A stretch of DNA of 64,000 bases. Origin: Candidatus Saccharimonadales bacterium. Its GTDB lineage: Bacteria > Patescibacteriota > Saccharimonadia > Saccharimonadales > SZUA-47. The position numbers and the translations under genes were made by a program. The DNA is taken from NCBI GenBank assembly GCA_038211855.1, contig JBBQVE010000001.1, positions 17,648-81,647 of the forward strand. The letters run 5' to 3'. Each line of letters starts with the position of its first letter. Positions within the stretch are counted from its first letter, which is position 1. The notes below the pieces were generated by a model that saw only the letters and a list, made by a program, of their open reading frames with translations, had not been told where the DNA came from and did no database searches. Positions 1 to 64,000 of this stretch are shown here, one piece after another.

Positions 1-279
1 TCCTACGGCGCCCTCATCCTTAGTCTCGTGCCCATCTATATCATCTATATCGAATCAACAGAGAATCTGAAGTGGGATTACCGCTGGCTGATGACCCCGG
101 TCTTTTGTGTGCTTGTAGCAGGTTTTGCAATCTGTTACCTTGTCATTCGTGACAGCAATACTCATCATTTCGTGAAGCGTTATATCTTCTTCACCACCGT
201 GTTCCTTTCGCCGTTTGTAAAAATGACGCTTGCCCTAGATGGACAACGACGTTTGCAACCAGTAAAAATACACAGGTAA
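1..279 (+). CDS. 3' end of a membrane protein whose start lies upstream of the window (partial CDS)
   Basis: Frame +1 is open from nt 1 to the stop at 277-279; the sequence is hydrophobic (VFCVLVAGFAICYLVI). No start codon is required because the gene is truncated by the window edge. Confidence 0.3.
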   Translation, partial: SYGALILSLVPIYIIYIESTENLKWDYRWLMTPVFCVLVAGFAICYLVIRDSNTHHFVKRYIFFTTVFLSPFVKMTLALDGQRRLQPVKIHR

Positions 280-387
280 ACAAGTCGGTCACAAATGAAT
301 GTGAGAAGAGGATGCGCTGGTGTACGAAAAAGTTCTTACGTGGCCCTGCCTCGTTCCTTTTCTCTTCCTTAACGCTTCCTCTTGTCA

Positions 388-446
388 TCTTCATTTTGTA
401 AATACAATAGTTGCACTGATGAGTCCTCTCAGGACGAAAATGAAGA
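388..446 (+). ncRNA. Hammerhead ribozyme motif, type III topology (stem III open)
   Basis: The complete catalytic core is seen directly. The first conserved block is C416-U-G-A-U-G-A422 and the second is G436-A-A438. Stem II is GUCC 423-426 paired with GGAC 432-435, with loop UCUCA. Stem III is AAUGAAGA 439-446 paired with UCUUCAUU 388-395 (8 bp, A15.1-U16.1). H17 is U396. Stem I is UGUAA 397-401 paired with UUGCA 411-415, with a 9-nt loop. Predicted self-cleavage is 3' of U396. Confidence 0.6.
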
Positions 447-449
447 GAC

Positions 450-974
450 CTAGTTGGCGACTATATACTTAGTGGCTTCGAGCAGGCTTCCTGCGGTGTA
501 GTCGGCCTCCGGAACATCTTCTTTTTTGTTGCTGGTATGGACGAAGATGGTTTTGGTGCCAGCACGGATACCTGCCGTGACGTCAGATTGACGGTCGCCA
601 ATAAAGTATGTCGTTTCGAGATCAAAGTTGTGCTCATCGGCTGCGCGCAGAATCATACCTGGGTTTGGCTTGCGGTATTTGCTCATCGAGCCTTCGAAAT
701 CAGGCGAGTAGTAGGTTGCCACAACTTTTATACCGCTCGGTTTGAGCATTTCTTTGACCTTTTCGTGCAGAAATTCAAATTCGTCCTGTGTGATGCGGCC
801 TTCGCCGATGCCGGCTTGATTCGTGATAAAGATTACGCCGTAGCCGTTATCGGAGAGAAGCCGAAGAGCTTCAATGGTGTCTGGGAACAGTTTAATCTTG
901 TCGACGCTGTCGACGCGCATGTCGGGCGGATCAACCAATACAGTGCCATCACGGTCAAGGAGGACTATTTTCAT
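450..974 (-). CDS. HAD-IIIA family phosphatase (GmhB / histidinol-phosphatase-like)
   Basis: 174 aa, ATG start. HAD motif I is LLDRDGTV; the motif FITNQ..G and a C-terminal GDRQSD (motif IV-like) are present. It lies 40 nt downstream of the heliorhodopsin gene on the same strand. Confidence 0.65.
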   Translation of the reverse strand: MKIVLLDRDGTVLVDPPDMRVDSVDKIKLFPDTIEALRLLSDNGYGVIFITNQAGIGEGRITQDEFEFLHEKVKEMLKPSGIKVVATYYSPDFEGSMSKYRKPNPGMILRAADEHNFDLETTYFIGDRQSDVTAGIRAGTKTIFVHTSNKKEDVPEADYTAGSLLEATKYIVAN

Positions 975-1014
975 ACCCCTAGCTTAACAGAGGCTTCAAG
1001 AACTCTTCTAATTT

Positions 1015-1776
1015 TTATGGTCGCAGCGTGCCCGCAAAAACTTGCCACGCCAACAAGGATTTCGCGACAAGACTTAAGACGATGTAAACACGCTCGCCAT
1101 ACAGGTAATTTTTCCAGGGGCCGACCTTCTTATACTGCAGAACCATATTGAGCGCAAAGCAACTAAAGAATACGAAGATTGATACAAAAATCCAATAAAC
1201 AAAAGTTGGCGCGGCACTACCGTTATGGGCACTAAACCAGAAGTAAAAAGCGATAACCGCCCAAGGGATGATGCCAGCAAAAGTGCCGATGTTAAAGCTC
1301 AACCAGCTGGTTTGAGAAGTTGTCTGATTATGTACTTCCATCACGAGTCCCATAAGATTCATGAGAGCGGTCAGGCAGAAGATCATCGCGAGACTCACAA
1401 CATCATAAACACCTACTAATAGCGCGATAGCGACCATCATCGTGCTAGCCGAAAGTGCATATTCAAACCAACGGGTTTTATTGATGCCGAGCAGTAGATT
1501 TTTGTTATAGGTTTTATTGTAGATGGTTGCAATAAATAGGTGAGCGGCCGCGGACAGAAAAAAGAATGCGACGATAAGTGCGGGCAATGAGAGAGTAAAA
1601 AGTGTTTTGCTGGCCGGTAGTAACTTTTGTGTAGCGCTGTCGAAACGAAGATAGCTGCCGCTTATTGGAAGACGAAAGCTGCGACTCAGGGCCATAACTG
1701 CGAGTCCTTGTGCTGTGTGTAGTCCCGCCATAACGAAATTGAATTTTCTTAGGCCGCTCGTCGTAATTTTTTTCAT
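1015..1776 (-). CDS. Heliorhodopsin (7TM retinal protein, inverted topology family)
   Basis: 253 aa from the ATG at 1776; the ORF track begins at an in-frame TTG at 1782. From memory it aligns along its whole length to heliorhodopsin 48C12. NFVMAGLHTAQGLAVMALS..LPISGSYL corresponds to NFNRIAGVFHLLQMLAVLALS..LPMTGTYL. TRWFEYALSASTMMV corresponds to FRWVEYSLSSSVMIV. GIIPWAVIAFY corresponds to GIVPWIGLLIY. The C-terminus YKKVGPWKNYLYGERVYIVLSLVAKSLLAWQVFAGTL corresponds to YKGKGKWSNYLRGERAYIVLSLVAKSALAWQIFSGTL, including the Schiff-base lysine in SLVAKS. Confidence 0.8.
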   Translation of the reverse strand: MKKITTSGLRKFNFVMAGLHTAQGLAVMALSRSFRLPISGSYLRFDSATQKLLPASKTLFTLSLPALIVAFFFLSAAAHLFIATIYNKTYNKNLLLGINKTRWFEYALSASTMMVAIALLVGVYDVVSLAMIFCLTALMNLMGLVMEVHNQTTSQTSWLSFNIGTFAGIIPWAVIAFYFWFSAHNGSAAPTFVYWIFVSIFVFFSCFALNMVLQYKKVGPWKNYLYGERVYIVLSLVAKSLLAWQVFAGTLRP

Positions 1777-1842
1777 ATTCAAATAGTATCACAATCGACT
1801 TACGAGGGTCATGGAGCTTCAAATAATAAAGTATGCACATAC

Positions 1843-1870
1843 AAAAGCCCCATCATTTGATGGGGCTTTT
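1843..1870. terminator. Rho-independent bidirectional terminator
   Basis: The sequence AAAA-GCCCCATCA-TT-TGATGGGGC-TTTT forms a perfect 9-bp GC-rich stem with a 2-nt loop, flanked by an A-tract and a T-tract. It sits 5 nt downstream of the minus-strand tRNA-Glu and separates that tRNA from the heliorhodopsin gene start. Confidence 0.7.
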
Positions 1871-1874
1871 GTAT

Positions 1875-1951
1875 TGGTGATCCCGGCGGGATTCGAACCC
1901 GCGATCTCCTGGATGAGAACCAGGTGTCCAAGACCACTAGACGACGGGACC
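1875..1951 (-). tRNA. tRNA-Glu (anticodon CTC), CCA encoded
   Basis: The reverse complement is GGTCCCG-TC-GTC-TAGTGGTCTTG-GAC-A-CCTGG-TTCTCAT-CCAGG-AGATC-GCGGG-TTCGAAT-CCCGC-CGGGATC-A-CCA. It folds as a cloverleaf with a 7-bp acceptor stem, a Glu-type D-arm (3-bp D-stem), anticodon loop TT-CTC-AT and a T-loop TTCGAAT. Confidence 0.8.
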
Positions 1952-2091
1952 GTTGTTTCGTGCCGTAAAATCATATCATAACAGAGGCGGATTTGCTATT
2001 TTACACTAGTAGCACAGTGTGGCTGTAAGGATTCTTATCGCGCTCCCAGCAGAAATAATCGACAATACGCAACAGATTAGGAGTACAAAAA

Positions 2092-2268
2092 ATGAGAAGA
2101 AGATACTCAACGGGCGGAATTATTTATATCATTATAGGTGTGGTCGTGGCGAGCAATCGGGGCTACCTTACAGACTTGGGTTCGATCGGTCACATACTCT
2201 CTGCCCTGCTGGCAATCCTGTTATGGCCGCTCCTCTTGGTCGGCGTCAGTCTGCACCTAGCAATTTAA
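2092..2268 (+). CDS. Small membrane protein (58 aa), hypothetical
   Basis: An ATG at 2092 is preceded by AGGAG (2079-2083) with 8-nt spacing. The product MRRRYSTGGIIYIIIGVVVASNRGYLTDLGSIGHILSALLAILLWPLLLVGVSLHLAI has two predicted TM helices. It is below the ORF-track size cutoff. Confidence 0.4.
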   Translation: MRRRYSTGGIIYIIIGVVVASNRGYLTDLGSIGHILSALLAILLWPLLLVGVSLHLAI

Positions 2269-2308
2269 GGGCGACGAGCTTCTTAATAATTTCAATGTCA
2301 TCCCCTGT

Positions 2309-2689
2309 TTATGACTCGAGCTGTTTGAGATATTCAACGAGTTCGCGTGGGGTGATTTCGGCCTTGATAAGGTAGCCATCGGCTTGTTTTTCGATGCGTT
2401 CGCGGGTGCCTTCTTCTTGGTCGAGGTTGGTCGTAACGATAATCTTGGCTTTGATTTGCTTCGGACGATCCGGGCTGCGCAAACGGCGCAACACCTCAAT
2501 GCCGTTAATGCCGGGAATCATCAGATCTAGTAAGATGATATCGTAGATGTCTTTTTCGGCTTCAACAACCGCTGTATCGCCGTCCGGTGCCGTAACAACT
2601 TCATAGCCGGCAGTTTGCAAAGCACGAGTATACAGCTCGCTAATGAAGAATTCGTCCTCGATACATAAGATTTTGAGTTTCTGATCCAT
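2309..2689 (-). CDS. Single-domain response regulator (CheY-like receiver)
   Basis: 126 aa with the receiver motifs IEDE (acid pocket), IILLDLMIPG (phospho-Asp), VTTN and YLIK. The RBS AGGAG is upstream of the ATG. It lies 3 nt downstream of the histidine kinase gene. Confidence 0.8.
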   Translation of the reverse strand: MDQKLKILCIEDEFFISELYTRALQTAGYEVVTAPDGDTAVVEAEKDIYDIILLDLMIPGINGIEVLRRLRSPDRPKQIKAKIIVTTNLDQEEGTRERIEKQADGYLIKAEITPRELVEYLKQLES

Positions 2690-2692
2690 GCT

Positions 2693-4237
2693 TTATCTCC
2701 TGTACATGCTATGGTTCTTAATCCAGCCGTGTGCTCCCCTCATGATACCATCTTGACCCTGTGCTTCAGCGCCATGTCGCGCTTCATCATACTGCTCGAG
2801 GGTAAACGTGAAGATGCTGCCTTCGCCTTCTTTGCTGTTGACCCAAATATTGCCACCATGGGCGTTGACGAGTGCTTTGCAGAGATACAAGCCAAGGCCG
2901 GTGCCCCCGATCTGAACACGACTACGGTGACTACGGTAGAATTTATCAAATAACTTTGGTACCACACTGGCGGGAATACCGAGGCCATTATCTTGAACGC
3001 TCGTTTCAACCATACCATCGCGGCCAATTTTACTGGTAATGGTAATCTGTTCGGACTTGCCGCCATACTTAATGGCATTATCAACGAGGTTATTGATGAT
3101 TTCATGGACGCTGATACGGTCGGCGGCGACCAGTGGAATCGATGGATCAATCTCAAGAACTATATGCTTGCCATGGACTTGGGCACGCAGCTCAAGGTCG
3201 GCTACGGCAGAGGTCAGGATCTCTTTGAGGTCTTCCTTGTGCAGCGTCAGCGTGAGCTGATTCTCACCGATGCGGGCCACATTCAGGATATTACTCACAA
3301 AGGCCGTCAGTTGCTGGGCGCTGGCGTGCATCTTATGCATAAAATCTTTCAATTCAGGCGCCAAACCTGGGCCAAGCTCGTCTTCAAAGACTTCTATATA
3401 ACCGCGCATAATGGTGAGCGGTGTGCGCAGTTCATGCACGGCCATCGCGACAAAACTAATTTCTTGATCATCAGCCGCATACGATTCGGTGTGATCGAAG
3501 AAAACGAGGACTGACTCAACCTCACCAGCGCCCTTGCTATAACTGGCCGCCATATCGAACTGCTTCGTCGGGTTGCCATCTGTATCTACCAAACGCACAC
3601 GGTTCCAGGTAGTGCCTGCCTTCACAACATTCTTCTGACAATCTGACAACCACGTCTCATAAGTGAGCTCGCTTGGAAAACTCATGTTTAGGATATCATT
3701 GATGTTTTTACCGATTGAGGCTTGTCGCTTTTCGGCATCGATACCCAGATACACCACCGCCGCATCATTCATATAGTGCAAATGTGAGGCACTATCGACG
3801 GTTAATACTGGCAACGGAGTGGCATTTAACATCTTTTCGCCGCCTATGACGGCCGCTTGCGGATGTGGCTCCTGTTCTTGACTATGACCCGCTTTGCTGG
3901 CCATTTCATATACTTGGAGGGCCAAAACAGATACCATCTCACGGCCAAGTTTTATATGTTCGATATCAGGAGCTGGTGTAGCAGAAGTCTCACGACTGAC
4001 GTGTAAGATGGCCTGACGCAGATTTTTGAGTGGTTCGAGGGCGTAGGATGTCGTGGCTGCGGACATAAAATATGCACAGACAAACCCAATCGTGATCGAG
4101 CCGACCGCTAACGGAATGTTTGGAACATGCAGATGTCTGCCTGCGAGCCACACGACGAGAGGAACGAGCGAGACAAGCATAAAAGCCATCCACAGTCGGC
4201 CAATGAGGGCTTTTTGGACGGCTTTTAAATGGTCCAT
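2693..4237 (-). CDS. Membrane sensor histidine kinase (HisKA + HATPase_c)
   Basis: 514 aa with an N-terminal TM segment. The H-box is AMAVHELRTPLTIMRGY. The N-box is NLVDNAIKYG, and a G-box DNGLGIP...GGTGLGL is present. Confidence 0.8.
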   Translation of the reverse strand: MDHLKAVQKALIGRLWMAFMLVSLVPLVVWLAGRHLHVPNIPLAVGSITIGFVCAYFMSAATTSYALEPLKNLRQAILHVSRETSATPAPDIEHIKLGREMVSVLALQVYEMASKAGHSQEQEPHPQAAVIGGEKMLNATPLPVLTVDSASHLHYMNDAAVVYLGIDAEKRQASIGKNINDILNMSFPSELTYETWLSDCQKNVVKAGTTWNRVRLVDTDGNPTKQFDMAASYSKGAGEVESVLVFFDHTESYAADDQEISFVAMAVHELRTPLTIMRGYIEVFEDELGPGLAPELKDFMHKMHASAQQLTAFVSNILNVARIGENQLTLTLHKEDLKEILTSAVADLELRAQVHGKHIVLEIDPSIPLVAADRISVHEIINNLVDNAIKYGGKSEQITITSKIGRDGMVETSVQDNGLGIPASVVPKLFDKFYRSHRSRVQIGGTGLGLYLCKALVNAHGGNIWVNSKEGEGSIFTFTLEQYDEARHGAEAQGQDGIMRGAHGWIKNHSMYRR

Positions 4238-4239
4238 TT

Positions 4240-5466
4240 TTACGGTGCAGCCGGCGCTGCAGGTGCCTTATAATTTACCATTGTGGCTTGGCCAAGTGCC
4301 GTGAACCAGGTTTGTCCAGGGTTAATCGGCAAAGTCACGCCGTTTGAGTCTTGGAGAACGAGCGGCGAGGTAGCCTGCGGTTTGCTCCACTTTGCAGTCG
4401 TCACGATACCGTCTTCGAAGACGACTGCATCGCCCGTTCCAATGCTAGCGTAGTCGCTGTGAATATCATCCGGATCGATGTTATAGCGAATGATGAGGGC
4501 GACAACGACCTTCGGCTCGAGCTGTTTACCGGACTTTTCATCAACGTGCGGCGCACCGGCTTCGCTGCGTTTGTAAGCATTGTTGGCGGCATCATAGTCG
4601 TAGTGCACGAAGAAATTGGTGCTAGAGATGGCAAAATCGAGGGTGGTAGCGTTTGGTGTCTTACTGGGTGCCTCGGCCTTTCGAGCTAAGCCAGTAAAAT
4701 CAGGATTGCCCCAGTTCCTGTCGCTCCGTACTTTATCAAGCACTGACATACTCGTATAGGCATTGTGTGGCGCATATCTCGAGCTGACGCGTTGAATCGG
4801 GTTATCGGCCCCATTCTCGCCCATATCCATCAATTTAAGTTGGCTAAGCATCTGCAAGGCCACGGCACTACCACCGATGTGCATATAGGTAGCATTGTAC
4901 GGCAATAGCCAGTTGATGTAATACGGCCGAGCACTCCGCACCGGTCCGATGTAGGTCGGTTGTTCGGTCTGGAAGAGGGCCAAAAAGCGTGTAATGCCAC
5001 CTTCGGCGATTGCTTCGTAGACGACGCCAGCGTCCAAAAGACCAGACTGTGGACGTGCGTCGATACTATTTTCGATCATGACACCAGTGACGCCGCGTTG
5101 GTTGAGTTCAGGCGTGACTTGTACGCCAGTTAATTTGCTTGCAACCGTTGTTGGCTTTGGTGGCTCAACCGCCTTCTGGATGACGGGCGCAGGCTTCAAG
5201 ACAGGTACGACTTTTTTAGGACGCGTCAGCAAAAAGGCCGCCACGACACTCCCAATTAGCAAGACACCAAGAGGAATAAAGATGAGCAGCTTTTTTTTGG
5301 TTGTCAGACGCGTAAACCAGTTTTGCTTTTTGCCAGCGCTAACTGTGAGGGTTGGTCCTGTATCGGTATCAACCATCGCGTCATCTGCCGCCATCTCTTC
5401 TGGAGGGACAAATTCTGGATCTTTTAAGGTATCATCTGGTTTTTTTATAGCTTTGGCGTTGTCCAT
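4240..5466 (-). CDS. DUF3048-family (YerB-like) membrane-anchored secreted protein
   Basis: 408 aa. An N-terminal acidic segment is followed by one TM helix (LLIFIPLGVLLIGSVVAAFLL). The C-terminal domain has DUF3048-like motifs (GVVYEAIAEGGITRFLALF, PVRSARPYY) recalled from memory. Its stop abuts the HK start, consistent with an operon. Confidence 0.45.
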   Translation of the reverse strand: MDNAKAIKKPDDTLKDPEFVPPEEMAADDAMVDTDTGPTLTVSAGKKQNWFTRLTTKKKLLIFIPLGVLLIGSVVAAFLLTRPKKVVPVLKPAPVIQKAVEPPKPTTVASKLTGVQVTPELNQRGVTGVMIENSIDARPQSGLLDAGVVYEAIAEGGITRFLALFQTEQPTYIGPVRSARPYYINWLLPYNATYMHIGGSAVALQMLSQLKLMDMGENGADNPIQRVSSRYAPHNAYTSMSVLDKVRSDRNWGNPDFTGLARKAEAPSKTPNATTLDFAISSTNFFVHYDYDAANNAYKRSEAGAPHVDEKSGKQLEPKVVVALIIRYNIDPDDIHSDYASIGTGDAVVFEDGIVTTAKWSKPQATSPLVLQDSNGVTLPINPGQTWFTALGQATMVNYKAPAAPAAP

Positions 5467-5561
5467 AGTTCACAAGTTCCCCACTAAACATTGTTATGCT
5501 TATTGTACGTGGCTTGGTCTCTGAATACAAACCGCCGTGAAAGATGTTAAACTAACAAGTA

Positions 5562-7217
5562 ATGACAGATACAACGACTGAACGAATTGCTGCCTTGCTC
5601 AGCGAAGGTCTGACGCTGAGGTCGCGTGCGCAGATTGAAGCTACCTTCCCTGCCCGCTCGTTGCCGCCAGGCGCCGAAGTGATGCGTGTGCCGCCCAGTC
5701 CGACGGGTTTTGTACATATTGGTACGATTTATGCAGGTCTCGTGAATGAGCGGATTGCCCACCAAAGTGCCGGCGTCTTCATTTTACGCATCGAGGATAC
5801 AGATAAGAAACGCGAAGTTGCTGGTTCGGTTGCGCGGATCGTTGAAGCGTTTGATTATTTTGACCTACAGTATGACGAAGGCCCGATCCGTGAGGGTGCT
5901 TATGGGCCCTATTTTCAAAGTCAACGCGGTGATATATATATGGCCTACGCTCTTGAACTGCTCCGTTCTGGCCGCGCCTACCCCGACTTCGCTACACCTG
6001 AAGAATTGCAGGCCACTACGGCTGCCCAGCAAGCTGCCAAAGTACGACCTGGTACCTATGGAAAGTGGGCACTGTGGCGTGAAAAAACTGATGAAGAGGT
6101 CACTGCTGCGCTTGATGCGGGCACACCGTTCGTCTTACGCTTCAAATCCACAGGAAGCCATGAGAAGCGCATTACTTATGAAGACGTCTTCAAGGGCCGT
6201 ATGGAAGTGCCCGAAAACGACCTCGATGTGCCGCTGATAAAAAGTGATGGCACGCGTCTGCCAACCTACCATCTGGCGCATGTCGTTGACGACACGTTGA
6301 TGCGTGTCACCAAAGTCTTCCGCAGCGACGAATGGCTACCAAGCACGGCGCTCCACATTGAACTCTGCCAAGCCCTCGAGCTTACTCCTTTTACCTATGG
6401 CCACTTTGCGCCAATCAGTATTTTGGACAAAAACGGTGGCGGCAAACGCAAACTTAGCAAACGCAAAGACGACGAAGCCAATGTGGAGTTTTGGATAGCG
6501 GCAGGTTACCCCGTCGAAGGCGTCAAAGCCTATCTATTGGGCCTCGCTAACTCAACGTTTGAAGACTGGTACCGTTCCAATCCAAGTGTTTCTCTGTCTG
6601 AGTTCCCTGTTTCTTTAGAAAAGTTAGCTGCCAGCCGTGCTCCGCTCCTCGACATGGCCAAGCTACAGGACTACTGTAAGGACTACATCGCATCACTACC
6701 TCAAGACGAGTTCAACAAACGATTGATTGCTGCTCAGACTAATAAAGATTTCAAGCATGCCCTTGAGGTTAATGCCGATTACACGAATAAAGTGCTAGAA
6801 ATCGAACGTACCGGTGAAAAACCGCGCAAAGACCTAGCCAAGTGGGAAGATGCCTTCGACAATTACGCCTATTTTTACGATCAATTATTCACGAAGGATT
6901 TTGCTCCTCAGATTTTGGCGCAACTCGAAGATATTGACACGAAAACTGTTGCACATGCCTGTGCTGCTTTTTTGGAGTCTTATGACCCGGCTGATGAGTC
7001 GCAGATCTGGTTCGAAAAGCTCAAAGCGGCCGCCGAAAAATGCGGTTTCGCAACAGACAATAAAGCTTTCAAAGCCAATCCAGAAAAGTTTGTGGGCAAC
7101 GTCGCCGATTTTGCGCGAATTGTCAGAGTCAAGTTAACTGGTAAAAACCGCACGCCCGACCTCACCGCCATCATGCGTGTAATGGGAATCGACCGTATCA
7201 AAAACCGCTTGCAATAA
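5562..7217 (+). CDS. gltX: Glutamyl-tRNA synthetase (class I)
   Basis: 551 aa. The HIGH-type motif is PSPTGFVHIGT, RIEDTD is present, and the KMSKS-type motif is KLSKRK. Confidence 0.8.
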   Translation: MTDTTTERIAALLSEGLTLRSRAQIEATFPARSLPPGAEVMRVPPSPTGFVHIGTIYAGLVNERIAHQSAGVFILRIEDTDKKREVAGSVARIVEAFDYFDLQYDEGPIREGAYGPYFQSQRGDIYMAYALELLRSGRAYPDFATPEELQATTAAQQAAKVRPGTYGKWALWREKTDEEVTAALDAGTPFVLRFKSTGSHEKRITYEDVFKGRMEVPENDLDVPLIKSDGTRLPTYHLAHVVDDTLMRVTKVFRSDEWLPSTALHIELCQALELTPFTYGHFAPISILDKNGGGKRKLSKRKDDEANVEFWIAAGYPVEGVKAYLLGLANSTFEDWYRSNPSVSLSEFPVSLEKLAASRAPLLDMAKLQDYCKDYIASLPQDEFNKRLIAAQTNKDFKHALEVNADYTNKVLEIERTGEKPRKDLAKWEDAFDNYAYFYDQLFTKDFAPQILAQLEDIDTKTVAHACAAFLESYDPADESQIWFEKLKAAAEKCGFATDNKAFKANPEKFVGNVADFARIVRVKLTGKNRTPDLTAIMRVMGIDRIKNRLQ

Positions 7218-7236
7218 TTGAGCTTTTCCCAGAGAG

Positions 7237-8301
7237 TTACAGGCTGGCGGCGATTCTGACAAGCTGATCGCTCGTCAGATCGGAGTTGCCCTCGATTTGA
7301 TACCACACTCCACCGTTGACCCAAGTAGCATTTGAGCCATCGTAGATATAAATAGTCCGTCCACGATCTTGATAGGTCTGATATGCTTTGCCACCGATGG
7401 CGACGAAGTTGCTCAGAAGCGTATCGCTGGTCCAGGTACTGGTCTGTTGGGAGAGTTTATAGTTGCGGCTCGCGTCACTGTTGGACTTGAAGCTGACAAC
7501 CACCTGCCCGGCGCTATATTGCACGGGACCTTGGAACGTAAAGCCAGATGGCGAGTATTCTGGCATTGTCGCTCCAAATCCGGCACGAGCAGAAGCAACT
7601 CGCATGGCCAGGTTCGGAACGTTCTGATAGGCATAAAAACCGCCAATCAATAGGCCGGCAAGCACTGTAGTAGAGATTGCTAAAGCCTTCGCGCTGATTC
7701 CTATCCTCTTCGCTATGCGCTTGTGCATTGGTTTCTTGGGATCATAAAACGGCTCATTGTGGCTTTGGGCAGCCTCAAGCGCACGATCCAGCAAATCAGC
7801 CGTCTTGGCTTTCTGGCTAGTAACTGCGCTGATAACTGGGACGATGGCCGGAGCTGGTCGGACTTCCAACGGTACGACTTTCTTAATAATTTGTGCAGGC
7901 ATTTGTGGTGCCCCAAACTTGTGGATCAGAGCACTCTTTTCTACCTGTTGGGCATGTTGTTCACGGCCGAGAGACGTGGCGGCGGTTCGCGGGGTGATAA
8001 TCGTTTTTGCTACTGGCTTACTGCTCGTAGCGGCAACGAGGATTGGTTTTGTAAGCGAAGCAGAAGACGGCTTTTTGACCACTGAGCGCATCAAAGTTTT
8101 GGTGCGTTGGACAGGCGTTGCTGGCAAGCCGCTGCCACCTCGAGCAACAGGGACAGAAGTCGAGTGCTTCGGTCGTTTCACAAAGCCGTCAACGACCATT
8201 TTTTGGGTATTTTTTGGTGTTGCATGTGTGCCAATCAAGGCGCCAGTGACAGCGTCGTAGCGCTGACCGTTGATTTCGATGAAGTTTTGCTGGTTGCCCA
8301 C
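7237..8301 (-). CDS. Hypothetical membrane-anchored protein (single TM, extracytoplasmic C-terminal domain)
   Basis: 354 aa. The TM helix is AISTTVLAGLLIGGFYAY. No family motifs were recognised. Confidence 0.35.
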   Translation of the reverse strand: MGNQQNFIEINGQRYDAVTGALIGTHATPKNTQKMVVDGFVKRPKHSTSVPVARGGSGLPATPVQRTKTLMRSVVKKPSSASLTKPILVAATSSKPVAKTIITPRTAATSLGREQHAQQVEKSALIHKFGAPQMPAQIIKKVVPLEVRPAPAIVPVISAVTSQKAKTADLLDRALEAAQSHNEPFYDPKKPMHKRIAKRIGISAKALAISTTVLAGLLIGGFYAYQNVPNLAMRVASARAGFGATMPEYSPSGFTFQGPVQYSAGQVVVSFKSNSDASRNYKLSQQTSTWTSDTLLSNFVAIGGKAYQTYQDRGRTIYIYDGSNATWVNGGVWYQIEGNSDLTSDQLVRIAASL

Positions 8302-8440
8302 GGTGTTCGTTTTTACCCTCTAAAATAAGCTTTTTTTGGCTCGAATGTCTGTGAGGTATCGTACACCACAGCCGGCTGTCCTGCAAGCTGTCCGATACCC
8401 GTAATAAGTGGTATACTGCAAAGACGAGAAGCAAAAACAA

Positions 8441-9925
8441 ATGGACTATCTAGACCCCATCAAGAAGCGCCGCCACCGCATACGACTGTACATCGGCTAC
8501 GGTCTTTTAACAGTTGCCGTCGCGATTGCTACGGTTATTCTCGTCTATATTGGTAACGGCTTCTATGTAGACCGAGTGACGGGTGATCTTATTCAAAATG
8601 GACAATTCTTTGTAAACAGCACACCCGACGGTGCATCTATCTTTCTGAATGGTCGCCAACAGCGACCCAAGACCGCTGGTCGATTAGTTGTTCCAAGCGG
8701 CGTGTATGATGTCTCCATCAAACGTGATGGCTACCGGGATTGGCGAGCCAATAATGTGCTACTCGAAGGTGGGACGGTCGAGCGGTTAGATTATGCGCGT
8801 CTTTTGCCGACCGTCCTTACACCAACGCCAGAACAGACTTTTGCAAACACATCCTATGCCGCGACAGAAAGCATCGACCGTCACTATATGACGCTTCAGT
8901 TTGCCGATCATCCGCTGAGTGTTTTTGTATTGGATCTTACGCAACCAGAAACTGCTCCAAAAGAAATAGCGTTGCCAAAAACGATCTTTAATGACCCAGC
9001 TCAAATTGGACAATTGAAAGTCACGGAGTGGGCCGACGATAGTAAACACTTCATTGTTAGCAACGTCGTGAACGGCGTCGTCCAAGACTATATATTAGTA
9101 AACAGTAATGCCCCCGACCAGTCACTCAATCTTACAAAAGAGCTGCATCTTGGTATAGCTGAGGTTACTTTCCATGATCGAGTCTATGATCAATATTATG
9201 TCTTTGACGCGACTGCCAAGACGCTCAGTACCGATAATTTAGCTGACAAAACACTTCGAGTAAAGGTCAAAGACGTCGTCACCTATAAAACGAATGGCAG
9301 CGACTACATACTCTACGTAACAGCGGCTGCTCCGGCCGATAAAGGCAAGATGCAAGTTCGACTCGAAACGGGCGACAAGTCGTATCTTATGCGAGAGGTA
9401 CCTGAATCGCCAACTTATCTGCTAGCAATTGCGAAGCTTGGCAATGCGCCTGTTATGGCTATTGGTGTCTCCAACGAAAATAAAGTAACCATTCTACGCG
9501 ACCCACTGACTTATTTGAGGGCGAATCCAAAGCAACTGTTGCCGCTACCGACGACCGTACTCCAGCTGAAAGCACCGACCGAAGTGTCGTTTTCAACAGA
9601 TGTGACAGCAGTGATGGCTCGTGGTGGTCTCAACTTTGCGACCCATAACTTTGATCTCGACAAGACGACAGCGTACAAACTGCCTGTACCAATCAGTGAC
9701 GTGCCGGTCCAGTGGGTAGATGGTAAGCACATGACGGCCATTAGTGGTGGTTCAGTCTATATGTTTGATTTTAGTGGTGAAAATCTTCAGAAAATGGTTG
9801 CGAGTCTCGATGGGCTTGGTATTTACTTCGACAATAGCTACCAGTCAGCTTATACTTTCACCGCCGATCAGAATGGCAAAGTCTTTAATATCAATCGCAC
9901 CCTTCTTATCGCCAAGAATCAGTAA
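8441..9925 (+). CDS. PEGA-domain membrane-anchored protein
   Basis: The ATG at 8441 is preferred because the track start at 8408 is GTG. An N-terminal TM helix is followed by a PEGA-like segment VNSTPDGASIFLNGRQ...SGVYDVSIKRDGY and then a long extracytoplasmic region. Confidence 0.5.
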   Translation: MDYLDPIKKRRHRIRLYIGYGLLTVAVAIATVILVYIGNGFYVDRVTGDLIQNGQFFVNSTPDGASIFLNGRQQRPKTAGRLVVPSGVYDVSIKRDGYRDWRANNVLLEGGTVERLDYARLLPTVLTPTPEQTFANTSYAATESIDRHYMTLQFADHPLSVFVLDLTQPETAPKEIALPKTIFNDPAQIGQLKVTEWADDSKHFIVSNVVNGVVQDYILVNSNAPDQSLNLTKELHLGIAEVTFHDRVYDQYYVFDATAKTLSTDNLADKTLRVKVKDVVTYKTNGSDYILYVTAAAPADKGKMQVRLETGDKSYLMREVPESPTYLLAIAKLGNAPVMAIGVSNENKVTILRDPLTYLRANPKQLLPLPTTVLQLKAPTEVSFSTDVTAVMARGGLNFATHNFDLDKTTAYKLPVPISDVPVQWVDGKHMTAISGGSVYMFDFSGENLQKMVASLDGLGIYFDNSYQSAYTFTADQNGKVFNINRTLLIAKNQ

Positions 9926-9994
9926 GCTTCATTTTAAGTCCGCACTCCAGGCGGTTTCAACCATTCCCCCACGAGAGGCCCTCGGCCACAAGCG

Positions 9995-11395
9995 TTAGAA
10001 CCAGTTTTTAATTTTTTGCCAAAGAGATGGTGAGTTGCCGGGTAGGATACCTTTGCTAGTCAGGGCTGGCGTCTTGTTTTCAACTTTCGCATTGGCGGCA
10101 GGATCTGGAGTTATCTGTTCACCGACCACAACCAGACGGTTCAGAGACGTGCCAGGAGGGTCACAAGTGATGAGCGTGGCGGAGTTGGCTTTTGAGGTTG
10201 GTCCAAGGACACTGACATCGGTCGGCTTTACGATTTTTTTATCAAATACTTGGTAGGTGTAGCGTACACCGCCCTTGTTTAGGCTAAAGGTATCACCAAT
10301 ATCGAGGCGCTTCAGCAGTACAAAAGCGAACTTATACTTCCCCTTGTTGAGGATATTGTTACTGGAGTGACCGACGATAACGACATTGCCGGTTTGACCA
10401 GGAACTGCCGAGGTTGAATAGTGTACAACACCGTCCTGCAAACTATCTTCAACAGCCTGTTCATTGTTGCTGTCGGTACCAAAGATGACAGGAATCTCGA
10501 GGTTAATCTTGGGAATAATGATTTCCTGATCTGGGCCGATATCGCCGGAGGTACCAATAATCGGCGTGGCACTCACCTGGTGACTTGGACTTATGAATGG
10601 TGCAATGAAGCGTTCATTGAAAAAGCTGAACAAGAGCAAAACAACGACCAATGATGCCATACCAAGCCCAAATAGCAGCGACTGGATGTGATGCTTTGCT
10701 GAAAGCTTTACGCCTTTTGGCATTGCTTTGCGCATCAGCTGGCGTTTGATTTCTGCAACTGTACGCGTGTCATTTGGCTTGTTTTTATCCCATGAACCGC
10801 CGACGACTTTTTCGGTTACTTCATCTGCTTCGTGGAGGGCTTTTTTGGGATGCTCGACGGGCTGTGCCTGAGCAGAATGGGCGCTATAAAACTCCTGCCA
10901 TACTTCATGTTTTTCGGCATCGGCCAATCCGGCGTAGTAAGCGTGCCATTCAATTTGAATCGCAGCCAGACTTTTGCCTGAATTCGTGAGATCGAGCATG
11001 TACTGCTGGTGTTTGGTACGTTCGGCGCCTGCCTGATAGGCTTCAATAGCTTCTTCGTCGGCATCAGGCTCATCTTTATAGATTTTGGCAAGTTTACTTC
11101 GCACGATGTTGAGAGCGGCCATATTGTGGTCTTTTTTAGCGTTCTGCTCTTCTTTTATGAGGAAGGCAGCATCTTGCTGTGGCGGTAAGACCAGAGAATG
11201 TTGACGTACTGATTCTTCTGACTCAGTTTCTCGATCGTCGTTAATATCGTTCACGCGATCCATGATCGCCTGCACATCTGCATCTGTTGTGACATCCGGC
11301 ATTGGATATTGCGAAGAAATCGGCTGCAGGTTCAGCTCCTTTTTCTTTAAAAGATGCCGCTTGGCATCCTCCTCCTCAGTCGGCGATGTAATCAT
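9995..11395 (-). CDS. Sortase-family transpeptidase with a ~235-aa acidic N-terminal extension
   Basis: 466 aa. The TM helix (LLFGLGMASLVVVLLLF) is near residue 240. The C-terminal sortase domain has GNVVIVGHSS and the catalytic-Cys motif TLITCDP. Confidence 0.7.
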   Translation of the reverse strand: MITSPTEEEDAKRHLLKKKELNLQPISSQYPMPDVTTDADVQAIMDRVNDINDDRETESEESVRQHSLVLPPQQDAAFLIKEEQNAKKDHNMAALNIVRSKLAKIYKDEPDADEEAIEAYQAGAERTKHQQYMLDLTNSGKSLAAIQIEWHAYYAGLADAEKHEVWQEFYSAHSAQAQPVEHPKKALHEADEVTEKVVGGSWDKNKPNDTRTVAEIKRQLMRKAMPKGVKLSAKHHIQSLLFGLGMASLVVVLLLFSFFNERFIAPFISPSHQVSATPIIGTSGDIGPDQEIIIPKINLEIPVIFGTDSNNEQAVEDSLQDGVVHYSTSAVPGQTGNVVIVGHSSNNILNKGKYKFAFVLLKRLDIGDTFSLNKGGVRYTYQVFDKKIVKPTDVSVLGPTSKANSATLITCDPPGTSLNRLVVVGEQITPDPAANAKVENKTPALTSKGILPGNSPSLWQKIKNWF

Positions 11396-11458
11396 AAGTA
11401 GTTAAGAATAGTATACCGCACTTAGACTCTAACAGGTATAATGTATCGGACTCCCTAT

Positions 11459-11545
11459 GCCGCAGTGGTGGAATGGTAGACACGCCGGACTCAAAATCCT
11501 GTGAGCTTTACGCTCGTGACGGTTCAAGTCCGTCCTGCGGCACCA
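11459..11545 (+). tRNA. tRNA-Leu (anticodon CAA), CCA encoded
   Basis: GCCGCAGTGGTGGAATGGTAGACACG...CTCAAAA... has a long variable arm (TGTGAGCTTTACGCTCGTGAC), a T-arm GGTTCAAGTCC and a 3' end CTGCGGC-A-CCA. The anticodon loop is CT-CAA-AA. Confidence 0.8.
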
Positions 11546-11583
11546 AACAAAAAAGAGATCGTTAGATCTCTTTTTTGTTTGGT
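11546..11583. terminator. A-tract/T-tract palindromic bidirectional terminator
   Basis: AAAAAAGAGATC-GTTA-GATCTCTTTTTT is a perfect inverted repeat. It lies directly after tRNA-Leu and contains the last codons and stop of the convergent minus-strand gene. Confidence 0.55.
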
Positions 11584-12371
11584 AGAAAAGAGGAGACGAG
11601 TGATTCGTAAGCTTTCGCCGGCTGCTGTAGCCAAAAAACAGTAGCTCTGGCAGCTGTCGAGACACGCCACATCTTTTCATCTGTATCCGTTCTTTGGGAG
11701 ACGACCCTGCCTTTGCTGCCGACAAATATCTGTCCATCATGGCAGAGGATCAAATGGGCTTGATGCAGTAAGCTAAATTCGTGCAACCAGGCGGCAACGA
11801 GGGTTGCCCCCATACTGAATAACAGCGGTTCATCATAGCCATCATGCATCGCTAGTTTCTGCAACTGCTCAATGCTGACGACAACTAAAGTATCCGGTCG
11901 ATTGAGGATGTCGGAAGGAGTTTTCAGGAAGTAATCGGCTGCATCTCGCGTAATAGTCAGGAGGCCTTGGTACTTTTTTACGAAGCTCTCGAGCGTCACG
12001 GCAGTCTCGCTGTTACGTCCTAGCTCGCCTGCGAGTAAAACGGCATCGGCCCAGTGCGAGTGCATAAGGAGTGCATCGAGGGCTTCGCGGCTAAAACTGC
12101 CACTGGGATTATTGGGCGCAAACTCGGCTTCTAACAGATGACTCCCAACGATTTTGCGCAGTGCCTCAGGCAACAAGACGCGGACGATGCCAATGCCAGC
12201 GTCAGTCGCTGATGCAAAAGCCTGCCCAGGCGCCGCAAAACCAAAACTGTTACCGCCTACTATCAGTAGTTTGCCGGCCCCCTGCTTGGTTTCGGGACGG
12301 CTCCAAAGAATATCTGGAAAAAGTGGCGTGTCATTACTCTGTTGCTGCCAGTAACTATCCATCGTAGCCAA
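11562..12371 (-). CDS. YjeF-C-like ADP-dependent NAD(P)H-hydrate dehydratase domain protein (standalone)
   Basis: 269 aa. The motif GAGKLLIVGGNSFGFAAPGQAFASATDAGIGIV resembles the YjeF_C signature (HKG..G..LIIGGS..Y.GA..LA..AA.R.GAGLV). DAVLLAGELG resembles DA.LIGPGLG. Confidence 0.45.
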   Translation of the reverse strand: MATMDSYWQQQSNDTPLFPDILWSRPETKQGAGKLLIVGGNSFGFAAPGQAFASATDAGIGIVRVLLPEALRKIVGSHLLEAEFAPNNPSGSFSREALDALLMHSHWADAVLLAGELGRNSETAVTLESFVKKYQGLLTITRDAADYFLKTPSDILNRPDTLVVVSIEQLQKLAMHDGYDEPLLFSMGATLVAAWLHEFSLLHQAHLILCHDGQIFVGSKGRVVSQRTDTDEKMWRVSTAARATVFWLQQPAKAYESLVSSFLPNKKEI

Positions 12372-12379
12372 TCTGTTAC

Positions 12380-13111
12380 CTATACGTTTACTGATTTTAG
12401 CACGTAACTGCCGTTCTCGGGCTGCAAGCCGTAGACGACGTCTTTACGTTCAAGTACGACCATCCAGTTTCTTTCGCGGGCGACCTTGAACAGTGCCTGA
12501 TTTGGGTTAAAGGCGATCGGTTGCGCCACCATATCGAACATGACAATGTCGCGACTAGTATCCCCAACGGCAATACTGCCACGGGTTAACAGATCATGTT
12601 TGGCAATAATCGACTTCAAAACCTCATCTTTTTTAGCGGCAAACGGCTCAACTTCACCTGTCAGCTTTTTGCCATCATCAGCATAGTAGACACCGGCAGC
12701 ACAACTGTTAAAACCGAGCGCCAGTGAGACAGCCTGCACGACACGTTGTTCTGAGCCGGAAATAGCAATCAAAAAGAAGTTATTCTTTTTGAGTGTGTCG
12801 ATTAACTGTCGGGTATAGACATAGGTTGTGGAGTTCAGCGAGAGGGCGACGGCATTCACCGCGGCTTCATAATCAGTCAGCTTCAGCTCACCGCCGGAAT
12901 GTTCAATGATCAGATCGACGGCCTGTTTCATATACGTGCCGAAGTCTTCGTCAGCAATCCGTTGTCGGCCATCATGCAGAATCCGCTCAATATCTCCTGC
13001 CACCGCACCGTCAAAGCTGCCGCGGTTCACCAACTCTTTGATAATCAGCTGCAGTAAACTGGTACGCACGATCGTACCGTCGATATCAAACACCGCAAAC
13101 TGTCGACTCAT
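12380..13111 (-). CDS. HAD-superfamily hydrolase (HAD-IB / SerB-like)
   Basis: 243 aa. HAD motif I is FDIDGTI. C-terminal GD.S.D-type residues (VGDTSRDI) are present. Confidence 0.55.
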   Translation of the reverse strand: MSRQFAVFDIDGTIVRTSLLQLIIKELVNRGSFDGAVAGDIERILHDGRQRIADEDFGTYMKQAVDLIIEHSGGELKLTDYEAAVNAVALSLNSTTYVYTRQLIDTLKKNNFFLIAISGSEQRVVQAVSLALGFNSCAAGVYYADDGKKLTGEVEPFAAKKDEVLKSIIAKHDLLTRGSIAVGDTSRDIVMFDMVAQPIAFNPNQALFKVARERNWMVVLERKDVVYGLQPENGSYVLKSVNV

Positions 13112-13146
13112 ATAAACATAAGTATATATGATTTAAGCGAAACCGT

Positions 13147-13944
13147 TTAGTCGGCGAGCTCAATACTGATCGGACAGTGGTCAGACCCCATTGCCTCTGG
13201 GTGAATCGTGGCTGCTTTGAGGGAGTCTTTCAGCGAGTCGCTGATCATAAAGTAGTCAATCCGCCAGCCGACGTTGCGTTGACGTGCCCCGCCCCAGGCA
13301 GTCCACCACGTGTAAGCATCTTTTTCATCTGGATGTAGGGTTCGAAAAGTGTCCAAAAAACCGGTAGCGATCATTTTATCGAAACCTTCACGTTCTTCTG
13401 TCGTAAAACCGTGTTTACCGACGTTTTCGGCCGGTCGAGCAAGGTCGATTTCTTGGTGGGCGACATTAAAGTCACCGCAAAAAATCACTGGTGCGTCCTT
13501 TTCTAGTTCTTTTACGTGTTCAAGAAAAGCCGGATCCCAGATTTTGTGGCGCATACTCAGGCGTTCCAGCTTTTCCTTGCTGTTTGGGGTATACACGGTC
13601 ACCACCCAGAAGTCCTTAAATCGAGCGCTCAATACCCTGCCCTCGTCTGTTGTGGTACCAAATATATCCTTAAAATCATATTTTTTTTGGATAGCGGCTG
13701 AAAAGCCATTCCGTACTTCTAATGGCTCTATTCTCGAGAAAATCGCGGTACCAGAATAACCTTTCTTCTGTGCTGAGTGCCAGTATTCGTGGTACCCCGG
13801 CAGAACAACAGGTGACTGCTCCGGCTGGGCCTTCGTCTCCTGCAAGCATAAGATATCTGGTAGTTCCCGCTCCACAAATTCCTGAAATAGCCCTTTGTTC
13901 CACACAGCGCGGATACCGTTGACGTTCCACGAATAAATCTTCAT
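13147..13944 (-). CDS. xth: Exodeoxyribonuclease III / AP endonuclease
   Basis: 265 aa with MKIYSWNVNGIRA...LCLQETK...GDFNV...DHCP, which are the EEP-family catalytic motifs. Confidence 0.85.
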   Translation of the reverse strand: MKIYSWNVNGIRAVWNKGLFQEFVERELPDILCLQETKAQPEQSPVVLPGYHEYWHSAQKKGYSGTAIFSRIEPLEVRNGFSAAIQKKYDFKDIFGTTTDEGRVLSARFKDFWVVTVYTPNSKEKLERLSMRHKIWDPAFLEHVKELEKDAPVIFCGDFNVAHQEIDLARPAENVGKHGFTTEEREGFDKMIATGFLDTFRTLHPDEKDAYTWWTAWGGARQRNVGWRIDYFMISDSLKDSLKAATIHPEAMGSDHCPISIELAD

Positions 13945-14267
13945 AAGATAATTGTATCATTTGACATTACCTTTCGCCGTTTACGGCTCGTCAGCACGAC
14001 TTTCACATTCGTGGAGGTAATAGGAGCAGAGATGAGGAATTGGATTTTTTGGTGCTGGGGTTAGCCGGCAAGTAAAAATGGTCCAGACTCATGTCTGCTC
14101 ACCTAGGACGATCCCAGGATTTAACGATTGCTCGCTCCACGAAAAGTTGGACCCTTCGCTTCTTTGCTAGCTTACAGTAAGACATCGTTCGTGCCTTATT
14201 CAATCTTGATATCCTCGAAAGGAAATCAGCCCGCCTGTGAATTCAGGTGTTGGGGGGGATTCGTGCG

Positions 14268-14924
14268 TTATCCGCCCGTGGTCGTCGATGTGACGTTTTG
14301 AGCAGCTGCAGCTTCTGCTTTGCGGTTGGCATCGCGCTCGGCAATTGTTTCACCAACAGATGAAGGCTTGTCAGTGGACGCATTGAACTGCGGCACATTG
14401 AAGATTGTCATCGGTGCATCTTGGTAGAGGGGCGACATCAGCTCAGGAACAAAGACGTAAACGTCTTCGGTAGTGAAGAAGAAGTAACCTTTCTCGTTTT
14501 CGCCGTAGCTGCCGTCGTCCGTTGGACTATGAACCACTACCGGCTGGCACCCATGATTGTGCTTACACGTCCAGTAAACCTGATCGGTAGGTGTCATCTG
14601 GGAGTTGGTGGAGCTGATCTTGCCCTTAATGGTGTAGTAGCCAATTGGCTCTTTCACCCCAGGGTTGAAGATGTAGGCATAGCCGAGCTTGTCAGGGTTA
14701 TTGAACCTGAGCAGCTTTTCACGCTGTTGCTCCAATTCCAGGAAGGTGTTCATCTGTGCCAGCGGGTACAAGTGCTGGGAGTTCACCTTATCCATGTAAC
14801 CGTTGACGACATCTTGACCAGCTGTCTGAGTCTTGCCGTCAGCTCCTGAGGCACCACTACTGCATGCTGCAGCAGTGAGGACGCAGGCCAAAACAAAACC
14901 GAGCATTCTGATAGGGTTCTTCAT
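14268..14924 (-). CDS. Predicted lipoprotein, hypothetical
   Basis: The start was chosen at the ATG at 14924 (MKNPIRMLGFVLACVLTAAACSSG) because AAGGAGAGAC lies immediately upstream. A signal peptide with a lipobox-like AAAC is present. The track's 61-aa N-terminal extension lacks an RBS. Confidence 0.45.
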   Translation of the reverse strand: MKNPIRMLGFVLACVLTAAACSSGASGADGKTQTAGQDVVNGYMDKVNSQHLYPLAQMNTFLELEQQREKLLRFNNPDKLGYAYIFNPGVKEPIGYYTIKGKISSTNSQMTPTDQVYWTCKHNHGCQPVVVHSPTDDGSYGENEKGYFFFTTEDVYVFVPELMSPLYQDAPMTIFNVPQFNASTDKPSSVGETIAERDANRKAEAAAAQNVTSTTTGG

Positions 14925-14973
14925 GTCTCTCCTTGTGTAGGAATTCTGGTTGTACTTCTGTACTTCTAGTTGG

Positions 14974-15447
14974 CTAGGCGTTGGGCTTGCAGTCGGTTTT
15001 TGGATCCTGCTGGTTGATCTGCTGTGGCAGGTCAGGCGTTCTCCAGTCTTGTGCAAGCACTTTGTGCCCATTGGCATCGTATTCGGTGACGGCCGATACG
15101 CACACATTCTCTACTCCTATCAGGTTCTGCTGGTCGATGGTCGTGTCTTTGCCGGCCTTAGTGTCTGTATCGATTGCCTGTTGGGCGATACCGATCTTTA
15201 GATCTAGTGCCTTGATGGCGGCGAAACGATCTTCGAAAGCCTGCTGCTGTTCAGTACGGTTCTGATTGCTGTTGTTCTGGATAATCTGATCGCCACGACC
15301 TTTCGGGCCGCTGAGCAGAACCTTGAGTCCCCAACCGCCAAGCGAAAGAACGATCGTTGCCAGAATGGCAATGATCACCCACTTCTTGGTAGTATTGACG
15401 ACATCGCGGTCGCTCATGTTGAAGTTGCCCTCATTGTCGTATTTCAC
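14974..15447 (-). CDS. Hypothetical membrane-anchored protein
   Basis: 157 aa. A GTG start at 15447 is preceded by AAGGAG with 7-nt spacing. It has one TM helix (WVIIAILATIVLSLGGWGL) and a Q/N-rich extracytoplasmic tail. Confidence 0.4.
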   Translation of the reverse strand: MKYDNEGNFNMSDRDVVNTTKKWVIIAILATIVLSLGGWGLKVLLSGPKGRGDQIIQNNSNQNRTEQQQAFEDRFAAIKALDLKIGIAQQAIDTDTKAGKDTTIDQQNLIGVENVCVSAVTEYDANGHKVLAQDWRTPDLPQQINQQDPKTDCKPNA

Positions 15448-15506
15448 TAGTGTCTCCTTGATAGGATGTCACCTGCAGATGCAGTACGTCGAGTAAAAGC
15501 TGATTT

Positions 15507-15559
15507 GCTTAGACCGATAAAAACAAACAAATAGTTTATTTACTTATGCCGGTCTAAGC
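15507..15559. repeat. Intergenic palindromic element (10-bp perfect inverted repeat GCTTAGACCG / CGGTCTAAGC around a 33-nt AT-rich spacer)
   Basis: The arms are at 15507-15516 and 15550-15559. The element sits in a 292-nt AT-rich intergenic region upstream of the gene starting at 15447. No adjacent U-tract is present, so it is more likely an operator than a terminator. Confidence 0.4.
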
Positions 15560-15739
15560 GTTTCTATAGCACGAATTGTCAATTTGCATCCTTCACGCGA
15601 TTTGCATCGGCCCAAAGAACGTATATAATTATACAACATAGTTTACAATTAAACAATAGTATGTCTTACTGATTTTATTGACAAAAAGGAGTATAATAGA
15701 AGATAGTAGCTAAAATAGCAAACATAGTAATAAACAGAC

Positions 15740-16408
15740 TTAATGACGATTCGACTGTTTCATTTTAACCGGCATAAAGCCAAATCTGCGCCGCGGGTCG
15801 ACTCCGACAAATCCTCTGACTATCGTATTATTAGAAAGATTAGTCGGGCTGGTATGAGTGGTATGTCTGCTCGGCATTTCAAGCGTAATAGCTTTATCTG
15901 GCAAAGTTATAAATTTCACTCCAGGAAGTAACTTGAGTACTGGCTCGTAGCCATGCTTGTTCATCAGCAATTCGAGTATGGACGAACTTTCAGACGTTTC
16001 GTGTTCCTTTAGCCCAAGTTCACTCACCGCGGCGTTGAGTTCAATTGGAGTGTAGGAGCCATGTACGACATCTGTATTTAAACCCCAGCTTGTTGCCAGC
16101 AGATACATGTCGTCATGGTGCCATCGATAGTGACCACGGTCACCGGGCTTTAAACGAGCACCCGTTGCATAGACTTGACGTGGCATAGTTACCTGCAAAC
16201 CGGCTTCCTGTGCGCATTCCAACATATACTTTCCAATGTCGTGATACGGTCGCCAATCAAGTAATCGCGGATGGTTATTGAAGTCGTTTTTTGGGGCGGC
16301 CTCAATAAGTTCATCTGGCACCTGACCAATAATGAACGGCTCCGGAAGTTTGATCGCCTCAGACAAGGCCTCGGTAGACATAAAGATATAGTATCGCATA
16401 AAAAGCAT
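15740..16408 (-). CDS. Hypothetical protein, possibly PhyH-like 2OG-Fe(II) oxygenase (WHxD motif)
   Basis: 222 aa. The motif RWHHDDMYL resembles the pWHqD iron-binding motif of the phytanoyl-CoA dioxygenase family. This is a weak call. Confidence 0.3.
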   Translation of the reverse strand: MLFMRYYIFMSTEALSEAIKLPEPFIIGQVPDELIEAAPKNDFNNHPRLLDWRPYHDIGKYMLECAQEAGLQVTMPRQVYATGARLKPGDRGHYRWHHDDMYLLATSWGLNTDVVHGSYTPIELNAAVSELGLKEHETSESSSILELLMNKHGYEPVLKLLPGVKFITLPDKAITLEMPSRHTTHTSPTNLSNNTIVRGFVGVDPRRRFGFMPVKMKQSNRH

Positions 16409-16444
16409 AAAAATGCAACATAAGCTTTATATTTCATAGAAGTT

Positions 16445-17191
16445 ATGGCAGAAACTTATCCTGCTCTGCTACACTATCGGTTAATGGCATACAAACGAGT
16501 CCTTTTGAAACTTTCAGGTGAGCAGTTAGCTGGTGACGCAGCGGGCGGCTTTGATCCAGAACGCGGCGCTTGGCTGGCAAGTGAAATCAAAAAAGTTGTG
16601 GAGAATGGCGTTCAGGTTGCCATCATCGTCGGTGGTGGCAACATTGTGCGCGGTGCAACGACGGCCGGGAACGGTATTCGCCGCGTCACGGCAGATCATA
16701 TGGGCATGTTGAGCACGATGATCAATGGCCTTGCTTTAACCGATATTTTTGAAGCCAATGGCATTCAGACGCGTTGTTTGAGCAATATTTTTGCAGAACA
16801 AGTTGCCGAAAATTACTCTTTTCGGCTCGCAGATAAACATCTTGAAAATGGCCGTGTAGTAATCGTAGCCGGTGGCGTGGGACGTCCCTACTTTACAACC
16901 GATACTGGTTCGGTCAACCTCGCACTCGAGCTCGGCTGTGACGTTGTGCTAAAGAGCACCAAAGTCGATGGCGTCTACGATAAAGACCCAACGAAATTCC
17001 CTGATGCAGTTAAATATGACACACTCGATTACCAACAGGCCGTTGAAAACCCTAATATCATGGTTATGGACAAGGCGGCAATGGGACTCGCAATGGAGCA
17101 TAAAATTCCTATCATCATCTTTGAAGTTGATAAGCCCGATAACATCGCCAAAGTTGTAACCGGCGAAAAAGTCGGCACACTTATCTCGTAG
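16445..17191 (+). CDS. pyrH: UMP kinase
   Basis: YKRVLLKLSGEQL, IIVGGGNIVRG and later motifs typical of PyrH are present. The true start may be the ATG at 16484 (MAYKRV...). Confidence 0.85.
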   Translation: MAETYPALLHYRLMAYKRVLLKLSGEQLAGDAAGGFDPERGAWLASEIKKVVENGVQVAIIVGGGNIVRGATTAGNGIRRVTADHMGMLSTMINGLALTDIFEANGIQTRCLSNIFAEQVAENYSFRLADKHLENGRVVIVAGGVGRPYFTTDTGSVNLALELGCDVVLKSTKVDGVYDKDPTKFPDAVKYDTLDYQQAVENPNIMVMDKAAMGLAMEHKIPIIIFEVDKPDNIAKVVTGEKVGTLIS

Positions 17192-17209
17192 CACATATCT
17201 TCAAAAATA

Positions 17210-17518
17210 TTGTATACTAATCTCTTCATGGATGATTTTGAAGAGTTCCACTACGTTGACGATGTACTAAGGGTACATGGCTATTCTGTTCTTCGAACAT
17301 CGTTCCAAGCCCGGACTTCGTTACGCGAATGGATTGGCCGCGGCGCTATGAGTTTTATTACTATGGGTCCGAATGATTCGAAGGCTACCACTAATAGACT
17401 GATGGGTACGGGTGTCATCGGTCTCGCTGCAATTGGATTAAATCAAATCATGGCCACTAAAACCGGCCTGAATCCGCTGGATATGGCAACGCACCTCATG
17501 CTACCGAGCGGTCAATAA
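17210..17518 (+). CDS. Hypothetical protein (102 aa)
   Basis: The ORF is present but no motif was recognised. Confidence 0.3.
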   Translation: MYTNLFMDDFEEFHYVDDVLRVHGYSVLRTSFQARTSLREWIGRGAMSFITMGPNDSKATTNRLMGTGVIGLAAIGLNQIMATKTGLNPLDMATHLMLPSGQ

Positions 17519-17973
17519 CGGCCTTTTAGCTCTCGTTGTACATTGCGGGCGTCATCTTTAATTTTGAGACTATGGCGCTTGTCGTACTGCTTTTTGCCTT
17601 TGCCGATAGCGATGCGAACTTTTATAAAGCGGGTACGTGTCAGGACTTCCGTTGGAACAATAGTTGAGCCTTCGTGTTTAGCGCTCATCAAGGCGTTGAT
17701 TTCACGACGTTTCGCCAGTAGTTTACGTGCCCGAGTCTGTTCATCAACATCAATCGGCAGGCCCACATTCCCCGTAATTGTCATGTTGTTGAGCCATAGT
17801 TCCCCATCGCGGACGTTCACAAATGCGCCCCGTAATTGGCCTTTGCCAAGGCGTAAAGCCTTCGTCTCGCGGCCGTTCAAAGCAATACCCACCAACAATT
17901 CATCGCCCAAATCATAGTCGAATCTGGCGCGGTTGTTTTGGATGCGTTTGACTTGAGGCTGCTTGTTTTTCAC
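17512..17973 (-). CDS. smpB: SsrA-binding protein
   Basis: 153 aa. NRARFDY..., GIALNG.E.K and the C-terminal basic tail are typical of SmpB. Confidence 0.8.
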   Translation of the reverse strand: MKNKQPQVKRIQNNRARFDYDLGDELLVGIALNGRETKALRLGKGQLRGAFVNVRDGELWLNNMTITGNVGLPIDVDEQTRARKLLAKRREINALMSAKHEGSTIVPTEVLTRTRFIKVRIAIGKGKKQYDKRHSLKIKDDARNVQRELKGRY

Positions 17974-18035
17974 TTCTATATAATAACAGAGGTTGAGTCA
18001 TAGACATAACCGTATATAAATGCTATAATAATTTT

Positions 18036-18677
18036 ATGTATAAAAGTGTAATAGTTGTGCCTGGTTTTAGTGAAAGTATTCGTTTCACCGAAGGATTAGC
18101 GAACGAGCTTACCTCTGGCCCATTTGCTCTTGCAGAGGATGCCGACATTGTTCGTGTTGCAGATCTTTTTGATGATCCGCTCAAATACGAAGCTGCGATG
18201 TCAGAACGACTCGTTGTGACGCATTCCGCTGGAATCATGGCTGTAAATAAAGCAGCCGAGATTATTGCACTGAATGCCCCGGAGCCGACGCGTCTACGCA
18301 CCACGGTCCGTGGTGCGACGGTAATTGCTTTTGATAAGGCAGTAGGCAAAGAAGCTGGTATTTCAAGCGGAGGACTGCTTGAGCCTGTCTTAGAAGTCGC
18401 GAGACACCCCTTAATTAACGCCAAGATTCCGCTCGCCATACGTAAGTTCTCATCATCCCAGAAACTTATAGATAACGCCGATGCGTTTCCTGGTGGCCGG
18501 TCCCTATTTGCGACCGAACAAGATCAGTTTGGTTTTGCCCGACCTGAAGCGATAGCGCGAGCGAACGATAATGGAGTTTTTGCACGCATGCTACAAGGCA
18601 AACATAATCATGCAATGTTTCAACCAAAAGACATGATGAGTCAAATCGCCACGGCTCTAGCCGAACGCGTGTATTAA
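18036..18677 (+). CDS. Hypothetical protein, possibly alpha/beta-hydrolase-like
   Basis: 213 aa. VTHSAG resembles a nucleophile elbow (G/T-H-S-x-G). This is a weak call. Confidence 0.3.
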   Translation: MYKSVIVVPGFSESIRFTEGLANELTSGPFALAEDADIVRVADLFDDPLKYEAAMSERLVVTHSAGIMAVNKAAEIIALNAPEPTRLRTTVRGATVIAFDKAVGKEAGISSGGLLEPVLEVARHPLINAKIPLAIRKFSSSQKLIDNADAFPGGRSLFATEQDQFGFARPEAIARANDNGVFARMLQGKHNHAMFQPKDMMSQIATALAERVY

Positions 18678-18682
18678 CAAGT

Positions 18683-19846
18683 TTACATAGATTTGTGAGC
18701 GGCGCGCTCTTTGGCGAGTTGTTCTTTGGCAGCGTTCCAAAGGGCTGGGTCATTTTGTTTGACTTTGGCATAATACCACCACTCCACACCCCATAAATTG
18801 ATCTCTTTCATGCCTGTTGCAACACCGTAGTCGATGCGTTTTTTGAGGCGGTCGGGACTGAGTGATTTGTAGCCTTCGCTCAACGGCGCATTGGCAATGC
18901 CCATGAAACTGTCTGGCACCCAGGCTTCGGTTTGTAGTTCGTGGATAATCATGTTCTTCCCCGTCATAATCTCGGCACCGCCCGCAAGGCTGGCATAGAA
19001 CCAAGCCGGCAGTGGATATTCAAAGTACCGGTGCGAGACGGTCTTGTCCCAAACTCGTTTGTAAACTGAGATGCCAAACTCGTCAGGTCGAGGATCACCA
19101 AGCGGTAGGCCAATCCAGTTGTTGCTTCGGCTAATGATGACTTTATGGTTCGGATCCTGCGTTTTTACATAGTTGAATTCGTCGACAAGGCGGGAGCGAG
19201 TGAAGTCGGTGCACATTCCAAAGACGGTCAAAAAGAATTCATTTTCTAGCTGATAACTTTGCAGCGCTGGATTATCTTTGTATCTGTTAATCACTGCCCC
19301 CATGAAGGTTTTGAGTTGCGGTGCCCAGACACTCATCGGTTCCGTCTTTACCCATTCAGGTGGGTGACATTCCGGCCAACGCGGTTGTCTGATACCGAGT
19401 GCCAACGAAATCGTGCTATGTGTTTCTTGGGCCATCTTAAACTCCCAGTCAAGCTCGCTGAAGTCGTACGTGCCGTGGGTCTTTTCGATCACATCCCAGT
19501 AACTTACCAAACGGAAGCTGTGTATCCCGAGGTCTGTGATGAGGGCGTGCATGGTGTCTTTTGGGTCGAGCCCAAAGTAGTTGGCGTATTCAGGAATGAA
19601 CGTCGCACCGATGTTGAGGGGATCGTTGCGGTGCCTGAAGATATACCACTCGCCCACCCCGTACATACCCGAAAGAAAAACGAGAAACGCAGCCAGGATA
19701 GTGGCGATTACTTTTGTGAAAATATTTTTCTTCCAAAAGCGTTTGACTGATCGAAGAGGCGCTAAAGCAGAGCGCTTCCAGCGCGATACTGGAGGAACAA
19801 GTTTATCCGTCTTCTTAGGCTTACTCTTTAAGGGAGTCTTGGGCAT
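18683..19846 (-). CDS. Membrane-anchored glycoside hydrolase (TIM-barrel, GH5/GH113-like)
   Basis: 387 aa. An N-terminal TM helix is followed by QLENEFF (a candidate catalytic acid motif) and aromatic-rich barrel motifs. Family assignment is uncertain. Confidence 0.4.
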   Translation of the reverse strand: MPKTPLKSKPKKTDKLVPPVSRWKRSALAPLRSVKRFWKKNIFTKVIATILAAFLVFLSGMYGVGEWYIFRHRNDPLNIGATFIPEYANYFGLDPKDTMHALITDLGIHSFRLVSYWDVIEKTHGTYDFSELDWEFKMAQETHSTISLALGIRQPRWPECHPPEWVKTEPMSVWAPQLKTFMGAVINRYKDNPALQSYQLENEFFLTVFGMCTDFTRSRLVDEFNYVKTQDPNHKVIISRSNNWIGLPLGDPRPDEFGISVYKRVWDKTVSHRYFEYPLPAWFYASLAGGAEIMTGKNMIIHELQTEAWVPDSFMGIANAPLSEGYKSLSPDRLKKRIDYGVATGMKEINLWGVEWWYYAKVKQNDPALWNAAKEQLAKERAAHKSM

Positions 19847-19866
19847 TTTCTGCTACTATCATAGTA

Positions 19867-20733
19867 ATGGCTAAAGATGCATTACGCTTAAGCTTAGTTA
19901 TACCAGTTTATAACGAAGAGCACCATATCAAAGGCTGCTTAGAAGCTGTTAAAACACAGACGGTTGCGCCGTTTGAAGTCATTATTGTCGATAATAATTG
20001 CACCGATAGCACCATCGGCATCGCCAAGCAGTATTCGTTCGTCAAAGTTGTTAAAGAGACACAACAAGGTCGTGGCTGGGCGCGCTCCTCAGGCTTTGAC
20101 GTGGCGCGTGGCGAGATTATCGGCCGAATAGACGCCGACAGCCGCATTGACCCAAATTGGGTGGAGCGCGCCCTTAGTCGGTTTGAACATACTGTTGATC
20201 TTATGGGTATAACGGGTCTCGGAAACGCCAGTATGTTACCGCGCACTGGACTGATTCTCGGCACATTTTGGTCACGAGCCTACTACTGGGTTGTGCACAG
20301 CACATTTCATACCATCACGATGTGGGGCGCAAATATGGCGATTCATCGTTCGGCGTGGCTCAAAGTGCGCGACAACGTCTGTAATGACGATGTAATTGTT
20401 CACGAAGATCAGGACATCTCTCTCTGTATGGCGGCAAAAGGGATGCGCATCGAGCAGGATAATCACCTCGTTATTACCACACGTGGCCAAACGTATCATT
20501 ACTTCCCAAAAATTATTCATTATTGGCAGCTTGAGCACAGCACCCTGCATCATCATCAAAAAAGAGGCACTTTTCAGGCAGAAAACTTCCCGAGACTCAG
20601 TTTTTGGAGCACCCTGCCTGGCCAACTGTATTCCTATGTGATTGGCGTCCCGTTTCTTGTTCTTAGCGTTATCTTACTACCGATTGATCTGTTGATGGTG
20701 TTGTTAGGCTATAAAAGAACCTGGCTCGACTAA
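19867..20733 (+). CDS. Family 2 glycosyltransferase
   Basis: LSLVIPVYNEE.., VIIVDNNCTD and the DAD motif (RIDADSR) are present. C-terminal TM helices follow. Confidence 0.7.
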   Translation: MAKDALRLSLVIPVYNEEHHIKGCLEAVKTQTVAPFEVIIVDNNCTDSTIGIAKQYSFVKVVKETQQGRGWARSSGFDVARGEIIGRIDADSRIDPNWVERALSRFEHTVDLMGITGLGNASMLPRTGLILGTFWSRAYYWVVHSTFHTITMWGANMAIHRSAWLKVRDNVCNDDVIVHEDQDISLCMAAKGMRIEQDNHLVITTRGQTYHYFPKIIHYWQLEHSTLHHHQKRGTFQAENFPRLSFWSTLPGQLYSYVIGVPFLVLSVILLPIDLLMVLLGYKRTWLD

Positions 20734-21251
20734 GCGCCTGGACAGCTGGCCCACATGCCAACTTTGCTAGTTTGCGCTTTAGACTGCATTGCTTTGAAGG
20801 TGGGCATTTTGGTAAATGGAAAGCCAGTGTAGGCATGGGCATAGCCGAGGCTAATCAAACGTTGATTGTACAACGTACCATCTGTTAAATAGACATATCG
20901 TAGTAGACGGCCGTAGCGGTCGCGGTTAGTGGAGAGTGGATCGAGGGTCAGCTTGACGCGGGTGCCGGCTTTGAGGTGGCTGTGGGTGTAAGCGCTGGCC
21001 TCGGGGCCGTAGCACTGCACGGGTTTGCGCGGGTCGACGGTTTCCGGCGTGTCAGCACCAATGAAGCGGATTTTTTCATCGACACCCTGCATATCAACGG
21101 CGATGGTGTCGCCATCGAATACCTTGCTCACGCGGTAAGTACCAACTTCGTTCCTGCCAAAGTATGCTCCGCCAATTACTGCCACAAGTAAACAAAACAT
21201 TAGTATTTTACGTGCTTTTTGACTTCTAAGCCATTCCGTCATGTAAAACAC
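20730..21251 (-). CDS. Secreted thermonuclease (staphylococcal-nuclease-like, SNase)
   Basis: A signal/TM segment is followed by the SNase motifs VFDGDTIAV, IRFIGADTPE and GRLLRYVY. Confidence 0.65.
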   Translation of the reverse strand: MFYMTEWLRSQKARKILMFCLLVAVIGGAYFGRNEVGTYRVSKVFDGDTIAVDMQGVDEKIRFIGADTPETVDPRKPVQCYGPEASAYTHSHLKAGTRVKLTLDPLSTNRDRYGRLLRYVYLTDGTLYNQRLISLGYAHAYTGFPFTKMPTFKAMQSKAQTSKVGMWASCPGA

Positions 21252-21284
21252 AATGTACCACCGTTACTCGGCCTCCTGCAATGT

Positions 21285-21803
21285 CTAATTTACAAGACCG
21301 AGCGCACGGGTCACATATGTTGTAGTAATCTTGGTGCCATCGAGGGCAATATAGGCTTCGTTTTTGTGTGGTGGCTCAAAAATATCGGCAATGCGGTCGA
21401 ACATAGTATCCGGTGTTTCACCGGCGGGTACCAAAACTTCTGTCTGTGTCGCGAGTCGACGTTGTTTAGCGGTACCTTTTGGTACCATTAGCCATAGTAG
21501 CTTCGACTCAGCTTGCACGTGCCGAGCAAGCTGATACTTCTCACTGCGATGTTCAAAGCGGTTTAGGTTTGCATCATACACAACACTCGTGCCATCATTT
21601 AGTAGCCGCGCACATTCTTCGTCGAGTTTTTTATACAGTTCATCATGCTCAGTCTGAGTAAAAATAGGCTTTTTGAACAGACTAAGACGATACGTATCAG
21701 AAGAAAGATGTATAGCGCCTGTTAATTTGCTAATCTCACGGGCGGCTGTCGTCTTGCCTGATCCTGGTAATCCCAATAACAAGTAAAGCGTTGCTTTAGC
21801 CAC
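21285..21803 (-). CDS. P-loop kinase-like ATP-binding protein (AAA_33 / zeta-toxin-like fold)
   Basis: The Walker A motif GLPGSGKTT is present. At 172 aa it fits the small nucleotide/polynucleotide-kinase-like size. Confidence 0.5.
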   Translation of the reverse strand: MAKATLYLLLGLPGSGKTTAAREISKLTGAIHLSSDTYRLSLFKKPIFTQTEHDELYKKLDEECARLLNDGTSVVYDANLNRFEHRSEKYQLARHVQAESKLLWLMVPKGTAKQRRLATQTEVLVPAGETPDTMFDRIADIFEPPHKNEAYIALDGTKITTTYVTRALGLVN

Positions 21804-22443
21804 GATGTTCAGGGTGCTTGTGTGATGAAAAATCGCGTGATACGAGGATGAACGCGCACGGTACTAAGATAATGCCACAGACTGCCCAGAAAATCCTGAA
21901 CCACCCAATCTGCAAATTATTGCCGATCTTGAGAGAATGAATAAAAATCAGAAACATCGCAACCGCTTGACTCACGCTCACCCATGGCCAATAGCGCGCT
22001 ACCCATGGGCGGCTTTTCATTCGTTTAAAGAACTCATAAGAGATAAAGACGAAGAAAGAAAAGCTACCCAAAGCAACTGCCCAGTTCACGCTCGGTGGTA
22101 AATAGCGATAGTAGCTGAGTGGTGGAAAGCCTTTGCCGGCCTTGTACTGTGCATAAGCGAAGATGGCAGGGTGTAACAAGATGCAGACCAGGACGATATA
22201 GCCTGTAACGCGACTGTAAAGTTTGGTTCGCCATTGCATTGCTCCCCAAAAGTAATGCGTCCACATTGTGAGCCACGCTAACATACCAAGGAGTGGAAAC
22301 AGTCCAAAGGCGCTGATATTGTTTGTCTTCCAGCCTAAGCTTTTTGCCCAAACATAAAAGGCTACGCTGCTAAGAACGAACAGAACTGCCCACATAATGG
22401 GAGCGCGGCGAGTATTTATTTGATCAGATGGTTCGTGCTGCAT
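21796..22443 (-). CDS. Hypothetical polytopic membrane protein
   Basis: 215 aa, Trp-rich, with about 6 TM segments. Confidence 0.4.
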   Translation of the reverse strand: MQHEPSDQINTRRAPIMWAVLFVLSSVAFYVWAKSLGWKTNNISAFGLFPLLGMLAWLTMWTHYFWGAMQWRTKLYSRVTGYIVLVCILLHPAIFAYAQYKAGKGFPPLSYYRYLPPSVNWAVALGSFSFFVFISYEFFKRMKSRPWVARYWPWVSVSQAVAMFLIFIHSLKIGNNLQIGWFRIFWAVCGIILVPCAFILVSRDFSSHKHPEHRG

Positions 22444-22489
22444 ATCTGATGCTTATGCTATCACTTCAGACTTGAAAGCGCGAGCCGAA

Positions 22490-23068
22490 CTACATATCTA
22501 TGAGATTAAGCGTTTCGCGGTAAGCGTCAGGGCTTGGATTGGTGGCCGAATGAAGACTAGTTGCCATAAAATGGAGCACATCACCCGGATTAATTTCTAT
22601 TGTGTGTAGTATCTCATTTGGACGGCGAGGATTATGCAGATTGAAGTGACCGGGTAGCTGCAAACCAACAACGCGCGATGATCCGCTTCTGTCATGGTGT
22701 GGTACAAGCATTGCCTCCGGTGCATAAGACTGTAGAAATCTCACCTCGGACGGTGTGCCGGTGATTTCGTCAATAATATCTGCCAACTGTGAAAGTATGA
22801 GTGCAGCGGCCGTCTCCCAAGTTTCTGGTTCGTTCTCCTCGGGTTGATAGATATCGGCGATCGCCGGCGTTCTTTTCGCGCCTTCGGGATAGGAGAGCCA
22901 AGCTTTCAGGACGCCCGTTACGTCGACAGCCTGGTTTATTGGAGCATTGAAGAAGAGCGGACGGCGCTGCTCGCGGAACCGGCTTATCAGTGCACCATAA
23001 CTGGCAGCTTCATCAGCATCAAGGACACCTCGATAGAGAGTGGCTTCATCAAAGCTATCGACGAACAT
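22490..23068 (-). CDS. Hypothetical protein (possible cupin / 2OG-oxygenase-like)
   Basis: 192 aa. PHHD...H spacing suggests a metal site. This is a weak call. Confidence 0.3.
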   Translation of the reverse strand: MFVDSFDEATLYRGVLDADEAASYGALISRFREQRRPLFFNAPINQAVDVTGVLKAWLSYPEGAKRTPAIADIYQPEENEPETWETAAALILSQLADIIDEITGTPSEVRFLQSYAPEAMLVPHHDRSGSSRVVGLQLPGHFNLHNPRRPNEILHTIEINPGDVLHFMATSLHSATNPSPDAYRETLNLIDM

Positions 23069-23070
23069 AG

Positions 23071-23646
23071 CTAAAAGTCGATGCCTTTGTTGGCGAGGAA
23101 TTTATCGTCAAAATGGTGCTTCAGCTTGGTCATGTTGGTGGCAATATCTACGAGAGGCAAAAACTTGTCTGGGAAGTTACGTCCAGTGACACAGATACTG
23201 GTTTTTGGGTCGCGGTTCTTCAGGAGGTTTTCGAGGTCTTTGGCTGGCAGGAGTCCATCATGTATAGAGTTATTAATTTCATCACAAATCACGAGGTCAT
23301 AGTTGCCACTCTTGGCATAGCCAAGAGCCTTTTTGTAGGTGTCGAGGGCGGCTTTTTTATGTTCGTCAGCAGTAACGTTCTTGGCGCTCATGTCGCCAGC
23401 GTTATAAAAGCCTTTGCCTCCTTTGTAGTATGTAAGCTGCTTTCCAAACACATTCGTTTCAATAAGTTTGGCAATCGCTAACGATTCACCCGTTTCCCAG
23501 GTTTTCACAAATTGCACATAAGCCACTTTCCAGCCGCGCCCAAGCGCACGAAGTAATAATCCCAAAGAAGCACTCGTCTTGCCCTTGCCATCTCCGGTAT
23601 ACACCACTGCAACGGATTGCTTTGTCTCAAAATCTTCAAATGCCAT
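23071..23646 (-). CDS. Cob(I)yrinic acid a,c-diamide / corrinoid adenosyltransferase (CobA/BtuR family)
   Basis: The P-loop VYTGDGKGKTSA matches the GNGKGKTTAA signature, and the C-terminal motif DLVICDEI is present. Confidence 0.55.
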   Translation of the reverse strand: MAFEDFETKQSVAVVYTGDGKGKTSASLGLLLRALGRGWKVAYVQFVKTWETGESLAIAKLIETNVFGKQLTYYKGGKGFYNAGDMSAKNVTADEHKKAALDTYKKALGYAKSGNYDLVICDEINNSIHDGLLPAKDLENLLKNRDPKTSICVTGRNFPDKFLPLVDIATNMTKLKHHFDDKFLANKGIDF

Positions 23647-23804
23647 ACCCTTAGTGTACGTGCTAGTACTCGTTCTAAAAAGACAAAAAATACAATTATG
23701 TGGTATTTGTTACTATAATTTGTAAAAAGTGTTCTGGTATGTAAGACTAGGATATCAATACAACTGAAATTACTTCTCTTTCTCCTGCCGACCAACAGTT
23801 ACAG

Positions 23805-24533
23805 TTGATGCCTCTGAGTGGTATAACGGGTCGTTTTGGGACTGAAGGTCTCGGGAGGCGTTTCAGCCTAGAGATTGCTGATTTCCCCTTAGATGACCAA
23901 CAATTCTGCAATAGCGCATTGTATATGGCGACTTATCTGCACCGTGAAGATATGTATAAAGGAATTAGCTATTCCTCGCATCTACTTCGTACTGCACTTC
24001 GACTCATTCGAGATTACGATGTGACTGAACCTGACATGATTGCGGCGATGCTACTGCATGATTCGGTCGAAGATCACGCTGATGAAATTATAGAATTGTC
24101 GCCGTTTGAGGTACCCGATGGTACCTTGCATGCCATGGCAGGTTTTGTCATTGCGCGTGCGTTTACGGAACGGACGAGCGACCTTGTGATTTCGGTGACA
24201 AACCCGCCGGCAACCGAAGTATTATCGATAGAGCAATTCAGGGAACTTTATGCCGAAAACGTGAAGAACAAAATCGCGACTAGTTCCACGACTTTTTTAT
24301 TAAAATTATCTGACTTTACCGATAACGGCCTCGGTTTTCTGTGGACTGAAAATCCTGCCACCTTGCGGAAGTTTGCGCTCAAGTATTACCCGGTTTGTGA
24401 CATTTTTATTACCCAGCTAGATGTGTATCGGCAGTCTGGAGCGCTGACAGAGCAGCAATCCGATATGGCGCTCAAACAGCTTACGCACGGAAAAGCAAAG
24501 ATGGAAAAAGTTCTTGGGTTGCCGACAGTTTAG
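23805..24533 (+). CDS. HD-domain phosphohydrolase (RelA/SpoT-type, possible (p)ppGpp hydrolase)
   Basis: LLHDSVEDH resembles the LLHDVVEDT HD motif of SpoT-like hydrolases. Confidence 0.45.
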   Translation: MMPLSGITGRFGTEGLGRRFSLEIADFPLDDQQFCNSALYMATYLHREDMYKGISYSSHLLRTALRLIRDYDVTEPDMIAAMLLHDSVEDHADEIIELSPFEVPDGTLHAMAGFVIARAFTERTSDLVISVTNPPATEVLSIEQFRELYAENVKNKIATSSTTFLLKLSDFTDNGLGFLWTENPATLRKFALKYYPVCDIFITQLDVYRQSGALTEQQSDMALKQLTHGKAKMEKVLGLPTV

Positions 24534-24877
24534 TCGGTTGCAGCATCGCGCATATGTTCGTAATGTACCAACCACTCGCTGAGCTGTAGTTCTACCTGGG
24601 CTCGCTCTTTTTGGTCAGGTTCTCGGGCTTTAAACAGATGAGCATCGGCAATTTGAATGCGCGGATCGTCATGTTCCTCATCGGCAATATCCGGGTCTAG
24701 CCACCCAGCTCGCATCTGAGAAAGCAGCTGCTCATCGTCTACTTCTAAAGATCCTGCTTCGCCACTAAGGACAACCATAATAACGCCAATTCGGCGCTCC
24801 AGATCTTTGCGACTAAAGTGGGCATACTGAGCTTCGATGCCCACCTGTAGCTTGTCGCCACCGTCAGGAATGCTCAT
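24530..24877 (-). CDS. Acidic hypothetical protein (115 aa)
   Basis: A strong RBS AAGGAGG lies upstream. The gene immediately follows the glutaredoxin-like gene, consistent with an operon. Confidence 0.4.
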   Translation of the reverse strand: MSIPDGGDKLQVGIEAQYAHFSRKDLERRIGVIMVVLSGEAGSLEVDDEQLLSQMRAGWLDPDIADEEHDDPRIQIADAHLFKAREPDQKERAQVELQLSEWLVHYEHMRDAATD

Positions 24878-24896
24878 GGTATGCCTCCTTATTTAA

Positions 24897-25139
24897 TTAC
24901 AGTTTGGCGAGCGCAGCGTCGATACGCGGTCGGTCAAATCCCACAATTACTTCCTTACCAACACGGATGACAGGTACGCCCATCTGACCGGTCTCTTCAA
25001 CTATTTTCTGGCCGGCGGCAGTATCGACCTCTATATCTACCTCGTTATATTTGACGTTTTTGCTATCAAAATACTGTTTTGCTGCCTTGCAAAAAGCACA
25101 CCAGGTGGTGCTGTAAACGGTGACTTGGGCTTCTGCCAT
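24897..25139 (-). CDS. Glutaredoxin-like protein (NrdH/YruB-like)
   Basis: 80 aa with a thioredoxin fold and the CxxC active site WCAFC, followed by GQMGVPVI. Confidence 0.65.
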   Translation of the reverse strand: MAEAQVTVYSTTWCAFCKAAKQYFDSKNVKYNEVDIEVDTAAGQKIVEETGQMGVPVIRVGKEVIVGFDRPRIDAALAKL

Positions 25140-25236
25140 ATGGGTGCTCCTTATCTTTTATCAAGATGTTTGTAGTTACTATACATAGTATAGCATCTCT
25201 TGCAATACCCTTAAAGGTGTCTGTTACACTAAAAAC

Positions 25237-25848
25237 ATGAGCAAAAAAATTTTGGCTGGACTGATAGGAGCATTGTTTCTTGGTTTCGTTATGTTTGCAG
25301 GACTACGGATGGTGCTTGCAAAAAATAAGGCGGTTCATTACCATGCAAATTTTGCCTTGTTTGTGAATGGCAAACGTGAAACTTTCGATAACTTTACGTT
25401 TTACGAAGAGGAGGCTGCCTGTGACCTTGCACAGGCTGATAACCCCAAGCACAATGCCCACATGCATGATAAGGTGAATGACCTCATCCACGTCCATGCC
25501 AGCGCTGTCACATGGGGTGCCTTCTTTGCCAACATTGGCTTCACTCTCGGTAACAAAGTAGTAACCACCGAAAACGGGGTATTTGTAGATGGTCAGGATG
25601 GTAATAGATTGCAATTTATTCTAAATGGCACCTCAATCACATCTGCCGAAAACAGAGTTATAAAATCTGAAGATGCCCTTCTGATCTCTTACGGACCAGA
25701 TGATGCGACCGGGCTTACGGACCAGTATAAGCAGATCAAGCATTCGGCCGCTGCGGCAAATGCCAGTAAAGACCCTGCTGGGTGCGGAGGGAGCGCGACA
25801 CTTACTTTAAGTGAGCGCTTCAAAAGAGCGTTCGACTTCACGAAGTAA
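25237..25848 (+). CDS. Hypothetical membrane-anchored secreted protein
   Basis: 203 aa with an N-terminal TM helix. It is His-rich (HYHANF, HNAHMHDKV...HVH). Confidence 0.35.
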   Translation: MSKKILAGLIGALFLGFVMFAGLRMVLAKNKAVHYHANFALFVNGKRETFDNFTFYEEEAACDLAQADNPKHNAHMHDKVNDLIHVHASAVTWGAFFANIGFTLGNKVVTTENGVFVDGQDGNRLQFILNGTSITSAENRVIKSEDALLISYGPDDATGLTDQYKQIKHSAAAANASKDPAGCGGSATLTLSERFKRAFDFTK

Positions 25849-25905
25849 AATCCATTAAATGTGATATTGCGCACACATCAATCTGTTGCTATAATGTAGC
25901 TACTA

Positions 25906-26247
25906 ATGGGAAAAGCCGCCGCGAAACGCACGACGACTATTGACCCTGTCGATGAGAAGATCGTACAGGCTACTAAGGCACTCGCAGCGCAACAGTTCAT
26001 GGGTGCATCTCTGAATATGGGATGGAGACTGGCTATTACCGTAGTTGTGCCAATTGTGGCCGGCGTCAAAATTGACGATCACTTCCACACATCGCCTTCT
26101 TACACGCTTGTGGGTGTCATGCTCGCAGCTGTAGCTGGAAGTGCTGCTGTGTGGTCAACCATCAAACAAGTCAATAAAGATCAGTCCGATGAAGAAGCAT
26201 ACGAAAAGAAAGTAGCCGAGAAACTTAAGCGAAAGGAAAAAGCATGA
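25906..26247 (+). CDS. atpI: ATP synthase protein I-like small membrane protein
   Basis: 113 aa with 2 TM helices. Its stop overlaps the atpB start (ATGA). Confidence 0.4.
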   Translation: MGKAAAKRTTTIDPVDEKIVQATKALAAQQFMGASLNMGWRLAITVVVPIVAGVKIDDHFHTSPSYTLVGVMLAAVAGSAAVWSTIKQVNKDQSDEEAYEKKVAEKLKRKEKA

Positions 26248-27086
26248 TAGGAAGTTTGTTACAGCGATTTGCGATTGATCCAATCATTCACATAACGCCA
26301 CTAACCATCTTTACAATAAAAGGCTTTGCAGTGACGAACTCAATGTTTTATGGCTTGCTTTGTTCTGTTCTTATACTCGTTTTGCTTATAGTTGCTGCCA
26401 AGAAGATGACCTTGAAGCCTAAAGGCGGTATTATCCAGATATTCGAAATTGGGACTGATTTCATCACTGATCTGCTGAAGAGCTCGCTGAACAGCGAGGA
26501 AAAAGCCGTCAAATACGCTCCGTATTTCGTCTCAATCTTTTTCTTCATATTGCTATCTAACTGGCTTGGGCTTTTGCCTTTTGTCGGAGAGGCTTTCACA
26601 TCGCACGGCGAACCGTTGACGCGTCCTTTTACGGCTGACCTCAACGGAACCTTAGCTGCTGCCACTGTTACGTGGCTTTTGATTCAGTATTTCTCAATTA
26701 GAGAGTCTGGCTTTTTCAAGCACATCCGCCACTACTTTAATGGCAGCTTGAAAAATCCTATTACCTTGCTTCTTGGCATTTTTGAAATGTTCTCTGACCT
26801 CACGCGCATCTTCTCACTAGCGCTTCGTTTGTTCTTAAATGTTGCCATCGGCGAAATTATCATTGCAGTATTTTCTGCACTTGGTGGTTCTGCCGGCTGG
26901 GTGACTGCCCTGCCCTTCACTATCCTTGAACTTCTTGTCGGTGGGTTGCAGGCTTATATCTTCGTCATGCTGTCCATCATGTATTTGGCGGTCGCCGTCA
27001 ACCATGGAGGCCATGAGGGGAGTACCGAAGACCACTTGACCGTTGATGAAGTCGTCAAAGCTGAAGTCGGTAAAGCCGCTAATTAA
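26244..27086 (+). CDS. atpB: F0 ATP synthase subunit a
   Basis: It is polytopic and carries the conserved LALRLFLNVAIGE (essential Arg) region. Confidence 0.8.
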   Translation: MIGSLLQRFAIDPIIHITPLTIFTIKGFAVTNSMFYGLLCSVLILVLLIVAAKKMTLKPKGGIIQIFEIGTDFITDLLKSSLNSEEKAVKYAPYFVSIFFFILLSNWLGLLPFVGEAFTSHGEPLTRPFTADLNGTLAAATVTWLLIQYFSIRESGFFKHIRHYFNGSLKNPITLLLGIFEMFSDLTRIFSLALRLFLNVAIGEIIIAVFSALGGSAGWVTALPFTILELLVGGLQAYIFVMLSIMYLAVAVNHGGHEGSTEDHLTVDEVVKAEVGKAAN

Positions 27087-27117
27087 TCGTAATTAAAGTA
27101 ATTAAAGGAGCTAGTAA

Positions 27118-27348
27118 ATGTTTAACGCTGCAGATGCAATCAATACCACCGTCCTCGCTAAAGGTATCATGATGGGTTTTGGTATGTTCGGACCAGCAAT
27201 TGGTATTGGACTTATCGGTAACGCTTTCATGAATGCTGTTGGTCGCAACCCAGAAGCCAGTAAGTACCTTGGTCAAGTGTTGGTCATCATCGCTATTATC
27301 GAGCTTATGGCACTTCTCGTCTTTGCCTCAGTCTTTATTATTAAATAA
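27118..27348 (+). CDS. atpE: F0 ATP synthase subunit c
   Basis: 76 aa forming a hairpin of 2 TM helices, with the GxGxGxG region (GIGLIGNA) and the ion-binding Glu in AIIELMAL. Confidence 0.85.
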   Translation: MFNAADAINTTVLAKGIMMGFGMFGPAIGIGLIGNAFMNAVGRNPEASKYLGQVLVIIAIIELMALLVFASVFIIK

Positions 27349-27371
27349 ACTCCAAGTGAAAGGAACATTGC

Positions 27372-27908
27372 ATGATACACATGTTATTTGCAGCTGATTC
27401 AGCCGCCAGTGATTCACCGCTGGCAGCACTTGGGGTGAATGGAAAGAGCTTCTTGTTCTCTCTGGTCACGTTTACCCTTGCCTTCTTGCTGCTCCGGCGC
27501 TTTGCACTGAAGCCGATTACCAAGATGCTGGCTGAGCGTCGCAGGGTCATTTCTGACGGCATTTTGCTCGGTGAGCAAATGGAAAAAGAAAAGGCTCGTC
27601 TTGACGGAACTGCTGCCGAAATCGTTCGTGAAGCCCGTCATGAAGCTGACAAAATTATCTCAATCGCGCACAAAGAATCTCGTGAATTGATTCATTTGGC
27701 GGAAAAAGATGCCAAAGTCAAAGTTGAAGCCATTATGAAAGATGCCGACGAGCGCATCGGCGAAGATGCTGATCGTGCCCGGCGTGGTGTCGAAAAAGAC
27801 ATTGTGAACTTGGTATCTGAAGCCACCGAAGCAGTCGTCGGTGAAACGATTGACGGTAGCAAAGACGCTGCCATTGTCGACCGAATCGTGAAAGGCCGCA
27901 AAAGATAA
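27372..27908 (+). CDS. atpF: F0 ATP synthase subunit b
   Basis: An N-terminal TM helix is followed by a long charged helix. Confidence 0.7.
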   Translation: MIHMLFAADSAASDSPLAALGVNGKSFLFSLVTFTLAFLLLRRFALKPITKMLAERRRVISDGILLGEQMEKEKARLDGTAAEIVREARHEADKIISIAHKESRELIHLAEKDAKVKVEAIMKDADERIGEDADRARRGVEKDIVNLVSEATEAVVGETIDGSKDAAIVDRIVKGRKR

Positions 27909-28306
27909 TGGTCACCCGCCTCGAACTAGCCGAAATTATTGGTGAACGCACGTTGCGAGAGCCGATAGATTCTCTTAAGAATGCCATCGCAGCATACCTC
28001 TTAGAAGAAGGCGATGTCAGTGAACTTGATTCACTGATGCGCGACGTTTTGGCATATCGGGCGGACCATGGCTACATAGAGGCAACATTATTGAGCGCCC
28101 ATCCTTTGACTGATGCAGTGCGGAAGGATGTGGCCGACCTACTGAAGCAAGAATATCCCGCCGCCAAAGCAATCTCGATGAATGAAACGATTGACCCGAG
28201 TGTTGTTGGTGGCCTACGAATCGAACTGGCGGGTAAAGAATTAGACCTGACCGTCAGAGCAAAACTGAATACCCTGAAACGATTAACCGCTGCAAGGAAG
28301 GATTAA
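27908..28306 (+). CDS. atpH: F1 ATP synthase subunit delta (short, 132 aa)
   Basis: The C-terminal OSCP signature IDPSVVGGLRIELAGKELDLTVRAKLNTL is present. The start overlaps the atpF stop. Confidence 0.6.
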   Translation: MVTRLELAEIIGERTLREPIDSLKNAIAAYLLEEGDVSELDSLMRDVLAYRADHGYIEATLLSAHPLTDAVRKDVADLLKQEYPAAKAISMNETIDPSVVGGLRIELAGKELDLTVRAKLNTLKRLTAARKD

Positions 28307-28309
28307 CGC

Positions 28310-29869
28310 ATGAGTGCCATTATGAAAGATATATCAATCGCTGACCTGTCGGTCGACATCCGTTCGGCGATTGCTGAACTAAAGAAGCGCCCGGAAATTG
28401 AGCAGACCGGAATCGTCACCCGAGTTGGTGATGGTGTGGTTTGGATTTACGGCCTGACTACCTGTGGCTATAACGAAATGATCGAAATCGATGCAACCGA
28501 CGGAAGTGCGATTACGGCCTTTGCGTTTAACCTAGCAGAGGATGAAATCGGTGCTGTATTACTCGGTGATGACACGCTTATTAAAGCCGGTGCCAAGGCA
28601 AAATTGACCGGTAAAGTGCTCGAGGTCCCGGTTGGCCCAGAACTTGTCGGCCGCGTGGTAGACCCGCTCGGTAACCCGATCGATGGCAAAGGCGCCATCA
28701 AAACGACTCGCACCAGCCCTGTTGAGAAGATTGCCCCTGGCGTTTTGAGCCGCAAAAGTGTCCATGAACCACTTATGACTGGTATTATTGCCATCGATGC
28801 CATGGTGCCAATCGGCCGTGGTCAGCGTGAGCTTTTGATCGGTGACCGCCAAACTGGTAAAACCGCTATTGCCATCGACACCATGATCAACCAGCACCAG
28901 CAAAAAACAGGCGTGATTAATATTTATGTTGCGATTGGGCAGAAGATGAGCAAAGTTGCCCGTCTTGTTGAGCGCTTGAAGCGTGAAGGCGTCATGGACC
29001 AGACTATTGTGGTGGCGACGAGCGCAGCCAGCCCTGCATCTCTGCAGTATTTGGCACCTTACGCTGCAACCAGTATGGGTGAATACTTCCGCGATAACTC
29101 GCAACACGCTTTGATCATCTATGATGATCTTTCTAAGCACGCTGCCGCTTACCGCCAGATGTCACTGCTGCTCCGCAGTCCACCAGGTCGCGAAGCCTAC
29201 CCAGGTGACGTTTTCTATCTACACTCACGTTTACTCGAGCGCTCAGCTAAATTATCGGACGATCTCGGTGCCGGTTCTCTGACCGCCCTGCCAATCATCG
29301 AAACGCAGGCTGGCGATATCTCGGCCTACATTCCTACTAACGTGATTTCTATCACCGATGGTCAGATTTTCATGGAAACCAACTTGTTTTATCAGGGTAT
29401 TCGCCCCGCTGTCTCTGTTGGACTGTCTGTTTCACGTGTCGGTGGCTCTGCGCAGACCAAGGCCGTGAAGTCAGTTGCCAAATCGTTGCGTGTGGAGCTC
29501 GCTCAGTTCCGCGAACTCGCAGCCTTCAGCCAGTTCTCAACCGACCTCGACGCTGACACCAAGCAGAGTATCGAACGCGGTCAGCGCCTCACAGAACTTC
29601 TCAAACAGCCACAATATACCCCGTATGCCATCTGGCAAATGTACGTCATGTTGTTGTCTGCTAGTAACGGTGCCTTCGATAAAGTTCCGGTTGAGAAGAT
29701 CAAGACCGCCGAAGCTGCCCTGCTCCGCGATCTGAAGCACGATCACGCCAAATTGGTCGAGCATATCAACACCGGTGCCGAAGCCGACGAGGCGGGCCGT
29801 GAAGAAATTCTAAAACTCGCCCGTAGCATCGCCAAAGCCTATGAACACGTAGAAGCGAAGAAGGCTTAA
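28310..29869 (+). CDS. atpA: F1 ATP synthase subunit alpha
   Basis: GDRQTGKT Walker A and typical alpha motifs are present. Confidence 0.9.
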
Positions 29870-29873
29870 CTCA

Positions 29874-30749
29874 ATGGCAAGCACCCAAATTCTCCAAAGG
29901 CGCATCAAAAGCGTACGTAGTACTCGCCAGATTACCAAGGCGATGGAATTGGTTGCTGCCTCAAAAATGCGTCATGCAACAGAGGTCGCGGAAAGCGGTC
30001 GCAGTTACCGCGAAGCCGCTCACGAGTTACTTTCACGCCTTGCGACTGTCAGTGATGTAAAAGAGCATCCTTTATTTATCCAGCGTCCAGTGAAGATTCG
30101 TCTTTACATCGCCATCACATCTGATCGCGGCCTCGCTGGTGCCTACAATTCAAATATCATCCGTCTGCTCACCAAAGCCGCCCTGGCTGACGAAGCCGCC
30201 GGTATTAAAGTCCAAGCCATGGTAATTGGGACGCGCGGTGTGCAGTTTGTGCGTCGTTTAGAAGGTATTGATCTGTTGGCAGCTTACCCAAGTTTCGGCG
30301 ATCAGCCGTCAGCTAATGACATTCGCCCGCTCCTTTCCAGCGCGGCTGATTTGTATGCCACCGGCAAAGTCGATGATGTGCAGTTGCTCTACACGCAACA
30401 CGTTTCGAGCATTGTTCAAACCGCTACTGCACTTTCACTATTGCCTGCCCGCCTCGAAGCTGGCACCAGCAATGAACCCGTACAGAAACTCGACAGTTTT
30501 ACTTTCGAACCGTCCGTGACGGCTGTACTTGATAATGTTACTGAGCGTCTTTTGGAAGTCCAAATCTGGCAAGCGATGCTCGAAAGTATTGCGAGCGAAC
30601 ACTCGATGCGTATGCTTAGTATGAAGAACGCCACTGACAACGCCAACGATCTGATTGATGATCTGACGCTGGCCTTCAACACGGCTCGCCAGGCGAACAT
30701 CACCCAGGAAATCGCCGAGGTGACAGGTGGTGCGGAGGCCATGAAATGA
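29874..30749 (+). CDS. atpG: F1 ATP synthase subunit gamma
   Basis: MKNATDNA...ITQEI..E C-terminal helix motifs are present. Confidence 0.85.
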   Translation: MASTQILQRRIKSVRSTRQITKAMELVAASKMRHATEVAESGRSYREAAHELLSRLATVSDVKEHPLFIQRPVKIRLYIAITSDRGLAGAYNSNIIRLLTKAALADEAAGIKVQAMVIGTRGVQFVRRLEGIDLLAAYPSFGDQPSANDIRPLLSSAADLYATGKVDDVQLLYTQHVSSIVQTATALSLLPARLEAGTSNEPVQKLDSFTFEPSVTAVLDNVTERLLEVQIWQAMLESIASEHSMRMLSMKNATDNANDLIDDLTLAFNTARQANITQEIAEVTGGAEAMK

Positions 30750-30804
30750 TCGATTCCACCGTGGGCCACGGCGTTGACCGTGAAGCGCTGCATAGACTAA
30801 CTGA

Positions 30805-32250
<1,446 letters not shown>

Positions 32251-32251
32251 T

Positions 32252-32482
32252 ATGATTGGCGAAGGCTTCGCCGGCATTGATCCAGCATCTCTGGCGGATG
32301 TTGAACGCATGAGCGCTGAGGTGATCACGCCCTCTATTGACCGTAACTTCGGTGATCAAAGTGCTGAACAGTTCAACGCAGGCATTGATGTAGTTAAGCC
32401 GGTAACTTTAAATCGTTTGCCAGGCGAAACAGCAGTGCAAGCTCATGTGAGGCTGCAGGCCGAAAAAGGAACGAACGAATGA
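32252..32482 (+). CDS. Small acidic ORF (76 aa) between atpD and atpC, hypothetical
   Basis: The ATG at 32252 is 2 nt after the atpD stop, and AAGGA lies about 15 nt upstream. Its stop overlaps the atpC start (ATGA at 32479-32482). Confidence 0.3.
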   Translation: MIGEGFAGIDPASLADVERMSAEVITPSIDRNFGDQSAEQFNAGIDVVKPVTLNRLPGETAVQAHVRLQAEKGTNE

Positions 32483-32910
32483 TTCACTTTACCCTTTATA
32501 CATTGAATGGTGTGAAGTACGACGATGATGCCTATGAGATCACCTTGCCTACCCTAGACGGCGAAATCGGTGTTTTGCCAGATCACATGCCGCTTATTAG
32601 CGTCGCCAGCCATGGTGCCATTTTGGTGCGCAAAACAGCGAATGAACGTGATGACCAGCGAGATGTTTTTGCAATCAGCGGTGGTACCATTCTGGTTGAA
32701 AAAAATACCCTTAAGGTGCTTGTTGATGAAGCCGATCATGCTGACGAATTGAATGAAGCAGAAGTCAAAGACGCTTATGCCCGTGCCGAAAAGATGAAGG
32801 CTGAAGCCCACGACCAAGTGTCGCTCGATCATGCGCAGTCTCTTATGGACCGCCAATCAGTCCGCCTTAAAGTCGTTGGCCTTAAACGCAAACCCCGCAA
32901 TAGAGGGTAG
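32479..32910 (+). CDS. atpC: F1 ATP synthase subunit epsilon
   Basis: 143 aa. The RBS AAAGGAA is 8 nt upstream. An N-terminal beta-sandwich (LPTLDGEIGVLPDH) is followed by a C-terminal helical hairpin. Confidence 0.8.
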   Translation: MIHFTLYTLNGVKYDDDAYEITLPTLDGEIGVLPDHMPLISVASHGAILVRKTANERDDQRDVFAISGGTILVEKNTLKVLVDEADHADELNEAEVKDAYARAEKMKAEAHDQVSLDHAQSLMDRQSVRLKVVGLKRKPRNRG

Positions 32911-32941
32911 CTAAAAATAAAAAAGAGCCCTTTCGGTTTTT
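32911..32941. terminator. Candidate bidirectional terminator (A-tract / short GC hairpin / T-tract)
   Basis: CTAAAAATAAAAAAGAGCCCTTTCGGTTTTTTT lies between the convergent atpC and ATP-grasp genes. The stem is short, so the structure is weak. Confidence 0.3.
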
Positions 32942-34228
32942 TTATTTTGTAATAATGTTGAGAAATTGTTCGATACGGCGGATGTCAGCTAGGACATTTG
33001 AACGACTTGCATCAAACAGGGTGAGTTCAAGTACGGGATCACCGCCGTGCTTGGCAAAGGTGCACTTCTCCCCGATCTCTTTACGAATACGCATGGTCTG
33101 AAGGGACTTCAGAGCCTGGACTTTGTATACACCCTGTATTTTTTCTAATTTGCCCTCTTTTTTGGCATAAAACTGTAGGACAGCAGTGTATCCAAGGACT
33201 TTCTTAGGGATTTTCGGCACTTCAGGTATGCGCACGAGCATGTCGTTGAAAGAGTGGTCAATGCCAAAGGACAGCTCATACATCTCATGACGGAAGCCAC
33301 CCATTCGTGGACCCAGTTCAATCACCTTCCAATTATCTTCAGTTCGAATAAGCTCAATGTGGCAGGTTGTGCTTCGCATTCCGAGTGCCTTTACCGCCCT
33401 CACCGCCGCCGCTTGGGCATCCTCGGTATGGCTGGAATTTAGCTGCGTTGGCGTCATACGCATGTAGCCAAAGAAGTCGTCAAAACCAACCTCTCGGCCG
33501 GTTTTTACATATACCATCGGCGTGAAGTACATTTGACCGACATTATCAACGTAGACATCTATCGAATACATGTCACCTTCCATGAATTCTTCAACAAGTA
33601 CTTTCGCTTCACCACGGCCGCGCTTCTTCTTATAAATCTGGTCTATCTTTTTGATGGTGGTTTTTACTACTGCCTCGAGTTCTTCACGGTGATAACAGAT
33701 ACTCACGAGCAGTGAGGCAGCGAGACCCGAAGGTTTGACGACCATCGGATAGCCAACCTCTTTTTCGATTTCGTCGATCGTTTCTTTCGTGTCATCATGG
33801 ATTACTAGAAAACGAGGTGCAATCGACTTGTCATAGCGACGTAATATACGGCGCATTTTAGTTTTTTCCGTCGTCCATTCCAGCGATGTTTCAGTCGGTG
33901 TCGTGCAAGCTGGTATAAATGGAATCACTTTTCGCAAATAAGGAACATTCCCATCGCTTGAACATGTCGCAGCCAGTATTTCATCAGTATATGGACGAAG
34001 ACTTGCCTGCAAGGTGTCCGTATTTTGAAAATCCGTACGTACAATTGTGACATGCTCAGCTAACTCTTGCCACTCAGCAACAGGGTATTCATCATCTACG
34101 AGTAAAAGCGCTTCATAAATGCGACCTTTTTGCTCAGAGTACTTTTCAAGTGCTCTTTGTTGGTACTTCGAAAAGCCGTTCACAAAAAGGTATCTAAAAC
34201 GTTGGTTTGTTAGCGGTCTTGAAGGCAT
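32942..34228 (-). CDS. ATP-grasp enzyme, L-amino-acid-ligase-like
   Basis: 428 aa. ATP-grasp motifs are present: PMVVKPSGLAAS, EEFMEG, IELGPRMGG. Size and motif pattern resemble BacD/RizA-type ligases; that assignment is inference. Confidence 0.5.
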   Translation of the reverse strand: MPSRPLTNQRFRYLFVNGFSKYQQRALEKYSEQKGRIYEALLLVDDEYPVAEWQELAEHVTIVRTDFQNTDTLQASLRPYTDEILAATCSSDGNVPYLRKVIPFIPACTTPTETSLEWTTEKTKMRRILRRYDKSIAPRFLVIHDDTKETIDEIEKEVGYPMVVKPSGLAASLLVSICYHREELEAVVKTTIKKIDQIYKKKRGRGEAKVLVEEFMEGDMYSIDVYVDNVGQMYFTPMVYVKTGREVGFDDFFGYMRMTPTQLNSSHTEDAQAAAVRAVKALGMRSTTCHIELIRTEDNWKVIELGPRMGGFRHEMYELSFGIDHSFNDMLVRIPEVPKIPKKVLGYTAVLQFYAKKEGKLEKIQGVYKVQALKSLQTMRIRKEIGEKCTFAKHGGDPVLELTLFDASRSNVLADIRRIEQFLNIITK

Positions 34229-34364
34229 AAGAATAACAAATTAATGAGTATATTATACAATAAAAGATTACAGATAGCAACAGTTTAGCTGAAGCTCTTA
34301 CTGCGTACTATATACGGTTGTCCCTATCTTTAGCAAGCATACTTTGTGATGTAGAACACACCTT

Positions 34365-35276
34365 CTATAGAGAGATCAAATATTCAGCTACTTTTTCGGT
34401 AATGTAATCGGCAGCTCCACCCATACTTGTAGCTGTTAAACCAGGTTTACTATTAAGCTCGACCAACTTAATGCCGCGCTTGGTATTCGCAAAATCGGCC
34501 GAAATATACCGGGCATCAGCTTTGAAGTAACTATCAATCTCGAGGGCAAGCGCTTTAATATTGGTCGGAATTTCCTCTGGGTATAAGAGGCGCTGACTGG
34601 CACCCTGGGACATATTGGCTTTCAGCTCACCTTTTGCCGGTATACGGAGCTGGCCACCAATAACTGAACCCCCGGCAATCAGAACTCGTATATCATGAGG
34701 TCCCTCTACGAGACCTTCAACATCTGCAAAATCATCAATAAATTCCTGTACCATTAACGGAAACCGGTCAGGCACTTGGTCATATATTTCGCTTTTTTTG
34801 CCGATATAAATCTGGTGACCACCATTGCCTTCAGGCTCTTTCACTACAACCATTTCACCCACTAGCTTGGTGAATGCTTCTTTTACCTCGTCGAAATCAC
34901 GGCAGATAAACGACAGTGGCTGGTATCTTGCGAATAGCTCATAGGTTTTATTTTTGTCGTTGGTTATTTCGTGGATATATTTTGGATTAATAACAAGTAC
35001 GTCTTCATCTGTAAAACCGCCTTTTTCAAGTATGACATCAGCTCTCACATCATTTACTTTTTTGAAATCAGCAACCTCGCTCATTTCATCGACGGTATAG
35101 GCAGTCGAAAATAGACCGTCGCCTTTGTAGGTAGTCTTATCAGTTGCAAAATAGGCTCCAGCACCGAGTCTCTTCAGTGATAAAATTAGTTGTTGATACG
35201 ACTCTTTATAGTACTGGTGATTAAATGGATAGCCCTCTTTGTCGATTGTCCTACAGAATATAACGATGTTTTTCAT
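34365..35276 (-). CDS. ATP-grasp ligase, RimK/GshB-like (paralog 1)
   Basis: 303 aa with GEMVVVKEPEGNGGHQIYI, QEFID, HDIRVLIAGGSV and VELNSKPGL. It is alignable end-to-end with the adjacent gene. Confidence 0.5.
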   Translation of the reverse strand: MKNIVIFCRTIDKEGYPFNHQYYKESYQQLILSLKRLGAGAYFATDKTTYKGDGLFSTAYTVDEMSEVADFKKVNDVRADVILEKGGFTDEDVLVINPKYIHEITNDKNKTYELFARYQPLSFICRDFDEVKEAFTKLVGEMVVVKEPEGNGGHQIYIGKKSEIYDQVPDRFPLMVQEFIDDFADVEGLVEGPHDIRVLIAGGSVIGGQLRIPAKGELKANMSQGASQRLLYPEEIPTNIKALALEIDSYFKADARYISADFANTKRGIKLVELNSKPGLTATSMGGAADYITEKVAEYLISL

Positions 35277-36196
35277 GCGAGGCTTACCAAGTAATCTGCG
35301 AGGCCGCTCATGAAACTGCGGGCCAATTCACCCGTTGATTCTCTGAATAAGCCAGGCTTATTATTAAGTTCCACCATTAACCACCCTTGCTTTCCTTTGG
35401 CAAAATCAATCGCATAGTAGCGCGGTAAAGATTCGAGTTGGCTGTCAACGTCCTGGACTATGTCAAGAACTTCCTGTGGAATAGCAGTTTTGTGAATAAG
35501 CTTTTCACTCCCGCCCAGAGAGACGTTTGCGTGTAATTTTCCTTTTGCGGGTTCACGAATCGTAGCACCGAGTACAGTTCCACCTGCAACTAACACGCGT
35601 AAATCGTGTATACCGGCCGCTAATCCTTCTATGCCGCCGCTCATATCGATAAATTCCTGCACAATAAGTGGAAACGTTTCATTCACAGGGATTTGTATCT
35701 TTTCTTTAAGGTCGATGTAAACCTGGCTTCCGCCGCTCCCATATGGGTTTTTGACTACAACCATTTCGCCTGTCATTGCGTTTATTGCTTGTGATACTTC
35801 CTCGATCGAGTGACACGTTACAGATTTTGGTTGGTAGCGTTCAAACTTTTGATAGGTAAGAACCTTATCGTTCAGAATTGGATGTAGCCGATGGTCAGTA
35901 ACGACTTTGATATCTGTACCCTCAAATCCACCTTTATCAAAAACAACATCGGCATGGATTGGGCCGGTTAGAATAAAGTCATTCACTTGGCTGACCTGAT
36001 CGATTGTCCATGCCTTAGAGAAATTTCCGTTGCCCACATAGGAATCATTGCCAGTTACAAAAAAAGCTTGAGCGCCGGCCCGCTTCATCGCAAGGAGGTA
36101 CTCCTGGTAGGAGTAAAAATAGAGATCGCGCACTGAAAAAGGGTATTTATCGGTTGCCACATTGCGCACAAAAAAAGCAATAGTTTTAGTCTTCAC
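35273..36196 (-). CDS. ATP-grasp ligase, RimK/GshB-like (paralog 2)
   Basis: 307 aa with GEMVVVKNPYGSGGSQVYI, QEFID, HDLRVLVAGGTV and VELNNKPGL. It overlaps paralog 1 by 4 nt. Confidence 0.5.
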   Translation of the reverse strand: MKTKTIAFFVRNVATDKYPFSVRDLYFYSYQEYLLAMKRAGAQAFFVTGNDSYVGNGNFSKAWTIDQVSQVNDFILTGPIHADVVFDKGGFEGTDIKVVTDHRLHPILNDKVLTYQKFERYQPKSVTCHSIEEVSQAINAMTGEMVVVKNPYGSGGSQVYIDLKEKIQIPVNETFPLIVQEFIDMSGGIEGLAAGIHDLRVLVAGGTVLGATIREPAKGKLHANVSLGGSEKLIHKTAIPQEVLDIVQDVDSQLESLPRYYAIDFAKGKQGWLMVELNNKPGLFRESTGELARSFMSGLADYLVSLA

Positions 36197-36245
36197 AATT
36201 AGATTATAATACGGGAAAGCCGTCTAAACTCCTAAAAGGATATAC

Positions 36246-37535
36246 ATGCATCAGAATCATCTAAATTGTTTGTTTGAGTTATGGCAGAAGACGTCTGCAC
36301 CGATGTTTCATACTAGCGAATTTTGGCCAACGTTCACAAACGATGCAGTTCAAGATTTTTTGCGAGCGAAGACCGACGAGCCCCTCTCTAGTTCGCCTAC
36401 AAATAGGGTTGTTTTACTTGAAAACAGACAGAAAATCGAAGCATTTTTGGCAGAAATTAAAACGTTGTCAGAAGAAAAGTACGCCTGTTGGCAGATATAT
36501 ATCGATTTTGAGTCTGCTCGGCTAGCCGAGCTGGATCTGATTTTTGAAGCTACCGATGAAGCCAAAAGCCAGCAGCTGAATGACCAGTTGTTTGGCGTGC
36601 CAGCTGAGTTGCATGAAGCCGATGCCCTCTCTTACCTACTATATAATGTGCAAGCTTTAGAGCCAGTTTCCACGTTGGCAGCAGACGCGCGCCAGCGCTT
36701 AATTGAGGCCTGGTCAGCGGTGGAGCCAAACGTAAACATAAAAGAACTATTTACTGCCTACGATGACTACCGTGTCCAGCTCAAGCCCTACATAGCAGAA
36801 AACTTTGCCTTTCTTGATGAGCTGTTAGCTAGCCATAGTGACATGCTGACGACAGAAGAAACAGTTGAAGCACTTGATGCAGCACTCGAACACATGGAAT
36901 GCAATTCGAGCGGCTGGACGGCAGCAATTCGCGATGGTGCGCCAAACGCTTTTATTGATTACGACAAAAAGAATATCGTTTTGCCGCACGGCCGACCATA
37001 TTCCAAGACACATTTGCGGGGGTTGATCATTCATGAGATTGGTGTGCACGTGACCCGTTCAGTGAATGGCGAGCAGAGCTTAGAAAAACTGGCGGCTGTC
37101 GGTTTGCCGGGCTATGGTCCAGCCGAGGAAGCGATGGGCACGTTATTCGAAAACGCACCGCGCGAGCATTTTGAACTTATGCACAGCCTCGTGGCGTTTG
37201 CAATCATAAATTTTGCATCGCACAGTCACTCCTTCCGTAAGGTCCATGAGCTCACCAAAGCACTGCTCATTTGCCTCGACAAAAAAACCGAGGAACAGCT
37301 TGTACATTACACGCCAGATTACGGCAGAATGGCTTTCTCGCGCTGTATACGCATGATGCGACTCGGTACTGGCGTAATCGTTGACCGTTCGACGACCAAG
37401 TATTGGCGTGGTCTTGGCATGCTGAGAGATTATTTCGAAATCCACGGAACCTCAAACCAAGTGATTGAAGAATTTTTACTTGGCAAATATGACTGCCTGA
37501 AGCCCGCCCAACTCAAACTTATTAAAAAACACTAA
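36246..37535 (+). CDS. Putative zinc metallopeptidase with HExxxH motif (DUF1704 / QEGLA / MATCAP-like)
   Basis: 429 aa. HEIGVH is encoded at 37032-37049 and an EEAMG element lies about 28 aa downstream. It is divergent from the RimK-like pair across a 49-nt spacer. Confidence 0.4.
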   Translation: MHQNHLNCLFELWQKTSAPMFHTSEFWPTFTNDAVQDFLRAKTDEPLSSSPTNRVVLLENRQKIEAFLAEIKTLSEEKYACWQIYIDFESARLAELDLIFEATDEAKSQQLNDQLFGVPAELHEADALSYLLYNVQALEPVSTLAADARQRLIEAWSAVEPNVNIKELFTAYDDYRVQLKPYIAENFAFLDELLASHSDMLTTEETVEALDAALEHMECNSSGWTAAIRDGAPNAFIDYDKKNIVLPHGRPYSKTHLRGLIIHEIGVHVTRSVNGEQSLEKLAAVGLPGYGPAEEAMGTLFENAPREHFELMHSLVAFAIINFASHSHSFRKVHELTKALLICLDKKTEEQLVHYTPDYGRMAFSRCIRMMRLGTGVIVDRSTTKYWRGLGMLRDYFEIHGTSNQVIEEFLLGKYDCLKPAQLKLIKKH

Positions 37536-39454
37536 TCGATTCGGACAGGAACTAATTCGACGCTGACACGGCCGTCTTTGCCGAGGCCGTAATACTCATA
37601 GCTTGGGCTAGAATTGCGCATCATAAAGGCATATAAACGAGCGCGGATTCTACGGAAGACGTGAATACCATGAGTCTTTGGAATAATGATTCGCTCGCGG
37701 CCGACGTACACAATCCAGTCGTCCATAGTATCATCTGGTGTCAAATCGTGGCGCGTGGCAATCTGTGCGATAACCCTCTCGACATTCGGCTCTTCCAAAA
37801 AACCAAAGCGAGCCTTGATGGACAGTAGCGAGGTCTCTTTCTGATGGTTATTCTCAAACGAAGTGATTTCGAGGCGCTTTGGTCCGCGTTCGTATGGACG
37901 TTTCGTCTGCACCACCGTCAAAATAATGAGATGTTGCGGCATATGTTTGAACTTTTTAAAAAATAGTTCCACAAGCGGTGGGACCGGGGAATCCAGGTCG
38001 ACCGGATTATGGACGGTGAGCACCAACAAATTGCTGGAAACTCCGGCAGGTTGGGCTTCTTTGATCTTCAACAAAGACCGCATCGTCATGCTGGAATGGC
38101 CAAGAAAGGTTCGACGAACATGGCCTTTGCCCCACTGCCACGTCCCCATCACAATAAACAGCAGCAAGCCAATTGTTAGTGGCACATAGCCCCCTACGAA
38201 TACTTTGAGCGAGTTGGCCGCTAAAAAACATAAGTCAATGAGCGCAAAACTGCCAAAGAGTAAGAAGGCAGGAAACTTCTTCCACCCCCACTCAAGTCGC
38301 GCGACTTGCAATACAGAAACTGCCGTAATCAGCATAACCGCCGAAACCGCCAATCCATATGCGGCCGCTAAGTTACTACTCGTTTTGAAGGACACAACCA
38401 GAGCCACGCAGCCAATATATAGTGACCAATTAATAAACGGCAGATAAATCTGACCTTCGTGCTCTTGGTGTGTATGATGGATTTTGAGACGAGGCAACAA
38501 TCCCAGTGCGATGCCCTGACTGGCGAGGCTAAAGGCACCCGAAATTAACGCCTGGCTGGCAATGACAGTAGCGAAAGCGGCCAATATGACCATCGGATAC
38601 AAGAGCGTGTGCGGCACCATACTAAAGAAGATATTACTATCGGCAACTGGTTTGTGAGAAAGCAGATAAGCCCCCTGCCCAAGATAACTCAACATCAGAC
38701 AAGGCATCACCACCGTGAACCAACTCAAACGAATCGGCGAGCGTCCAAAGTGTCCCATGTCTGCATAGAGTGCTTCGCCACCCGTTACGACCAGCATAAC
38801 GGAGCCGAGAATTATCAAGAGTTCATAGGGTTTGGTTCGAATAATAAATTGAATGGCTTCGAGTGGATTGAAGGAGCGCAAGATTGACGGCTCAATAATC
38901 AGCTGACGGATACCAAGCGCGGCAATTGTAATAAACCACAGCAAAATAATCGGTCCAAAAACTTTACCTATCACAGCCGTGCCTTTGCGTTGGACCAGGA
39001 AAAGCCCTGTCAAAATAGCGATAGTAATCGGAATAACAAAGCTCGCCAGCGCCGGTGTGGCTATCTTCAAACCTTCAACGGCTGAAAGCACGCTGATGGC
39101 GGGCGTAATAATGCCGTCACCAAAGAGCAATCCGGCACCAAAAGTGAGGACGAGCGCCAAAACTGCTGCAGTCTTCACTTTGTGTCGTCGCAGCAGTGCA
39201 ACGAGAGCAAAAACGCCGCCTTCGCCGTCGTTATCAGCCCGTAAAACAAAGATCACATATTTAATAGCAACAATCAAGATGAGCGCCCACAAAACAACAG
39301 AAATCAGGCCAACGACATTGCTTGGGCTGTACTTGCCACCGCGTCCAAAGAAAATCTCGTTAATGGCATACAGCGGACTGGTACCAATGTCGCCATAGAC
39401 GACACCGAGAGCGCCAAAGGCCAGAACGAGGAGTGGAGTTTTTTTGTTTGACAT
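37532..39454 (-). CDS. kup: KUP/HAK/KT potassium uptake transporter
   Basis: The ATG at 39454 (MSNKKTPLLVLAFGALGVVYGDIGTSPLY...) gives about 641 aa. The upstream 107 codons of the track ORF are Cys-rich and unconserved. Confidence 0.8.
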   Translation of the reverse strand: MSNKKTPLLVLAFGALGVVYGDIGTSPLYAINEIFFGRGGKYSPSNVVGLISVVLWALILIVAIKYVIFVLRADNDGEGGVFALVALLRRHKVKTAAVLALVLTFGAGLLFGDGIITPAISVLSAVEGLKIATPALASFVIPITIAILTGLFLVQRKGTAVIGKVFGPIILLWFITIAALGIRQLIIEPSILRSFNPLEAIQFIIRTKPYELLIILGSVMLVVTGGEALYADMGHFGRSPIRLSWFTVVMPCLMLSYLGQGAYLLSHKPVADSNIFFSMVPHTLLYPMVILAAFATVIASQALISGAFSLASQGIALGLLPRLKIHHTHQEHEGQIYLPFINWSLYIGCVALVVSFKTSSNLAAAYGLAVSAVMLITAVSVLQVARLEWGWKKFPAFLLFGSFALIDLCFLAANSLKVFVGGYVPLTIGLLLFIVMGTWQWGKGHVRRTFLGHSSMTMRSLLKIKEAQPAGVSSNLLVLTVHNPVDLDSPVPPLVELFFKKFKHMPQHLIILTVVQTKRPYERGPKRLEITSFENNHQKETSLLSIKARFGFLEEPNVERVIAQIATRHDLTPDDTMDDWIVYVGRERIIIPKTHGIHVFRRIRARLYAFMMRNSSPSYEYYGLGKDGRVSVELVPVRID

Positions 39455-39586
39455 GTGTTCGTTTCGAGGGTTTCTTAAACACTCATTATAATGTGCTTCA
39501 AGCGTTTTGCCAATCAGTTTAAGGTGATATAGTTGCGAGTTAGCAAAAAACGTTTTATGCTGAAGGTACTTAAAGAGGGTTACACA

Positions 39587-40309
39587 ATGAGTCAGCGTTC
39601 CAAGCTCGGTGTTCTGGTGGCAGAATTTTTCGGTACGGCCTTGCTCGCCAGTGCGGTTTTGGCAGAGGCAAATGCAGCCGGTCTCGTCGTAAACAAAAGT
39701 TGGTTTGTAGCGGCAACAGCAGGACTCACCATCTCGCTCCTGACGCTTACTATCGGTAAGCTGTCTGGTGCACATGTAAATCCAGCAATCACGATCGGTC
39801 TCTGGACTTTGCGCAAAGTTGAAACAGCGACCGCAGTTGCCTATGTGGCTGCCCAGCTGTTGGGTGGCGCAGTGGCGCTAAGCTTGTTTCAATACCTGCA
39901 AAACGATCTTATACAGGGCAAAAATGTTGCCTTTGATTGGCGGATATTCGTTGCCGAAATGCTTGGTACGATGATCTTTGGTTTTGGCGTCGCTGCTGTT
40001 GTTGTTCAGAAACTTAACGGTTACAAAGCTGCGTTCGCAGTCGGTACTTCGTTTATGCTTGGTGCGATCGTCGCGCAGACGGCGAGTAGTGGTTTTTTGA
40101 ACCCAGCTGTGGCACTCGCTAACAATAGTTGGAGCTGGGTGTATGCAGCTGCGCCAGTGCTCGGATCGGTCGTCGGTATGAATGTCTATGACTTTTTCAT
40201 CGCCCCAGAAAGCAGTTTTAAATCTTCTATTAGGCTCACACCCATCAAGCCTGTGTCGCCCGTTGTATCCAAGAAAACCACCAAGAAAACCAGCAAAAAG
40301 AAGCGCTAG
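39587..40309 (+). CDS. MIP-family channel (aquaporin / glycerol facilitator)
   Basis: Two NPA boxes (HVNPAITIG and LNPAVAL) are present, and AGAGGG lies 9 nt upstream of the ATG. There is a Lys-rich C-terminal tail. Confidence 0.8.
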   Translation: MSQRSKLGVLVAEFFGTALLASAVLAEANAAGLVVNKSWFVAATAGLTISLLTLTIGKLSGAHVNPAITIGLWTLRKVETATAVAYVAAQLLGGAVALSLFQYLQNDLIQGKNVAFDWRIFVAEMLGTMIFGFGVAAVVVQKLNGYKAAFAVGTSFMLGAIVAQTASSGFLNPAVALANNSWSWVYAAAPVLGSVVGMNVYDFFIAPESSFKSSIRLTPIKPVSPVVSKKTTKKTSKKKR

Positions 40310-43300
40310 TTATATCTTATCGTCGAGTAAGTCTTGCTCAAATTTTTCGATGCCGTGTATATCTTGTGAGTAGGCCGTAGTGTCAGGAAAATCTGTAGCT
40401 ATGATTTTCTTCCAGGCTTTTTGAATCAAAGTAGACATACGTGCAATTTCTTCGGAAGTAGGAGTATAGCTTTGGATAAGGTGTTTGATATCGGGTGATT
40501 CAACATAGACCATTTGACATTCGATAGCTGACCTGCCGGCCAATCGCGGTGTTTGGCTTGCTAGTAGTGCATAAAAAATAAGCTGGCTACGGTGACGCCA
40601 TGCTTTGACCGCTTTACTTTGATCATTCGTAAACAGACTAGTCAGTGGTTTGCCCGTTTTGTAGTCAGCAATGATGATTTTATTCGGATCTTGGCCATCA
40701 ATGCGATCTAGTTTACCGAGTAGTCGCACACCGCCTTCGAGCGTGCAGATGAGTTTTTGCTCACTATTACTTTTTGGTTGGAGCGTATAGCCATATGTCT
40801 CAAACAACGTACCAAGTGTTCTTTGACCGAGTGGCAAATAACGCTCGAATTCGTCAGAGAGGACCTGTTGCTCAACTAAGGCATCTTCGTAGGCTTGGAA
40901 GACCTCATCCAAATCAAATGCATCTTTGTTGACAAGCTTTTGAGCATATTCCAACGCAGCGTGTATGGCCGTACCGTAGGATTGACTCATGGTTTTTGCT
41001 TCTGGTAATCGCAGCAGATCGCGTTCTTTAAAATAGCCTGGACCGCCGACCGTCACATCCAAAAAATTTAAAAGTGCCGTCGGGCTGAGTGTGAATTCTT
41101 CGAGTACTGGTTGCAATAAAAAACTTTCTTTAGCATGACCAAGTTGTGGCCATGATAACGCTGATTCTAAGACTTTTTTGGGGTCGCCTGCATTTTGTAG
41201 CTCAATGCGTTTGGGTGGCAGAACTGCTCGAACAAATGGTGCGCTCAGCAATTCTTCGCCGAGTACGTTACTGTAGAAACTACTCACAAATAAAGAATGT
41301 TTGGCGCGCGTTGCGGCAACATAAAATAGTCGCGCGTAGTCATCGGCATCTTCGCCATAGGCTTGCAAAGGCAGGTTAACCGGCGACTTGCGGCCGCCGC
41401 GGTTTGGCTTCCAGTATTCTTCATTTGCATCAACTACGAAAACGGTGTCAAATTCAAGACCCTTGGCTTTATGCACGGTCAAAAGTTGCACGGCATCATT
41501 GCCACTTACGTACACGGAAGAGTCAGTGATGAGCCGCTTGTTTTCACGGTTCACATGTACGAACTTCATAAAGTCCGTTAAAGTCACTTCATTTTTAATA
41601 GAAAATTCGCGCGCCAAATCGGTCAGTAATCGGAGGGCCGAAAGCGCTTCTAAATAAGCTGAAGTTGTCGCCTTGTTTTCAAAGAAATGATTGCGTATTG
41701 GACTTGTAAACTTCTCATACGGTCGCAAGCCGACAATGTATTCGATCATCAAACTGAGCGGATTCGTAGCAGCGGCGCGCGCAAGCTCCATGAAGTCTTT
41801 CATAAGTTCTACAATTTGTGTATCCTCTGAGGCTAACAGGCTTTTAACCCAGTGCGGACGGTATCGATTGTCGATTGCCAGTTGCCACAATGCTTCTGTC
41901 GATACGCCCCACAAAGGCTCGCGTAGTAGCTCACTCAAAATGACGTTAGATGCAGCCTCGTTACCATTGTTAAGTTCAATGAGCAGATCACAGACCAGCA
42001 GTACTTGCACGACGACAGGATGGTTTAGCGCGTTATTTTGACGTTCATAACGAATCGCTACATCCAACGCTTGCAGTTGTTCAGCGAGGCGCAAGAGACT
42101 TTCGTGACCGCGCGCCAACACAGCAATCGTTCCGCTTTTTTTATGTGCAACAGCAATGGTGTTGGCAATAGCACTCAGTTGATGCTCGCGCGTGGGGTAC
42201 GAAAGATGCTGTATTGTTCCTTGCTCTGTTGGTTCTTTTTTGGCGATGAGGTTCTTGATGATGTCGGCTTCACGTTTGGTGAGCCGGTCATTTATTTGCT
42301 CGGCCAACAGATGTGCGGTGTTCAAAATCGCCTGACTAGATCGATAGTTTTCGACGAGTACAATCGCCTTTTTTATCTTGTAAAACGAGCGGAAATTGAG
42401 CATGTTGCTAAGTTCGGCGCCATTAAACTTAAAGATCGATTGATCGTCATCACCGACCGCCATCAGGTTCGGTTGACCATTGCTGGTGTGATGGTCTGCC
42501 ACAAGGTGGGCGAGGCGCAGCTGTGCCGGATTCGTGTCTTGAAATTCATCGATCAACACGTGCGTAAACTGTTCCTGCACATCACTGCGCAACTCAGTAT
42601 TTTGTTCCAACTGACTAATGACTTCAACAATCATATCCGAATAATCGTAGTAGCCACGAGTGTGCAATGTGTCGCGGTAGAGTTTGTAGACGTGTGACAG
42701 CTCGAGCCACCACTGGTTTATCGATCGTTCAGCATGCATGCCCTTGACGCCATCAACAGATTTTACAAAGCGTTGCTTCCATTTGCTCGTGTTCGTGGCT
42801 TTGCCTGTATCAGCATCTAATGCAATTGCTTGTTTCAAACTTTCTACTAAAACACTGCGTAAAGACAAAAGTGGTGTAATAGCTGTATCAATTGACTGCT
42901 CCGGCAATGCTTCAATATTTGTTAATAATCCATATAATTTTTTGTAACTCAGTGTTTCGCTCAAAATGTCGACGACATCAGCTTCAATAAGATCAATATA
43001 GTCCAAATTTACAGAAATGATTGTCTCGAGTTTTTCGGGCGTTAATCCTGCCTCTTTAGTGAGTTTGAGAGCGTTTTGAACCGCTGTGGTGCCGGTCAGC
43101 TCACCTGCAAACCGTTTGGCTAAGGGATTATCGAGTGGAAGCGACATCAGGATTTCTTGAATCACTTCCAGCTGTACCGTATCAGGCACTGTTCCAAGTC
43201 GAGCCCCATTCCAAAAATAATCTGGATAGTCATTCATGATGTCAGCCGCAAAACTATGAAAAGTCCGCACGGCGACTTTATAGGCGGCCGGGCCAATAAA

Positions 43301-43537
43301 ATCAAATAGGCGGTCGCGCATATTGGTGGCCGCCTTGTTGGTAAACGTCAAACAGAGGATATTTTGGGGGCTCGTATCGGTGTTTTGCAGAATATATGCG
43401 ACGCGAACGCTTAAAAGCTGTGTTTTACCTGTTCCTGGCCCGGCGATAACCAATAAAGGGCCCTCGATATGTTCGACGGCTGCGCGTTGTTCGTTATTGA
43501 GTTCTTTTAGTGCTTTTTCATAAGGAGTCATTCTCAT
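40310..43537 (-). CDS. UvrD/PcrA-type SF1 helicase fused to a C-terminal PD-(D/E)xK (RecB-family) nuclease (AddA-like)
   Basis: 1075 aa. The Walker A motif is AGPGTGKTQ and helicase motifs run throughout. The C-terminal motif RIDGQDPNKIIIADYKTGK matches the RecB/Cas4 nuclease signature. Confidence 0.7.
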   Translation of the reverse strand: MRMTPYEKALKELNNEQRAAVEHIEGPLLVIAGPGTGKTQLLSVRVAYILQNTDTSPQNILCLTFTNKAATNMRDRLFDFIGPAAYKVAVRTFHSFAADIMNDYPDYFWNGARLGTVPDTVQLEVIQEILMSLPLDNPLAKRFAGELTGTTAVQNALKLTKEAGLTPEKLETIISVNLDYIDLIEADVVDILSETLSYKKLYGLLTNIEALPEQSIDTAITPLLSLRSVLVESLKQAIALDADTGKATNTSKWKQRFVKSVDGVKGMHAERSINQWWLELSHVYKLYRDTLHTRGYYDYSDMIVEVISQLEQNTELRSDVQEQFTHVLIDEFQDTNPAQLRLAHLVADHHTSNGQPNLMAVGDDDQSIFKFNGAELSNMLNFRSFYKIKKAIVLVENYRSSQAILNTAHLLAEQINDRLTKREADIIKNLIAKKEPTEQGTIQHLSYPTREHQLSAIANTIAVAHKKSGTIAVLARGHESLLRLAEQLQALDVAIRYERQNNALNHPVVVQVLLVCDLLIELNNGNEAASNVILSELLREPLWGVSTEALWQLAIDNRYRPHWVKSLLASEDTQIVELMKDFMELARAAATNPLSLMIEYIVGLRPYEKFTSPIRNHFFENKATTSAYLEALSALRLLTDLAREFSIKNEVTLTDFMKFVHVNRENKRLITDSSVYVSGNDAVQLLTVHKAKGLEFDTVFVVDANEEYWKPNRGGRKSPVNLPLQAYGEDADDYARLFYVAATRAKHSLFVSSFYSNVLGEELLSAPFVRAVLPPKRIELQNAGDPKKVLESALSWPQLGHAKESFLLQPVLEEFTLSPTALLNFLDVTVGGPGYFKERDLLRLPEAKTMSQSYGTAIHAALEYAQKLVNKDAFDLDEVFQAYEDALVEQQVLSDEFERYLPLGQRTLGTLFETYGYTLQPKSNSEQKLICTLEGGVRLLGKLDRIDGQDPNKIIIADYKTGKPLTSLFTNDQSKAVKAWRHRSQLIFYALLASQTPRLAGRSAIECQMVYVESPDIKHLIQSYTPTSEEIARMSTLIQKAWKKIIATDFPDTTAYSQDIHGIEKFEQDLLDDKI

Positions 43538-43566
43538 CTATTGTAGCGCGCTGACACTATTAGAAG

Positions 43567-46047
43567 CTACCCCGTCGATGGCTCAGTGTAGAGTCTTTCG
43601 ATAGTAACATTCCACGGATCATCGTCAACGATTGCATCGACCAACTCATTGAATAAGTCGTAGTTTCTCAGTTTTGAGGCGCAAAAAAGCTGGATGACAT
43701 CGAGTCGGTTACCGGTAGGTAACTTTGCCTGAAGCGTCCTAGCAGCCTCAAGGGCGGTTTCAAAATCACCCGCCAAGAGCTTATGCATTATTGGCTGCAA
43801 TTTTTTACGAGGCACCTGCATTTTGTCAGCAAGTTTCTCGGTGATATGGCGACGAACTTTCGGATGTGTCGCACCATCCTCGTAAAGGTTATACAGACCA
43901 TCAAAATCACCATTCAACAAGTAGATATCAGCAAGGAACGCACGTGATTTTCTCTGATTTTTATAGTCATCAAACTTGCCTAATTCGTAAGCATTAATAA
44001 GTTGCTCCATTACAGTAGAGTCGTTCGAATTATATATGTCATATTGCTTCATGAACCTGCTAGCTATACCCCATTCGCCGGCACTAACAGCCCACTGCAT
44101 ACCGATTTCGCACATTATTTCACATACGTAGGGGACATCGCTCATCCAAGTGCCCCTGGAACGTCGCCACATGCCGGCGAATGGGACCAAAGGGTCATCT
44201 TCTGCAACGGCTGCCAGCATCATCATGACCGGTTCGTATGATTTTAAGATCTCCATAAATTCATCTGCGTATGGGCCTTCAAATTTTTCGAGCTCCGTTA
44301 AATCCGGATGTTTAATTTTGAGCTCAACTAAGCGATCATCACCTTCAAAAAAACTTCTAATCATGCGGTTTTTTATGACGTTTTCAGTATCAAAATCCGG
44401 ATGACGATGGGCGACCTTAAGGGCATCTGCAAAATCAATGTAACGCATATCGTCGATGAGCATTTCGGTCAAAAGTTCATGGCCAATTTTGCTATTCGGA
44501 TAGTGGTCTATGAACTGACGGACGACTCGTTCACTTAAACCGCCAATTCTCGCGGCAGGTAGCTGGGCGATGAACTTAAGGGTATGCGTCTCTAATGAAG
44601 CACCATTCGTTAACTGTTCGAGTGCTGCCATCATCATAGAATGTTTGAGCGGACTCCCACTGCGACCCACCATATCAAAAAACGCACACCACAGATCGTT
44701 CTTATCTTCCCCGGCATCATGTAGCAAATTCAGCTCATTGTATGCGGTTTCTATGTCAGCATCACTCGGTTCTTCATTGCAGTTTATGCGGTAGCTCAGT
44801 TCTTCTAAAGCACTGTGTACTAATGTTTCCGGCTCTAAAGTGTCGGCAAGCAGATCGGTCGGAATCAAACTTGTAATATGGCGGAGGATATTCGATGTCA
44901 CGGTCATTTTATCCTCAAATGTTGGCTCATACTGCACGACGTTTTCCAGTCCACCGAAGTTGCCGTAATTGATTTCATAAGCCACAACTTCGCCTTTCAT
45001 CGTGATCGATAGGTCGCTGCCATAGAGAGCCTGATGGCCCAGTCCACGGTGAAATTCTGTAACTACTCTTTCTGCATCTTCTCTGTCGACGCCGATTTGT
45101 TCGAGCTTTTTCATAATCCAATCAAAGGAATGTTCGGTAGCACCGAGTGCAAAGTTTATCGGACCACCTTCAGCTGCGACGCGGGCGTATGAACCAAAGT
45201 AGTTGCCACCGCCACCGATACCACGGAGGTTCCAGTGCTTCATTCGGAGATTGTCGTCGATAATTGGAATCGGCTCTTTCAGCGCTTCGACAATGACGCC
45301 GTTGCCATCATCAATTAAAGTATTGGCATGGGCTACTGCCGCATTTAGCTCGTCACCAGCGAAGAACTTCACTCCCATTCCGCGGGCACCCCGCTTCGGT
45401 TTAACGACGATACCTCCAGGGCTATTTTGCTTCGTGAATAGTGCCAATTTAATTGCTGTTGGTCTTCTATCCGATTCAAATCCTATACTCGGAATAAAGG
45501 GGACTTGCCCCGCTAGTAGCTTTTTTGCCTTCGCTTTGTCACCCATTTCGGTGTATGTCTCGGCATCCATGGCGACCGGGATGTTATGCGATTCAAGTAT
45601 CGCTTTGCTCTCCTCATTAAAAGGATCCGACAACACGAAGTCGATCCGTACTGGCGCATCAAAGTGACCGATGCAAATTTTGCCAGCGGCATTCAACGTG
45701 GCGCCATGATTCGCCCACAATTTTGCATGGCGTGCTTCAAGGTCGTGGGCCGCCCAAGGAAACAGAATGACCACATTCGGCGCGTCTTCGCCTGCTTCAC
45801 GTAAGCGGGCAGCGGTAATTCCGAGAAATTCCTGTCCCGAAAAGCTACTATGGGCTATACCGATTGTCGGTTGCGATGGATCGATGTCGGTTGAATTCGT
45901 ATGATCGGTGGTTGTGAGAGGTATGAGTGGAGCAAAATCTTCGACAACCCCATACGCTGTACGCAGTTCCCGGATGGCTGGACGGAGGTAGTCCATATCC
46001 AACTTGTTAATTACTTCCGCATGAAAGGAGTCTGCTTGCAAGGACAT
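43567..46047 (-). CDS. Large ATP-grasp-domain fusion protein (N-terminal ATP-grasp, ~370-aa alpha-helical C-terminal domain)
   Basis: 826 aa. The ATP-grasp P-loop GGIVVKPKRGARGMGVKFF is followed by GVIVEALKEP and then a helical domain with no recognised motif. Confidence 0.4.
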   Translation of the reverse strand: MSLQADSFHAEVINKLDMDYLRPAIRELRTAYGVVEDFAPLIPLTTTDHTNSTDIDPSQPTIGIAHSSFSGQEFLGITAARLREAGEDAPNVVILFPWAAHDLEARHAKLWANHGATLNAAGKICIGHFDAPVRIDFVLSDPFNEESKAILESHNIPVAMDAETYTEMGDKAKAKKLLAGQVPFIPSIGFESDRRPTAIKLALFTKQNSPGGIVVKPKRGARGMGVKFFAGDELNAAVAHANTLIDDGNGVIVEALKEPIPIIDDNLRMKHWNLRGIGGGGNYFGSYARVAAEGGPINFALGATEHSFDWIMKKLEQIGVDREDAERVVTEFHRGLGHQALYGSDLSITMKGEVVAYEINYGNFGGLENVVQYEPTFEDKMTVTSNILRHITSLIPTDLLADTLEPETLVHSALEELSYRINCNEEPSDADIETAYNELNLLHDAGEDKNDLWCAFFDMVGRSGSPLKHSMMMAALEQLTNGASLETHTLKFIAQLPAARIGGLSERVVRQFIDHYPNSKIGHELLTEMLIDDMRYIDFADALKVAHRHPDFDTENVIKNRMIRSFFEGDDRLVELKIKHPDLTELEKFEGPYADEFMEILKSYEPVMMMLAAVAEDDPLVPFAGMWRRSRGTWMSDVPYVCEIMCEIGMQWAVSAGEWGIASRFMKQYDIYNSNDSTVMEQLINAYELGKFDDYKNQRKSRAFLADIYLLNGDFDGLYNLYEDGATHPKVRRHITEKLADKMQVPRKKLQPIMHKLLAGDFETALEAARTLQAKLPTGNRLDVIQLFCASKLRNYDLFNELVDAIVDDDPWNVTIERLYTEPSTG

Positions 46048-46105
46048 ATTCGAATTACTATAACACTTACGGCAAGAATATCCAATAAAGGTATACTAGT
46101 GAAAG

Positions 46106-47086
46106 ATGATATCGTTTGAACTTCCCCCAGAACTGATTGCTCAGACTCCTGCAGTGCCCCGCGACAGCGCCCGTTTGCTGGTGTATGACCGCATAACAGG
46201 CTCCATAACAGATAGTGTTTTTAGCGAAATGAACGAGTTTTTGCCAGCCGCTACGACGCTGGTCGTTAATAATAGTAAGGTTGAAGACTGCCGCTGGTTG
46301 TTTGATGACGGCAAAACCGAGTTATTCGTCCTCGAAAAGCTTGATACGCACACCATACGTGCCCTCGTTCGCCCAGGTAAAAAGTTCAAAATTGGCACTT
46401 CCACAGCTATTACAGACTGGCTCAGCGTTGAAAACGTGGCAACTGATGACGCTGGCATCCGCACCTTGCGCCTCAATGTGCCGCATGATGACCAACGCCT
46501 AAGGGCCTACGAACACGTCCCCTTGCCGCCATATATCGCTCAAAACGATACTTTAAAGGCCGAGTACCAGACGGTGTATGCCAAACCGCTCGGCAGCAAG
46601 GCTGCACCGACCGCTGGATTGCACTTTACAGATGAACTAATGGCCAAAATCGCTGAAACCCACGATATTGCTGAAGTTACACTTCACGTCGGGCTGGGAA
46701 CCTTTGCAAAATTGACAGACCAGCAGCTCAAAAGCGGTCATCTGCACAAGGAAGCCTATGAAATCGACCAAAATACAGCCAAGTTACTAAACAAAGCATC
46801 GCACCGTACTGCGGTCGGTACAACATCGGTCAGAACCCTCGAATCTGCCTGGAAACCAACCGGCTACACGGCCGAAAAGTCTCAAACGTCGATTCTAATC
46901 CAGCCCGGCTATGAATTTAAGGCGGTCAACGCTCTGATTACGAATTTTCACTTGCCAACCACCAGCCTATTACTTCTCGTCGAAGCCTTTATTGGTTGCG
47001 AATCAGAACTCCAAAGAATCTACGACCACGCCATCCAAGAAAAATACCGTTTTTACTCATTTGGCGACGCTATGCTGATTGTTTGA
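46106..47086 (+). CDS. queA: S-adenosylmethionine:tRNA ribosyltransferase-isomerase
   Basis: 326 aa with FELPPELIAQTP, LLVYDR and typical QueA architecture. Confidence 0.8.
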   Translation: MISFELPPELIAQTPAVPRDSARLLVYDRITGSITDSVFSEMNEFLPAATTLVVNNSKVEDCRWLFDDGKTELFVLEKLDTHTIRALVRPGKKFKIGTSTAITDWLSVENVATDDAGIRTLRLNVPHDDQRLRAYEHVPLPPYIAQNDTLKAEYQTVYAKPLGSKAAPTAGLHFTDELMAKIAETHDIAEVTLHVGLGTFAKLTDQQLKSGHLHKEAYEIDQNTAKLLNKASHRTAVGTTSVRTLESAWKPTGYTAEKSQTSILIQPGYEFKAVNALITNFHLPTTSLLLLVEAFIGCESELQRIYDHAIQEKYRFYSFGDAMLIV

Positions 47087-48014
47087 TAATGACAAGTTTC
47101 ATTGGGCGATTTTTTGGACGACGGGCTCGCGGTGAAAATTCTCTTTCTTTGGCAGTAAAGTATTCGGCCAAATCGATGATGTCGGCTTCGTCGTAAGGTG
47201 GTTCGCCAGTTGCTTGCATATGATTCACGAAGTCTGCCGCTCGGCGCAATCCAGCGCTGAATTTACTTATTTTGCGCCCATGGAACCTGGCATGACCGAG
47301 GGCTACGGCACCGTAGCTGGCCTTACTTGTTTCTATCTTGCCGCTCGCTAGTTCATATGATTCGCCGACGTAATTACGCTTTAACAGTGGTCGTTCGTCT
47401 GTATTGATGGTTCTTCTAATAAGCACATTGGCTGCCAACATGTAGGCTTCAATTACATCCTCGGCGCATTTCACGCGCGGTACTTCTTCGCCCAGCAAGT
47501 GATGCCGAAGGAGCGTGGCAACGCTGTACATGTCGACGAGGTTAGAATCACTATCTGCAAGGCGATCATTGAACTTTTTATAAGTGATGCCATGAGCTTG
47601 GACCCGCGATGGCTCATAAGAAATCGCCCCTATGCCATTCGCATTAATACCAAACGTAAGTGTCATCGCAGCAATACCTATAGGAGTAAATCGATCAAGA
47701 CTCAGCATTTCGGTCGCCTGGTCAGGAAAAAGCGGATTGCAGACCCGTCGTTTACCTTGCGTGGAATATTCGCTACGCACTTTCTCAATGGCGGGATCAA
47801 CATAAATAGTTCCGCGCAAAAGGCCGACGTTTGCTAAATGGACGCGCGCTAAAAATTCACCGTCACCCAAATCATGCGCGGCAATTTGATCGTCAACTTC
47901 AAACAGTGGTCGGTCATCAACGGCAATACCGTCGTGGTAAAAAGGGCGTTTAATAAGTTCTTGGTGTGAGGGGTACCAGAGGGGCGATGCTAAGTCAGCG
48001 CCGGAGAGTGACAT
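47070..48014 (-). CDS. Minimal RNB-domain protein (RNase II/R catalytic domain only)
   Basis: 314 aa. The motif-I-like segment IAVDDRPLFEVDDQIAAHDLGDGEFLARVHLANV resembles FTID..D.DDA....DG..L.VHIADV. The motif-IV-like segment HARFHGRKISKFSAGLRRAADFVNH resembles HFGL...Y.HFTSPIRRY.DL.VHR. Cold-shock and S1 domains are absent. Confidence 0.45.
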   Translation of the reverse strand: MSLSGADLASPLWYPSHQELIKRPFYHDGIAVDDRPLFEVDDQIAAHDLGDGEFLARVHLANVGLLRGTIYVDPAIEKVRSEYSTQGKRRVCNPLFPDQATEMLSLDRFTPIGIAAMTLTFGINANGIGAISYEPSRVQAHGITYKKFNDRLADSDSNLVDMYSVATLLRHHLLGEEVPRVKCAEDVIEAYMLAANVLIRRTINTDERPLLKRNYVGESYELASGKIETSKASYGAVALGHARFHGRKISKFSAGLRRAADFVNHMQATGEPPYDEADIIDLAEYFTAKEREFSPRARRPKNRPMKLVIIKQSA

Positions 48015-48081
48015 GCAACATCTCTTTCATACTCGTATCAAAACACAAGCAGGATTCGGGGGGAAGAAAGTGTGACTTTTA

Positions 48082-48906
48082 TCACAATTTCTGGAGTAGT
48101 AGTTCGATTTGGTCGAGCTTGCAGGCGACGCCAGCGTCTTTGTTGGCAAGGGTACGTACTGCAGTGGGATCGGTCATGAAGTAGGCGAACATCTCGGCTT
48201 TATCTTCTTCGATAGCCGATGTAGCATAGCCATCAACAAAGCCGTATGAGGGGTGTTGTTTGTGTGCAAAATCAGGGTTCGAATACATTGCTGAACCACC
48301 GTTGCCGTACTTGACGCTCGGATGGTTACAGCTGGACCAGATGTCATCTTTTGGAGCAAAACTGCCAAGTAAATCATATTCGATAAGATGGTTGAACTCG
48401 TGGTGAAAGGTGCGGCGCATATAGTCGCCGTTTTCGCTTTGTAGATTTGCGTCAGAGACATCAAAATATAGTGCATGTTCAAAGCGTGGTTCTGGCATTC
48501 CAGATCGATATTGGCCATCAACTGAGAGGTTCGCGACCAAATAGATCGATTTCAGTCCACTTGTTTTGATTGCATGCGTCGAATATCTTGAGAATTCGTT
48601 TTGTAATTCACTGGCGGCTTGGAGAACATTGGCGTCGGCTGCTTTGTATTCGCCCCATGAAACTGCTGGAACAGCGCTTTTTGGTGACGCGGACAAAGTA
48701 ATACTGCGCTCCTTAAAAAAAGCCTGAGCTGTGGTAAAACTGGCTGCATTAACGGACACGGAGTGATCAACGGGTTGAGCTGCAGCTACTGGTGAAGCAG
48801 GCGCATTCAAAGCGACAGCGTGCAACTGTGCAATTGAGTAAAAACCAACAAAAACGACACCCATAAGGGTACCGAGAGCCAGTAAAAGCGATAACCACCG
48901 TTTCAT
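48082..48906 (-). CDS. Secreted zinc metallopeptidase (HExxH)
   Basis: A signal peptide (MKRWLSLLLALGTLMGVVFVGF) and HHEFNH are present. Confidence 0.45.
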   Translation of the reverse strand: MKRWLSLLLALGTLMGVVFVGFYSIAQLHAVALNAPASPVAAAQPVDHSVSVNAASFTTAQAFFKERSITLSASPKSAVPAVSWGEYKAADANVLQAASELQNEFSRYSTHAIKTSGLKSIYLVANLSVDGQYRSGMPEPRFEHALYFDVSDANLQSENGDYMRRTFHHEFNHLIEYDLLGSFAPKDDIWSSCNHPSVKYGNGGSAMYSNPDFAHKQHPSYGFVDGYATSAIEEDKAEMFAYFMTDPTAVRTLANKDAGVACKLDQIELLLQKL

Positions 48907-48954
48907 AAGAGTTATTATAGCATAAACGTTATAAAATTACAAGAGTGTATGCTG

Positions 48955-51204
48955 CTATTTCTTGGGGAGTGAGAGGGCCTTCTGGAGTGAGGCAGTAATC
49001 ACTGGCAGATCAAGCATATCGCCGTCCCAAGCCAGATAGTTCTGCTCCCACATTGGCTCAAACTTATTCTTGAACTGCTCTAGGCCTTGCATGGAAAACA
49101 CTGGTTTAAGGGCCTTTTTGCTGAGGTTAAGGAGCAGTTTTGTCGTTTGTTCTTTGCCAACGTGGGCCAGTGGCACAAAGCCGAGGTCAAAATGGGTAAA
49201 CTTCCCTTCCTGCTTCAATTGCAGAATCGTTTCACTCAGCAGCAGTGCCATGGCGCCTTCAGCATCGGGGAGGAAACGCATCAGGTCGATGGTAGTCTGG
49301 GTGATTGGTCCAAACGACGGTAGTTGGTTGGCAAATGCTACAATCTCGCCAGCTTGATTTTTGAGGGCATGAATTATGCAGTCCTTCAAAAAATCAGCGT
49401 CAAAGTACCCAAGTGCAAAGGTCCGCTCGCTATGGCCGTCACGTTGCAACCAGTCATCAGAAATCGTTTTTAGACGAGTGAGGATTTCATCGTTTTGCGG
49501 CGCGGGCAACGTCACGTACTCTAGCCCCTGTTTTTTGGCTTTGTTGCGAGCCCAGCGCCACCATTTGTCTTTCACCGTCTGCGAGGTGAAGGTGGCCATA
49601 TCAACAACTGCACTGGAACCGATCGCCATCGTCTTATAGCCGGCTTTTTGGTAGTTACCCAGGTTCTTTTCTTGAATCATGAGCCAACAGGCGTGACTTC
49701 CCTTTTGACGACAAAAATCACGGAAGGCGACGATATCTTCGCGTCGACGCGACGGATGGGAGATTGGTTCAGCCAATGCAAATGTCATGGCGTTGGCCTG
49801 TTTAAAGGCGATTGCCGAACGTTCACCTGGACCGACCCAAAAGGCTTTATCCTTTGGCCAGAGCTTGAGGCTGTCTTCAGATGACGTACCATATCGCTCC
49901 AGCAGATGCTTGACGAGTACACGACTCCCTTCATCATCATCACTGTGGTGTGGCAGTAAGCCGGGCAGGAACAGCCCCAAAAAGAGCCACGAATACAAAA
50001 AGATACCCGCGGCGTTGAGCGCCTGTTCAAACAAACGAGCTTTGAGCGAATCGTCAGCATCGGGACTGATTTCGAGGAGAAGCGTTCGTTTGACGATGCG
50101 CGATGTTGAGAGCGTGCTGCGCTTCCAAGCGTTCAAGTTAAAAGCATGGAATCCAACAGAGAGAATCACAACGGCGCCGGCCGTAATTGCCAATACGAGT
50201 ACGGTTGATTTGAGACGGTTCACAAACCGTTCTGGACTATTGTGGCGCGTAAACAGATTCTCAGAAAATATGAGCACAAGCGCCAGCAGGCCGTAGCCAA
50301 TCACATCAGCAGGTCGAGGAGTAATGGCGGCGAATTTGATGATTTCCATTGCCGCTAATGCCAAAACGATACGGCGTGCCAGCGCCGATCCGCGCGCCAT
50401 CGAGCGGCTCAGCAACAGCAAGACGAGCCCAACCACGACGCTATGCTGCACCAGCCAGGCAGTATCATTGACGAACAGGAGTCCGCCAGCCCGGCGGCCA
50501 ACGTGGTACAGGTGCGCCGCCGTTAGTAGCGATACGAGGCCGTTCGCAGCTACAAAATAGGCCAAGACTTTTCGGATACGGCTGGCATTTTTTTCGGCAA
50601 CTTCTAGCCTCCACGAGGGGCGATAGAACAGATAGTAGACCCAATAGAGCTGCGTAAGCGTATAGAGCATCTCTACGGTGAGCAGGATGGTTGGCGCATT
50701 GCTGTGACCGACGTACAGACCAACGATGCACAAGAACTGAACGAGCGGCATCCATAATAATTTCCGCTGTCTATAGGCGAGGTATGTAGAACCGCCCAAA
50801 AATAGTCCGCCAAGCAGGGCGAGCGCGCTGGCATGAATCGACGATGAGAAGGTGTTAACGGGCGAGCAGACACCCATCGCCACTTGGCACCGAATCGGCA
50901 GCAGGACTGGTACTGCCATCAAAAGCAGACCGCCATAAAAGATATCTACAGCGTGACGGCCAAACTTTTCACGCACATCATGACGCGCTATATATATACT
51001 GACACCTAAGGTAACAATTCCTAGCAGCGCAAATAGTCGAAACAGACCGGCGTCTCTCATATTCGAGGCTTGATAAGCTTCGCTCAGGTTTGGACCGCGT
51101 AGCAACAGATGATTCGCGTAAGCCGAAAGCAACCACACCGAGCTGCTGAGAAAGTAGATAACAGAGAGAATCCTTAAGCTGGTTTTTTTGTTTATGCTTT
51201 CCAC
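48955..51204 (-). CDS. MprF-like aminoacyl-phosphatidylglycerol synthase (polytopic N-terminus + DUF2156 / LPG_synthase_C domain)
   Basis: 749 aa. More than 10 TM helices are followed by a cytoplasmic C-terminal domain with GL.QFK.KFEP.W...YLA-type motifs. Confidence 0.5.
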   Translation of the reverse strand: MESINKKTSLRILSVIYFLSSSVWLLSAYANHLLLRGPNLSEAYQASNMRDAGLFRLFALLGIVTLGVSIYIARHDVREKFGRHAVDIFYGGLLLMAVPVLLPIRCQVAMGVCSPVNTFSSSIHASALALLGGLFLGGSTYLAYRQRKLLWMPLVQFLCIVGLYVGHSNAPTILLTVEMLYTLTQLYWVYYLFYRPSWRLEVAEKNASRIRKVLAYFVAANGLVSLLTAAHLYHVGRRAGGLLFVNDTAWLVQHSVVVGLVLLLLSRSMARGSALARRIVLALAAMEIIKFAAITPRPADVIGYGLLALVLIFSENLFTRHNSPERFVNRLKSTVLVLAITAGAVVILSVGFHAFNLNAWKRSTLSTSRIVKRTLLLEISPDADDSLKARLFEQALNAAGIFLYSWLFLGLFLPGLLPHHSDDDEGSRVLVKHLLERYGTSSEDSLKLWPKDKAFWVGPGERSAIAFKQANAMTFALAEPISHPSRRREDIVAFRDFCRQKGSHACWLMIQEKNLGNYQKAGYKTMAIGSSAVVDMATFTSQTVKDKWWRWARNKAKKQGLEYVTLPAPQNDEILTRLKTISDDWLQRDGHSERTFALGYFDADFLKDCIIHALKNQAGEIVAFANQLPSFGPITQTTIDLMRFLPDAEGAMALLLSETILQLKQEGKFTHFDLGFVPLAHVGKEQTTKLLLNLSKKALKPVFSMQGLEQFKNKFEPMWEQNYLAWDGDMLDLPVITASLQKALSLPKK

Positions 51205-51254
51205 TGGTTACAGTATAAACGAAATGGTGCATAATACATCCTAGAGGAACTCCC

Positions 51255-52016
51255 ATGGACGAACCAACATCTACGCCAGAACGACAGTCTATCCGCACCA
51301 AAGCGTCACTGAGCCGTTTCAAGAAGTCAATTATCTGGATCGGTATCATCATCGTCATCTTAGCTGTTGGGTACGAAGCTTTTCGTGTCCTGACCAAAAA
51401 GCAGACCGCGCCTGTAAAACAGGTCGCAGTACAAACCGCACAGACAGCACCGAGCCTTCCAAAGGACGTTCCCGACGCTGGCGCCACCAAGCCATATAGT
51501 AATACTGCTTTAGGGGTAAAATTGAGTTATCCAGATACGTGGAAAATTACCGAAATGCCAGATCAAGGTGTACGAATCGAGTCACCGGAATTCAGCTTCA
51601 TATCGAACGAACAAGGCACACAAAACGGCCTCTTTCGCCTCTATATCCGCAAAGGCGCCCGTATGTCTGATAGTAAATTCATCGGCCGCGGCTATGCCCT
51701 CGCCCCATCAGAAAAGCTCATCTACACAAAACCTGCAAATGATCAGCGCAAGGATACGCTCATTACGCAGTTCGGGCTCGATAAGCCGGATAACTTTGCC
51801 TATTTCTTTATTGCCGGCAACTTCCAGCTCAGCAAAGGTGACACACTCGGCCCGCACTATGGCAACGAGCCGGAAACCTTCATTATCGCGGGTGGCTACA
51901 GCGGTCCAAAGCTCACTGAAGACATGGCAACCTACACCGTGGCACCTGATGTGACGACTACCAGCAACGCCTACAAACAAGCAGTTATGATTATCAGCTC
52001 ACTACAGCTTAATTAA
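51255..52016 (+). CDS. Hypothetical membrane-anchored secreted protein
   Basis: 253 aa with an N-terminal TM helix (IIWIGIIIVILAVG). Confidence 0.4.
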   Translation: MDEPTSTPERQSIRTKASLSRFKKSIIWIGIIIVILAVGYEAFRVLTKKQTAPVKQVAVQTAQTAPSLPKDVPDAGATKPYSNTALGVKLSYPDTWKITEMPDQGVRIESPEFSFISNEQGTQNGLFRLYIRKGARMSDSKFIGRGYALAPSEKLIYTKPANDQRKDTLITQFGLDKPDNFAYFFIAGNFQLSKGDTLGPHYGNEPETFIIAGGYSGPKLTEDMATYTVAPDVTTTSNAYKQAVMIISSLQLN

Positions 52017-52609
52017 TCAGTCATCGGCACATAAGTCAGGCGTTCTTTAGGTGTCTGGCCGGTGTGAATAAGAATTTTTTGAACTGCTTCATAAAGATTG
52101 TCGCCGTGTTGTTGTAGTGCGTCTCGGTAAAATTGATACAGCACATAAGCATCATCATAAGCACGGTGGCGATTGGCAATTTCATAGCCACCCCGGTCGA
52201 TAAGCGCATCGAGGGTATGGCGGCGATGTTCAGGGTGCAGCAGGCGCGATAATTTAGCGGTACAAAAATGATCCATATCCAGCGAATGGCCAAGTCGTTT
52301 AAACTCACTGGCAAAAAAACTGTAATCAAAGCCAACATTATGGGTCACAAAAATTGAGTCCTCAAACAGCCGTTCGACTTCATCGGCCACCTGCCTGAAC
52401 TGGGGTTGGCCGGATACGTCACTCGTTCGAATACCGGTCAGATTCGTGATGAACCATGGCACATCGACTCCCGGGTCTAGTAGCTGCTTATATTCAGCCA
52501 CGATCTTCCCGTTTTCGACTCGTACCGCGCCGATTTCCAAGATGTGACCATCGCGCGCGCTGAGCCCGGTCGTCTCGACATCAACAAAAACAAGAGGACG
52601 CCCATTCAT
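52013..52609 (-). CDS. DEDDh 3'-5' exonuclease (DnaQ / Pol III epsilon-like)
   Basis: Exo I FVDVETTGL, Exo II VTHNVGFDYSF and Exo III H....YDDAY are present. Confidence 0.7.
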   Translation of the reverse strand: MNGRPLVFVDVETTGLSARDGHILEIGAVRVENGKIVAEYKQLLDPGVDVPWFITNLTGIRTSDVSGQPQFRQVADEVERLFEDSIFVTHNVGFDYSFFASEFKRLGHSLDMDHFCTAKLSRLLHPEHRRHTLDALIDRGGYEIANRHRAYDDAYVLYQFYRDALQQHGDNLYEAVQKILIHTGQTPKERLTYVPMTD

Positions 52610-52654
52610 ACTTCCTATACTATCATTTGACCTCAGACAAAACCTGCATTACAG

Positions 52655-53392
52655 TTGTGCTTATTCATGCATAAAAAAGGAACGCTGCTGTACTGTTTCT
52701 CACCGCCGGTCATGCTGGTAACGTTTGTCATTGAAATCACTTTAGCCCTATACACTTTATGGCGCTATAAGATGAACACGATTGCCCGTTTAGCAGCGTT
52801 GATGCTGCTCTTTTTGGCAATCTTCCAAGTGTCCGAATACATGCTCTGCGGCGGACTCGGTTTTACTGGAGTAGATTGGATCCGATTTGGCTATGTTTCG
52901 ATTACTGTGTTGCCACCGCTGGGTCTGCATATGGCGGTCATTTTGGCCGGCAAAAAGCGTTTTAACTGGCTGGTACTGACGAGCTACATATCGGCTGCGG
53001 TATTCATTTACTTTTTCGTGTTTGTCACCAAAAGCCTCAATGGCAAAGACTGTATGCCGAATTATGCGGTCTTTCATGTGGACCACAAGCTGACAGACTT
53101 TTACGGGCTGTATTACTACGGCTGGCTGATTGTGAGTTCGGCTTTGGGGCTGTATTGGGCGCAAAACTCCAAATATCGCCGCAACTTATTGGGTCTTGTT
53201 GCCGGCTACGGCGTGTTCATCATTCCCTCTGCGCTAGTGGTTATTCTTAACCCATACACGACACAAGCCATTCCATCGGTCATGTGCGGCTTTGCGGTAC
53301 TCATGGCGATTAGCTTAGTCGTCTTTGTGTTGCCGGGCGCGGGAGTACACCGTAAGGTTGGCGTTATTCACAAGGAATCATCCAAGAAGTAG
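52655..53392 (+). CDS. Hypothetical polytopic membrane protein
   Basis: About 7 TM segments. The start is uncertain (alternative Mets at codons 5 and 40). Confidence 0.35.
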   Translation: MCLFMHKKGTLLYCFSPPVMLVTFVIEITLALYTLWRYKMNTIARLAALMLLFLAIFQVSEYMLCGGLGFTGVDWIRFGYVSITVLPPLGLHMAVILAGKKRFNWLVLTSYISAAVFIYFFVFVTKSLNGKDCMPNYAVFHVDHKLTDFYGLYYYGWLIVSSALGLYWAQNSKYRRNLLGLVAGYGVFIIPSALVVILNPYTTQAIPSVMCGFAVLMAISLVVFVLPGAGVHRKVGVIHKESSKK

Positions 53393-53397
53393 TATTT

Positions 53398-54666
53398 TTA
53401 TAAAAGTGTCGCTTGGGCGTTGGCGTCTTCTTCGCCCGATTCGAGCATTTCGAGGCCTTTGATGCGCGGCATGGCCCCTGCCCCGAGCTGGCCTTGGATG
53501 CTACCAATGATGTTGGCGGTGTTGCTCAGCAGTTTGCGGGCTTGGCTTTCGCGCTTTGCCCACAGGCGTTCGTATGCGAGCCGTTCTTTGTGAACATCAC
53601 TGATCATTTCCATGTAGACCTCAACCATTGATTCGATTGGTTGGACGAACTCGTGGCTGGTTACATAGGCGTGAATCGCTTCGGCGCTGGTGCCGCGGTT
53701 CTTGGTAAAGGCCTTCTCGCGGGCAACATCGAGCAGGCTTTTGCGCAGCAAGGTGCCGAGGATAATCGCAGAGGCTGGTTTAGCCACCCAGACGCCGTTG
53801 TGCAGATGGATTTCTGACTTTACATCCTTGGGCATGACTTCAGTGATAATAACAGGGATATTGGCCTTGGTGTCACGCAGGTCATCTTTGAGCTTTTGGA
53901 TCCAGCCTTCGGTCCAGACTTTGGTACGTTTGATCTCCCACAATATCACACCGCAGTCATTGCCGAGCGGGCTGCGTACGGTGTGTTTGATGTCGGCACC
54001 ACGCACACCTTTATCGACGGGAACGATCTGGTCGTCACGGAATTCCGTTGTGAGGGCGTGTTCAAGGTCGAGTTCTAAAACTTCGCCTTGCATCTGTTGG
54101 CTGCCCTGCTGGAGCTTGCGCTGGAGTTCTTCATTGACCTTGAGGGCATCATTACGCTGTTTTTCTAATGCTGCAATATTAAGGCGTTGTTTTTCATCAG
54201 CCTGCTTGGTGGCGTCTTCACGGATTTTGGCTTCTTCTTCGGCCATTTTCTTGCGAGCTTCCAGTTCGGCGTTGTCTTTGGCGCGGTTAGTTTCGCGCAG
54301 TTGGTCAACCAGTTTGCCGAGTTCTTCGCGCATCTTTTTGTTGTCTTCCTTGGCATGCTCAGCGTCGTCTTTGAGGGACTTTACGAGTGATTCATGTTCG
54401 GCAGCGGCGCGTTTCTGGGCCTGCAGAATCTCGGATTCTTGCTGCTTTTTGGCGATTTCTAGCTCTGTTGCGGCCTCGCTCATCATTACTTTCATTGCGG
54501 CTTCAGATGACCTGCGCGCTGCAGCCGCAGCTTCGGCCTTGGCCTTTTCGAGTTCATCAGCATGTTTGTGGCGTTCGGCAGCCAAAACCCGAGCCTCAAT
54601 CTGGCCTTCAAGGGCTTTATCAATCTCTATTTCAGTGCCACAACTCGTACAAACAATCGTATTCAT
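53398..54666 (-). CDS. DUF2130-like protein (N-terminal zinc ribbon, long K/E-rich coiled coil, conserved C-terminal domain)
   Basis: 422 aa with CTSCGTE at the N-terminus. The family assignment is from memory. Confidence 0.45.
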   Translation of the reverse strand: MNTIVCTSCGTEIEIDKALEGQIEARVLAAERHKHADELEKAKAEAAAAARRSSEAAMKVMMSEAATELEIAKKQQESEILQAQKRAAAEHESLVKSLKDDAEHAKEDNKKMREELGKLVDQLRETNRAKDNAELEARKKMAEEEAKIREDATKQADEKQRLNIAALEKQRNDALKVNEELQRKLQQGSQQMQGEVLELDLEHALTTEFRDDQIVPVDKGVRGADIKHTVRSPLGNDCGVILWEIKRTKVWTEGWIQKLKDDLRDTKANIPVIITEVMPKDVKSEIHLHNGVWVAKPASAIILGTLLRKSLLDVAREKAFTKNRGTSAEAIHAYVTSHEFVQPIESMVEVYMEMISDVHKERLAYERLWAKRESQARKLLSNTANIIGSIQGQLGAGAMPRIKGLEMLESGEEDANAQATLL

Positions 54667-54801
54667 GTCTTCTCTTCATTCTGCCCGCTCATTTAGCGAA
54701 CCCTTCAATATACAGTGTAGTCGTCCAACCAGTAAAGTACGATTGTAAATTTTACTGATTGTGTGCCTGTAGGTCATCCGTTATAGTGTCGGTATTAACA
54801 G

Positions 54802-55338
54802 ATGAGTGCAAGTAACTATCGTCGATGCGTAAGTATGGGTGTGACGGGCAGAAATGTCGGCAACTGCTTTGTGGCGGGCATTGACAGACTGTTGCCTGGT
54901 CAAAAAGTTGATCCGGATTTCTACACTCATTACTTGACTGAAGTTGAAAGAATTAGTGCAGTCAGAAAAGGTCGACGAAACCCACACTTTTTGCGTCTTT
55001 ATGATGAGCTCCAAGACCAAGTTGGCGGTGAGCCGTTTTTGTATGCGAGACTTACGTCGGCCGAACAGCTTCACGCTGCAGCACTTGATGCGGACTTAAA
55101 CGGCTATGAGTTAGTGCTCGATATGGATTTTGCAAAGGACGTCGTACATTCACTTGGTCTGCACGTCATCGATAAACGTCGTGCTCACTACCGGCTTTCT
55201 AGTACGCATACGCCTCCCGCTTTGCGTGGAGTAGTCACGCTCGACTATGTGTATCCATTCCTCGCGCAGCCTCCAGATCCACCGAGCGATGTCTTCCCTT
55301 TTAATGATGCGAATGTGGCTTATGTACCGCAGGTTTAG
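54802..55338 (+). CDS. Hypothetical protein (178 aa)
   Basis: ORF only. Confidence 0.3.
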   Translation: MSASNYRRCVSMGVTGRNVGNCFVAGIDRLLPGQKVDPDFYTHYLTEVERISAVRKGRRNPHFLRLYDELQDQVGGEPFLYARLTSAEQLHAAALDADLNGYELVLDMDFAKDVVHSLGLHVIDKRRAHYRLSSTHTPPALRGVVTLDYVYPFLAQPPDPPSDVFPFNDANVAYVPQV

Positions 55339-55714
55339 TTACAGAGTAAAATAATCTTATTTGACTATAAGTTAGATGCTGATAATGACAACTACGGCTG
55401 CGAAAGCTATAGATTAATTAATTCGATCAGATACTGCGAAAGATTCCTGTCCACTGCGTGAATATGGGTTCCTTTTATGCCACGCGTAAGTAGAGTTTTG
55501 TATATATTTAAAATGTATTTTTCTAATTCATCCTCTGATTCTATTGATCGTCTGCCATTAAGCTAACTCAGTGTATTTACTATGATTATCTTTGGATTTT
55601 TCCAGAGGATACTTAAGCGCGTTTTTATTAATTTTAGATGTAAGCATCAGTCTCATCGCTAGTTTTGCATTGAAAATGTTCAAGCACCTCAGAAGCTTCA
55701 TTGGTTTTTGCACG

Positions 55715-56113
55715 CTACCCATTCAACCGAGTAATACTAAACTGCAAAACGGTAGCAATACACACCCACACAAGATAAGGGACAAAAGCCAGCGTAGCGA
55801 GCTTGTTGTGCGGCCAGATGGCGATCATTGACCAGATGATGGTGAAGAGTATCAAGATGATATCGACGCAGGCCAACTTGTTGTTGCGGAGGCCAAACTG
55901 GATTGGCGTAAAAATGATGTTAAAAAACAGGTTAAGCCAAAACGACAGTCCTACCTTCCAGCTGATTTTGTGGTGAATGACGGCGAGTAGCACATACGCG
56001 TTGACGGCAATAATAAACAGATACAGCACACTCCACACTTGCCCAAACAGGCTGGGTTGCGGCGCCCACGACGGCTTTTTGAGGGCCATATACCACTCTT
56101 GTGAGTTATTCAT
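55715..56113 (-). CDS. tspO: TspO/MBR family tryptophan-rich sensory protein
   Basis: 132 aa. LKKPSWAPQPSLFGQVWSVLY resembles the TspO N-terminal signature. 5 TM helices are predicted. Confidence 0.55.
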   Translation of the reverse strand: MNNSQEWYMALKKPSWAPQPSLFGQVWSVLYLFIIAVNAYVLLAVIHHKISWKVGLSFWLNLFFNIIFTPIQFGLRNNKLACVDIILILFTIIWSMIAIWPHNKLATLAFVPYLVWVCIATVLQFSITRLNG

Positions 56114-56163
56114 ACCTCTATAGCTTACCTTATGCGTCTGTATTACTGGGAAAAATTTCGACC

Positions 56164-56646
56164 TTACTGCAAGCGAGCGATTGCAGCGGCGTTGGCCTGC
56201 ATGCAGGATGTATCGAAGAGATCTATGACGTAGCCTGCCCCACAGCGTACGGCAGCGCTTATGGACACATCGTCTTCAAGCGAGCGGAAGTGGGCATCGA
56301 GGATATATATAGTTTCGCTAAACTCACTGTGACTCACCGTTGCATCAAGTGCGGTCCTGTCGAAGTAGTCTTGTATACTTTCACGAGGCGCAAGCTTCGG
56401 CTTAAAAGCCATACCGTTTTCGCGAAATTTATTAAAGCCAGTGGCTTTGATGGTGTGCGGAACATCTGAGGCATTACAAGCCAGCCACGCCACGCCACCA
56501 CTCCCATAAAATGCCTGATGCAGCCGCAGCTCCATAGTTGTGTGAGTTTGGGGCGTGTATATATTGGCGGCTCTCATGATCACGTCACCTGCAGAAACTT
56601 TTCTGGCTATGCGCCCGCATTCGTCGACTGTAGCTTTTTGCATCAA
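56164..56646 (-). CDS. Hypothetical protein (160 aa)
   Basis: ORF only; no confident motif. Confidence 0.3.
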   Translation of the reverse strand: MMQKATVDECGRIARKVSAGDVIMRAANIYTPQTHTTMELRLHQAFYGSGGVAWLACNASDVPHTIKATGFNKFRENGMAFKPKLAPRESIQDYFDRTALDATVSHSEFSETIYILDAHFRSLEDDVSISAAVRCGAGYVIDLFDTSCMQANAAAIARLQ

Positions 56647-56681
56647 GTCGAAAGGGTACGTTCACGCGCTGTAACATAAAC

Positions 56682-57029
56682 TTAAGCTGCAGGCCTCATG
56701 ATAAAAAGTTCGAGTAATCCGTTAATCGCCAACTTGTGCATCGCCTGGGGATTCGGGCTTATGTAAGTTTGTCCGCCGGCTTTCTGTGTTTCGCGCCAGA
56801 TGACAAGCAGTGATCTTATGCCTGTTTCGCCTACGAACTTCTTGTCAAGGTCAACCACAATATCTTTCTCTTGTCCTTCCGCAAGTATGATTCTTGCCAG
56901 AGCTTCGAGCCGTGCTTCAGCGCCGTTGTTTCCGTCGAGGTCGGTATTCACATACAGCACGTTTTTTTCGCCGCGCCTTACAAGTTCGAACGAATCAGTC
57001 GCGTCTATATCCGGCATATAACATTTCAC
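56682..57029 (-). CDS. STAS-domain protein (anti-sigma-factor antagonist-like)
   Basis: 115 aa. DLDKKFVGETGIRSLLVIWRETQKAGGQTYISPNPQAMHKLAINGL follows the SpoIIAA-like pattern. Confidence 0.4.
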   Translation of the reverse strand: MKCYMPDIDATDSFELVRRGEKNVLYVNTDLDGNNGAEARLEALARIILAEGQEKDIVVDLDKKFVGETGIRSLLVIWRETQKAGGQTYISPNPQAMHKLAINGLLELFIMRPAA

Positions 57030-57129
57030 CTGTTTATGAAACTATTATACGCCTTATGTCAAATATATCTTATGAGCATCGTAAGAAAACTCACAGTTGT
57101 TACTCATTAAGTAGGGGTACGATGAGCGC

Positions 57130-57372
57130 GTGACCAAACAAGAAGAATTCAAAATTGACGGCAAAGATTTGCTTGCTATGGTGAAGCAGATTATTCATGA
57201 AGGCAACGTTCGGCGTATAGGAATTAAAAATAAGGATGGTAAGACGCTTCTAGAGGTTCCATTGACCGTAGGTGTGGCGGGTTTATTGCTCGCCCCTACC
57301 CTCGCGGCACTCGGCGCTTTGGCTGCTCTGCTTACCGAATGTACGTTAGTCGTTGAACGCCAAGTAAAATAA
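57130..57372 (+). CDS. DUF4342-like small protein (80 aa)
   Basis: GTG start. LLAMVKQIIHEGNVRRIGIKNKDGKTLLEVPLTVGVAG resembles DUF4342 as recalled. Confidence 0.35.
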   Translation: MTKQEEFKIDGKDLLAMVKQIIHEGNVRRIGIKNKDGKTLLEVPLTVGVAGLLLAPTLAALGALAALLTECTLVVERQVK

Positions 57373-57573
57373 TAGCCCTGTAGCGAGTTTTACTTGTAAT
57401 TACGAAGCAGATGTTTCACATCGAGCTTGGCCTGTTCAAAGGCGATGCTCTTCTTTTTGTTGGTTTTTTTCATATTTGGCCTTTCTGTTTGTGGAATGTA
57501 CTAAGATTATGCCTATGTCACTCGCTTTGGCTGTCAGAAATCTCACAATCCAAAAAACTGTTACACTGCATAT

Positions 57574-58929
57574 ATGACCCGCAAACAACTTTTCACGCTT
57601 ATTACGACGATTGTTGCCAGCGGCGTCGTGATTTTAGACGGCTCTGTCGTCAACTTGGCTTTGCCTCATATTGCCGGTAGTCTTCACACCTCATTTTCGG
57701 GATTGCAGTGGATTGTTGATGGCTATTTGTTGACGCTTTCTTCATTGATTCTGCTGGGCGGCTCGCTTGGTGATATTCTGGGACGCAAGAAGGTTTACTT
57801 GTTTGGACTGGCTGGTTTTGCAGTTGCATCGCTGCTCTGCGGACTGTCGGTCTCGACGGGTATGCTGATTGCCTTGCGCATGCTGCAAGGTGTATTCGGA
57901 GCGCTGTTGGTACCGGGCGGTTTGGCGATTATTAATACCAATTTCACGGCCGAAAATCGTAGTGCTGCCATCGGTCGCTGGACGGCGTGGTCGGCTATGG
58001 CAGCGGCAATTGGACCACTGCTCGGTGGCTATATTATCAGCGTGGCTTCGTGGCGCTGGATCTTCATTATTAATGTGCCCCTAATTGCCGTTTGTCTATA
58101 TTTGGGCTTAGTTGGCATCAAAGAGACGAAGAACGCTACGCCACGTAAAATTGATTATCAAGGGGCGATGCTGGCTGCTTTGGCCCTCGGCGGCATTACC
58201 TATGGGCTCATAGAAGGTCCGGCGCGTCATTGGGGTGCCTCGAGCCTGCTGCCACTGATAATCGGCTTTGCGAGTTTTGCGGCCTTCATTTTTACAGAGA
58301 TGCGCAGCAAAGATCCGATGGTCAAATTGGGCTTGTTCCGTTCGCGCAATTTTACAGCTGCCAACATCGCTACCTTTGCCATGTACGGTGCGCTCGGTGG
58401 CTTTTTCTTCATCTTGATTATCCATCTGCAGACAGTTGTTGGCTTCTCGAGTCTCAAAGCCGGTCTTTCTACCGTGCCAGTCTCTATTTTGCTATTACTG
58501 CTTTCGAGCCGGGCTGGTGAGTTAGTTGGCAAATATGGTCCAAGGTTGTTTATGACTTTTGGGCCGATTATCGCCGCCAGTGGCATGGCACTCCTTTTGA
58601 CGCTGCACAGGGGTTCTGGGCTCATAACTGGTGTGTTCCCGGGAATGATTCTATTTGGGGTTGGGTTGGCACTCAATGTGGCGCCACTGACGAATACGGT
58701 AATGAGCTCGGTCTCAGAAACCGACTCCGGTATCGCCTCTGGTGTTAACAATGCCGTGTCCAGAGTGTCGGGCTTGATAGTGATTGCCCTGCTCGGCTTG
58801 TTTGGTGCCACCAACAGTTACCGCTATACAGTGATTTTGTGTGCGATTATGGCCGCTTCAGCCGGCGTTCTGGCATTTCTACTCGTTGATAACGGTTTGG
58901 TACAGCAGACAGCAAAAAAGCGCGCTTAA
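57574..58929 (+). CDS. MFS transporter, DHA2 (EmrB/QacA) family
   Basis: 451 aa with 14 predicted TM helices. Motif A-like GDILGRKK is present. Confidence 0.75.
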   Translation: MTRKQLFTLITTIVASGVVILDGSVVNLALPHIAGSLHTSFSGLQWIVDGYLLTLSSLILLGGSLGDILGRKKVYLFGLAGFAVASLLCGLSVSTGMLIALRMLQGVFGALLVPGGLAIINTNFTAENRSAAIGRWTAWSAMAAAIGPLLGGYIISVASWRWIFIINVPLIAVCLYLGLVGIKETKNATPRKIDYQGAMLAALALGGITYGLIEGPARHWGASSLLPLIIGFASFAAFIFTEMRSKDPMVKLGLFRSRNFTAANIATFAMYGALGGFFFILIIHLQTVVGFSSLKAGLSTVPVSILLLLLSSRAGELVGKYGPRLFMTFGPIIAASGMALLLTLHRGSGLITGVFPGMILFGVGLALNVAPLTNTVMSSVSETDSGIASGVNNAVSRVSGLIVIALLGLFGATNSYRYTVILCAIMAASAGVLAFLLVDNGLVQQTAKKRA

Positions 58930-59456
58930 GCGTCTGGAGCCGGCATCATGGTTACTGAATTTAACGGAAAGTAAGTGTAGCACAAGGCCTCATCCAGATT
59001 TAACAGATCGAGTTCGGTCACGCTTTTTATGAATATATCGGTTTTTCTTGCCCCGATACAGATACCGGGGGTGTCTATGGTATGGTCGCGCATAACGACA
59101 TCCAGATAGAAAGCGTCAATATCGCTCGCAAATGGCCGATGGGCCGAAGCAGGCAGAGGTTCGCCGTTCTTCGCTACAGTTTTCATGCTGTATTCGGCGC
59201 TAAAGCGGCGACGGTTGAGTATAAGATCTTCCGGAGTCACTTCCCTGTCTGGGTGTATCGGGACAAGATTATGTTCCTCGAACAAGTATTCCTGCATGGG
59301 CGTCAGCAAGACGGGCATGCGCCTAGTGATAGCCGTACGGCATTGATTTGACCGCTGATTTTCCCAGTGGCCTAATACCGCGCGGGCTTTTTCGAGAGAT
59401 GGACCGCCTTCAAGGGGGCTTAAACGAACAGGCATAATCATTATACTATAATACAA
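58926..59456 (-). CDS. Hypothetical protein
   Basis: ORF only. Confidence 0.3.
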   Translation of the reverse strand: MYYSIMIMPVRLSPLEGGPSLEKARAVLGHWENQRSNQCRTAITRRMPVLLTPMQEYLFEEHNLVPIHPDREVTPEDLILNRRRFSAEYSMKTVAKNGEPLPASAHRPFASDIDAFYLDVVMRDHTIDTPGICIGARKTDIFIKSVTELDLLNLDEALCYTYFPLNSVTMMPAPDA

Positions 59457-59494
59457 ATACGAAAAATTACAACTAAACTGTGAAGAACTGACTT

Positions 59495-60667
59495 TTATGC
59501 GTCAAGACTAACCGAGAAGATTGAGCCTTTGCCGACAGTCGAAAAAGCTTCCAGACTGCCACCGTGGAGGTCAATAATACGTTTCGCCCAATAGAGTCCT
59601 AGACCAGTACCGCCAAAGGTTTCGCTCAGTGGGTTAATGATACGACGGAACTTCTGGAACAGCTTTTGCAGGTCGCTTTTGCTGATGCCGACGCCTTCGT
59701 CTTTGACATCAATAATCGCCCGACCCGGCTTGTAGCCGATCGTGATGTTGATGGTTTTGCCAGCCGGCGTGTATCTGTGAGCATTGTCGAGCAGGTTTTC
59801 GATGACTATACGGAACTGAGCGACATCGATGTTGGCCATTATTTCTGGACGCACAGTTTTGAACTGTAAACGTTGCTGTTTAAGTTCTATTTGTTGGGTG
59901 TGCTCGCTGATGACTTCTTTAACGACGCTGACGAGGTCAGTTTGAGATTTTTTGAGTTCAAAGTAGCCGGAGTCGACGCGGGCGACTTTGAGCAGGTCGT
60001 CGACGATACGCAACTGCCGGTCACTGCTTTCGTAAGCGACGTCGAGCATCTGCTTTTGAGCATCCGTCAGGTCGCCAAAATACCCCTCTCGTAGCATACT
60101 AATGTATTGGCGGACGCCACTGACTGGTGTGCGCAACTGATGACTCGCAAGCGCAATAAAGTCGTCTTTGGCTTCACCTAAAGCCTGTAGATGTGCGGCT
60201 TTTTCTTTGAGCATCTGTGAGTGAAGTCGCAAGGCACGGCTGTTACTGCGGGCCGTCTGGACCTCATGCTGATATTTTTTGCGCTCCATAGCGTAGCGGA
60301 TTGAACGGACAAGCGTCGATTGATCAAACTGGCCCTTTAGCAGATAATCTTCGGCACCTTTTTGGAGTGCACTGATAGCAAGGTCTTCTTCGTCCTTACC
60401 GGCCAGGAATACAACCGGTAAATTGGCGGCGACGCGTTTGAGACGCTGGAAGGTTTTGAGGGCTTTGGCATCAGGCAGCGTGACGTCACAAAGGATGATA
60501 TCGATCAATTTATCGGCACGGACCATGCGGGCAGCTTGTTCAAGGGTGGTGGCTTCAAGGATAAGATAGGCGCCTCCACTCGATTGTAGGGTGCTCTTTA
60601 TAAAGTCGCTGTCAGCTGCGTGGGCAGCAACGATTACGAGCCTGATAGTTTTTGTAGCCTCTAACAC
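59495..60667 (-). CDS. Hybrid sensor: N-terminal receiver domain fused to histidine kinase (HisKA + HATPase_c), cytoplasmic
   Basis: 390 aa. The receiver has ...IILCDVTLPD... and YLLKGQ. The H-box is LASHQLRTPVSGV, the N-box is NLLDNAHRYT, and GGTGLGL is present. Confidence 0.7.
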   Translation of the reverse strand: MLEATKTIRLVIVAAHAADSDFIKSTLQSSGGAYLILEATTLEQAARMVRADKLIDIILCDVTLPDAKALKTFQRLKRVAANLPVVFLAGKDEEDLAISALQKGAEDYLLKGQFDQSTLVRSIRYAMERKKYQHEVQTARSNSRALRLHSQMLKEKAAHLQALGEAKDDFIALASHQLRTPVSGVRQYISMLREGYFGDLTDAQKQMLDVAYESSDRQLRIVDDLLKVARVDSGYFELKKSQTDLVSVVKEVISEHTQQIELKQQRLQFKTVRPEIMANIDVAQFRIVIENLLDNAHRYTPAGKTINITIGYKPGRAIIDVKDEGVGISKSDLQKLFQKFRRIINPLSETFGGTGLGLYWAKRIIDLHGGSLEAFSTVGKGSIFSVSLDA

Positions 60668-60787
60668 AGATGCTCCCCCGTTAGTTGAACGGTTTAAATC
60701 ACAATATCATATAGTTGCAGGGATAGAAATCATAAGCAAAAATAATCTTCCCACCCCTTATGCTTACGCATCTTGCGGGACTTTATT

Positions 60788-61027
60788 TCAGCCGAGGAAC
60801 CAATCCATTTCGTTGTCATTGAACTTTAATTCAAAAGTGCCGTTTTTGTCGGCTGCTGTAAAGACATGCACATCCAGGCCGTTCTCGAGTTCGGTGTGGT
60901 AGTTGGCGATGTTGGTCACCTCATATGACTTCCCTTGCCAGCTAATTCGGAAAGGTCGCATAGCGGGCGCGCTACCTTTACCGTTCCGATTATTTCTCTC
61001 TGGAGCGATAGCGATATTCTTTGACAT
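60788..61027 (-). CDS. Hypothetical protein (79 aa)
   Basis: ORF only. It is tightly packed with two more small genes. Confidence 0.3.
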   Translation of the reverse strand: MSKNIAIAPERNNRNGKGSAPAMRPFRISWQGKSYEVTNIANYHTELENGLDVHVFTAADKNGTFELKFNDNEMDWFLG

Positions 61028-61028
61028 A

Positions 61029-61265
61029 TTACCTCCAATTGCATACGGATACCTTTAATTCTGGCAAGAGCAGCCGGGCTTCGGCGATGGCCATACCGGC
61101 ACGAATACCAAGGATTTTGGCCTCACGGCTGGCGGCGGTGATAACGCAGTGATTGATGTCGCGCAGCGCCTTACGCTTGCGGCCCGAGGTGTCGATGGCA
61201 AACGCCCAACTGCGGGCAATTTGCTCTTTGGTGGTCATGTTGAGGGTGAGTTGGATTTCTTTCAT
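61029..61265 (-). pseudogene. Y-family polymerase (ImuB/DinB-like) N-terminal fragment, 78 aa
   Basis: ALRDINHCVITAASREAKILGIRAGMAIAEARLLLPEL resembles the conserved LR..PV.V..S..RGVV.AASYEAR.FGVRSGMP...A..LCPEL block of Y-family polymerases. Catalytic DMD residues are replaced (RSWAFAIDTS), and the ORF stops after 78 codons. Confidence 0.3.
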
Positions 61266-61279
61266 AAGAGGGTTCCCTT

Positions 61280-61546
61280 CTATAAACTTCTGCTGCTGAG
61301 CAGCTTCCAGCGGTTATTACCTGGTTCAAAGCTGAGGCGGTACAAGTTTTGGCCGTCAGTCATGTTGAAGATTTCGATCAGTTCTTGGCCCTTTCTGACC
61401 ATGCAGCGCAGGCCATTCTCTAAGAAATTGAGCTGATGACCTTGCTCGTCTTCGATACGGCGTGGAAAGCTTTTTTGGGTGGAGCCGTGTGGAAAATAGT
61501 AGGAAGTGACATTGATTTCGCGGGCTTCTTTTACTCCTTGGTTCAT
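61280..61546 (-). CDS. Hypothetical protein (88 aa from the second ATG)
   Basis: AAGGAG abuts the first ATG (spacing 0), so the second ATG at 61546 (spacing 6) is preferred. Confidence 0.3.
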   Translation of the reverse strand: MNQGVKEAREINVTSYYFPHGSTQKSFPRRIEDEQGHQLNFLENGLRCMVRKGQELIEIFNMTDGQNLYRLSFEPGNNRWKLLSSRSL

Positions 61547-61814
61547 GTACATCTCCTTGATTTATGGGTACTTTTAAAAGACGACTGATAACATTTCAGC
61601 CGGAACGGATAGGAGCGGACGAGTTGCCCTGGTCTGCGCACACCGTCCGAGTGCGGGACACTTAAGGGGTAACTTAGATGTATATGTGGCTGCAGCAGTG
61701 ACCGAAGTATGCTTGCCAAGGAGTGCTTTTTGAACCATTGAGGTTCAAGTTATAAAGCCTGGAAACGATGAGTCGGAAAACCTGACCATGCTCCCATAGC
61801 TACTTCTAGTATAC

Positions 61815-61845
61815 GCCTTGCGCAGGTAGTCCGCGCAAAGTTTTT
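61815..61845 (+). terminator. Plus-strand Rho-independent terminator with no upstream plus-strand ORF
   Basis: CTTGCGC-AGGTAGTCC-GCGCAAG forms a 7-bp stem and is followed by TTTTTAT. No A-tract precedes it, so it does not act on the minus strand. Confidence 0.45.
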
Positions 61846-61859
61846 ATGACTACAATTTG

Positions 61860-62459
61860 TTAGTTTTGATCGGGCTCGCGACCAGTGAGGCCGAGTAATT
61901 TATTCTGCAAACTGGCATCCTCCGGTACTTCGATGGCTGCGCCAAAGACGCCCAATTTGCGCCACTCTTCGGCGTGATCCTTGAGCATGTCCCAGATGCT
62001 CTGCACAAGTTCGGCGGGCATGGTGGTATCGGCACCGATTTCAGCCGCAATATCATGGCTGCGCATGCCGCGGAACAAACTAATGTGCTGCAGGTAGTCG
62101 CGGGCTGGCCATTCGCCATAACTGAGGTGAACTTTCCGGTCTAACTCGGTAAAAGCTTCAACTGCAGCTTGGGCCTTTTCAACAATGGCCGCATAACTAG
62201 CCTGAGGATCTTCACCAAGCAAATCACCAGCGTAGGTATCACCAACTTCTTCGGACGTCTTACCAGCCAATGTGTCTGGCACCCAAGCCTCATCAAAAGC
62301 ATGGTAGTTAATAAGCTCGCGCAGACTGAGGTCTTTATCTGGAGCGCTCCAAGAGCGGAAGGACTTTGGCAAAATCATTGTCCACTGAGCGTCTTTGATC
62401 TGAGCCACAACGGCGCTCAACGCCCGGTCGGCGGTCAAAAATAGTGTTTTTTCGTCCAT
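61860..62459 (-). CDS. DinB_2 / MDMPI_N-like four-helix-bundle protein (TIGR03086-like)
   Basis: 199 aa. The N-terminal pattern (DRALSAVVAQIKDAQW...) resembles the maleylpyruvate-isomerase N-terminal-domain family. This is a weak call. Confidence 0.3.
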   Translation of the reverse strand: MDEKTLFLTADRALSAVVAQIKDAQWTMILPKSFRSWSAPDKDLSLRELINYHAFDEAWVPDTLAGKTSEEVGDTYAGDLLGEDPQASYAAIVEKAQAAVEAFTELDRKVHLSYGEWPARDYLQHISLFRGMRSHDIAAEIGADTTMPAELVQSIWDMLKDHAEEWRKLGVFGAAIEVPEDASLQNKLLGLTGREPDQN

Positions 62460-62577
62460 AAAAATACCTCGTTATTACCCCTATTTTACACCCCTGAGGT
62501 AGCTACCTACTAGTAGCGTGTATAAATTAAGGACACATTTATTGTCTTCTCGTCCACTATCTGTTTTAATTATCTGA

Positions 62578-63999
62578 ATGAGTATGGAAGATAAGGTGCG
62601 CCAGTCACGACAGGAGATTCTAGTAAATCATGGCTATGTTGAGCCACTCGCTCCTGGTAGTAACCCTTTTGATATTGATCTTGATACATTAAACGGCATT
62701 GCGAATCGGATGGCCTCCACGGGGTATACGTCAACAAACAGTTCGCTTAGTTTTACAGACATCGGTACAACAACGGAAGAATGGGCCAAAGCTTCCCTCT
62801 TTAGAGGGGGCGACCAACGCTCAGAAGCTGCTTACAAGCGAGCTATCGTTGCTGGCGATCAGGTGATTGGTCCTTACCGCGTCAAAGAAGGACGCGGCTT
62901 AGCGCTCTGGCAGGATTTGCGAGCCGGTTTACGACGTAAACATGGTGATATCTCTTGGGGCATTCTTGGCGGCCGTGGTCAAATCGGTAGCCGTATTATT
63001 GAGCAACTGAAGGATCCAATGATTGCTGCCCGCTCTGGCTTATCAGTCGTACCAGACTTTATTGTCGGCAAGAACGGTCTGTCTCTCGAAGGCGAAGAAA
63101 AAGCTCTGCCTTTTGGCATGAAAACCCTATTGCCAGAAGTGGACCTCCTTTTTGTGGCGATGCCAGGGTATGGTGGCGCAGACAGTCTGACAGACGTACA
63201 TATTGTCCGCCAATTTGCTCGTCGCGGCATTGTCGTTTCGGCAGAAAAAGCCAGCTTTTCGGAGCATTTTGTTGAATACAAGGAGCTTTCCGATGATTTT
63301 AGGCTCTTTGGCTATAATGCGACGGTAGGAGGTGGCACGAGGTTGATGGATAAATTAGCCAGCGACTGTGTGGATGTCAAGAACATCCATGAGCTGCATC
63401 TGGCTCTCAATGGCACGCTCTCATTCTTTATGGGACAAGTCGCCAATGGTGTGGCACCGGGTGTGGCGATTGATCAAGCAATTGATCTGCATTACGCCGA
63501 GCCAGGCGCCGAAGGTGTGGAAGATGTGTTGCGTGCCGAAGCAACATCAGATGTTCCGCGCAAGCTTGCAATTGTTATGAATAAACTGTTATTTACCGAT
63601 CAGACAGCAGTCCATCCTTTAGATTTTGATTTTGACGTCAACGATAAGGATATTCGAACTGCTATACGAGAAGCAGCCGATCGAAGGTTTGTCGTCTCTT
63701 TATATAATCTGGATAAAATGCAGGGTTCTGTTGAAGAGAAGTCCGAGTCGGTTATTGGTGGGTTTACTCAAATGTATGATGGCTGGCTGGTGGTTAGTGG
63801 TTTCCAGCGTTTGAGCCACAACTCCCTTCTGAAGCCATTCGACCGGGCTGGTGCGATCGCAGGTTACTCCGCAGGACTTGGTCCTCATAGTCAAGATGGT
63901 ACACCGTATATGATTGGTGATGGGGCCGGCCGCAAACAAACTGCAAACACTATGCTTGATGATGCTCAACGCCTCATTGCTGCTCAACGGGCAAAATAA
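62578..63999 (+). CDS. hom: Homoserine dehydrogenase family protein with ~110-aa N-terminal extension
   Basis: The Rossmann motif is GILGGRGQIGS. FGYNATVGGGTRLM resembles FEA.VGGGIPII. AEPGAEGVEDVLRAEATSDVPRKLAIV resembles AEADP..DV.G.DAA.KL.IL. Confidence 0.55.
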   Translation: MSMEDKVRQSRQEILVNHGYVEPLAPGSNPFDIDLDTLNGIANRMASTGYTSTNSSLSFTDIGTTTEEWAKASLFRGGDQRSEAAYKRAIVAGDQVIGPYRVKEGRGLALWQDLRAGLRRKHGDISWGILGGRGQIGSRIIEQLKDPMIAARSGLSVVPDFIVGKNGLSLEGEEKALPFGMKTLLPEVDLLFVAMPGYGGADSLTDVHIVRQFARRGIVVSAEKASFSEHFVEYKELSDDFRLFGYNATVGGGTRLMDKLASDCVDVKNIHELHLALNGTLSFFMGQVANGVAPGVAIDQAIDLHYAEPGAEGVEDVLRAEATSDVPRKLAIVMNKLLFTDQTAVHPLDFDFDVNDKDIRTAIREAADRRFVVSLYNLDKMQGSVEEKSESVIGGFTQMYDGWLVVSGFQRLSHNSLLKPFDRAGAIAGYSAGLGPHSQDGTPYMIGDGAGRKQTANTMLDDAQRLIAAQRAK

Positions 64000-64000
64000 T

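Follow-up and report, generated by a model that had tools for sequence, protein, structure and literature searches.

Near its left end the window, by which we mean the whole 64-kb stretch of DNA that was analysed, carries a 59-nt element in the spacer between a small plus-strand ORF and the convergent gene of a HAD phosphatase. A second element of the same architecture is found on the minus strand, 13.5 kb from the first, and ends 20 nt upstream of the start codon of xth at 13944 (Table 1). The plus-strand gene upstream of the first element (copy 1) encodes a 135-aa membrane-like protein with several hydrophobic stretches (ORF135); it is located at 1065-1472 on the minus strand of the Logan contig L057, which extends the window 2185 nt leftward, and corresponds to the window up to 279 on the plus strand. 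The distances given by the first-pass annotation proved to be accurate, as the stop codon of this ORF (277-279) is located 108 nt upstream of copy 1 and the stop codon of the HAD phosphatase gene lies at 450-452. The operon on the other side had been described there as a rhodopsin operon; the gene in question is, more specifically, a heliorhodopsin gene. Further neighbours of copy 1 are genes for a response regulator and a histidine kinase, the surroundings of the second element (copy 2) also contain further small ORFs and a divergent gene of the amino-acid-kinase family, and a sortase gene is found among the neighbours of the two elements as well.

Table 1. Coordinates of the features at the two loci (window numbering; H17, cleavage position)
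Feature	Position	Strand	Remarks
Insert 1 (strain-specific), right part	1-474	+	holds ORF135 (ends 279) and copy 1; absent from closest relative
Long imperfect hairpin directly upstream of copy 1	293-396	+	MFE -34.7 kcal/mol; z = -5.08 vs shuffles
Hammerhead copy 1, type III	388-446	+	read directly; own descriptor match
Copy 1 stem III	388-395 UCUUCAUU / 439-446 AAUGAAGA		8 Watson-Crick pairs, including U395-A439 (16.1-15.1)
Copy 1 cleavage position	U396		position 17; predicted cut after U396
Copy 1 stem I	397-401 UGUAA / 411-415 UUGCA		5 bp, one G-U wobble (U399-G413)
Copy 1 loop 1	402-410 AUACAAUAG		9 nt
Copy 1 core	CUGAUGA 416-422; GAA 436-438
Copy 1 stem II	423-426 GUCC / 432-435 GGAC		4 bp, with G10.1-C11.1
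Copy 1 loop 2	427-431
HAD phosphatase	450-974	-	convergent neighbour of copy 1
Heliorhodopsin	1015-1782	-	Pfam PF18761, E = 6.7e-93; directly upstream of HAD phosphatase
tRNA-Glu	1875-1951		next to heliorhodopsin
xth, exodeoxyribonuclease III	13147-13944	-	starts 20 nt after copy 2
Insert 2 (strain-specific)	13946-16370	-	2.4 kb, between amino-acid-kinase-family gene and xth
Hammerhead copy 2, type III	13965-14022	-	descriptor scan; also from copy-1-only covariance model
Copy 2 stem III	14022-14015 / 13972-13965	-	8 bp, including A13972-U14015 (15.1-16.1)
Copy 2 cleavage position	C14014 (H17)	-	predicted cut after C14014
Copy 2 stem I	14013-14009 / 13999-13995	-	5 bp
Copy 2 loop 1	14008-14000 AUGUGAAAG	-	9 nt
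Copy 2 core	CUGACGA 13994-13988; GAA 13975-13973	-
Copy 2 stem II	13987-13984 / 13979-13976	-	4 bp; loop 2 UAAA
Long imperfect hairpin ending one base before copy 2	14024-14100	-	MFE -24.6 kcal/mol; z = -3.94 vs shuffles
218-aa lipoprotein-like ORF, insert 2	14268-14924	-	lipoprotein-type signal (…LTAAAC); stops 245 nt before copy 2
157-aa ORF, insert 2	14974-15447	-
222-aa ORF, insert 2	15740-16408	-	start just beyond mapped boundary

Copy 1 had been annotated as a type III hammerhead ribozyme, and reading its sequence, UCUUCAUU-U-UGUAA-AUACAAUAG-UUGCA-CUGAUGA-GUCC-UCUCA-GGAC-GAA-AAUGAAGA, we recovered the proposed coordinates, core and three helices base for base. The nucleotide at the H17 cleavage position is U396, as had been claimed, and is not a G. 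For stem I the annotated lengths (5 bp and a loop of 9 nt) were right, but the G-U wobble between U399 and G413 had gone unmentioned. Two helices could be longer than listed: a fifth pair, U427-A431, is possible in stem II, and stem III may continue through G384-C449, U385-A448 and C386-G447 past a bulged A387. The same sequence, base-identical, was observed in an independent Logan assembly (L057, run SRR19962015). Copy 2, which is likewise base-identical in a separate Logan assembly of this run (contig L272), reads on the minus strand UAUUACCU-C-CACGA-AUGUGAAAG-UCGUG-CUGACGA-GCCG-UAAA-CGGC-GAA-AGGUAAUG. Relative to the nearest-neighbour MFE the hammerhead fold costs 3.3 kcal/mol in copy 1 and 2.1 kcal/mol in copy 2; gaps of this size (2-3.3 kcal/mol) are nothing unusual where a fold relies on tertiary contacts.

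Copy 2 was identified in two ways. We scanned both strands of the window with our own type III descriptor (CUGANGA, a stem II hairpin, GAAA, a stem I hairpin, any nucleotide except G at H17 and a stem III closing on the A15.1-U16.1 pair) and found two sites, while descriptors for types I and II gave no match in the window. In addition, a covariance model was built from copy 1 alone with the hammerhead structure imposed, and the whole window was searched with filters switched off: the best match other than copy 1 itself was copy 2, with 34.7 bits and an E-value of ~4e-6 in the 64-kb window, and the next non-self matches had E-values of 0.04 or more. With a covariance model of both copies, copy 1 scores 77.7 bits. 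Both copies show the order typical of type III, that is the 5' strand of stem III, H17, the stem I hairpin, the core, the stem II hairpin, GAA and the 3' strand of stem III; both contain the C3 U4 G5 A6 N7 G8 A9 strand between stems I and II as well as G12 A13 A14 between stems II and III together with the A15.1-U16.1 pair. They further share a stem I of 5 bp closed by A-U with a 9-nt loop 1 of the form AU.....AG, a stem II of 4 bp with G10.1-C11.1 and a loop 2 of the form U..A, and a stem III of 8 bp. The stem sequences themselves are almost wholly different. In the model-guided alignment of these two sequences (n = 2) all 17 pairs are kept in both copies, nine by compensatory double changes and two by one-sided changes. 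As a control of the register we slid the 3' partners by 1-3 columns, which left 0-1 such pairs and 28-54% pairing. An invariant core combined with helices that have changed and are still paired is what a selected hammerhead fold predicts, so that this pattern supports a hammerhead despite the small number of sequences. The type III identification made from copy 1 therefore holds with regard to core, helices and topology, and is strengthened by the second copy, found with the copy-1 model, and by the covariation. By all criteria that can be defined on a sequence the element is a hammerhead of type III topology, and we regard 388-446 as very probably real as a self-cleaving ribozyme.

According to the NUH rule, a U at position 17 in a UUU triplet is allowed but belongs to the slower cleavage triplets. 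Copy 1 has U17 in exactly such a triplet and copy 2 carries the favourable triplet CUC. For fast cleavage at physiological Mg2+ a hammerhead requires a tertiary contact between the loops of stems I and II. In natural hammerheads the tertiary motif of the loops is UNmYN (loop 1) with RNnA (loop 2), and a conserved reverse-Hoogsteen contact joins the U region on the 5' side of loop 1 to the A that ends loop 2 (Dufour et al. 2009, PMC2632901). Judged by eye, the two copies fit this motif in part: each has a U towards the 5' side of loop 1 and an A as the last base of loop 2. Loop 1 of copy 1 can be read as U-ACAA-U-A (UN4YN) if the flanking A and G form a non-canonical closing pair; by contrast, the penultimate position of loop 1 in copy 2 is an A and not a pyrimidine, and loop 2 of both copies starts with U instead of a purine. 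No Watson-Crick pseudoknot between loops 1 and 2 was evident on reading the loops of either copy.

Each copy is preceded by a long imperfect hairpin. The hairpin upstream of copy 1 reaches into the ribozyme, as its outer 7 bp pair 293-299 (AAAUGAA) with 390-396, that is, with the 5' strand of stem III plus U17, and because of this complementarity it competes with stem III in the uncleaved RNA. It dominates the thermodynamic fold of 280-452. In the predicted 5' cleavage product of copy 1 the stem III strand is paired with P = 0.85, a value reached by 0.5% of the controls with shuffled upstream sequence. The inner part of the hairpin is not exceptional when compared with genomic 90-nt windows (top 3.7% of GC-matched windows). 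On these folding calculations the hairpin could either slow cleavage or lock the product into a closed 3' hairpin, and together with U17 it may make copy 1 a slow cleaver. For the hairpin before copy 2 we obtained z-values of -3.9 to -4.6 against shuffles and a position at the 11.8th percentile of GC-matched genomic windows; neither a re-pairing of the tail after cleavage nor a competing pairing was significant against the controls for this copy, and the evidence for a role of the hairpin is weak. When searched in E-value mode, Rfam assigned 293-397 on the plus strand to the plant microRNA precursor MIR1507 (23.7 bits) and 388-448 to mir-8364 (24.1 bits). We discarded both as family assignments, as the matches reflect the shape of a long hairpin only. 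An automatic alignment and consensus fold of the regions comprising hairpin and hammerhead was mis-aligned and uninformative.

We then compared both loci with related genomes, in which the names given to the proteins indicate Saccharibacteria/Saccharimonadales. The closest relative, a contig reached through protein homologues (SRR22742752_14072), is syntenic over 25 kb, with the HAD phosphatase being 81% and xth 90% identical. Neither hammerhead is found in this contig at either locus or elsewhere in the fetched DNA. Instead, its HAD gene is followed after 55 bp by the gene of a PAS histidine kinase, at the place where ~830 bp are inserted in the organism of the window. This first insert spans L057 870-1700 as a whole and continues ~356 nt past the left end of the window. 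Upstream of xth the closest relative has an unrelated sequence of 707 bp, relatives with an xth of 82% identity have 37 bp, and the organism of the window has insert 2. By BLAST the homology breakpoints lie at about window position 474 for the first insert and at 13945/16371 for the second, and copy 2 lies at the xth-proximal end of insert 2. Each copy is thus situated inside strain-specific DNA, near one end of an insert, and follows in the same orientation a small and poorly conserved ORF, at a distance of 108 nt for copy 1 and 245 nt for copy 2. For ORF135 we found no homologue other than itself among 5.8 billion proteins, and hence no further hammerhead cassettes by that route; it may be an ORFan gene or no gene at all. 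The 218-aa lipoprotein-like ORF has no match in Pfam, NCBIfam or PHROG, and 286 distant relatives with at most 45% identity were found among 1.84 billion representatives, so that the family looks like one of uncharacterised, fast-evolving secreted or lipid-anchored proteins. No integrase, prophage or other phage gene is present in the annotated neighbourhood of either copy, and the sole match of the inserts to phage records has a length of 47 nt (E = 5e-3) and is not meaningful. Around the copies we also observed no signature of a repeat or mobile element: there is no extended similarity between them beyond the 59 nt, there are no long repeats, and no attC-like core sites were seen by eye.

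Two further observations concern the genes at these loci. In the closest relative (contig L059) a heliorhodopsin gene was not called, and only an ORF of 70 aa lies between the response regulator and the HAD gene; judging from this comparison, heliorhodopsin may be another strain-specific gain or loss, in this case one without a hammerhead. Between copy 2 and the ATG of xth, the sequence TGATACAAT (13951-13959, minus strand) looks by eye like an extended -10 element whose end lies 7 nt ahead of the start codon, and xth might accordingly be transcribed from a promoter of its own into a leaderless mRNA; an equivalent spacing was not seen in the relative with the 90% identical xth (L140).

The search for further members was extended to more distant relatives. 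No hammerhead was found at either locus or in the fetched DNA of the loci L141-150, in which xth is 82% identical, or of three contigs with an xth of 75-78% identity, and the type III descriptor gave no match in 80 metagenome loci (727 kb) with an xth identity of 57-66%. A relaxed descriptor allowing mismatches returned three poor candidates only in 828 kb of related loci, and the two-copy covariance model detected no further copy in the related Saccharibacteria loci (~850 kb in all). A protein search with the HAD phosphatase among genome contigs yielded only an unrelated match in Algoriphagus with 29% identity. As far as these sequences reach, the support from conservation comes from two paralogues in one genome.

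Both copies could be hammerheads by descent that arrived with horizontally acquired DNA, copy 1 no longer cleaving efficiently and having no present role in the cell. This would agree with the location of both copies in strain-specific inserts absent from the closest relatives, with the failure to find other copies in relatives, and, for copy 1, with U17, the thermodynamically favoured competing hairpin and an adjoining ORFan that is maybe no real gene. However, every invariant nucleotide and all base pairs were kept while most stem positions diverged, with compensatory changes at more than half of the pairs, as expected under continued selection, and copy 2 combines a favourable triplet with the lack of a significant competing pairing. 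We consider a relic or weakly active ribozyme unlikely on balance.

A different explanation would be that for the convergent genes the inverted repeats serve, perhaps in either direction, as a hairpin terminator or an element of RNA stability, with the match to the core being incidental. The location of copy 1 in a convergent spacer, abutting the HAD stop codon, would suit such a function, as would the strong inverted repeats of stem III and the upstream hairpin, and the reverse strand reaches 19 bits with the copy-1 model by means of stem III alone. A scan for intrinsic terminators, which consist of a G+C-rich hairpin with a U-run behind it, nevertheless returned nothing at 380-450 or 13960-14030, and no T-run follows stem III of copy 1, or the hairpins in general, on either strand. 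Moreover, copy 2 shows the same architecture between co-directional genes, where a terminator working in both directions would be pointless, and a hairpin function leaves the 11 invariant core bases in both copies unexplained. A purely structural spacer or terminator is very improbable in view of these data.

For better evaluation of the descriptor matches we analysed 300 dinucleotide-preserving shuffles of the window. On average 0.023 sites per window were expected when stems of at least 3/3/3 bp were required, compared to the two sites observed, and no site at all occurred at minimum stems of 4/4/4 or 5/4/6; the first-pass judgement that a chance occurrence is very unlikely is borne out by these numbers. 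The core pattern alone is not diagnostic, as can be seen from a third core-like string, CUGAUGAG…CGAAA at 6991-7017 on the plus strand, which lies inside a coding region (5562-7217), has no stem II and was rejected as a chance match. The check with the Rfam model RF00008 that had been proposed for copy 1 did not give a significant result: with Hammerhead_3 copy 1 obtains 18.0 bits where the gathering score is 48.5 (E = 0.32, search of 351 nt), in a local match restricted to the core and stem II. For copy 2 the score is 17.3 bits, likewise below the gathering score, in an alignment that leaves stem III unpaired and mis-threads stem I. At gathering thresholds two tRNAs were the only Rfam matches in the whole window. 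Neither at these thresholds nor in E-value mode did the window, the two loci or L057 yield a significant hammerhead, twister, pistol, hatchet or other ribozyme; across the copies the E-values for hammerheads were 0.16-0.32 even in tiny search spaces, and with the hammerhead models of clan CL00010 neither copy reaches a curated threshold. We interpret the low scores as a limit of the models that does not speak against the motif: a 9-nt loop 1 on a 5-bp stem I would not be accommodated by them, an explanation of our own that is seen directly for copy 2 only. Compared with the viroid, satellite and plant sequences behind RF00008, the copies are alike in the type III topology, in which stem III is open and the other two stems are capped, and in the core, G10.1-C11.1 and the short stem II with a loop of 4-5 nt. 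They differ in the 9-nt loop 1 (AU.....AG) on a 5-bp stem I and in the long stem III of 8 bp, and the element is a single copy in chromosomal DNA and not part of a rolling-circle replicon. That the sites are chance matches to a permissive motif, as the sub-threshold Rfam scores and the evidently accidental string at 6991-7017 might suggest, is hardly credible against the shuffles, two sites of matching architecture, and ~850 kb of related loci containing no perfect match and three weak candidates only when mismatches are allowed.

Taken together, our findings suggest with a probability of roughly 78% that the 59-nt element is a true self-cleaving ribozyme of the type III hammerhead class with at least one paralogue in the same Saccharibacteria-like CPR chromosome, and that the copies would process the transcripts of the inserts in cis. 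The motif, its non-random occurrence, the covariation and the context are observed in the DNA itself, and from them we infer transcription through the motif, cleavage, and effects on RNA ends and stability. In such a course of events, transcription of the insert ORF would run through the motif, and the RNA would adopt the three-way junction and cleave its own backbone behind U396 in copy 1 or C14014 in copy 2; the upstream mRNA would then end in a 2',3'-cyclic phosphate, and the downstream piece would begin with a 5'-OH. In copy 1 the ORF135 transcript would thereby stop 54 nt short of the convergent HAD gene, before it could run antisense into the HAD and heliorhodopsin genes, and the freed strand of stem III could fold back on 293-299 to complete a long hairpin at the 3' terminus. 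In copy 2 the mRNA of the lipoprotein would be separated from that of xth downstream. Cleavage in cis of the insert transcript is the most likely role, and it would bring about 3'-end formation or separation from the neighbouring genes. It had been proposed for copy 1 that cleavage sets the 3' end of the plus-strand transcript, before an antisense run into the HAD and rhodopsin genes; this is plausible and fits published ideas on bacterial hammerheads (PMC3088659, PMC6765202). One could go further and regard hammerhead plus upstream long hairpin as a portable 3'-end module that accompanies cassettes of small ORFans or surface proteins in CPR genomes, cuts the transcript, leaves a protective hairpin cap and insulates the neighbours in place of an intrinsic terminator, the hairpin of copy 1 acting in addition as a switch that makes cleavage irreversible. 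Since the hairpins are unremarkable against genomic 90-nt windows and the re-pairing of the tail is significant only for copy 1, we keep such a shared module as a speculative reading of low probability.

A self-cleaving hammerhead at these two sites would belong to a class that is already known and common in bacteria, so that the copies of the window are not a new kind of element and what is known of the class itself is unchanged by them. The biological role of hammerheads in bacteria is regarded as largely elusive (PMC6765202). Proposals include the processing of mRNAs or polycistronic RNAs (PMC3088659, PMC6765202), and, for bacterial hammerheads and twisters alike, the formation of mRNA 3' ends and the separation of transcripts, which are proposed and unproven (PMC6765202). 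With the bacterial genomic hammerheads of types I, II and III (De la Pena and Garcia-Robles 2010; Perreault et al. 2011, PMC3088659; Jimenez et al. 2011) the copies share the catalytic core and the three-way junction. They are also alike in their intergenic location, in the occurrence of several copies per genome and in adjoining small non-conserved ORFs, which bacterial hammerheads are reported to flank (PMC6155905). In contrast to many members of this class, the copies of the window show no association with a prophage or integrase, a feature that is frequent in the class and not defining; they differ further in having no apparent pseudoknot between loops 1 and 2 and in their host, a Saccharibacteria-like CPR bacterium. 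A full-text search found no paper mentioning both hammerhead ribozymes and Saccharibacteria. A functional analogy, and no more than that, exists to the glmS ribozyme and to engineered ribozyme insulators, where cleavage in cis within an mRNA leader or trailer likewise produces a 5'-OH and a 2',3'-cyclic phosphate. Such ends alter the fate of the flanking mRNA pieces (PMC6765202). The fold in the window is unrelated to these systems and nothing suggests a dependence on a ligand.

The two copies would place the hammerhead class in a small, reduced genome of a Saccharibacteria-like CPR bacterium. Their setting is simple and has no link to phages, each copy lying at the end of a recently gained small-ORF insert beside housekeeping genes, and together they provide a clean natural test pair, with one copy in a 3'-UTR facing a convergent gene and the other between co-directional genes, 20 nt from a start codon. 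As the curated Rfam models miss the subfamily of the window, such ribozymes are probably under-counted in the genomes of uncultivated bacteria.

Pattern scans of IMG/VR for the signature of loop 1 and core returned phage type II hammerheads and chance matches, and no member of the subfamily of the window. Many phage type II hammerheads are present in the IMG/VR loci that were retrieved (L001-L056), where the type I and II descriptors match 54 sites; one contig (L017) contains three type II hammerheads, at 3156-3194, 3452-3490 and 8080-8118. A nearly invariant hammerhead-like site is common to ~15 viral contigs of 100-220 kb (L003, L006, L007 and about a dozen others), which mostly stem from metagenome 3300045988. 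Another IMG/VR contig (L151) carries at 3953-4003 on the minus strand a clean type III hammerhead of a different subfamily, which scores only 27 bits with the model of the window copies; its stem I comprises 7 bp capped by GUGU, and its stem II (GCUC/GAGC) is closed by the loop AAAA.

Follow-up and report, generated by a model that had tools for sequence, protein, structure and literature searches.

A gene for a heliorhodopsin (HeR) was found near one end of the 64-kb stretch of DNA analysed here (referred to as the window), followed on the same strand by a gene for a HAD-IIIA phosphatase (HAD). It is likely that this is a stand-alone HeR gene of the Saccharibacteria (CPR) carried in a self-contained unit, and that the HAD gene is an unrelated neighbour through a lineage-specific indel. 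The proposed unit of 882 nt would consist of a hairpin that ends transcription of the preceding tRNA-Glu gene, an extended -10 element located 6 nt before the ATG that would give a leaderless mRNA, and then the HeR coding sequence. Its place would be in a variable zone bordering a conserved block of genes, next to a resident HAD gene with a promoter-like element of its own, and the adjacency of the two genes would have arisen either by gain of the unit in the present lineage or by its loss in a sister lineage.

The heliorhodopsin and its relatives

The HeR coding sequence (coordinates 1015–1776, minus strand; ATG at 1776 and stop codon at 1015–1017) encodes a protein of 253 amino acids (aa). 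The product matched Pfam PF18761 over positions 1–242 of the 242 in the model with a score of 311 bits (cutoff 26.7), and the HeR equivalog model NCBIfam NF038020 with 320.6 bits (cutoff 100), and the identification made in the original prediction thus passed the HMM check proposed there. The best solved relative was TaHeR from a Thermoplasmatales archaeon (PDB 6is6; E 1.5e-75, 257 bits, query residues 8–253). Residues 8–253 were also aligned with 48C12 (PDB 6su3; E 4.2e-49), the founding heliorhodopsin, in line with the alignment given in the original prediction; TaHeR is, however, the closer match, and 48C12 a more distant member of the same family.

The SLVAKS motif, which had been picked out earlier as the context of the retinal Schiff-base lysine, includes Ser235 and Lys239, and the segment S235-L-V-A-K239 pairs with Ser234 to Lys238 in TM7 of TaHeR (6is6/7u55). 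The counterion Glu105, located in an RWFEY motif in TM3, pairs with Glu108 of TaHeR, and the histidine pair His20/His79 matches His23/His82. The two proteins differ in their hosts, archaeal for TaHeR and bacterial (Saccharibacteria) for the HeR described here, and by four residues in the TM5–TM6 loop.

A crude hydropathy scan of the HeR gave only six segments, with TM3 and TM4 merged. The end-to-end alignment with a solved seven-TM heliorhodopsin implies seven predicted TM helices and an inverted topology with a cytoplasmic N-terminus, and an N-terminus, a TM2–3 loop and a TM6–7 loop that are rich in lysine and arginine fit an N-in arrangement. The product of 1015–1776 can be taken beyond reasonable doubt to be a heliorhodopsin, and it is predicted to be a typical non-pumping, retinal-binding photoreceptor, presumably with a sensory role.

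The best 120 database matches to the HeR were 71–79% identical, and those that carry a name are from Saccharibacteria. NCBI already contains identical HeR and HAD sequences on a contig of 165,565 nt, where the HeR annotation falls short by 27 aa. Apart from this copy, identity among the matches listed was at most 77% for full-length alignments and 79% for partial ones, and the HeR sequence is therefore new at the species level. The earlier view that the DNA comes from a reduced, CPR-like genome is borne out by the best named homologues of the HeR, the HAD and a nearby histidine kinase (HK), all of them from Candidatus Saccharibacteria or Saccharimonadales.

Heliorhodopsins of the Saccharimonadia are already documented; 80 of them have been reported, and SLVAK is one of their commonest motifs (Chiriac et al. 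2022, PMC9166423). The HeR in the window belongs to the same clade and has the same TM7 motif, and is thus an ordinary member of a described group, though the published work does not describe the present locus.

Base composition was considered as a sign of foreign origin. With a G+C content of 0.45 and a GC3 of 0.50, the HeR gene falls just slightly under its neighbours (0.48–0.52 and 0.51–0.58, respectively), which is not decisive. A scan for close HeR relatives in viral contigs found none, leaving a phage vehicle unsupported.

An 882-nt segment bordering a conserved block of genes

The genetic context of the HeR gene was compared with that in the nearest syntenic relative, a contig of 25 kb (L081) that encodes a HAD (P0122) and an HK with 81% and 86% identity, respectively, to those in the window. 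The two sequences are collinear over ~11 kb, from position 11559 down to 475, with about 75% (74–75%) nucleotide identity by blastn, and share genes in the order sortase, PEGA, an unnamed gene, GluRS, DUF3048, HK, response regulator (RR), a small membrane ORF, tRNA-Glu and HAD. The sole break in this collinearity is a segment of 882 nt (992–1873, minus strand) comprising the hairpin, the promoter region, the HeR gene and a further 23 nt, which is represented by 9 nt in L081. As tRNA-Glu in L081 is directly followed by HAD, with the HAD start codon 27 nt after the tRNA gene and HeR absent, the HeR gene, the hairpin and the promoter region together make up an indel at the edge of the conserved block. 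Between these two close Saccharibacteria relatives, the HeR unit is a clean presence/absence polymorphism.

The tRNA-Glu (CTC) gene (1875–1951, minus strand) matches its L081 counterpart with 100% identity. Directly past its 3' CCA begins a perfect 16-bp hairpin followed by the U-rich sequence UUUUGUAU (1839–1874, minus strand), which belongs to the HeR indel and is missing from L081. The hairpin was overlooked by the promoter/terminator scanner because its stem absorbs the T-run, and was confirmed by folding (-26.9 kcal/mol, z -7.9, with 0 of 200 shuffles as good). A strong terminator-like structure between tRNA-Glu and HeR, as originally predicted, is thus present, and it is likely to be the terminator of the tRNA-Glu gene.

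A second indel relative to L081 was found just downstream of the HAD gene, where 831 nt correspond to 29 nt in L081. The part of it inside the window (1–474, plus strand) covers the C-terminal portion of an ORF of 135 aa for which no Pfam match was found; this ORF is read from the other strand and is flanked by HAD and by a PAS histidine kinase located beyond the window.

The HK and RR genes (2309–4237, minus strand) are the last genes of the sortase-PEGA-x-GluRS-DUF3048-HK-RR block, and this block occurs in relatives both with and without HeR. In three of them (L166, L167 and L168) it stops exactly at RR and is followed by different genes in each. In another (L032), a HeR gene is found 834 nt from the orthologous tRNA-Glu/RR/HK genes, but it is oriented the other way and has another gene as its neighbour. 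Two contigs (L163 and L164) stop at the tRNA-Glu promoter and one (L165) just past HK. As gene content past the conserved block varies in every genome examined, the adjacency of HeR and HAD is specific to one lineage.

The HeR gene is flanked by HK/RR pairs on both sides, namely HK-RR upstream and PAS-HK with RR downstream beyond the window, and could in principle serve as the light input of these two-component systems. HK and RR genes near heliorhodopsins have been reported by Bulzu et al. (PMC8612252), such a role has been proposed in several phyla including Patescibacteria, and the HeR gene of L032 also adjoins the orthologous HK-RR and tRNA-Glu genes. However, the same HK-RR block is found without HeR in L081, L166, L167 and L168. 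Wider HeR neighbourhoods were drawn from the best 80 HeR loci among GTDB species representatives, almost all of them Saccharibacteria with 60–75% protein identity, each taken with 6 kb on either side; a homologue of this HK was present within 6 kb in only 4 of the 80, which is about what chance would give in a genome of roughly 1 Mb. HisKA and Response_reg were also absent from the 25 commonest families among 150 immediate HeR neighbours, and a light-input role for this HeR in the flanking systems is thus improbable.

The tRNA gene next to HeR was likewise considered as a possible association. A tRNA was found within 1.5 kb in 11 of the 80 loci, again about the level of chance for ~45 tRNAs in a 1-Mb genome, and the association was rejected.

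The phosphatase gene and the conservation of the pair

The gene following HeR (450–974, minus strand) encodes a protein of 174 aa resembling GmhB and histidinol-phosphatase. It matched TIGR01662 (HAD-SF-IIIA) with 97.5 bits (cutoff 44.6) and TIGR01656 with 112 bits (cutoff 84.15), in agreement with the HAD-IIIA phosphatase originally placed 40 nt downstream of HeR on the same strand. Residues D7, D9, T11, T51, K102, D127 and D131 are invariant in an alignment of 33 sequences, and catalytic motifs I–IV are intact. The protein shares the TIGR01656 and TIGR01662 matches and the DxDxT, T, K and DD motifs with the GmhB/HisB-N histidinol-phosphatase subfamily but differs in falling below every NCBIfam equivalog cutoff, including those for GmhB (NF006506, 122.2 vs 178; TIGR00213, 98.2 vs 149.6), and in having no CxH...CxC zinc loop, which most Saccharibacteria homologues have.

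HeR and HAD have the layout of an operon, with a shared strand, a short gap and no intervening terminator. The 40-nt spacer (975–1014, minus strand) showed no significant structure (fold z 0.14), and read-through from HeR to HAD is thus physically possible. A bicistronic HeR-HAD transcript could be produced from this arrangement.

Each of the two genes is, however, preceded by its own extended -10-like element ending 6 nt before the ATG, so that an obligate operon would not be needed. Upstream of HeR this is TGATACTAT (1783–1791, minus strand), a putative promoter of nine bases with leaderless-type geometry, and the element in the spacer is TGTTAAGCT (981–989, minus strand). The latter, as TGTTAAGCT-N6-ATG, is homologous to TGTTATGAT-N6-ATG preceding HAD in L081. 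Its hexamer, TAAGCT, is weaker than the TATGAT of L081, and HAD could now depend partly on read-through.

For the arrangement TGNTANNNT-N6-ATG, seven occurrences were counted in the window where 1.96 would be expected, and six of these sites, those of HeR and HAD among them, fall exactly on ORF start codons. A looser form, TG.TA...T ending 4–9 nt before the ATG, preceded the HeR start codon in 37 of 74 Saccharibacteria genes, whereas the baseline in these loci was 1.46% of ATGs overall. Judged from motifs alone, HeR would normally head a transcript of its own that is probably leaderless, and HAD would be able to be expressed independently. The original prediction of co-transcription stands insofar as the two genes are on one strand, 40 nt apart and with no terminator between them, but co-transcription is not required given the promoter-like element of HAD.

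The original prediction had presented HAD as a conserved operon partner of HeR, to be refuted if the pair was not conserved in relatives. No HAD homologue was detected by tblastn (E<=1e-3) within 6 kb of HeR in any of the 80 HeR loci, the best match having E=1.6. When the neighbours were clustered, no cluster was found in more than 7 of 78 loci, and the commonest Pfam families among the 150 immediate neighbours were NAD_binding_10/NmrA (7), ClpB (6) and VKOR (5), with no HAD family in the top 25.

The reverse search covered 82 HAD loci, made up of 80 from metagenomes, which were found with the 33-sequence alignment after the single HAD protein as query gave no match, together with L081 and an independent Logan assembly (L082). 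HeR was present in L082 alone, which is from the same organism (100% identical over 1343 nt), and in 0 of the other 81. A HeR gene in such an arrangement can be seen only where 1 kb or more of sequence upstream of HAD is available, as in 45 of the 82 loci (L081 included) or 44 of 81 when L082 is set aside, and this search is thus informative for about half of them. A PAS-HK gene lies downstream of HAD only in L081 and L082, and HAD has no constant partner of any kind. As no HeR relative above about 77% identity was found in the databases searched, conservation within the genus rests on one genome, L081, where HAD comes directly after tRNA-Glu and HeR is missing. The pair is thus not conserved in relatives and the operon inference is refuted on its own terms; on the evidence of these loci, HAD is neither conserved nor informative as an operon partner of HeR.

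A functional operon specific to the lineage, in which HeR and HAD are co-transcribed and the phosphatase is modulated by HeR on light, would draw on the shared strand, the 40-nt spacer and the missing terminator, and on the degraded -10-like element of HAD relative to L081. There are also published precedents for regulation of the product of an adjacent gene by a heliorhodopsin, with experimental support for glutamine synthetase, photolyase and an ABC transporter as partners (PMC9529153, PMC9769723, PMC11109279). The pairs AbHeR-glutamine synthetase, TfHeR-photolyase and OcHeR-OmrDE ABC transporter resemble HeR-HAD in having a close neighbour on the same strand. However, the partners in the known operons are recurrent neighbours, whereas HAD-IIIA is in none of the ten recurrent HeR neighbour groups of one survey (PMC11109279) and the pairing of HeR with HAD is unique to one lineage. 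HAD is moreover a soluble enzyme whose start-proximal promoter motif is still recognisable, the pair is missing from the 80 HeR loci and the 81 other HAD loci, and at the equivalent site L081 carries HAD but no HeR. A functional operon is thus very unlikely. It is just as doubtful that insertion of HeR upstream of HAD formed a young light-regulated unit, with the phosphatase tuned by read-through or direct interaction, though such a unit, if real, would be a new class of HeR partner caught at its origin.

That the HeR segment was mis-joined between tRNA-Glu and HAD in a MAG contig is scarcely credible, as although sequence on both sides of HeR is collinear with L081, the contigs of two related organisms stop at the tRNA-Glu promoter and the cassette has a G+C content of 0.44 against about 0.50 in the flanks, the independent assembly L082 contains the same HeR-to-HAD junction with 100% identity, the boundaries are clean, with a hairpin right past the tRNA CCA and then a promoter and an intact ORF, and a chimera would need both entry and exit inside 882 nt.

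If HeR is a stand-alone gene and HAD its unrelated neighbour, some read-through from one to the other might occur without functional meaning. The pairing would then be an accident of one lineage, and as such the locus gives no clue to heliorhodopsin function; biochemistry on HeR and HAD together is not worth pursuing on the strength of this locus. The extremely variable neighbourhoods of Saccharibacteria HeR genes argue that a partner, if there is one, is not encoded next door in this phylum. Each of these heliorhodopsin genes may form a single-gene cassette, self-contained and leaderless, with repeated gain and loss in variable genome zones and no need of a dedicated genomic partner.

Retinal supply and start-codon annotation

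Pfam scans were applied to 58 ORFs of the window, which include nearly all of the non-overlapping ORFs of at least 110 aa (those at 27908–28306 and 29874–30749 and a few overlapping ORFs were left out). No Blh, phytoene synthase or desaturase, lycopene cyclase or type-1 rhodopsin (bac_rhodopsin) was found among the 58, in accord with the earlier statement that blh and crt genes are not visible in the window. For these 64 kb of the genome, the missing retinal-synthesis genes are consistent with retinal scavenging by the HeR host, and the HeR would have to rely on retinal from an extracellular source. For Saccharibacteria, uptake of retinal in the absence of blh is an idea already published, as those with type-1 rhodopsins have no blh and have been proposed to take retinal from their hosts (PMC9296517). 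According to work cited in the same paper, HeR is used by other microorganisms that have no retinal pathway, among them the organism carrying TaHeR, which takes up retinal from outside, and heliorhodopsins of the TaHeR type bind exogenous retinal.

The tspO gene singled out in the original prediction is present (55715–56113, minus strand), and its product is a solid, not a distant, match to TspO (100.7 bits).

The start-proximal extended -10 element, with its leaderless geometry, is found at half of the Saccharibacteria HeR genes and should help in annotating start codons, the NCBI copy of the present HeR having been annotated too short.

Start-proximal promoter-like motifs and the heliorhodopsin start codon

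An extended -10 motif with a spacing of exactly 6 nt to the start codon, TGNTANNNT-N6-ATG, was found 7 times in the window against 1.96 occurrences expected, and ORF starts account for 6 of the 7 matches. These extended -10 and start codon sites lie at 972-989, 1774-1791, 13942-13959, 18021-18038, 25222-25239 and 57559-57576. Upstream of heliorhodopsin genes in the Saccharibacteria loci (L001-L080), the extended -10 geometry, counted in a looser form with 4-9 nt before the ATG, was present in 37 of 74 cases versus 1.46% of all ATGs. The motif excess at ORF starts, together with its occurrence at half of the Saccharibacteria heliorhodopsin genes, suggests that leaderless transcription is widespread in this clade, and a full-text literature search found no paper describing it in Saccharibacteria.

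The NCBI copy of the window heliorhodopsin (P0001) is annotated as 226 aa, beginning 27 aa (1696-1776(-)) below the start supported by homologues and promoter motif, leaving TM1 incomplete and the conserved His20 missing from the annotated protein. Two heliorhodopsin genes (L029 and L064) were found ~54 kb apart on a single Saccharimonadales MAG contig (DASTXH010000031.1).

The HAD phosphatase and its flanks

The CPHxPxDxCxC zinc-loop motif is missing from the HAD phosphatase (450-974(-), residues 88-101), with SPDFEGSMSKY in its place. Most Saccharibacteria HAD homologues have the zinc loop, and a minority subgroup carries SPHGxNEVNxW instead. The substrate specificity of the window protein may differ.

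Directly downstream of the HAD gene, a second indel of 831 nt relative to the closest syntenic relative, L081, stands between HAD and a PAS histidine kinase (870-1700 in L082, an independent assembly of the same organism; in the window it occupies 1-474 and runs on past the left edge). It encodes, on the opposite strand, a hydrophobic 135-aa ORF with no Pfam match.

The gene order sortase-PEGA-x-GluRS-DUF3048-histidine kinase-response regulator (2309-11395) is kept in relatives at 62-86% kinase identity (L081, L163-L168). Contigs L163 and L164 end at the tRNA-Glu promoter and L165 just past the kinase; in every contig extending beyond the response regulator the conserved block stops at that gene, and the downstream gene content varies among genomes with continuing contigs (window, L081, L166-L168).

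Other genes in the window

The tspO product is a clear rather than a distant match to the TspO/MBR family (100.7 bits; 55715-56113(-)). The match spans model positions 19-143, leaving the N-terminal end of the ORF short, so its start may be miscalled. A 245-aa protein (52655-53392(+)) shows sub-threshold similarity to PF16927, the N-terminal 7TM region found in histidine kinases (28.3 bits against a cutoff of 28.6), and has no kinase domain. No ORF of at least 110 aa and no Rfam family at the gathering threshold was detected in the ~1.15 kb between 60700 and 61850.

An ATP:corrinoid adenosyltransferase (PF02572, 160 bits; 23071-23646(-)) is unexpected in a Saccharibacteria genome with such reduced metabolism. 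Three consecutive ATP-grasp (RimK-like) genes and an adjoining gene for a MATCAP-like peptidase, a weak match, may form a peptide-ligation or modification cluster (32942-37535).

Follow-up and report, generated by a model that had tools for sequence, protein, structure and literature searches.

A recurrent cassette of three ATP-grasp ligases and a divergent MATCAP-family peptidase in Saccharimonadia, a candidate system for making and breaking peptides

Several ATP-grasp ligases and their opposing peptidases act on protein tails: S6 is the substrate of RimK, LysW that of LysX and tubulin that of MATCAP. GshB extends γ-Glu-Cys and RimK extends a Glu tail, while L-amino-acid ligases (LALs) use free amino acids. 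MATCAP was identified as an enzyme only in 2022; to our knowledge its family is known solely for peptide carboxypeptidases, and we know of no function for its many prokaryotic relatives. Human MATCAP/TMCP1 (KIAA0895L) and TMCP2, together with the ATP-grasp tubulin ligases TTL/TTLL, are among the systems closest to the locus described here. The two human peptidases act as carboxypeptidases and take off C-terminal Tyr/Glu step by step (PMC10499314). In bacteria, RimK and RimB form an established writer/eraser pair (PMC11957791, PMC7343187), and in the Pseudomonas RimK-RimB(-RimA) system a dedicated peptidase, encoded alongside the ligase, undoes what the ligase has added. RimK also makes free poly-α-glutamate, a synthesis modulated by its partner protease RimB (PMC11957791, PMC10092738), which stimulates it (PMC11957791). 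Further relatives are the two-step GshA–GshB synthesis, the LALs BL00235 and BacD/YwfE, and a proteobacterial pair in which a MATCAP/DUF1704 peptidase of the QEGLA type (TIGR02421) lies directly beside a GshB/RimK-type ligase. On an Ensifer adhaerens replicon, the QEGLA protein (343.9 bits) is followed after a 9-nt gap by a GshB-subfamily ligase (451 bits, NF009110/PRK12458).

The window, the whole 64,000-nucleotide stretch of a Candidatus Saccharimonadales bacterium (Saccharimonadia) that was analysed, contains four open reading frames related to these systems. On the reverse strand, a LAL-like ATP-grasp enzyme of 428 aa (32942-34228) is separated by a 136-nt spacer (34229-34364) from two GshB/LysX/RimK-type ATP-grasp ligases of 303 aa (34365-35276) and 307 aa (35273-36196, promoter-proximal). 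The reading frames of the two small ligases overlap by 4 nt, GCATGAAA, which holds the TGA stop and the ATG start. For the 307-aa gene, homologues that cover 99% of the protein speak for the GTG start, whereas the gene is shortened to 271 aa in the public call. A 49-nt divergent intergenic region (36197-36245), common to the ligase operon and the peptidase gene, leads to a HExxxH metallopeptidase of 429 aa on the forward strand (36246-37535). The first-pass annotation had described three ATP-grasp genes within 3.3 kb, a 4-nt overlap and a divergent peptidase gene 49 nt away, and the layout agrees, the three ligase genes spanning 3,255 bp. The proteobacterial pair is co-directional, whereas the window genes diverge, the peptidase carries EEAMG, and a second ligase paralogue and the LAL-like third ligase are added.

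The 429-aa protein is a HExxxH peptidase of the MATCAP/DUF1704 family by sequence, motif and fold. Its match to PF08014 (MATCAP) has an E-value of 5.9e-6 and, at 25.9 bits, lies just under the 27-bit cut-off, covering profile positions 112-218 only. Most homologues in its clade have a precomputed PF08014 match, and at E≤1e-3 a profile search connects the clade with 1475 proteins. The atypical HEIGVH zinc motif and the downstream EEAMG noticed earlier are located at H263-H268 and E294-G298 (clade consensus EEA.G), and 24 homologues show no variation at H263, E264, H268, E294 or E295. HEIGVH aligns with HEIGTH of human MATCAP and E294-E295 with its TEEGLA motif. The E281A mutant of the human enzyme is inactive, and its "EEG motif" was described as a putative third metal ligand (PMC10499314). 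The window protein has the gluzincin-type MATCAP catalytic fold, and no signal peptide was found in it. The resemblance to DUF1704 (QEGLA) suggested by the first-pass annotation holds for the family but not for the TIGR02421 QEGLA equivalog, for which the protein scores 32.1 bits against a cut-off of 338.65 and has EEAMG in place of QEGLA. We predict that the enzyme is a carboxypeptidase. RimB, in contrast, is a retropepsin-like aspartic endopeptidase.

Aligned along their full length, the two small ligases show 45% identity (E 4e-94), and they share the motifs GEMVVVK.P.G.GG.Q.YI, HD.RVL.AGG.V and VELN.KPGL. They are tandem genes, as proposed, but ancient paralogues and not recent duplicates: in a neighbour-joining tree they fall into two old clades, A (307 aa) and B (303 aa), which keep a fixed order, with only one clade in some genomes and three copies in others. 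Their assignment as RimK/GshB-type ligases is borne out by Pfam RimK matches (5e-15 and 6e-13; 56 and 49 bits for the 303- and 307-aa proteins, cut-off 21), by Pseudomonas and E. coli RimK as closest solved sequence relatives, and by fold comparison, which places them in the GshB/LysX/RimK group with LysX/ArgX and RimK among the top folds. They are not canonical RimK proteins. TIGR00768 (RimK) gives 52.9 and 58.4 bits, under the cut-off of 143.4, and NF007764 (RimK) gives 22 bits against 331. Identity to the canonical RimK encoded in locus L008 is only about 22%; that protein matches Rimk_N (PF18030) at 6e-31, and no such match was found in the small ligases, although an N-terminal α/β domain is present in the model. 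NF009110 is among their best NCBIfam matches, but neither the GshB equivalog score nor the GSH-S_N domain needed for GshB membership was found. More generally, equivalog scores in the window for the GshA–GshB and LAL systems are all far below cut-off, and the cassette differs from the former by having no γ-glutamylcysteine ligase and by its dedicated carboxypeptidase.

The positions equivalent to E. coli RimK K100, K141, E178, D187, R189, R203, N213, D248, E260 and N262 do not vary among 45 family members, two of which are the window paralogues. The numbering follows what we take to be the E. coli sequence, and the pattern is the same with the canonical RimK of L008. No ATP-grasp catalytic residue is lost from either small ligase, and both are counted here as putatively active enzymes; catalytic residues are intact in the families of all four cassette proteins. 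Among residues described for RimK in connection with binding of the glutamate tail (PMC10092738), equivalents of R8 and S14 are mostly kept in the small ligases, and R64, R211 and R216, the last two from the FRSNLHRGG motif, are not conserved. Therefore, Glu specificity of the small ligases cannot be assumed.

The LAL-like protein matches Pfam ATP-grasp_4 (1.2e-21, 77 bits). Its best solved relatives are the LAL BL00235 (3vot, 1.7e-9) and then BacD (3e-6), in line with its earlier description as L-amino-acid-ligase-like. The LAL_C2 domain match is weak in the window protein (15.8 bits vs a cut-off of 29.4) and is precomputed in many homologues. More than 1000 homologues were found, mostly in Saccharibacteria, where the gene is widespread, an observation new to this analysis; it is often solitary or in tandem copies (about 20 loci).

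The complete set of a LAL-like gene, one to three small ligases and a divergent MATCAP-like gene recurs in all nine Saccharimonadia loci of this type (the window, L002-L005 and L043-L046), with the divergent arrangement kept in 9/9; these loci are phylogenetically related, so the counts are not independent. No flanking genes shared between the window and L002-L005 were found. The gene set goes far beyond chance and is seen again in eight other loci; the synteny suggested as a check extends across relatives with unrelated flanks. Either ligase clade can be missing. Identity to the window proteins in the sister loci is 64–66% for the LAL-like protein and only 39–44% for the peptidase. Among the loci recovered, which were retrieved through the LAL-like gene and are biased accordingly, neither the window-type ligases nor this MATCAP-like clade occurred in its absence.

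Other Saccharibacteria, as is also new here, carry a sister cassette of an orthologous LAL-like gene (52–57% identity across cassette types), one or two small ATP-grasp ligases and, in many cases, an S51 peptidase (often divergent). It shares with the window the combination of peptidase, small ligases and LAL-like gene, and with it the scheme of synthesis enzymes paired with an exopeptidase, putatively for acidic peptides. The S51 enzyme is a PepE/cyanophycinase-like serine peptidase (E 1e-5 to 1e-9), and the ligases are cyanophycin-synthetase-G-domain-like and/or RimK-like, one of them matching the CphA1 ATP-grasp domain TIGR02068 at 6e-57 and NAGGN synthetase at 3e-51. The sister cassette invites comparison with cyanophycin synthetase/cyanophycinase. 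The window cassette, in contrast, contains no S51 gene and no CphA1-type ligase, its ligases matching TIGR02068 at only 7e-4 to 9e-4; nor is its LAL-like gene followed by the DUF192 and small membrane protein genes of the sister cassette. Peptidase and ligase types co-vary strictly, which is likewise new to this analysis: where the LAL-like gene was recovered together with 2.5 kb or more of the sequence upstream, MATCAP-like peptidases occur only with window-type ligases (9/9) and S51 peptidases only with cyanophycin-synthetase-G-domain-like ligases (7/7), both counts being non-independent. This co-variation supports a make-and-break pair.

Our leading reading, held tentatively and with slightly less than even confidence, is that the four genes constitute one self-contained unit for forming and cleaving peptide bonds at a C-terminal carboxylate, with a free, probably acidic peptide or polymer as product. 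We infer this chemistry from family resemblance at 15–25% identity. The LAL-like enzyme would start from two free amino acids and join them to give a seed dipeptide or oligopeptide, which both GshB/RimK-type ligases would then extend at its C-terminus with ATP, probably by Glu or Asp, much as GshB acts on γ-Glu-Cys and RimK on a Glu tail. The MATCAP-family metallocarboxypeptidase would trim the same C-terminus and thereby control chain length, return amino acids for reuse or generate primers. The resulting oligopeptide or poly-amino acid might be an amino-acid store or a counter-ion in an epibiont. A free peptide or polymer, which we consider a more likely substrate than a protein tail, is favoured by the strict dependence on a LAL-type enzyme and by the existence of the S51/cyanophycin-synthetase-like sister cassette. 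The variable number of ligase copies and the absence of either clade in places fit poorly with a fixed stepwise pathway.

The strongest competitor, which we consider unlikely but of real weight, is the protein-tail writer/eraser pair of the first-pass annotation. RimK-type ligases would attach Glu or other residues to a protein C-terminus, e.g. that of S6, and the MATCAP-like enzyme would trim them, in the manner of RimK/RimB in Pseudomonas and TTL(L)/MATCAP on tubulin; the LAL-like enzyme would then have an accessory role or be a third writer. The nearest characterised relatives of both partners also act on protein tails: the small ligases are closest to RimK in solved sequences and near LysX/ArgX and RimK in fold, MATCAP/TMCP enzymes trim acidic protein tails (PMC10499314), and the RimK/RimB precedent is bacterial (PMC11957791, PMC7343187). 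In addition, a MATCAP-like gene shares an operon with canonical RimK in 24 loci of oral Saccharibacteria, and in these loci, L036 and three DPANN loci it is operonic with or adjoins canonical RimK and a RimB-type retropepsin domain, the set for S6 polyglutamylation. The genomic link between DUF1704 and RimK-type ligases claimed earlier is real, as seen in the 9/9 clade loci, the 24 oral Saccharibacteria operons, the three DPANN loci and Ensifer. Against a protein tail, no target gene moves with the cassette: no S6 gene was found in the window or any of the loci examined, and neither a carrier-protein ORF nor a precursor ORF is conserved within the cassette or next to it. The invariable LAL-type link and the sister cassette have no obvious role in such a scheme, and the small ligases lie below the RimK family cut-offs without a recognisable Rimk_N. 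The make-and-break part of the first-pass proposal is thus supported, and its protein target is not.

It is also conceivable, but improbable, that the ligases glutamylate a cofactor or cell-envelope precursor and that the peptidase is the matching hydrolase. MptN and CofF act on methanopterin and F420, and the D-Asp ligase acts on peptidoglycan precursors. The 303-aa ligase matches MptN (2.6e-10) and CofF (2.9e-8) as well as or better than S6 ligase (8.6e-5), and the LAL-like protein has weak NCBIfam matches to Ddl and pseudomurein ligase; however, all of these are far under the family cut-offs. The surroundings of the cassette hold no conserved cofactor or murein genes, and a small-molecule hydrolase would depart from the peptide carboxypeptidases of the MATCAP family.

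That independent housekeeping enzymes are merely chance neighbours is very improbable. The LAL-like gene is solitary in many genomes, and no ATP-grasp gene adjoins the MATCAP-like genes of Vulcanimicrobiota, Anaerolineae and some archaea, but order and orientation are kept in 9/9 loci with unrelated flanks, the peptidase and ligase types co-vary, and the family pairing occurs independently in oral Saccharibacteria, DPANN and Ensifer. Nothing placed the peptidase in an unrelated family, left its metal residues unconserved or made the ligases housekeeping Ddl or GshB in unrelated context, the outcomes named beforehand as evidence against the annotation. A graspetide-type cluster, in which the paralogues, like MdnB/MdnC, would macrocyclise a ribosomally made precursor peptide whose leader the metallopeptidase would cut off, is hardly credible, since no conserved small ORF was found in spacers or flanks at five loci (the 136-nt spacer and its equivalents in L002-L005), the small-ligase and LAL-like frames overlap in L002 and leave no spacer, fold scores for GshB/LysX/RimK are clearly above those for RiPP maturases, and ligase copies vary from one to three.

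Saccharibacteria are ultra-small epibionts without amino-acid synthesis. Extending the free-peptide reading, they might make an unrecognised intracellular poly- or oligo-amino acid, analogous to cyanophycin or poly-α-glutamate, by means of stand-alone ATP-grasp enzymes, a LAL-type seed enzyme and interchangeable elongating ligases, with a matched exopeptidase for every version; this broader proposal is doubtful. Most lineages would use an S51 enzyme as the exopeptidase, and the window lineage a MATCAP-fold carboxypeptidase. If true, a system that polymerises and releases amino acids would be new Saccharibacteria physiology and might serve storage, osmotic counter-ions or buffering of host-derived nutrients. 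In that case the window cassette would correspond to the eukaryotic ligase/MATCAP cycle, in a prokaryotic form encoded by an operon and with a storage or osmotic peptide in place of tubulin. It could show the ancestral role of the MATCAP fold and how cycles of ligase and carboxypeptidase, such as those of tubulin tyrosination and glutamylation, may have arisen. As a bacterial MATCAP case it is compact, with opposing ligases encoded beside the peptidase and four soluble enzymes that can be co-expressed. The exchange of ligase and peptidase modules around a constant LAL-type core offers a rule that helps to predict which enzyme specificities are matched.

The total count of sigma-70-like sites across the region is not above that in shuffles. 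The best of them, TTGCTA-17-TATAAT at 34280-34252, is a consensus match only and lies in the 136-nt spacer upstream of the LAL-like gene.

An ORF scan of the window reproduces exactly the four genes that the first-pass annotation had grouped into one cassette. The L-amino-acid-ligase (LAL)-like gene (428 aa, 32942-34228) and two small ligase genes, one of 303 aa (34365-35276) and one of 307 aa (35273-36196), lie on the minus strand. The MATCAP-like peptidase gene (429 aa, 36246-37535) is on the plus strand. As described earlier, the small ligase genes overlap by 4 nt, with ATGA at the junction, and the divergent spacer between the 307-aa ligase and peptidase genes measures 49 nt. The public gene call for the 307-aa ligase is a 271-aa truncation that begins at Met37. 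Alignments with 46 homologues cover 99% of the 307-aa form, and we therefore take the GTG at 36196 as the real start.

The 429-aa protein had been related to the DUF1704/MATCAP family, and this relationship holds. It matches PF08014 (MATCAP, formerly DUF1704) with an E-value of 5.9e-6 and 25.9 bits, slightly below the 27-bit gathering score. The NCBIfam model TIGR02421 (QEGLA) also matches (7e-8), yet far under its equivalog cut-off, so that the protein is not a QEGLA equivalog. In a profile search of PDB sequences the best match is human MATCAP, in which HEIGTHYLR aligns with HEIGVH..R and PTEEGLA with PAEEALG. Residues H263, E264, H268, E294 and E295 are invariant in the homologues, together with many Arg and Lys residues of the C-terminal half, and AlphaFold models the protein with high confidence (pLDDT 93.1, pTM 0.90). 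The TMCP enzymes are HExxxH gluzincins with the third ligand in an EEG motif; they remove C-terminal Tyr and Glu sequentially, and the E281A mutant is inactive (PMC10499314). The motif, PDB-profile, model and TMCP evidence therefore establishes that the peptidase belongs to the MATCAP family at the level of fold and motif. Among 5.8 billion clustered proteins it has only 24 close homologues (38-66% identity), and all close relatives come from Saccharimonadia/Saccharimonadales MAGs, which places the window in a Saccharimonadia (Saccharibacteria, CPR) genome. A filter-free profile search returned 15 representatives below 1e-30, followed by a gap, then 517 at ≤1e-10 and 1475 at ≤1e-3. Within its big superfamily, the clade thus has few members and stands apart.

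The LAL-like label of the 428-aa protein is borne out by an ATP-grasp_4 core (1.2e-21) and by its nearest solved relatives, the L-amino-acid ligases BL00235 (1.7e-9) and BacD. The two small ligases pass the broad Pfam RimK domain, as anticipated, and fall below the threshold of every NCBIfam family (RimK, GshB, MptN, CofF and LysX). Their nearest solved sequences are the Pseudomonas and E. coli RimK, while their best structural match is GshB. They are thus members of the GshB/LysX/RimK structural group that sit in none of its defined families. The ATP/Mg catalytic positions are all invariant across 45 family members, both window paralogues included, and from these residues both enzymes look active. 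The Arg residues of the RimK FRSNLHRGG motif are not conserved in the same set, and amino-acid specificity is not readable from the sequence. The pair had been called tandem duplicates. They are indeed paralogues, 45% identical over the full length (E 4e-94), but the duplication is not recent. A neighbour-joining tree separates two old clades: A contains the promoter-proximal 307-aa type, and B the 303-aa type. Where both are present, the gene order is always A-B-LAL, and clade content varies between loci: L003 and L004 have only A, L002 has only B, and L005 and L046 contain three copies. This pattern indicates an ancient duplication.

Scanning a genome collection with the alignment of the peptidase yielded four relatives of full length (loci L002-L005); in each, a LAL-like gene and one to three small ligases accompany a MATCAP-like gene in divergent orientation. 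The same layout is present in L043-L045, found from LAL-like homologues, and in L046, found by a metagenome scan, so that synteny is kept in 9/9 loci; contigs of matching length in the three homologue tables point to further cases. When the flanks of the window were compared all-against-all with those of L002-L005, no gene outside the trio was shared, and the trio is thus carried as a unit. In five loci, no small ORF is conserved in the spacers that separate the LAL-like gene from the ligase genes. In the window, the cassette has the ATP-synthase operon on one side and a Kup K+ transporter with an aquaporin on the other, and the two small ligase genes have a GC content of 0.425 (34001-36000), compared with 0.46-0.52 in the rest of the window. 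The low GC and the unrelated flanks of the sister loci suggest a mobile cassette, exchanged between genomes.

Homologues of the LAL-like gene number more than 1000. Within one large group of Saccharibacteria, with LAL-like proteins at 52-57% identity, one or two small ATP-grasp genes again lie ahead of the gene, and the peptidase slot is occupied by a Peptidase_S51 protein, often divergent exactly as in the window. These S51 proteins show weak matches to PepE and cyanophycinase, with GxSAG in 2/3 inspected. Of the accompanying ligases, one matches NAGGN synthetase (3e-51) and the cyanophycin synthetase ATP-grasp domain (TIGR02068, 6e-57), and a second is RimK-family. We classified 92 loci and counted co-variation where the upstream sequence reached 2.5 kb or more. 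The MATCAP-like peptidase occurs only with window-type ligases (9/9), and the S51 peptidase only with cyanophycin-synthetase-like ligases (7/7); these are not independent trials, because the genomes are related and sampling was LAL-centred. The type of peptidase thus changes with the type of ligase, while the LAL-type core stays constant. In the same set of loci, about 20 LAL-like genes are solitary or in tandem. The S51 cassette is widespread in Saccharibacteria (L039 5180-9320; L041 6066-9377; L042 5149-9320; also L047, L052, L054, L056, L057 and L069), carries a TIGR02068-type and/or a RimK-like ligase, and usually has DUF192 and a small membrane protein after it. As a whole it resembles a split, all-ATP-grasp system of the cyanophycin type. 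Genes for "cyanophycin synthetase" and S51 dipeptidase E are listed for some Saccharimonadia MAGs in a 2026 preprint, which describes no cassette.

The proposed link between MATCAP/DUF1704 proteins and RimK-type ligases recurs independently in oral Saccharibacteria, L036, DPANN and Ensifer. The TIGRFAMs comment for TIGR02421 reportedly also mentions a RimK-related neighbour. The oral operon is located downstream of dnaJ (L008 7056-12510, and 23 others: L009-L016, L018, L020-L032 and L038). It encodes a MATCAP-like protein of 525 aa (Pfam 1e-20), a 455-aa ATP-grasp_3 protein, a 502-aa fusion of an ATP-grasp with a RimB-type domain (PF05618), and a canonical RimK, so that two different candidate erasers accompany one RimK. 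The 455-aa protein gave no significant hhalign match to the LAL-like protein, and is therefore only analogous to it. MATCAP-like, RimB-like and RimK genes occur together in L036 and three DPANN loci. On an Ensifer adhaerens replicon (L127 4423-7643, NZ_CP121309.1), a bona fide QEGLA protein is followed after 9 nt by a GshB-subfamily (PRK12458) ligase. The C-terminal half of this 721-aa protein is a true QEGLA/MATCAP domain (Pfam 1e-88), and its N-terminal 340 residues match no family; the gene table that PLSDB distributes with the record shows no features for this stretch. Not all MATCAP-like loci show the link: L006, L019, L033 and L035 have no ATP-grasp neighbours.

The cassette was read as a writer and eraser of a protein or peptide tail. 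The first part of this claim is strongly supported: the ligases and the peptidase very probably form a functional pair. As to the target, our tentative preference is a free peptide or a poly-amino acid. A LAL-type enzyme was present wherever the window-type ligases and this MATCAP clade were seen, and the substrates of LALs are free amino acids. The CphA-like ligase and S51 peptidase of the sister cassette are typical of free-polymer and dipeptide metabolism, and GshB, the best structural match of the small ligases, extends the C-terminus of a dipeptide. RimK itself produces free poly-alpha-glutamate, and a protease partner stimulates the synthesis (PMC11957791). No acceptor protein is encoded near the cassette, and tblastn with E. 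coli S6 found no match in the window or the compared loci. Editing of a protein C-terminus is less favoured but plausible: RimK, LysX and MATCAP all work on protein C-termini, and in other lineages MATCAP-like genes are found with canonical RimK/RimB. Candidate acidic-tailed carriers proved to be a hydrophobic membrane peptide (a 38-aa ORF conserved in S51-type loci) and membrane or secreted proteins (DUF192 and "p162"). Compared with a free peptide, tailoring of a small molecule by the ligases is improbable, coincidental adjacency of the genes more so, and a graspetide cluster the least credible of all. A defence island was discarded, as PADLOC returned no match for any of the four cassette proteins.

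With the chemistry we infer, the cassette would resemble the ligase/hydrolase cycles TTL(L)/MATCAP, RimK/RimB and CphA/CphB. Our literature search found no description of the cassette, no paper connecting MATCAP relatives to ATP-grasp ligases, and nothing relevant on DUF1704, QEGLA, prokaryotic KIAA0895L or ATP-grasp in Saccharibacteria. A three-ligase cassette with swappable, co-varying peptidases is new here and readily testable.

The surroundings show several further features. In the region 37532-40309, Kup is convergent with the MATCAP-like gene, their stops overlapping by 4 nt, and a MIP aquaporin lies beyond. In L043-L045 (about 1465-3690) a trehalose-6-phosphate synthase/phosphatase fusion adjoins the MATCAP-like gene. 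Such osmotic-stress-type neighbours may be due to chance, or may hint at an osmotic counter-ion as the product. The longest Kup ORF (37532-39775) has 747 aa, while the gene call on the matching contig has 640 aa and starts near 39454; the 5' extension, which runs into the sequence upstream of the divergent aquaporin gene, is unlikely to be translated. In the ATP-synthase operon, a putative 90-aa ORF (32210-32482) occupies an unusually long atpD-atpC gap of 228 nt. Two large neighbouring minus-strand ORFs of 1075 and 826 aa fill 40310-46047, and UvrD-type helicase motifs in the first suggest a putative AddAB/RecBCD-like helicase-nuclease pair.

Follow-up and report, generated by a model that had tools for sequence, protein, structure and literature searches.

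An accessory ATP-grasp protein with a putative TPR-like tail beside a probably unrelated core helicase–nuclease gene in a Candidatus Saccharibacteria genome

Two adjacent genes in a 64-kb stretch of DNA (the window, 64,000 nt in full), which is from a genome of Candidatus Saccharibacteria (Saccharimonadia), are functionally unrelated, chance neighbours. The first is a lineage-only accessory gene for an 826-aa ATP-grasp ligase with a TPR-like C-terminal domain (P0001, nt 43567–46047, minus strand), and the second is a Saccharibacteria core gene for a 1075-aa protein that joins a UvrD/PcrA-type SF1 helicase to a RecB-family nuclease (P0002, nt 40310–43537, minus strand). Taken as a whole, the account that we consider probable combines unrelated neighbours, a core helicase–nuclease and a lineage-gained ATP-grasp–TPR ligase acting on proteins or peptides. 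The coordinates of both ORFs in the original prediction were exact. Its placement of the 826-aa gene immediately downstream of the helicase was wrong; on the coding (minus) strand the gene lies upstream (5′), 29 nt away (spacer, nt 43538–43566).

The catalytic module of the 826-aa protein occupies residues ~55–395 (nt 44863–45885, minus strand), as supported by alignment, Pfam matches of relatives, AlphaFold modelling and Foldseek. The protein itself reaches none of the Pfam or NCBIfam ATP-grasp models, and NCBIfam returned no RimK-family match for it. Subfamily searches with 58 homologues gave Pfam matches to ATPgrasp_ST (45/58), ATPgrasp_YheCD (41/58), RimK (15/58) and TTL (10/58). In the alignment of 58 relatives N91, K171, K216, G223, R275, R289, D345, E358 and G365 are invariant and N360 is nearly so; the segment GGIVVKPKRGARGMGVKFF, quoted in the original prediction, is present at residues 211–229. 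The AlphaFold model (pLDDT 78.6, pTM 0.74) exceeds a pLDDT of 90 across most of residues 70–400, and Foldseek aligned it with VanA/Ddl, LysX/ArgX, DcsG, GshB and others (E 5e-10 to 1e-7). The lowest E-values were to VanA/Ddl and DcsG, and the best target-normalised TM-score (0.70) was to LysX/ArgX in complex with LysW, its carrier protein (5k2m). A family profile searched against the PDB returned GshAB (1.7e-11), cyanophycin synthetase (4e-9) and RimK/LysX (3e-8). The predicted ATP-grasp nature of the N-terminal half is thus confirmed indirectly, through homologues and a modelled structure, and the protein is best explained as a genuine ligase of the ATPgrasp_ST/YheCD/RimK-like part of the superfamily. 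It is not a cyanophycin synthetase, as had been recognised, because its C-terminal domain is helical and not of the Mur-ligase type.

This C-terminal domain (residues 396–826, nt 43570–44862, minus strand) was correctly foreseen to be all-helical, but it measures ~430 aa and not ~370 aa, with ~25 helices in the AlphaFold models and a low-confidence linker at about residues 570–637. It had been said to carry no recognisable motif; modelling and searches point instead to a generic TPR-like (alpha-solenoid) helical repeat. Foldseek returned only TPR/PPR-type solenoids for the tail, and weakly (E ≥ 7e-3, TM ≤ 0.24; model pLDDT 66), the family profile matches designed PPR/TPR proteins (E 5e-7 to 1e-3), and three larger relatives (P0081, P0062 and P0066) have canonical TPRs directly after the ATP-grasp module. 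For the P0001 sequence the assignment is weak: its own Pfam match to TPR_14 is sub-threshold, and its tail shows no significant sequence similarity to other tails of the family.

The family is sparse, fast-diverging and uncharacterised, with ~110 clusters in a set of 1.8 billion representative proteins. Under 90% clustering P0001 is an orphan (1 member, 1 contig), and the sole full-length relative found, P0003, shares 36% identity with it. No conserved neighbour gene was found across the family loci, nor did the analysis find a substrate or a partner. One locus (L011) adjoins a D-Ala-D-Ala carboxypeptidase gene. At a second (L015), a Mur ligase and MurL are encoded downstream, on the same strand, and at a third (L001) genes for FemAB-like and DegT proteins lie no more than 8 kb away, while other contexts include der and pth, yajQ, or MFS transporter genes.

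By the established ATP-grasp mechanism, a carboxylate is activated as an acyl-phosphate, to which an amine is then joined. The 826-aa protein would be an accessory carboxylate–amine ligase that performs both steps, with ATP-Mg bound through K216, the Gly-rich loop, D345, E358 and N360. Its ~430-aa tail would most likely recruit a protein or peptide substrate, and the enzyme would attach at least one amino acid to the C-terminus or a side chain of a protein, in the way of RimK, LysX/ArgX and TTL. The function that we infer as most likely is that of an amino-acid ligase like RimK, LysX or TTL, with a tail-bound protein or peptide as its substrate. RimK (ribosomal protein S6–L-glutamate ligase) and the LysW-modifying LysX/ArgX have the fold and the ATP/Mg residues in common with it, and the chemistry proposed here, ligation of an amino acid to a protein carboxylate, is theirs as well. 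However, RimK and LysX are proteins of ~280–300 aa without a TPR-like tail, whereas P0001 has 826 aa and such a tail, and no partner resembling S6 or LysW was identified for it. The tubulin-tyrosine ligase (TTL/TTLL) enzymes are also ATP-grasp ligases; they place amino acids onto the tail of a protein and recognise the substrate with the help of additional domains. They are eukaryotic, however, and gave no direct sequence match from P0001; the likeness lies in the logic and does not imply membership. The two Pfam families most often matched by the relatives, ATPgrasp_ST and ATPgrasp_YheCD, are to our knowledge biochemically uncharacterised. P0001 reaches neither of them, and an architecture of ~800 aa with a helical tail of ~400 aa lies outside their domain definitions. 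Both ATPgrasp_ST (PF14397) and ATPgrasp_YheCD (PF14398) go back, as predicted amidoligases, to the computational survey by Iyer et al. 2009 (ref. 16 in PMC4431377).

It seems unlikely, if still worth weighing, that the enzyme is instead a small-molecule or cell-envelope ligase whose tail serves localisation or oligomerisation and not the capture of a protein substrate. Its product might be a peptidoglycan stem or cross-bridge bearing an added amino acid, or else a dipeptide or poly-amino-acid. The low Foldseek E-values of VanA/Ddl and DcsG would fit this, but Ddl structures dominate the ATP-grasp entries of the PDB, their rank therefore not being specific, and the best TM-score belongs to a protein modifier, LysX/ArgX. 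Also in its favour, the best Pfam family among the relatives is the 'sugar-transfer associated' ATP-grasp, and cell-wall genes lie near some family loci (L011, L015, L001), although these neighbours are inconsistent, their place being taken elsewhere by der and pth, yajQ or MFS transporter genes. TPR arrays fused to enzymes are typically binders of peptides or proteins, which also counts against this reading.

The gene for the 1075-aa protein is no oddity but one of the usual core genes in Candidatus Saccharibacteria. At E ≤ 1e-20 the protein has over 7,900 matching protein clusters; the best 120 of these are 50–84% identical to it and ~1,070 aa long, and the named ones among these 120 bear the name ATP-dependent DNA helicase of Ca. 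Saccharibacteria, Saccharimonadales or Patescibacteria. Its helicase core (residues 13–753, nt 41279–43501, minus strand) matches Pfam UvrD-helicase (9e-64) and UvrD_C (4e-30), and its PD-(D/E)XK RecB-family nuclease domain (residues 836–1052, nt 40382–41032, minus strand) matches PDDEXK_1 (9e-22). The predicted fusion is therefore upheld, including the peptide IIADYKTGK (residues 954–962). The motifs of the helicase (Walker A AGPGTGKT, DEFQD, GDDDQSIF, YRS, HKAKGLEF and VAATRA) and of the nuclease (GxAxH, residues 855–859; D944/D947; DYKTG, 958–962; QLxxY, 985–989) were located, and in an alignment of 14 homologues the catalytic motifs of both are all invariant. The nuclease domain contains just two cysteines and therefore no Fe-S cluster. 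The term 'AddA-like' applies in part. The order of its parts, with the SF1A UvrD-like motor first and the RecB-family nuclease at the C-terminus, is shared with AddA (of AddAB), AdnB (of AdnAB) and RecB (of RecBCD), and these three were among its PDB sequence matches (AdnB 7e-20, AddA 9e-15, RecB 4e-12). Its motor is, however, nearer to PcrA (8e-49) and UvrD (3e-46), the closest solved structures, and the NCBIfam scores (261 bits for PcrA and 133–139 for AddA) are all far under the equivalog cut-offs, as they are for RecB. The absence of an AddB/RecC-like partner was borne out: no AddB, AdnA, RecC or RecD gene lies beside the helicase here or in the loci of three relatives, and no AddB/RecC-size ORF or second PD-(D/E)XK protein occurs among the ORFs scanned in the window. 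The protein is the standard one of its phylum, a single-chain SF1A UvrD/PcrA-like helicase with the nuclease at its C-terminus; judged by its invariant motifs, it probably acts on DNA by unwinding it and cutting the strand so displaced, which would lead to resection of ends or to repair, much as with AddA/AdnB, and it would do so without an adjacent AddB/RecC-type partner gene.

In three relatives (L008, with 84% helicase identity, and L009 and L010, with 65%) the gene order is queA–helicase–MIP, and the ATP-grasp gene is absent. In the window, queA (nt 46106–47086, plus strand; Pfam Queuosine_synth 5e-98, NCBIfam QueA above cut-off) is divergently transcribed, and the MIP/aquaporin gene (nt 39533–40309, plus strand; Pfam MIP 7e-24), the downstream neighbour of the helicase kept in all three relatives, is convergent. 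A blastn comparison with the closest relative matched L008 nt 8862–9858 to window nt 47087–46090 and L008 nt 9985–14044 to window nt 43547–39500. Between these matches lies a lineage-specific block of 2,542 nt (nt 43548–46089) that holds exactly the ATP-grasp–TPR gene and takes the place of 126 nt of queA–helicase intergenic DNA in L008. No helicase was found near the family genes at eight loci (P0003, P0005, P0008, P0009, P0010, P0013, P0020 and L011), seven of which have neighbouring genes. The significance attached to the combination in the original prediction does not survive these comparisons: the pairing is not conserved and the tail is a generic TPR-like repeat, which together essentially refute it. 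In this lineage the ATP-grasp gene was probably acquired by insertion of a 2.5-kb block, carrying that gene alone, into the divergent queA–helicase promoter region; judged from the loci of the three relatives, gain is favoured, loss in all of them being less parsimonious. GC content and codon usage of the gene match the host and give no compositional sign of recent transfer.

The spacer carries TACAAT (nt 43540–43545) followed after 8 nt by ATG (nt 43531), an arrangement identical in L008. The L008 helicase alignment begins at residue 3 of P0002, and the true start is probably Met3, at nt 43531. TACAAT is a possible −10 element of the helicase's own, giving a leaderless mRNA, and the gene seems to have retained this start signal. 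Upstream of the ATP-grasp gene, a consensus scan found TGGATA-16-TATAGT with an upstream TG (nt 46057–46084, minus strand), ending 10 nt before the start codon; it is only a candidate promoter because such sites are not more numerous in the region than shuffled expectation. Since the two genes are 29 nt apart and no terminator-like site was found between them, they may be co-transcribed here.

That they form a functional operon, a novel module for repair or defence with the helicase–nuclease modified or regulated by the ATP-grasp enzyme, or with DNA ends or a repair factor as the target of modification, is nevertheless very improbable. The common strand, short spacing and missing terminator would suit it, as would matches of the helicase core to Gabija GajB HMMs, but these are generic to the UvrD superfamily, GajA is absent, the ATP-grasp protein has no PADLOC match, and the helicase gene belongs to the syntenic core and has its TACAAT-N8-ATG signal as in L008. 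The closest relatives carry the helicase without the ATP-grasp gene and the eight family loci lack the helicase, and this missing co-occurrence largely refutes the operon.

A graspetide-type (RiPP) macrocyclase cross-linking a small precursor peptide is scarcely credible: AMdnB (7m4s) is in the Foldseek list at rank 25 and the closest homologue has a 136-aa ORF of unassigned function just 5′ of it, but the MdnB match is no better than those of dozens of other ATP-grasp enzymes, the upstream neighbour in the window is queA and not a small precursor ORF, and no small neighbour is conserved across the family loci. We give equally little credence to a decaying or catalytically dead remnant, for which the orphan status and the lack of a Pfam match by the protein alone might speak, since the 2.48-kb ORF is intact, the family-invariant catalytic residues are all present, the AlphaFold model is confident and codon usage is like that of the host. 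The 826-aa protein is the fourth ATP-grasp protein of the region, as had been suggested, the other three being encoded at nt 32942–36196.

The gene for the ATP-grasp protein P0001 (826 aa, 46047 to 43567) and that for the helicase-nuclease (1075 aa, 43537 to 40310) are both carried on the minus strand, separated by a spacer of 29 nt, and the two ORFs contain both of the peptides quoted in the original prediction. The 826-aa protein had been placed immediately downstream of the helicase, which is correct in plus-strand coordinates but not in the direction of transcription, where its gene precedes that of the helicase. On either side are plus-strand genes, queA (46106–47086), which is divergent from the P0001 gene, and a MIP/aquaporin gene (39533–40309), which is convergent on the helicase gene. 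The only RNA-family matches in the window are tRNA-Glu(CTC) (1875–1951) and tRNA-Leu(CAA) (11459–11545).

The pairing of the two genes is not conserved. In locus L008, from a relative with a helicase 84% identical to that of the window, the gene order is the same (mprF, queA, helicase, MIP, MATCAP-like, two RimK genes and ATP-grasp_4, with queA and the helicase gene divergent), and only 157 nt lie between queA and the helicase gene. The position of the difference can be read directly from the BLASTn alignment, in which 126 nt of L008 (nt 9859–9984) correspond to 2,542 nt of the window (43548–46089), a block that holds exactly one gene. Loci L009 and L010, from relatives with helicases of 65% identity, carry a 169-aa ORF without a Pfam match at the place of the P0001 gene, and no trace of P0001 was detected in any of the three loci by tBLASTn. 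The helicase was also not found near the family members P0003, P0005, P0008, P0009, P0010, P0013 and P0020, or at L011 (a Saccharimonadia MAG), all with varied gene contexts, while P0014 is on a 3 kb contig with no other gene. With three helicase loci lacking the P0001 gene and eight family loci lacking the helicase, the combination that the original prediction had singled out is a lineage-specific juxtaposition, coincidental and without biological meaning.

The one recurrent context of the ATP-grasp family is der–gene–pth, seen for two members of a single subfamily that belong to different 50%-identity clusters. In L005 (nt 6605–11207) and L013 (nt 3441–8075), the ATP-grasp-TPR gene lies between der (EngA GTPase) and pth (peptidyl-tRNA hydrolase) on one strand and with short gaps. 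At another family locus, L015 (nt 1017–6063), secA is separated from a pentapeptide-repeat gene, which lies just upstream of the ATP-grasp-TPR gene, by genes for an IS1595 transposase and a Replic_Relax protein and by a pair of bAvd and reverse-transcriptase genes resembling a diversity-generating-retroelement cassette; in L016, secA and the pentapeptide-repeat gene are directly adjacent.

A single gain of the P0001 gene is more parsimonious than repeated loss, given that three relatives are without the gene and one of them is more distant. Neither its GC content (0.472) nor its codon usage stands out in the window; the gain was not recent, or the donor was of similar composition. Neither flanking repeats, save for a 14-nt two-copy match, nor mobility genes were detected around the gene, and a mobile-element signature was rejected on these grounds of composition and repeats. 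One copy of this 14-nt direct repeat (ATAACCAATAAAGG / ATATCCAATAAAGG, nt 43446–43459 and 46078–46091), which is probably due to chance, lies where the block ends on its queA side, and the other lies some 90 nt into the helicase gene.

The sequence directly 5' of the helicase gene, TACAAT-N8-ATG, is identical in the window (43531–43545) and in L008 (9985–10003), which suggests that the helicase has retained a leaderless-type start signal of its own and that its true start is Met3 (43531). The −10-like hexamer TACAAT is 8–10 nt before the start codon, as is the similar hexamer TATAGT before the start codon of P0001 (46047–46084). No obvious Shine‒Dalgarno sequence was noticed before either start. 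These features hint that mRNAs of this Saccharibacterium are leaderless or nearly so.

The helicase-nuclease shows Pfam matches to UvrD-helicase (9e-64), UvrD_C (4e-30) and PDDEXK_1 (9e-22). AddA of the AddAB system likewise carries a UvrD-like helicase and a C-terminal RecB-family nuclease on one chain, while PcrA/UvrD helicase II has a helicase-only architecture and lacks the extra nuclease domain. The best NCBIfam matches were to PcrA, followed by UvrD and Rep, with AddA and RecB lower, and the scores were far below the cut-offs for the PcrA equivalog (260.7 bits, cut-off 911.2), the UvrD equivalog (211.6, cut-off 1144), AddA (TIGR02785, 132.9 vs. 707.65; TIGR02784, 138.9 vs. 860.75) and RecB (TIGR00609, 127.2, cut-off 696). 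The nearest solved structures are those of PcrA (8e-49), UvrD (3e-46), AdnB (7e-20), AddA (9e-15) and RecB (4e-12). Helicase motifs invariant among 14 homologues are Walker A (AGPGTGKT), DEFQD, GDDDQSIF, HKAKGLEF and VAxxRA, and those of the nuclease are GxAxH, D944/D947, DYKTG and QLxxY. The nuclease domain has only two cysteines and so lacks an Fe-S cluster of the AddB/Cas4 type. PADLOC matches to Gabija GajB (1.9e-75) are generic for the UvrD superfamily, as is expected of any UvrD-like helicase; the OLD-family nuclease GajA was not found, the helicase belongs to the syntenic core, and a role in a defence system was rejected. Taken with the NCBIfam scores, the protein falls outside AddA, RecB, PcrA/UvrD and GajB.

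A database search returned 7,979 clusters of helicase homologues (E ≤ 1e-20), and the best 120 of these are 50–84% identical and 1,032–1,112 aa in length, the named entries among them being ATP-dependent DNA helicases of Candidatus Saccharibacteria, Saccharimonadales or Patescibacteria. The window is therefore that of a Saccharibacterium and the helicase-nuclease a core gene of Saccharibacteria, with a family that is already abundant and automatically annotated. The original prediction was right that no AddB/RecC-like partner is adjacent: none of the remaining large ORFs that were scanned in the 64 kb window is of this kind, no RecC/RecD-like ORFs lie near the helicase-nuclease, and no AddB/RecC-like gene flanks the orthologues in L008, L009 and L010. 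The protein probably works as an AddA/AdnB-type motor-nuclease, and would act in DNA-end processing or repair without an AddB-type partner. A single-chain UvrD-like helicase/RecB-nuclease, kept universally by Saccharibacteria with no partner gene adjacent, may be their minimal DNA-end-processing enzyme.

P0001 on its own matched no Pfam family above threshold, including the ATP-grasp models, nor did it match the RimK family in NCBIfam (TIGR00768/NF007764), where its best match was DcsG (24.9 bits vs. a cut-off of 360, 9.5e-6, residues 170–255), a weak one; no curated family includes P0001. HMMER, run exhaustively against 1.84 billion representative proteins, returned 112 of them at E ≤ 1e-3. 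Only one of these, P0003 (814 aa, 36% identical), is a full-length relative; P0004 is a fragment with 60% identity over the best-matching stretch, and the remainder align only to residues ~50–400. The IMG label on the relatives is 'glutathione synthase/RimK-type ligase-like ATP-grasp enzyme', and Pfam matches among 58 of them were to ATPgrasp_ST (45/58), ATPgrasp_YheCD (41/58), ATP-grasp_3 (21/58), RimK (15/58) and TTL (10/58). In the alignment of the 58 relatives, N91, K171, K216, G223, R275, R289, D345, E358 and G365 are invariant and N360 nearly so, and P0001 itself has all of the conserved ATP- and Mg-binding residues. The lysine of VVKP (K216), the Gly-rich loop and the acidic and Asn Mg ligands of E-x-N are the canonical ATP-grasp residues.

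An AlphaFold2 model built from the same alignment (pLDDT 78.6, pTM 0.74; residues ~70–400 mostly >90) was compared to the PDB using Foldseek, and matched about 50 solved ATP-grasp enzymes (E-values 5e-10 to 1e-7), including VanA/Ddl, LysX/ArgX, DcsG, GshB, synapsin and MdnB. Ddl/VanA gave the lowest E-values, and LysX/ArgX in complex with LysW the top target-normalised TM-score (0.70). A direct sequence search of the PDB with P0001 gave only noise, and the family profile matched GshAB (1.7e-11), cyanophycin synthetase (4e-9) and RimK/LysX (~3e-8). Based on the Pfam matches of the relatives, the conserved residues, the structural matches and the family profile, assignment of P0001 to the ATP-grasp superfamily is sound. 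Fold, catalytic residues and domain order are shown for P0001 and for the helicase-nuclease, and ligase activity of P0001 is predicted.

An exact-sequence look-up for the contig of the P0001 gene came back empty. Word-indexed homologue searches with P0001 alone or with the 58-sequence profile returned only P0001 and one spurious TPR protein, and no relatives were found in a pattern scan of GTDB genomes (P0001 alone) or of JGI metagenomes (alignment of P0001, P0003 and P0004), while a scan with the g1-subfamily alignment returned one locus, in a Saccharimonadia MAG. Literature searches on ATP-grasp-TPR enzymes or fusions, and on Saccharibacteria ATP-grasp enzymes and helicase-nucleases, found nothing relevant. 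The closest relative (L017, nt 98–790; 57% identity over residues 182–390) is on an 884-nt metagenome contig, and its ORF ends about 20 codons past the ATP-grasp module, which reflects either a version without the tail or an artefact of assembly or frameshift. The same module follows an N-terminal transglutaminase-like core in P0061 (1395 aa), and occurs within the giant proteins P0101 and P0111 (5,947 and 6,281 aa).

Residues 396–826 of P0001 are entirely helical (~25 helices) in both the full-length and the C-terminal-only AlphaFold models, the latter at lower confidence (pLDDT 66) than this stretch has in the full-length model. All Foldseek matches to the C-terminal-only model are TPR/PPR solenoids (Pins/LGN, Ctr9, Tom70/71, Naa15, OGT, KLC and APC subunits), although weak (E ≥ 7e-3, TM ≤ 0.24). 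Pfam TPR matches are sub-threshold (TPR_14, 14.1 bits vs. a cut-off of 23.5; TPR_7, 12.1 vs. 27.9) and confined to residues 703–734. At the family level, profile positions ~450–750 match designed PPR and TPR proteins (5e-7 to 1e-3), and the larger relatives P0081, P0062 and P0066 carry canonical TPR repeats straight after the ATP-grasp module. In about 37 relatives the tail is 380–470 aa long, and by sequence these tails group into clusters with little or no detectable relationship to one another. P0001 and P0003 share 25% identity in the tail compared with 36% overall, and hhalign found no significant homology between the P0001 tail and other family tails (probability 5% or less). From the family-level TPR evidence and the diverging clusters, the tail is best seen as a TPR-like array that diverges fast. 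It is not an enzymatic domain, whether of the Mur-ligase, the glutathionylspermidine or another type. Cyanophycin synthetase (CphA) was likewise rejected, in agreement with the original prediction that P0001 has no Mur-ligase domain: there is no Mur_ligase match, helices make up the whole of the TPR-like C-terminal 430 aa, and the family profile aligns with only the ATP-grasp part of CphA.

ATP-grasp enzymes use ATP to activate a carboxylate, which is then joined to an amine, and P0001 would act in the same way. The TPR-like tail probably provides substrate recognition, a role that would suggest a protein or peptide as acceptor, in the manner of RimK, LysX/ArgX and TTL. A cell-envelope or small-molecule ligase is a credible alternative, as Ddl/VanA lead by Foldseek E-value and some family loci are near peptidoglycan genes. 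It is tentatively proposed, at rather less than even confidence, that the ATP-grasp-TPR proteins are a hitherto undescribed family of ligases that tail or modify proteins, with rapidly diverging TPR-like tails that select lineage-specific protein targets. The family, which is sparse, fast-evolving and without a characterised member, has so far been seen in Saccharimonadia and unclassified metagenome contigs. If its members do modify proteins, candidate targets include a translation factor, a ribosomal protein and a cell-surface or host-interaction protein, and the family would give ultra-small episymbiotic bacteria a new system of post-translational modification, with a new modification enzyme in reduced genomes otherwise poor in such functions. 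Neither the helicase-nuclease nor the ATP-grasp-TPR family settles a long-standing question.

Several neighbouring genes deserve mention. Beside queA (47070–51204) are genes for an MprF-like lysyl-phosphatidylglycerol synthase C-terminal-domain protein (749 aa) and a putative zinc-metallopeptidase lipoprotein of the LIC13305-family/HExxH type (274 aa), both kept in L008, and a 314-aa ORF that matches no family. Further away (32942–37535), three ATP-grasp genes, one ATP-grasp_4 (428 aa) and two RimK-like (303 and 307 aa; 34365–36196), adjoin a divergent gene for a MATCAP/QEGLA-like (DUF1704-type) putative metallocarboxypeptidase. This cluster, which is absent in L009 and entirely kept in L008, looks like a ligase plus peptidase pair. 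The mechanical ORF for Kup (37532–39775, 747 aa) shares 243 nt with the MIP gene; Kup homology begins at about residue 110 and Met108 (39454) opens MSNKKTPLLVLAFGALGVVYGDIG, so the true kup gene is probably 37532–39454. L008 has no kup between the MIP and MATCAP-like genes, and kup is a second lineage-specific single-gene difference between the window and L008.
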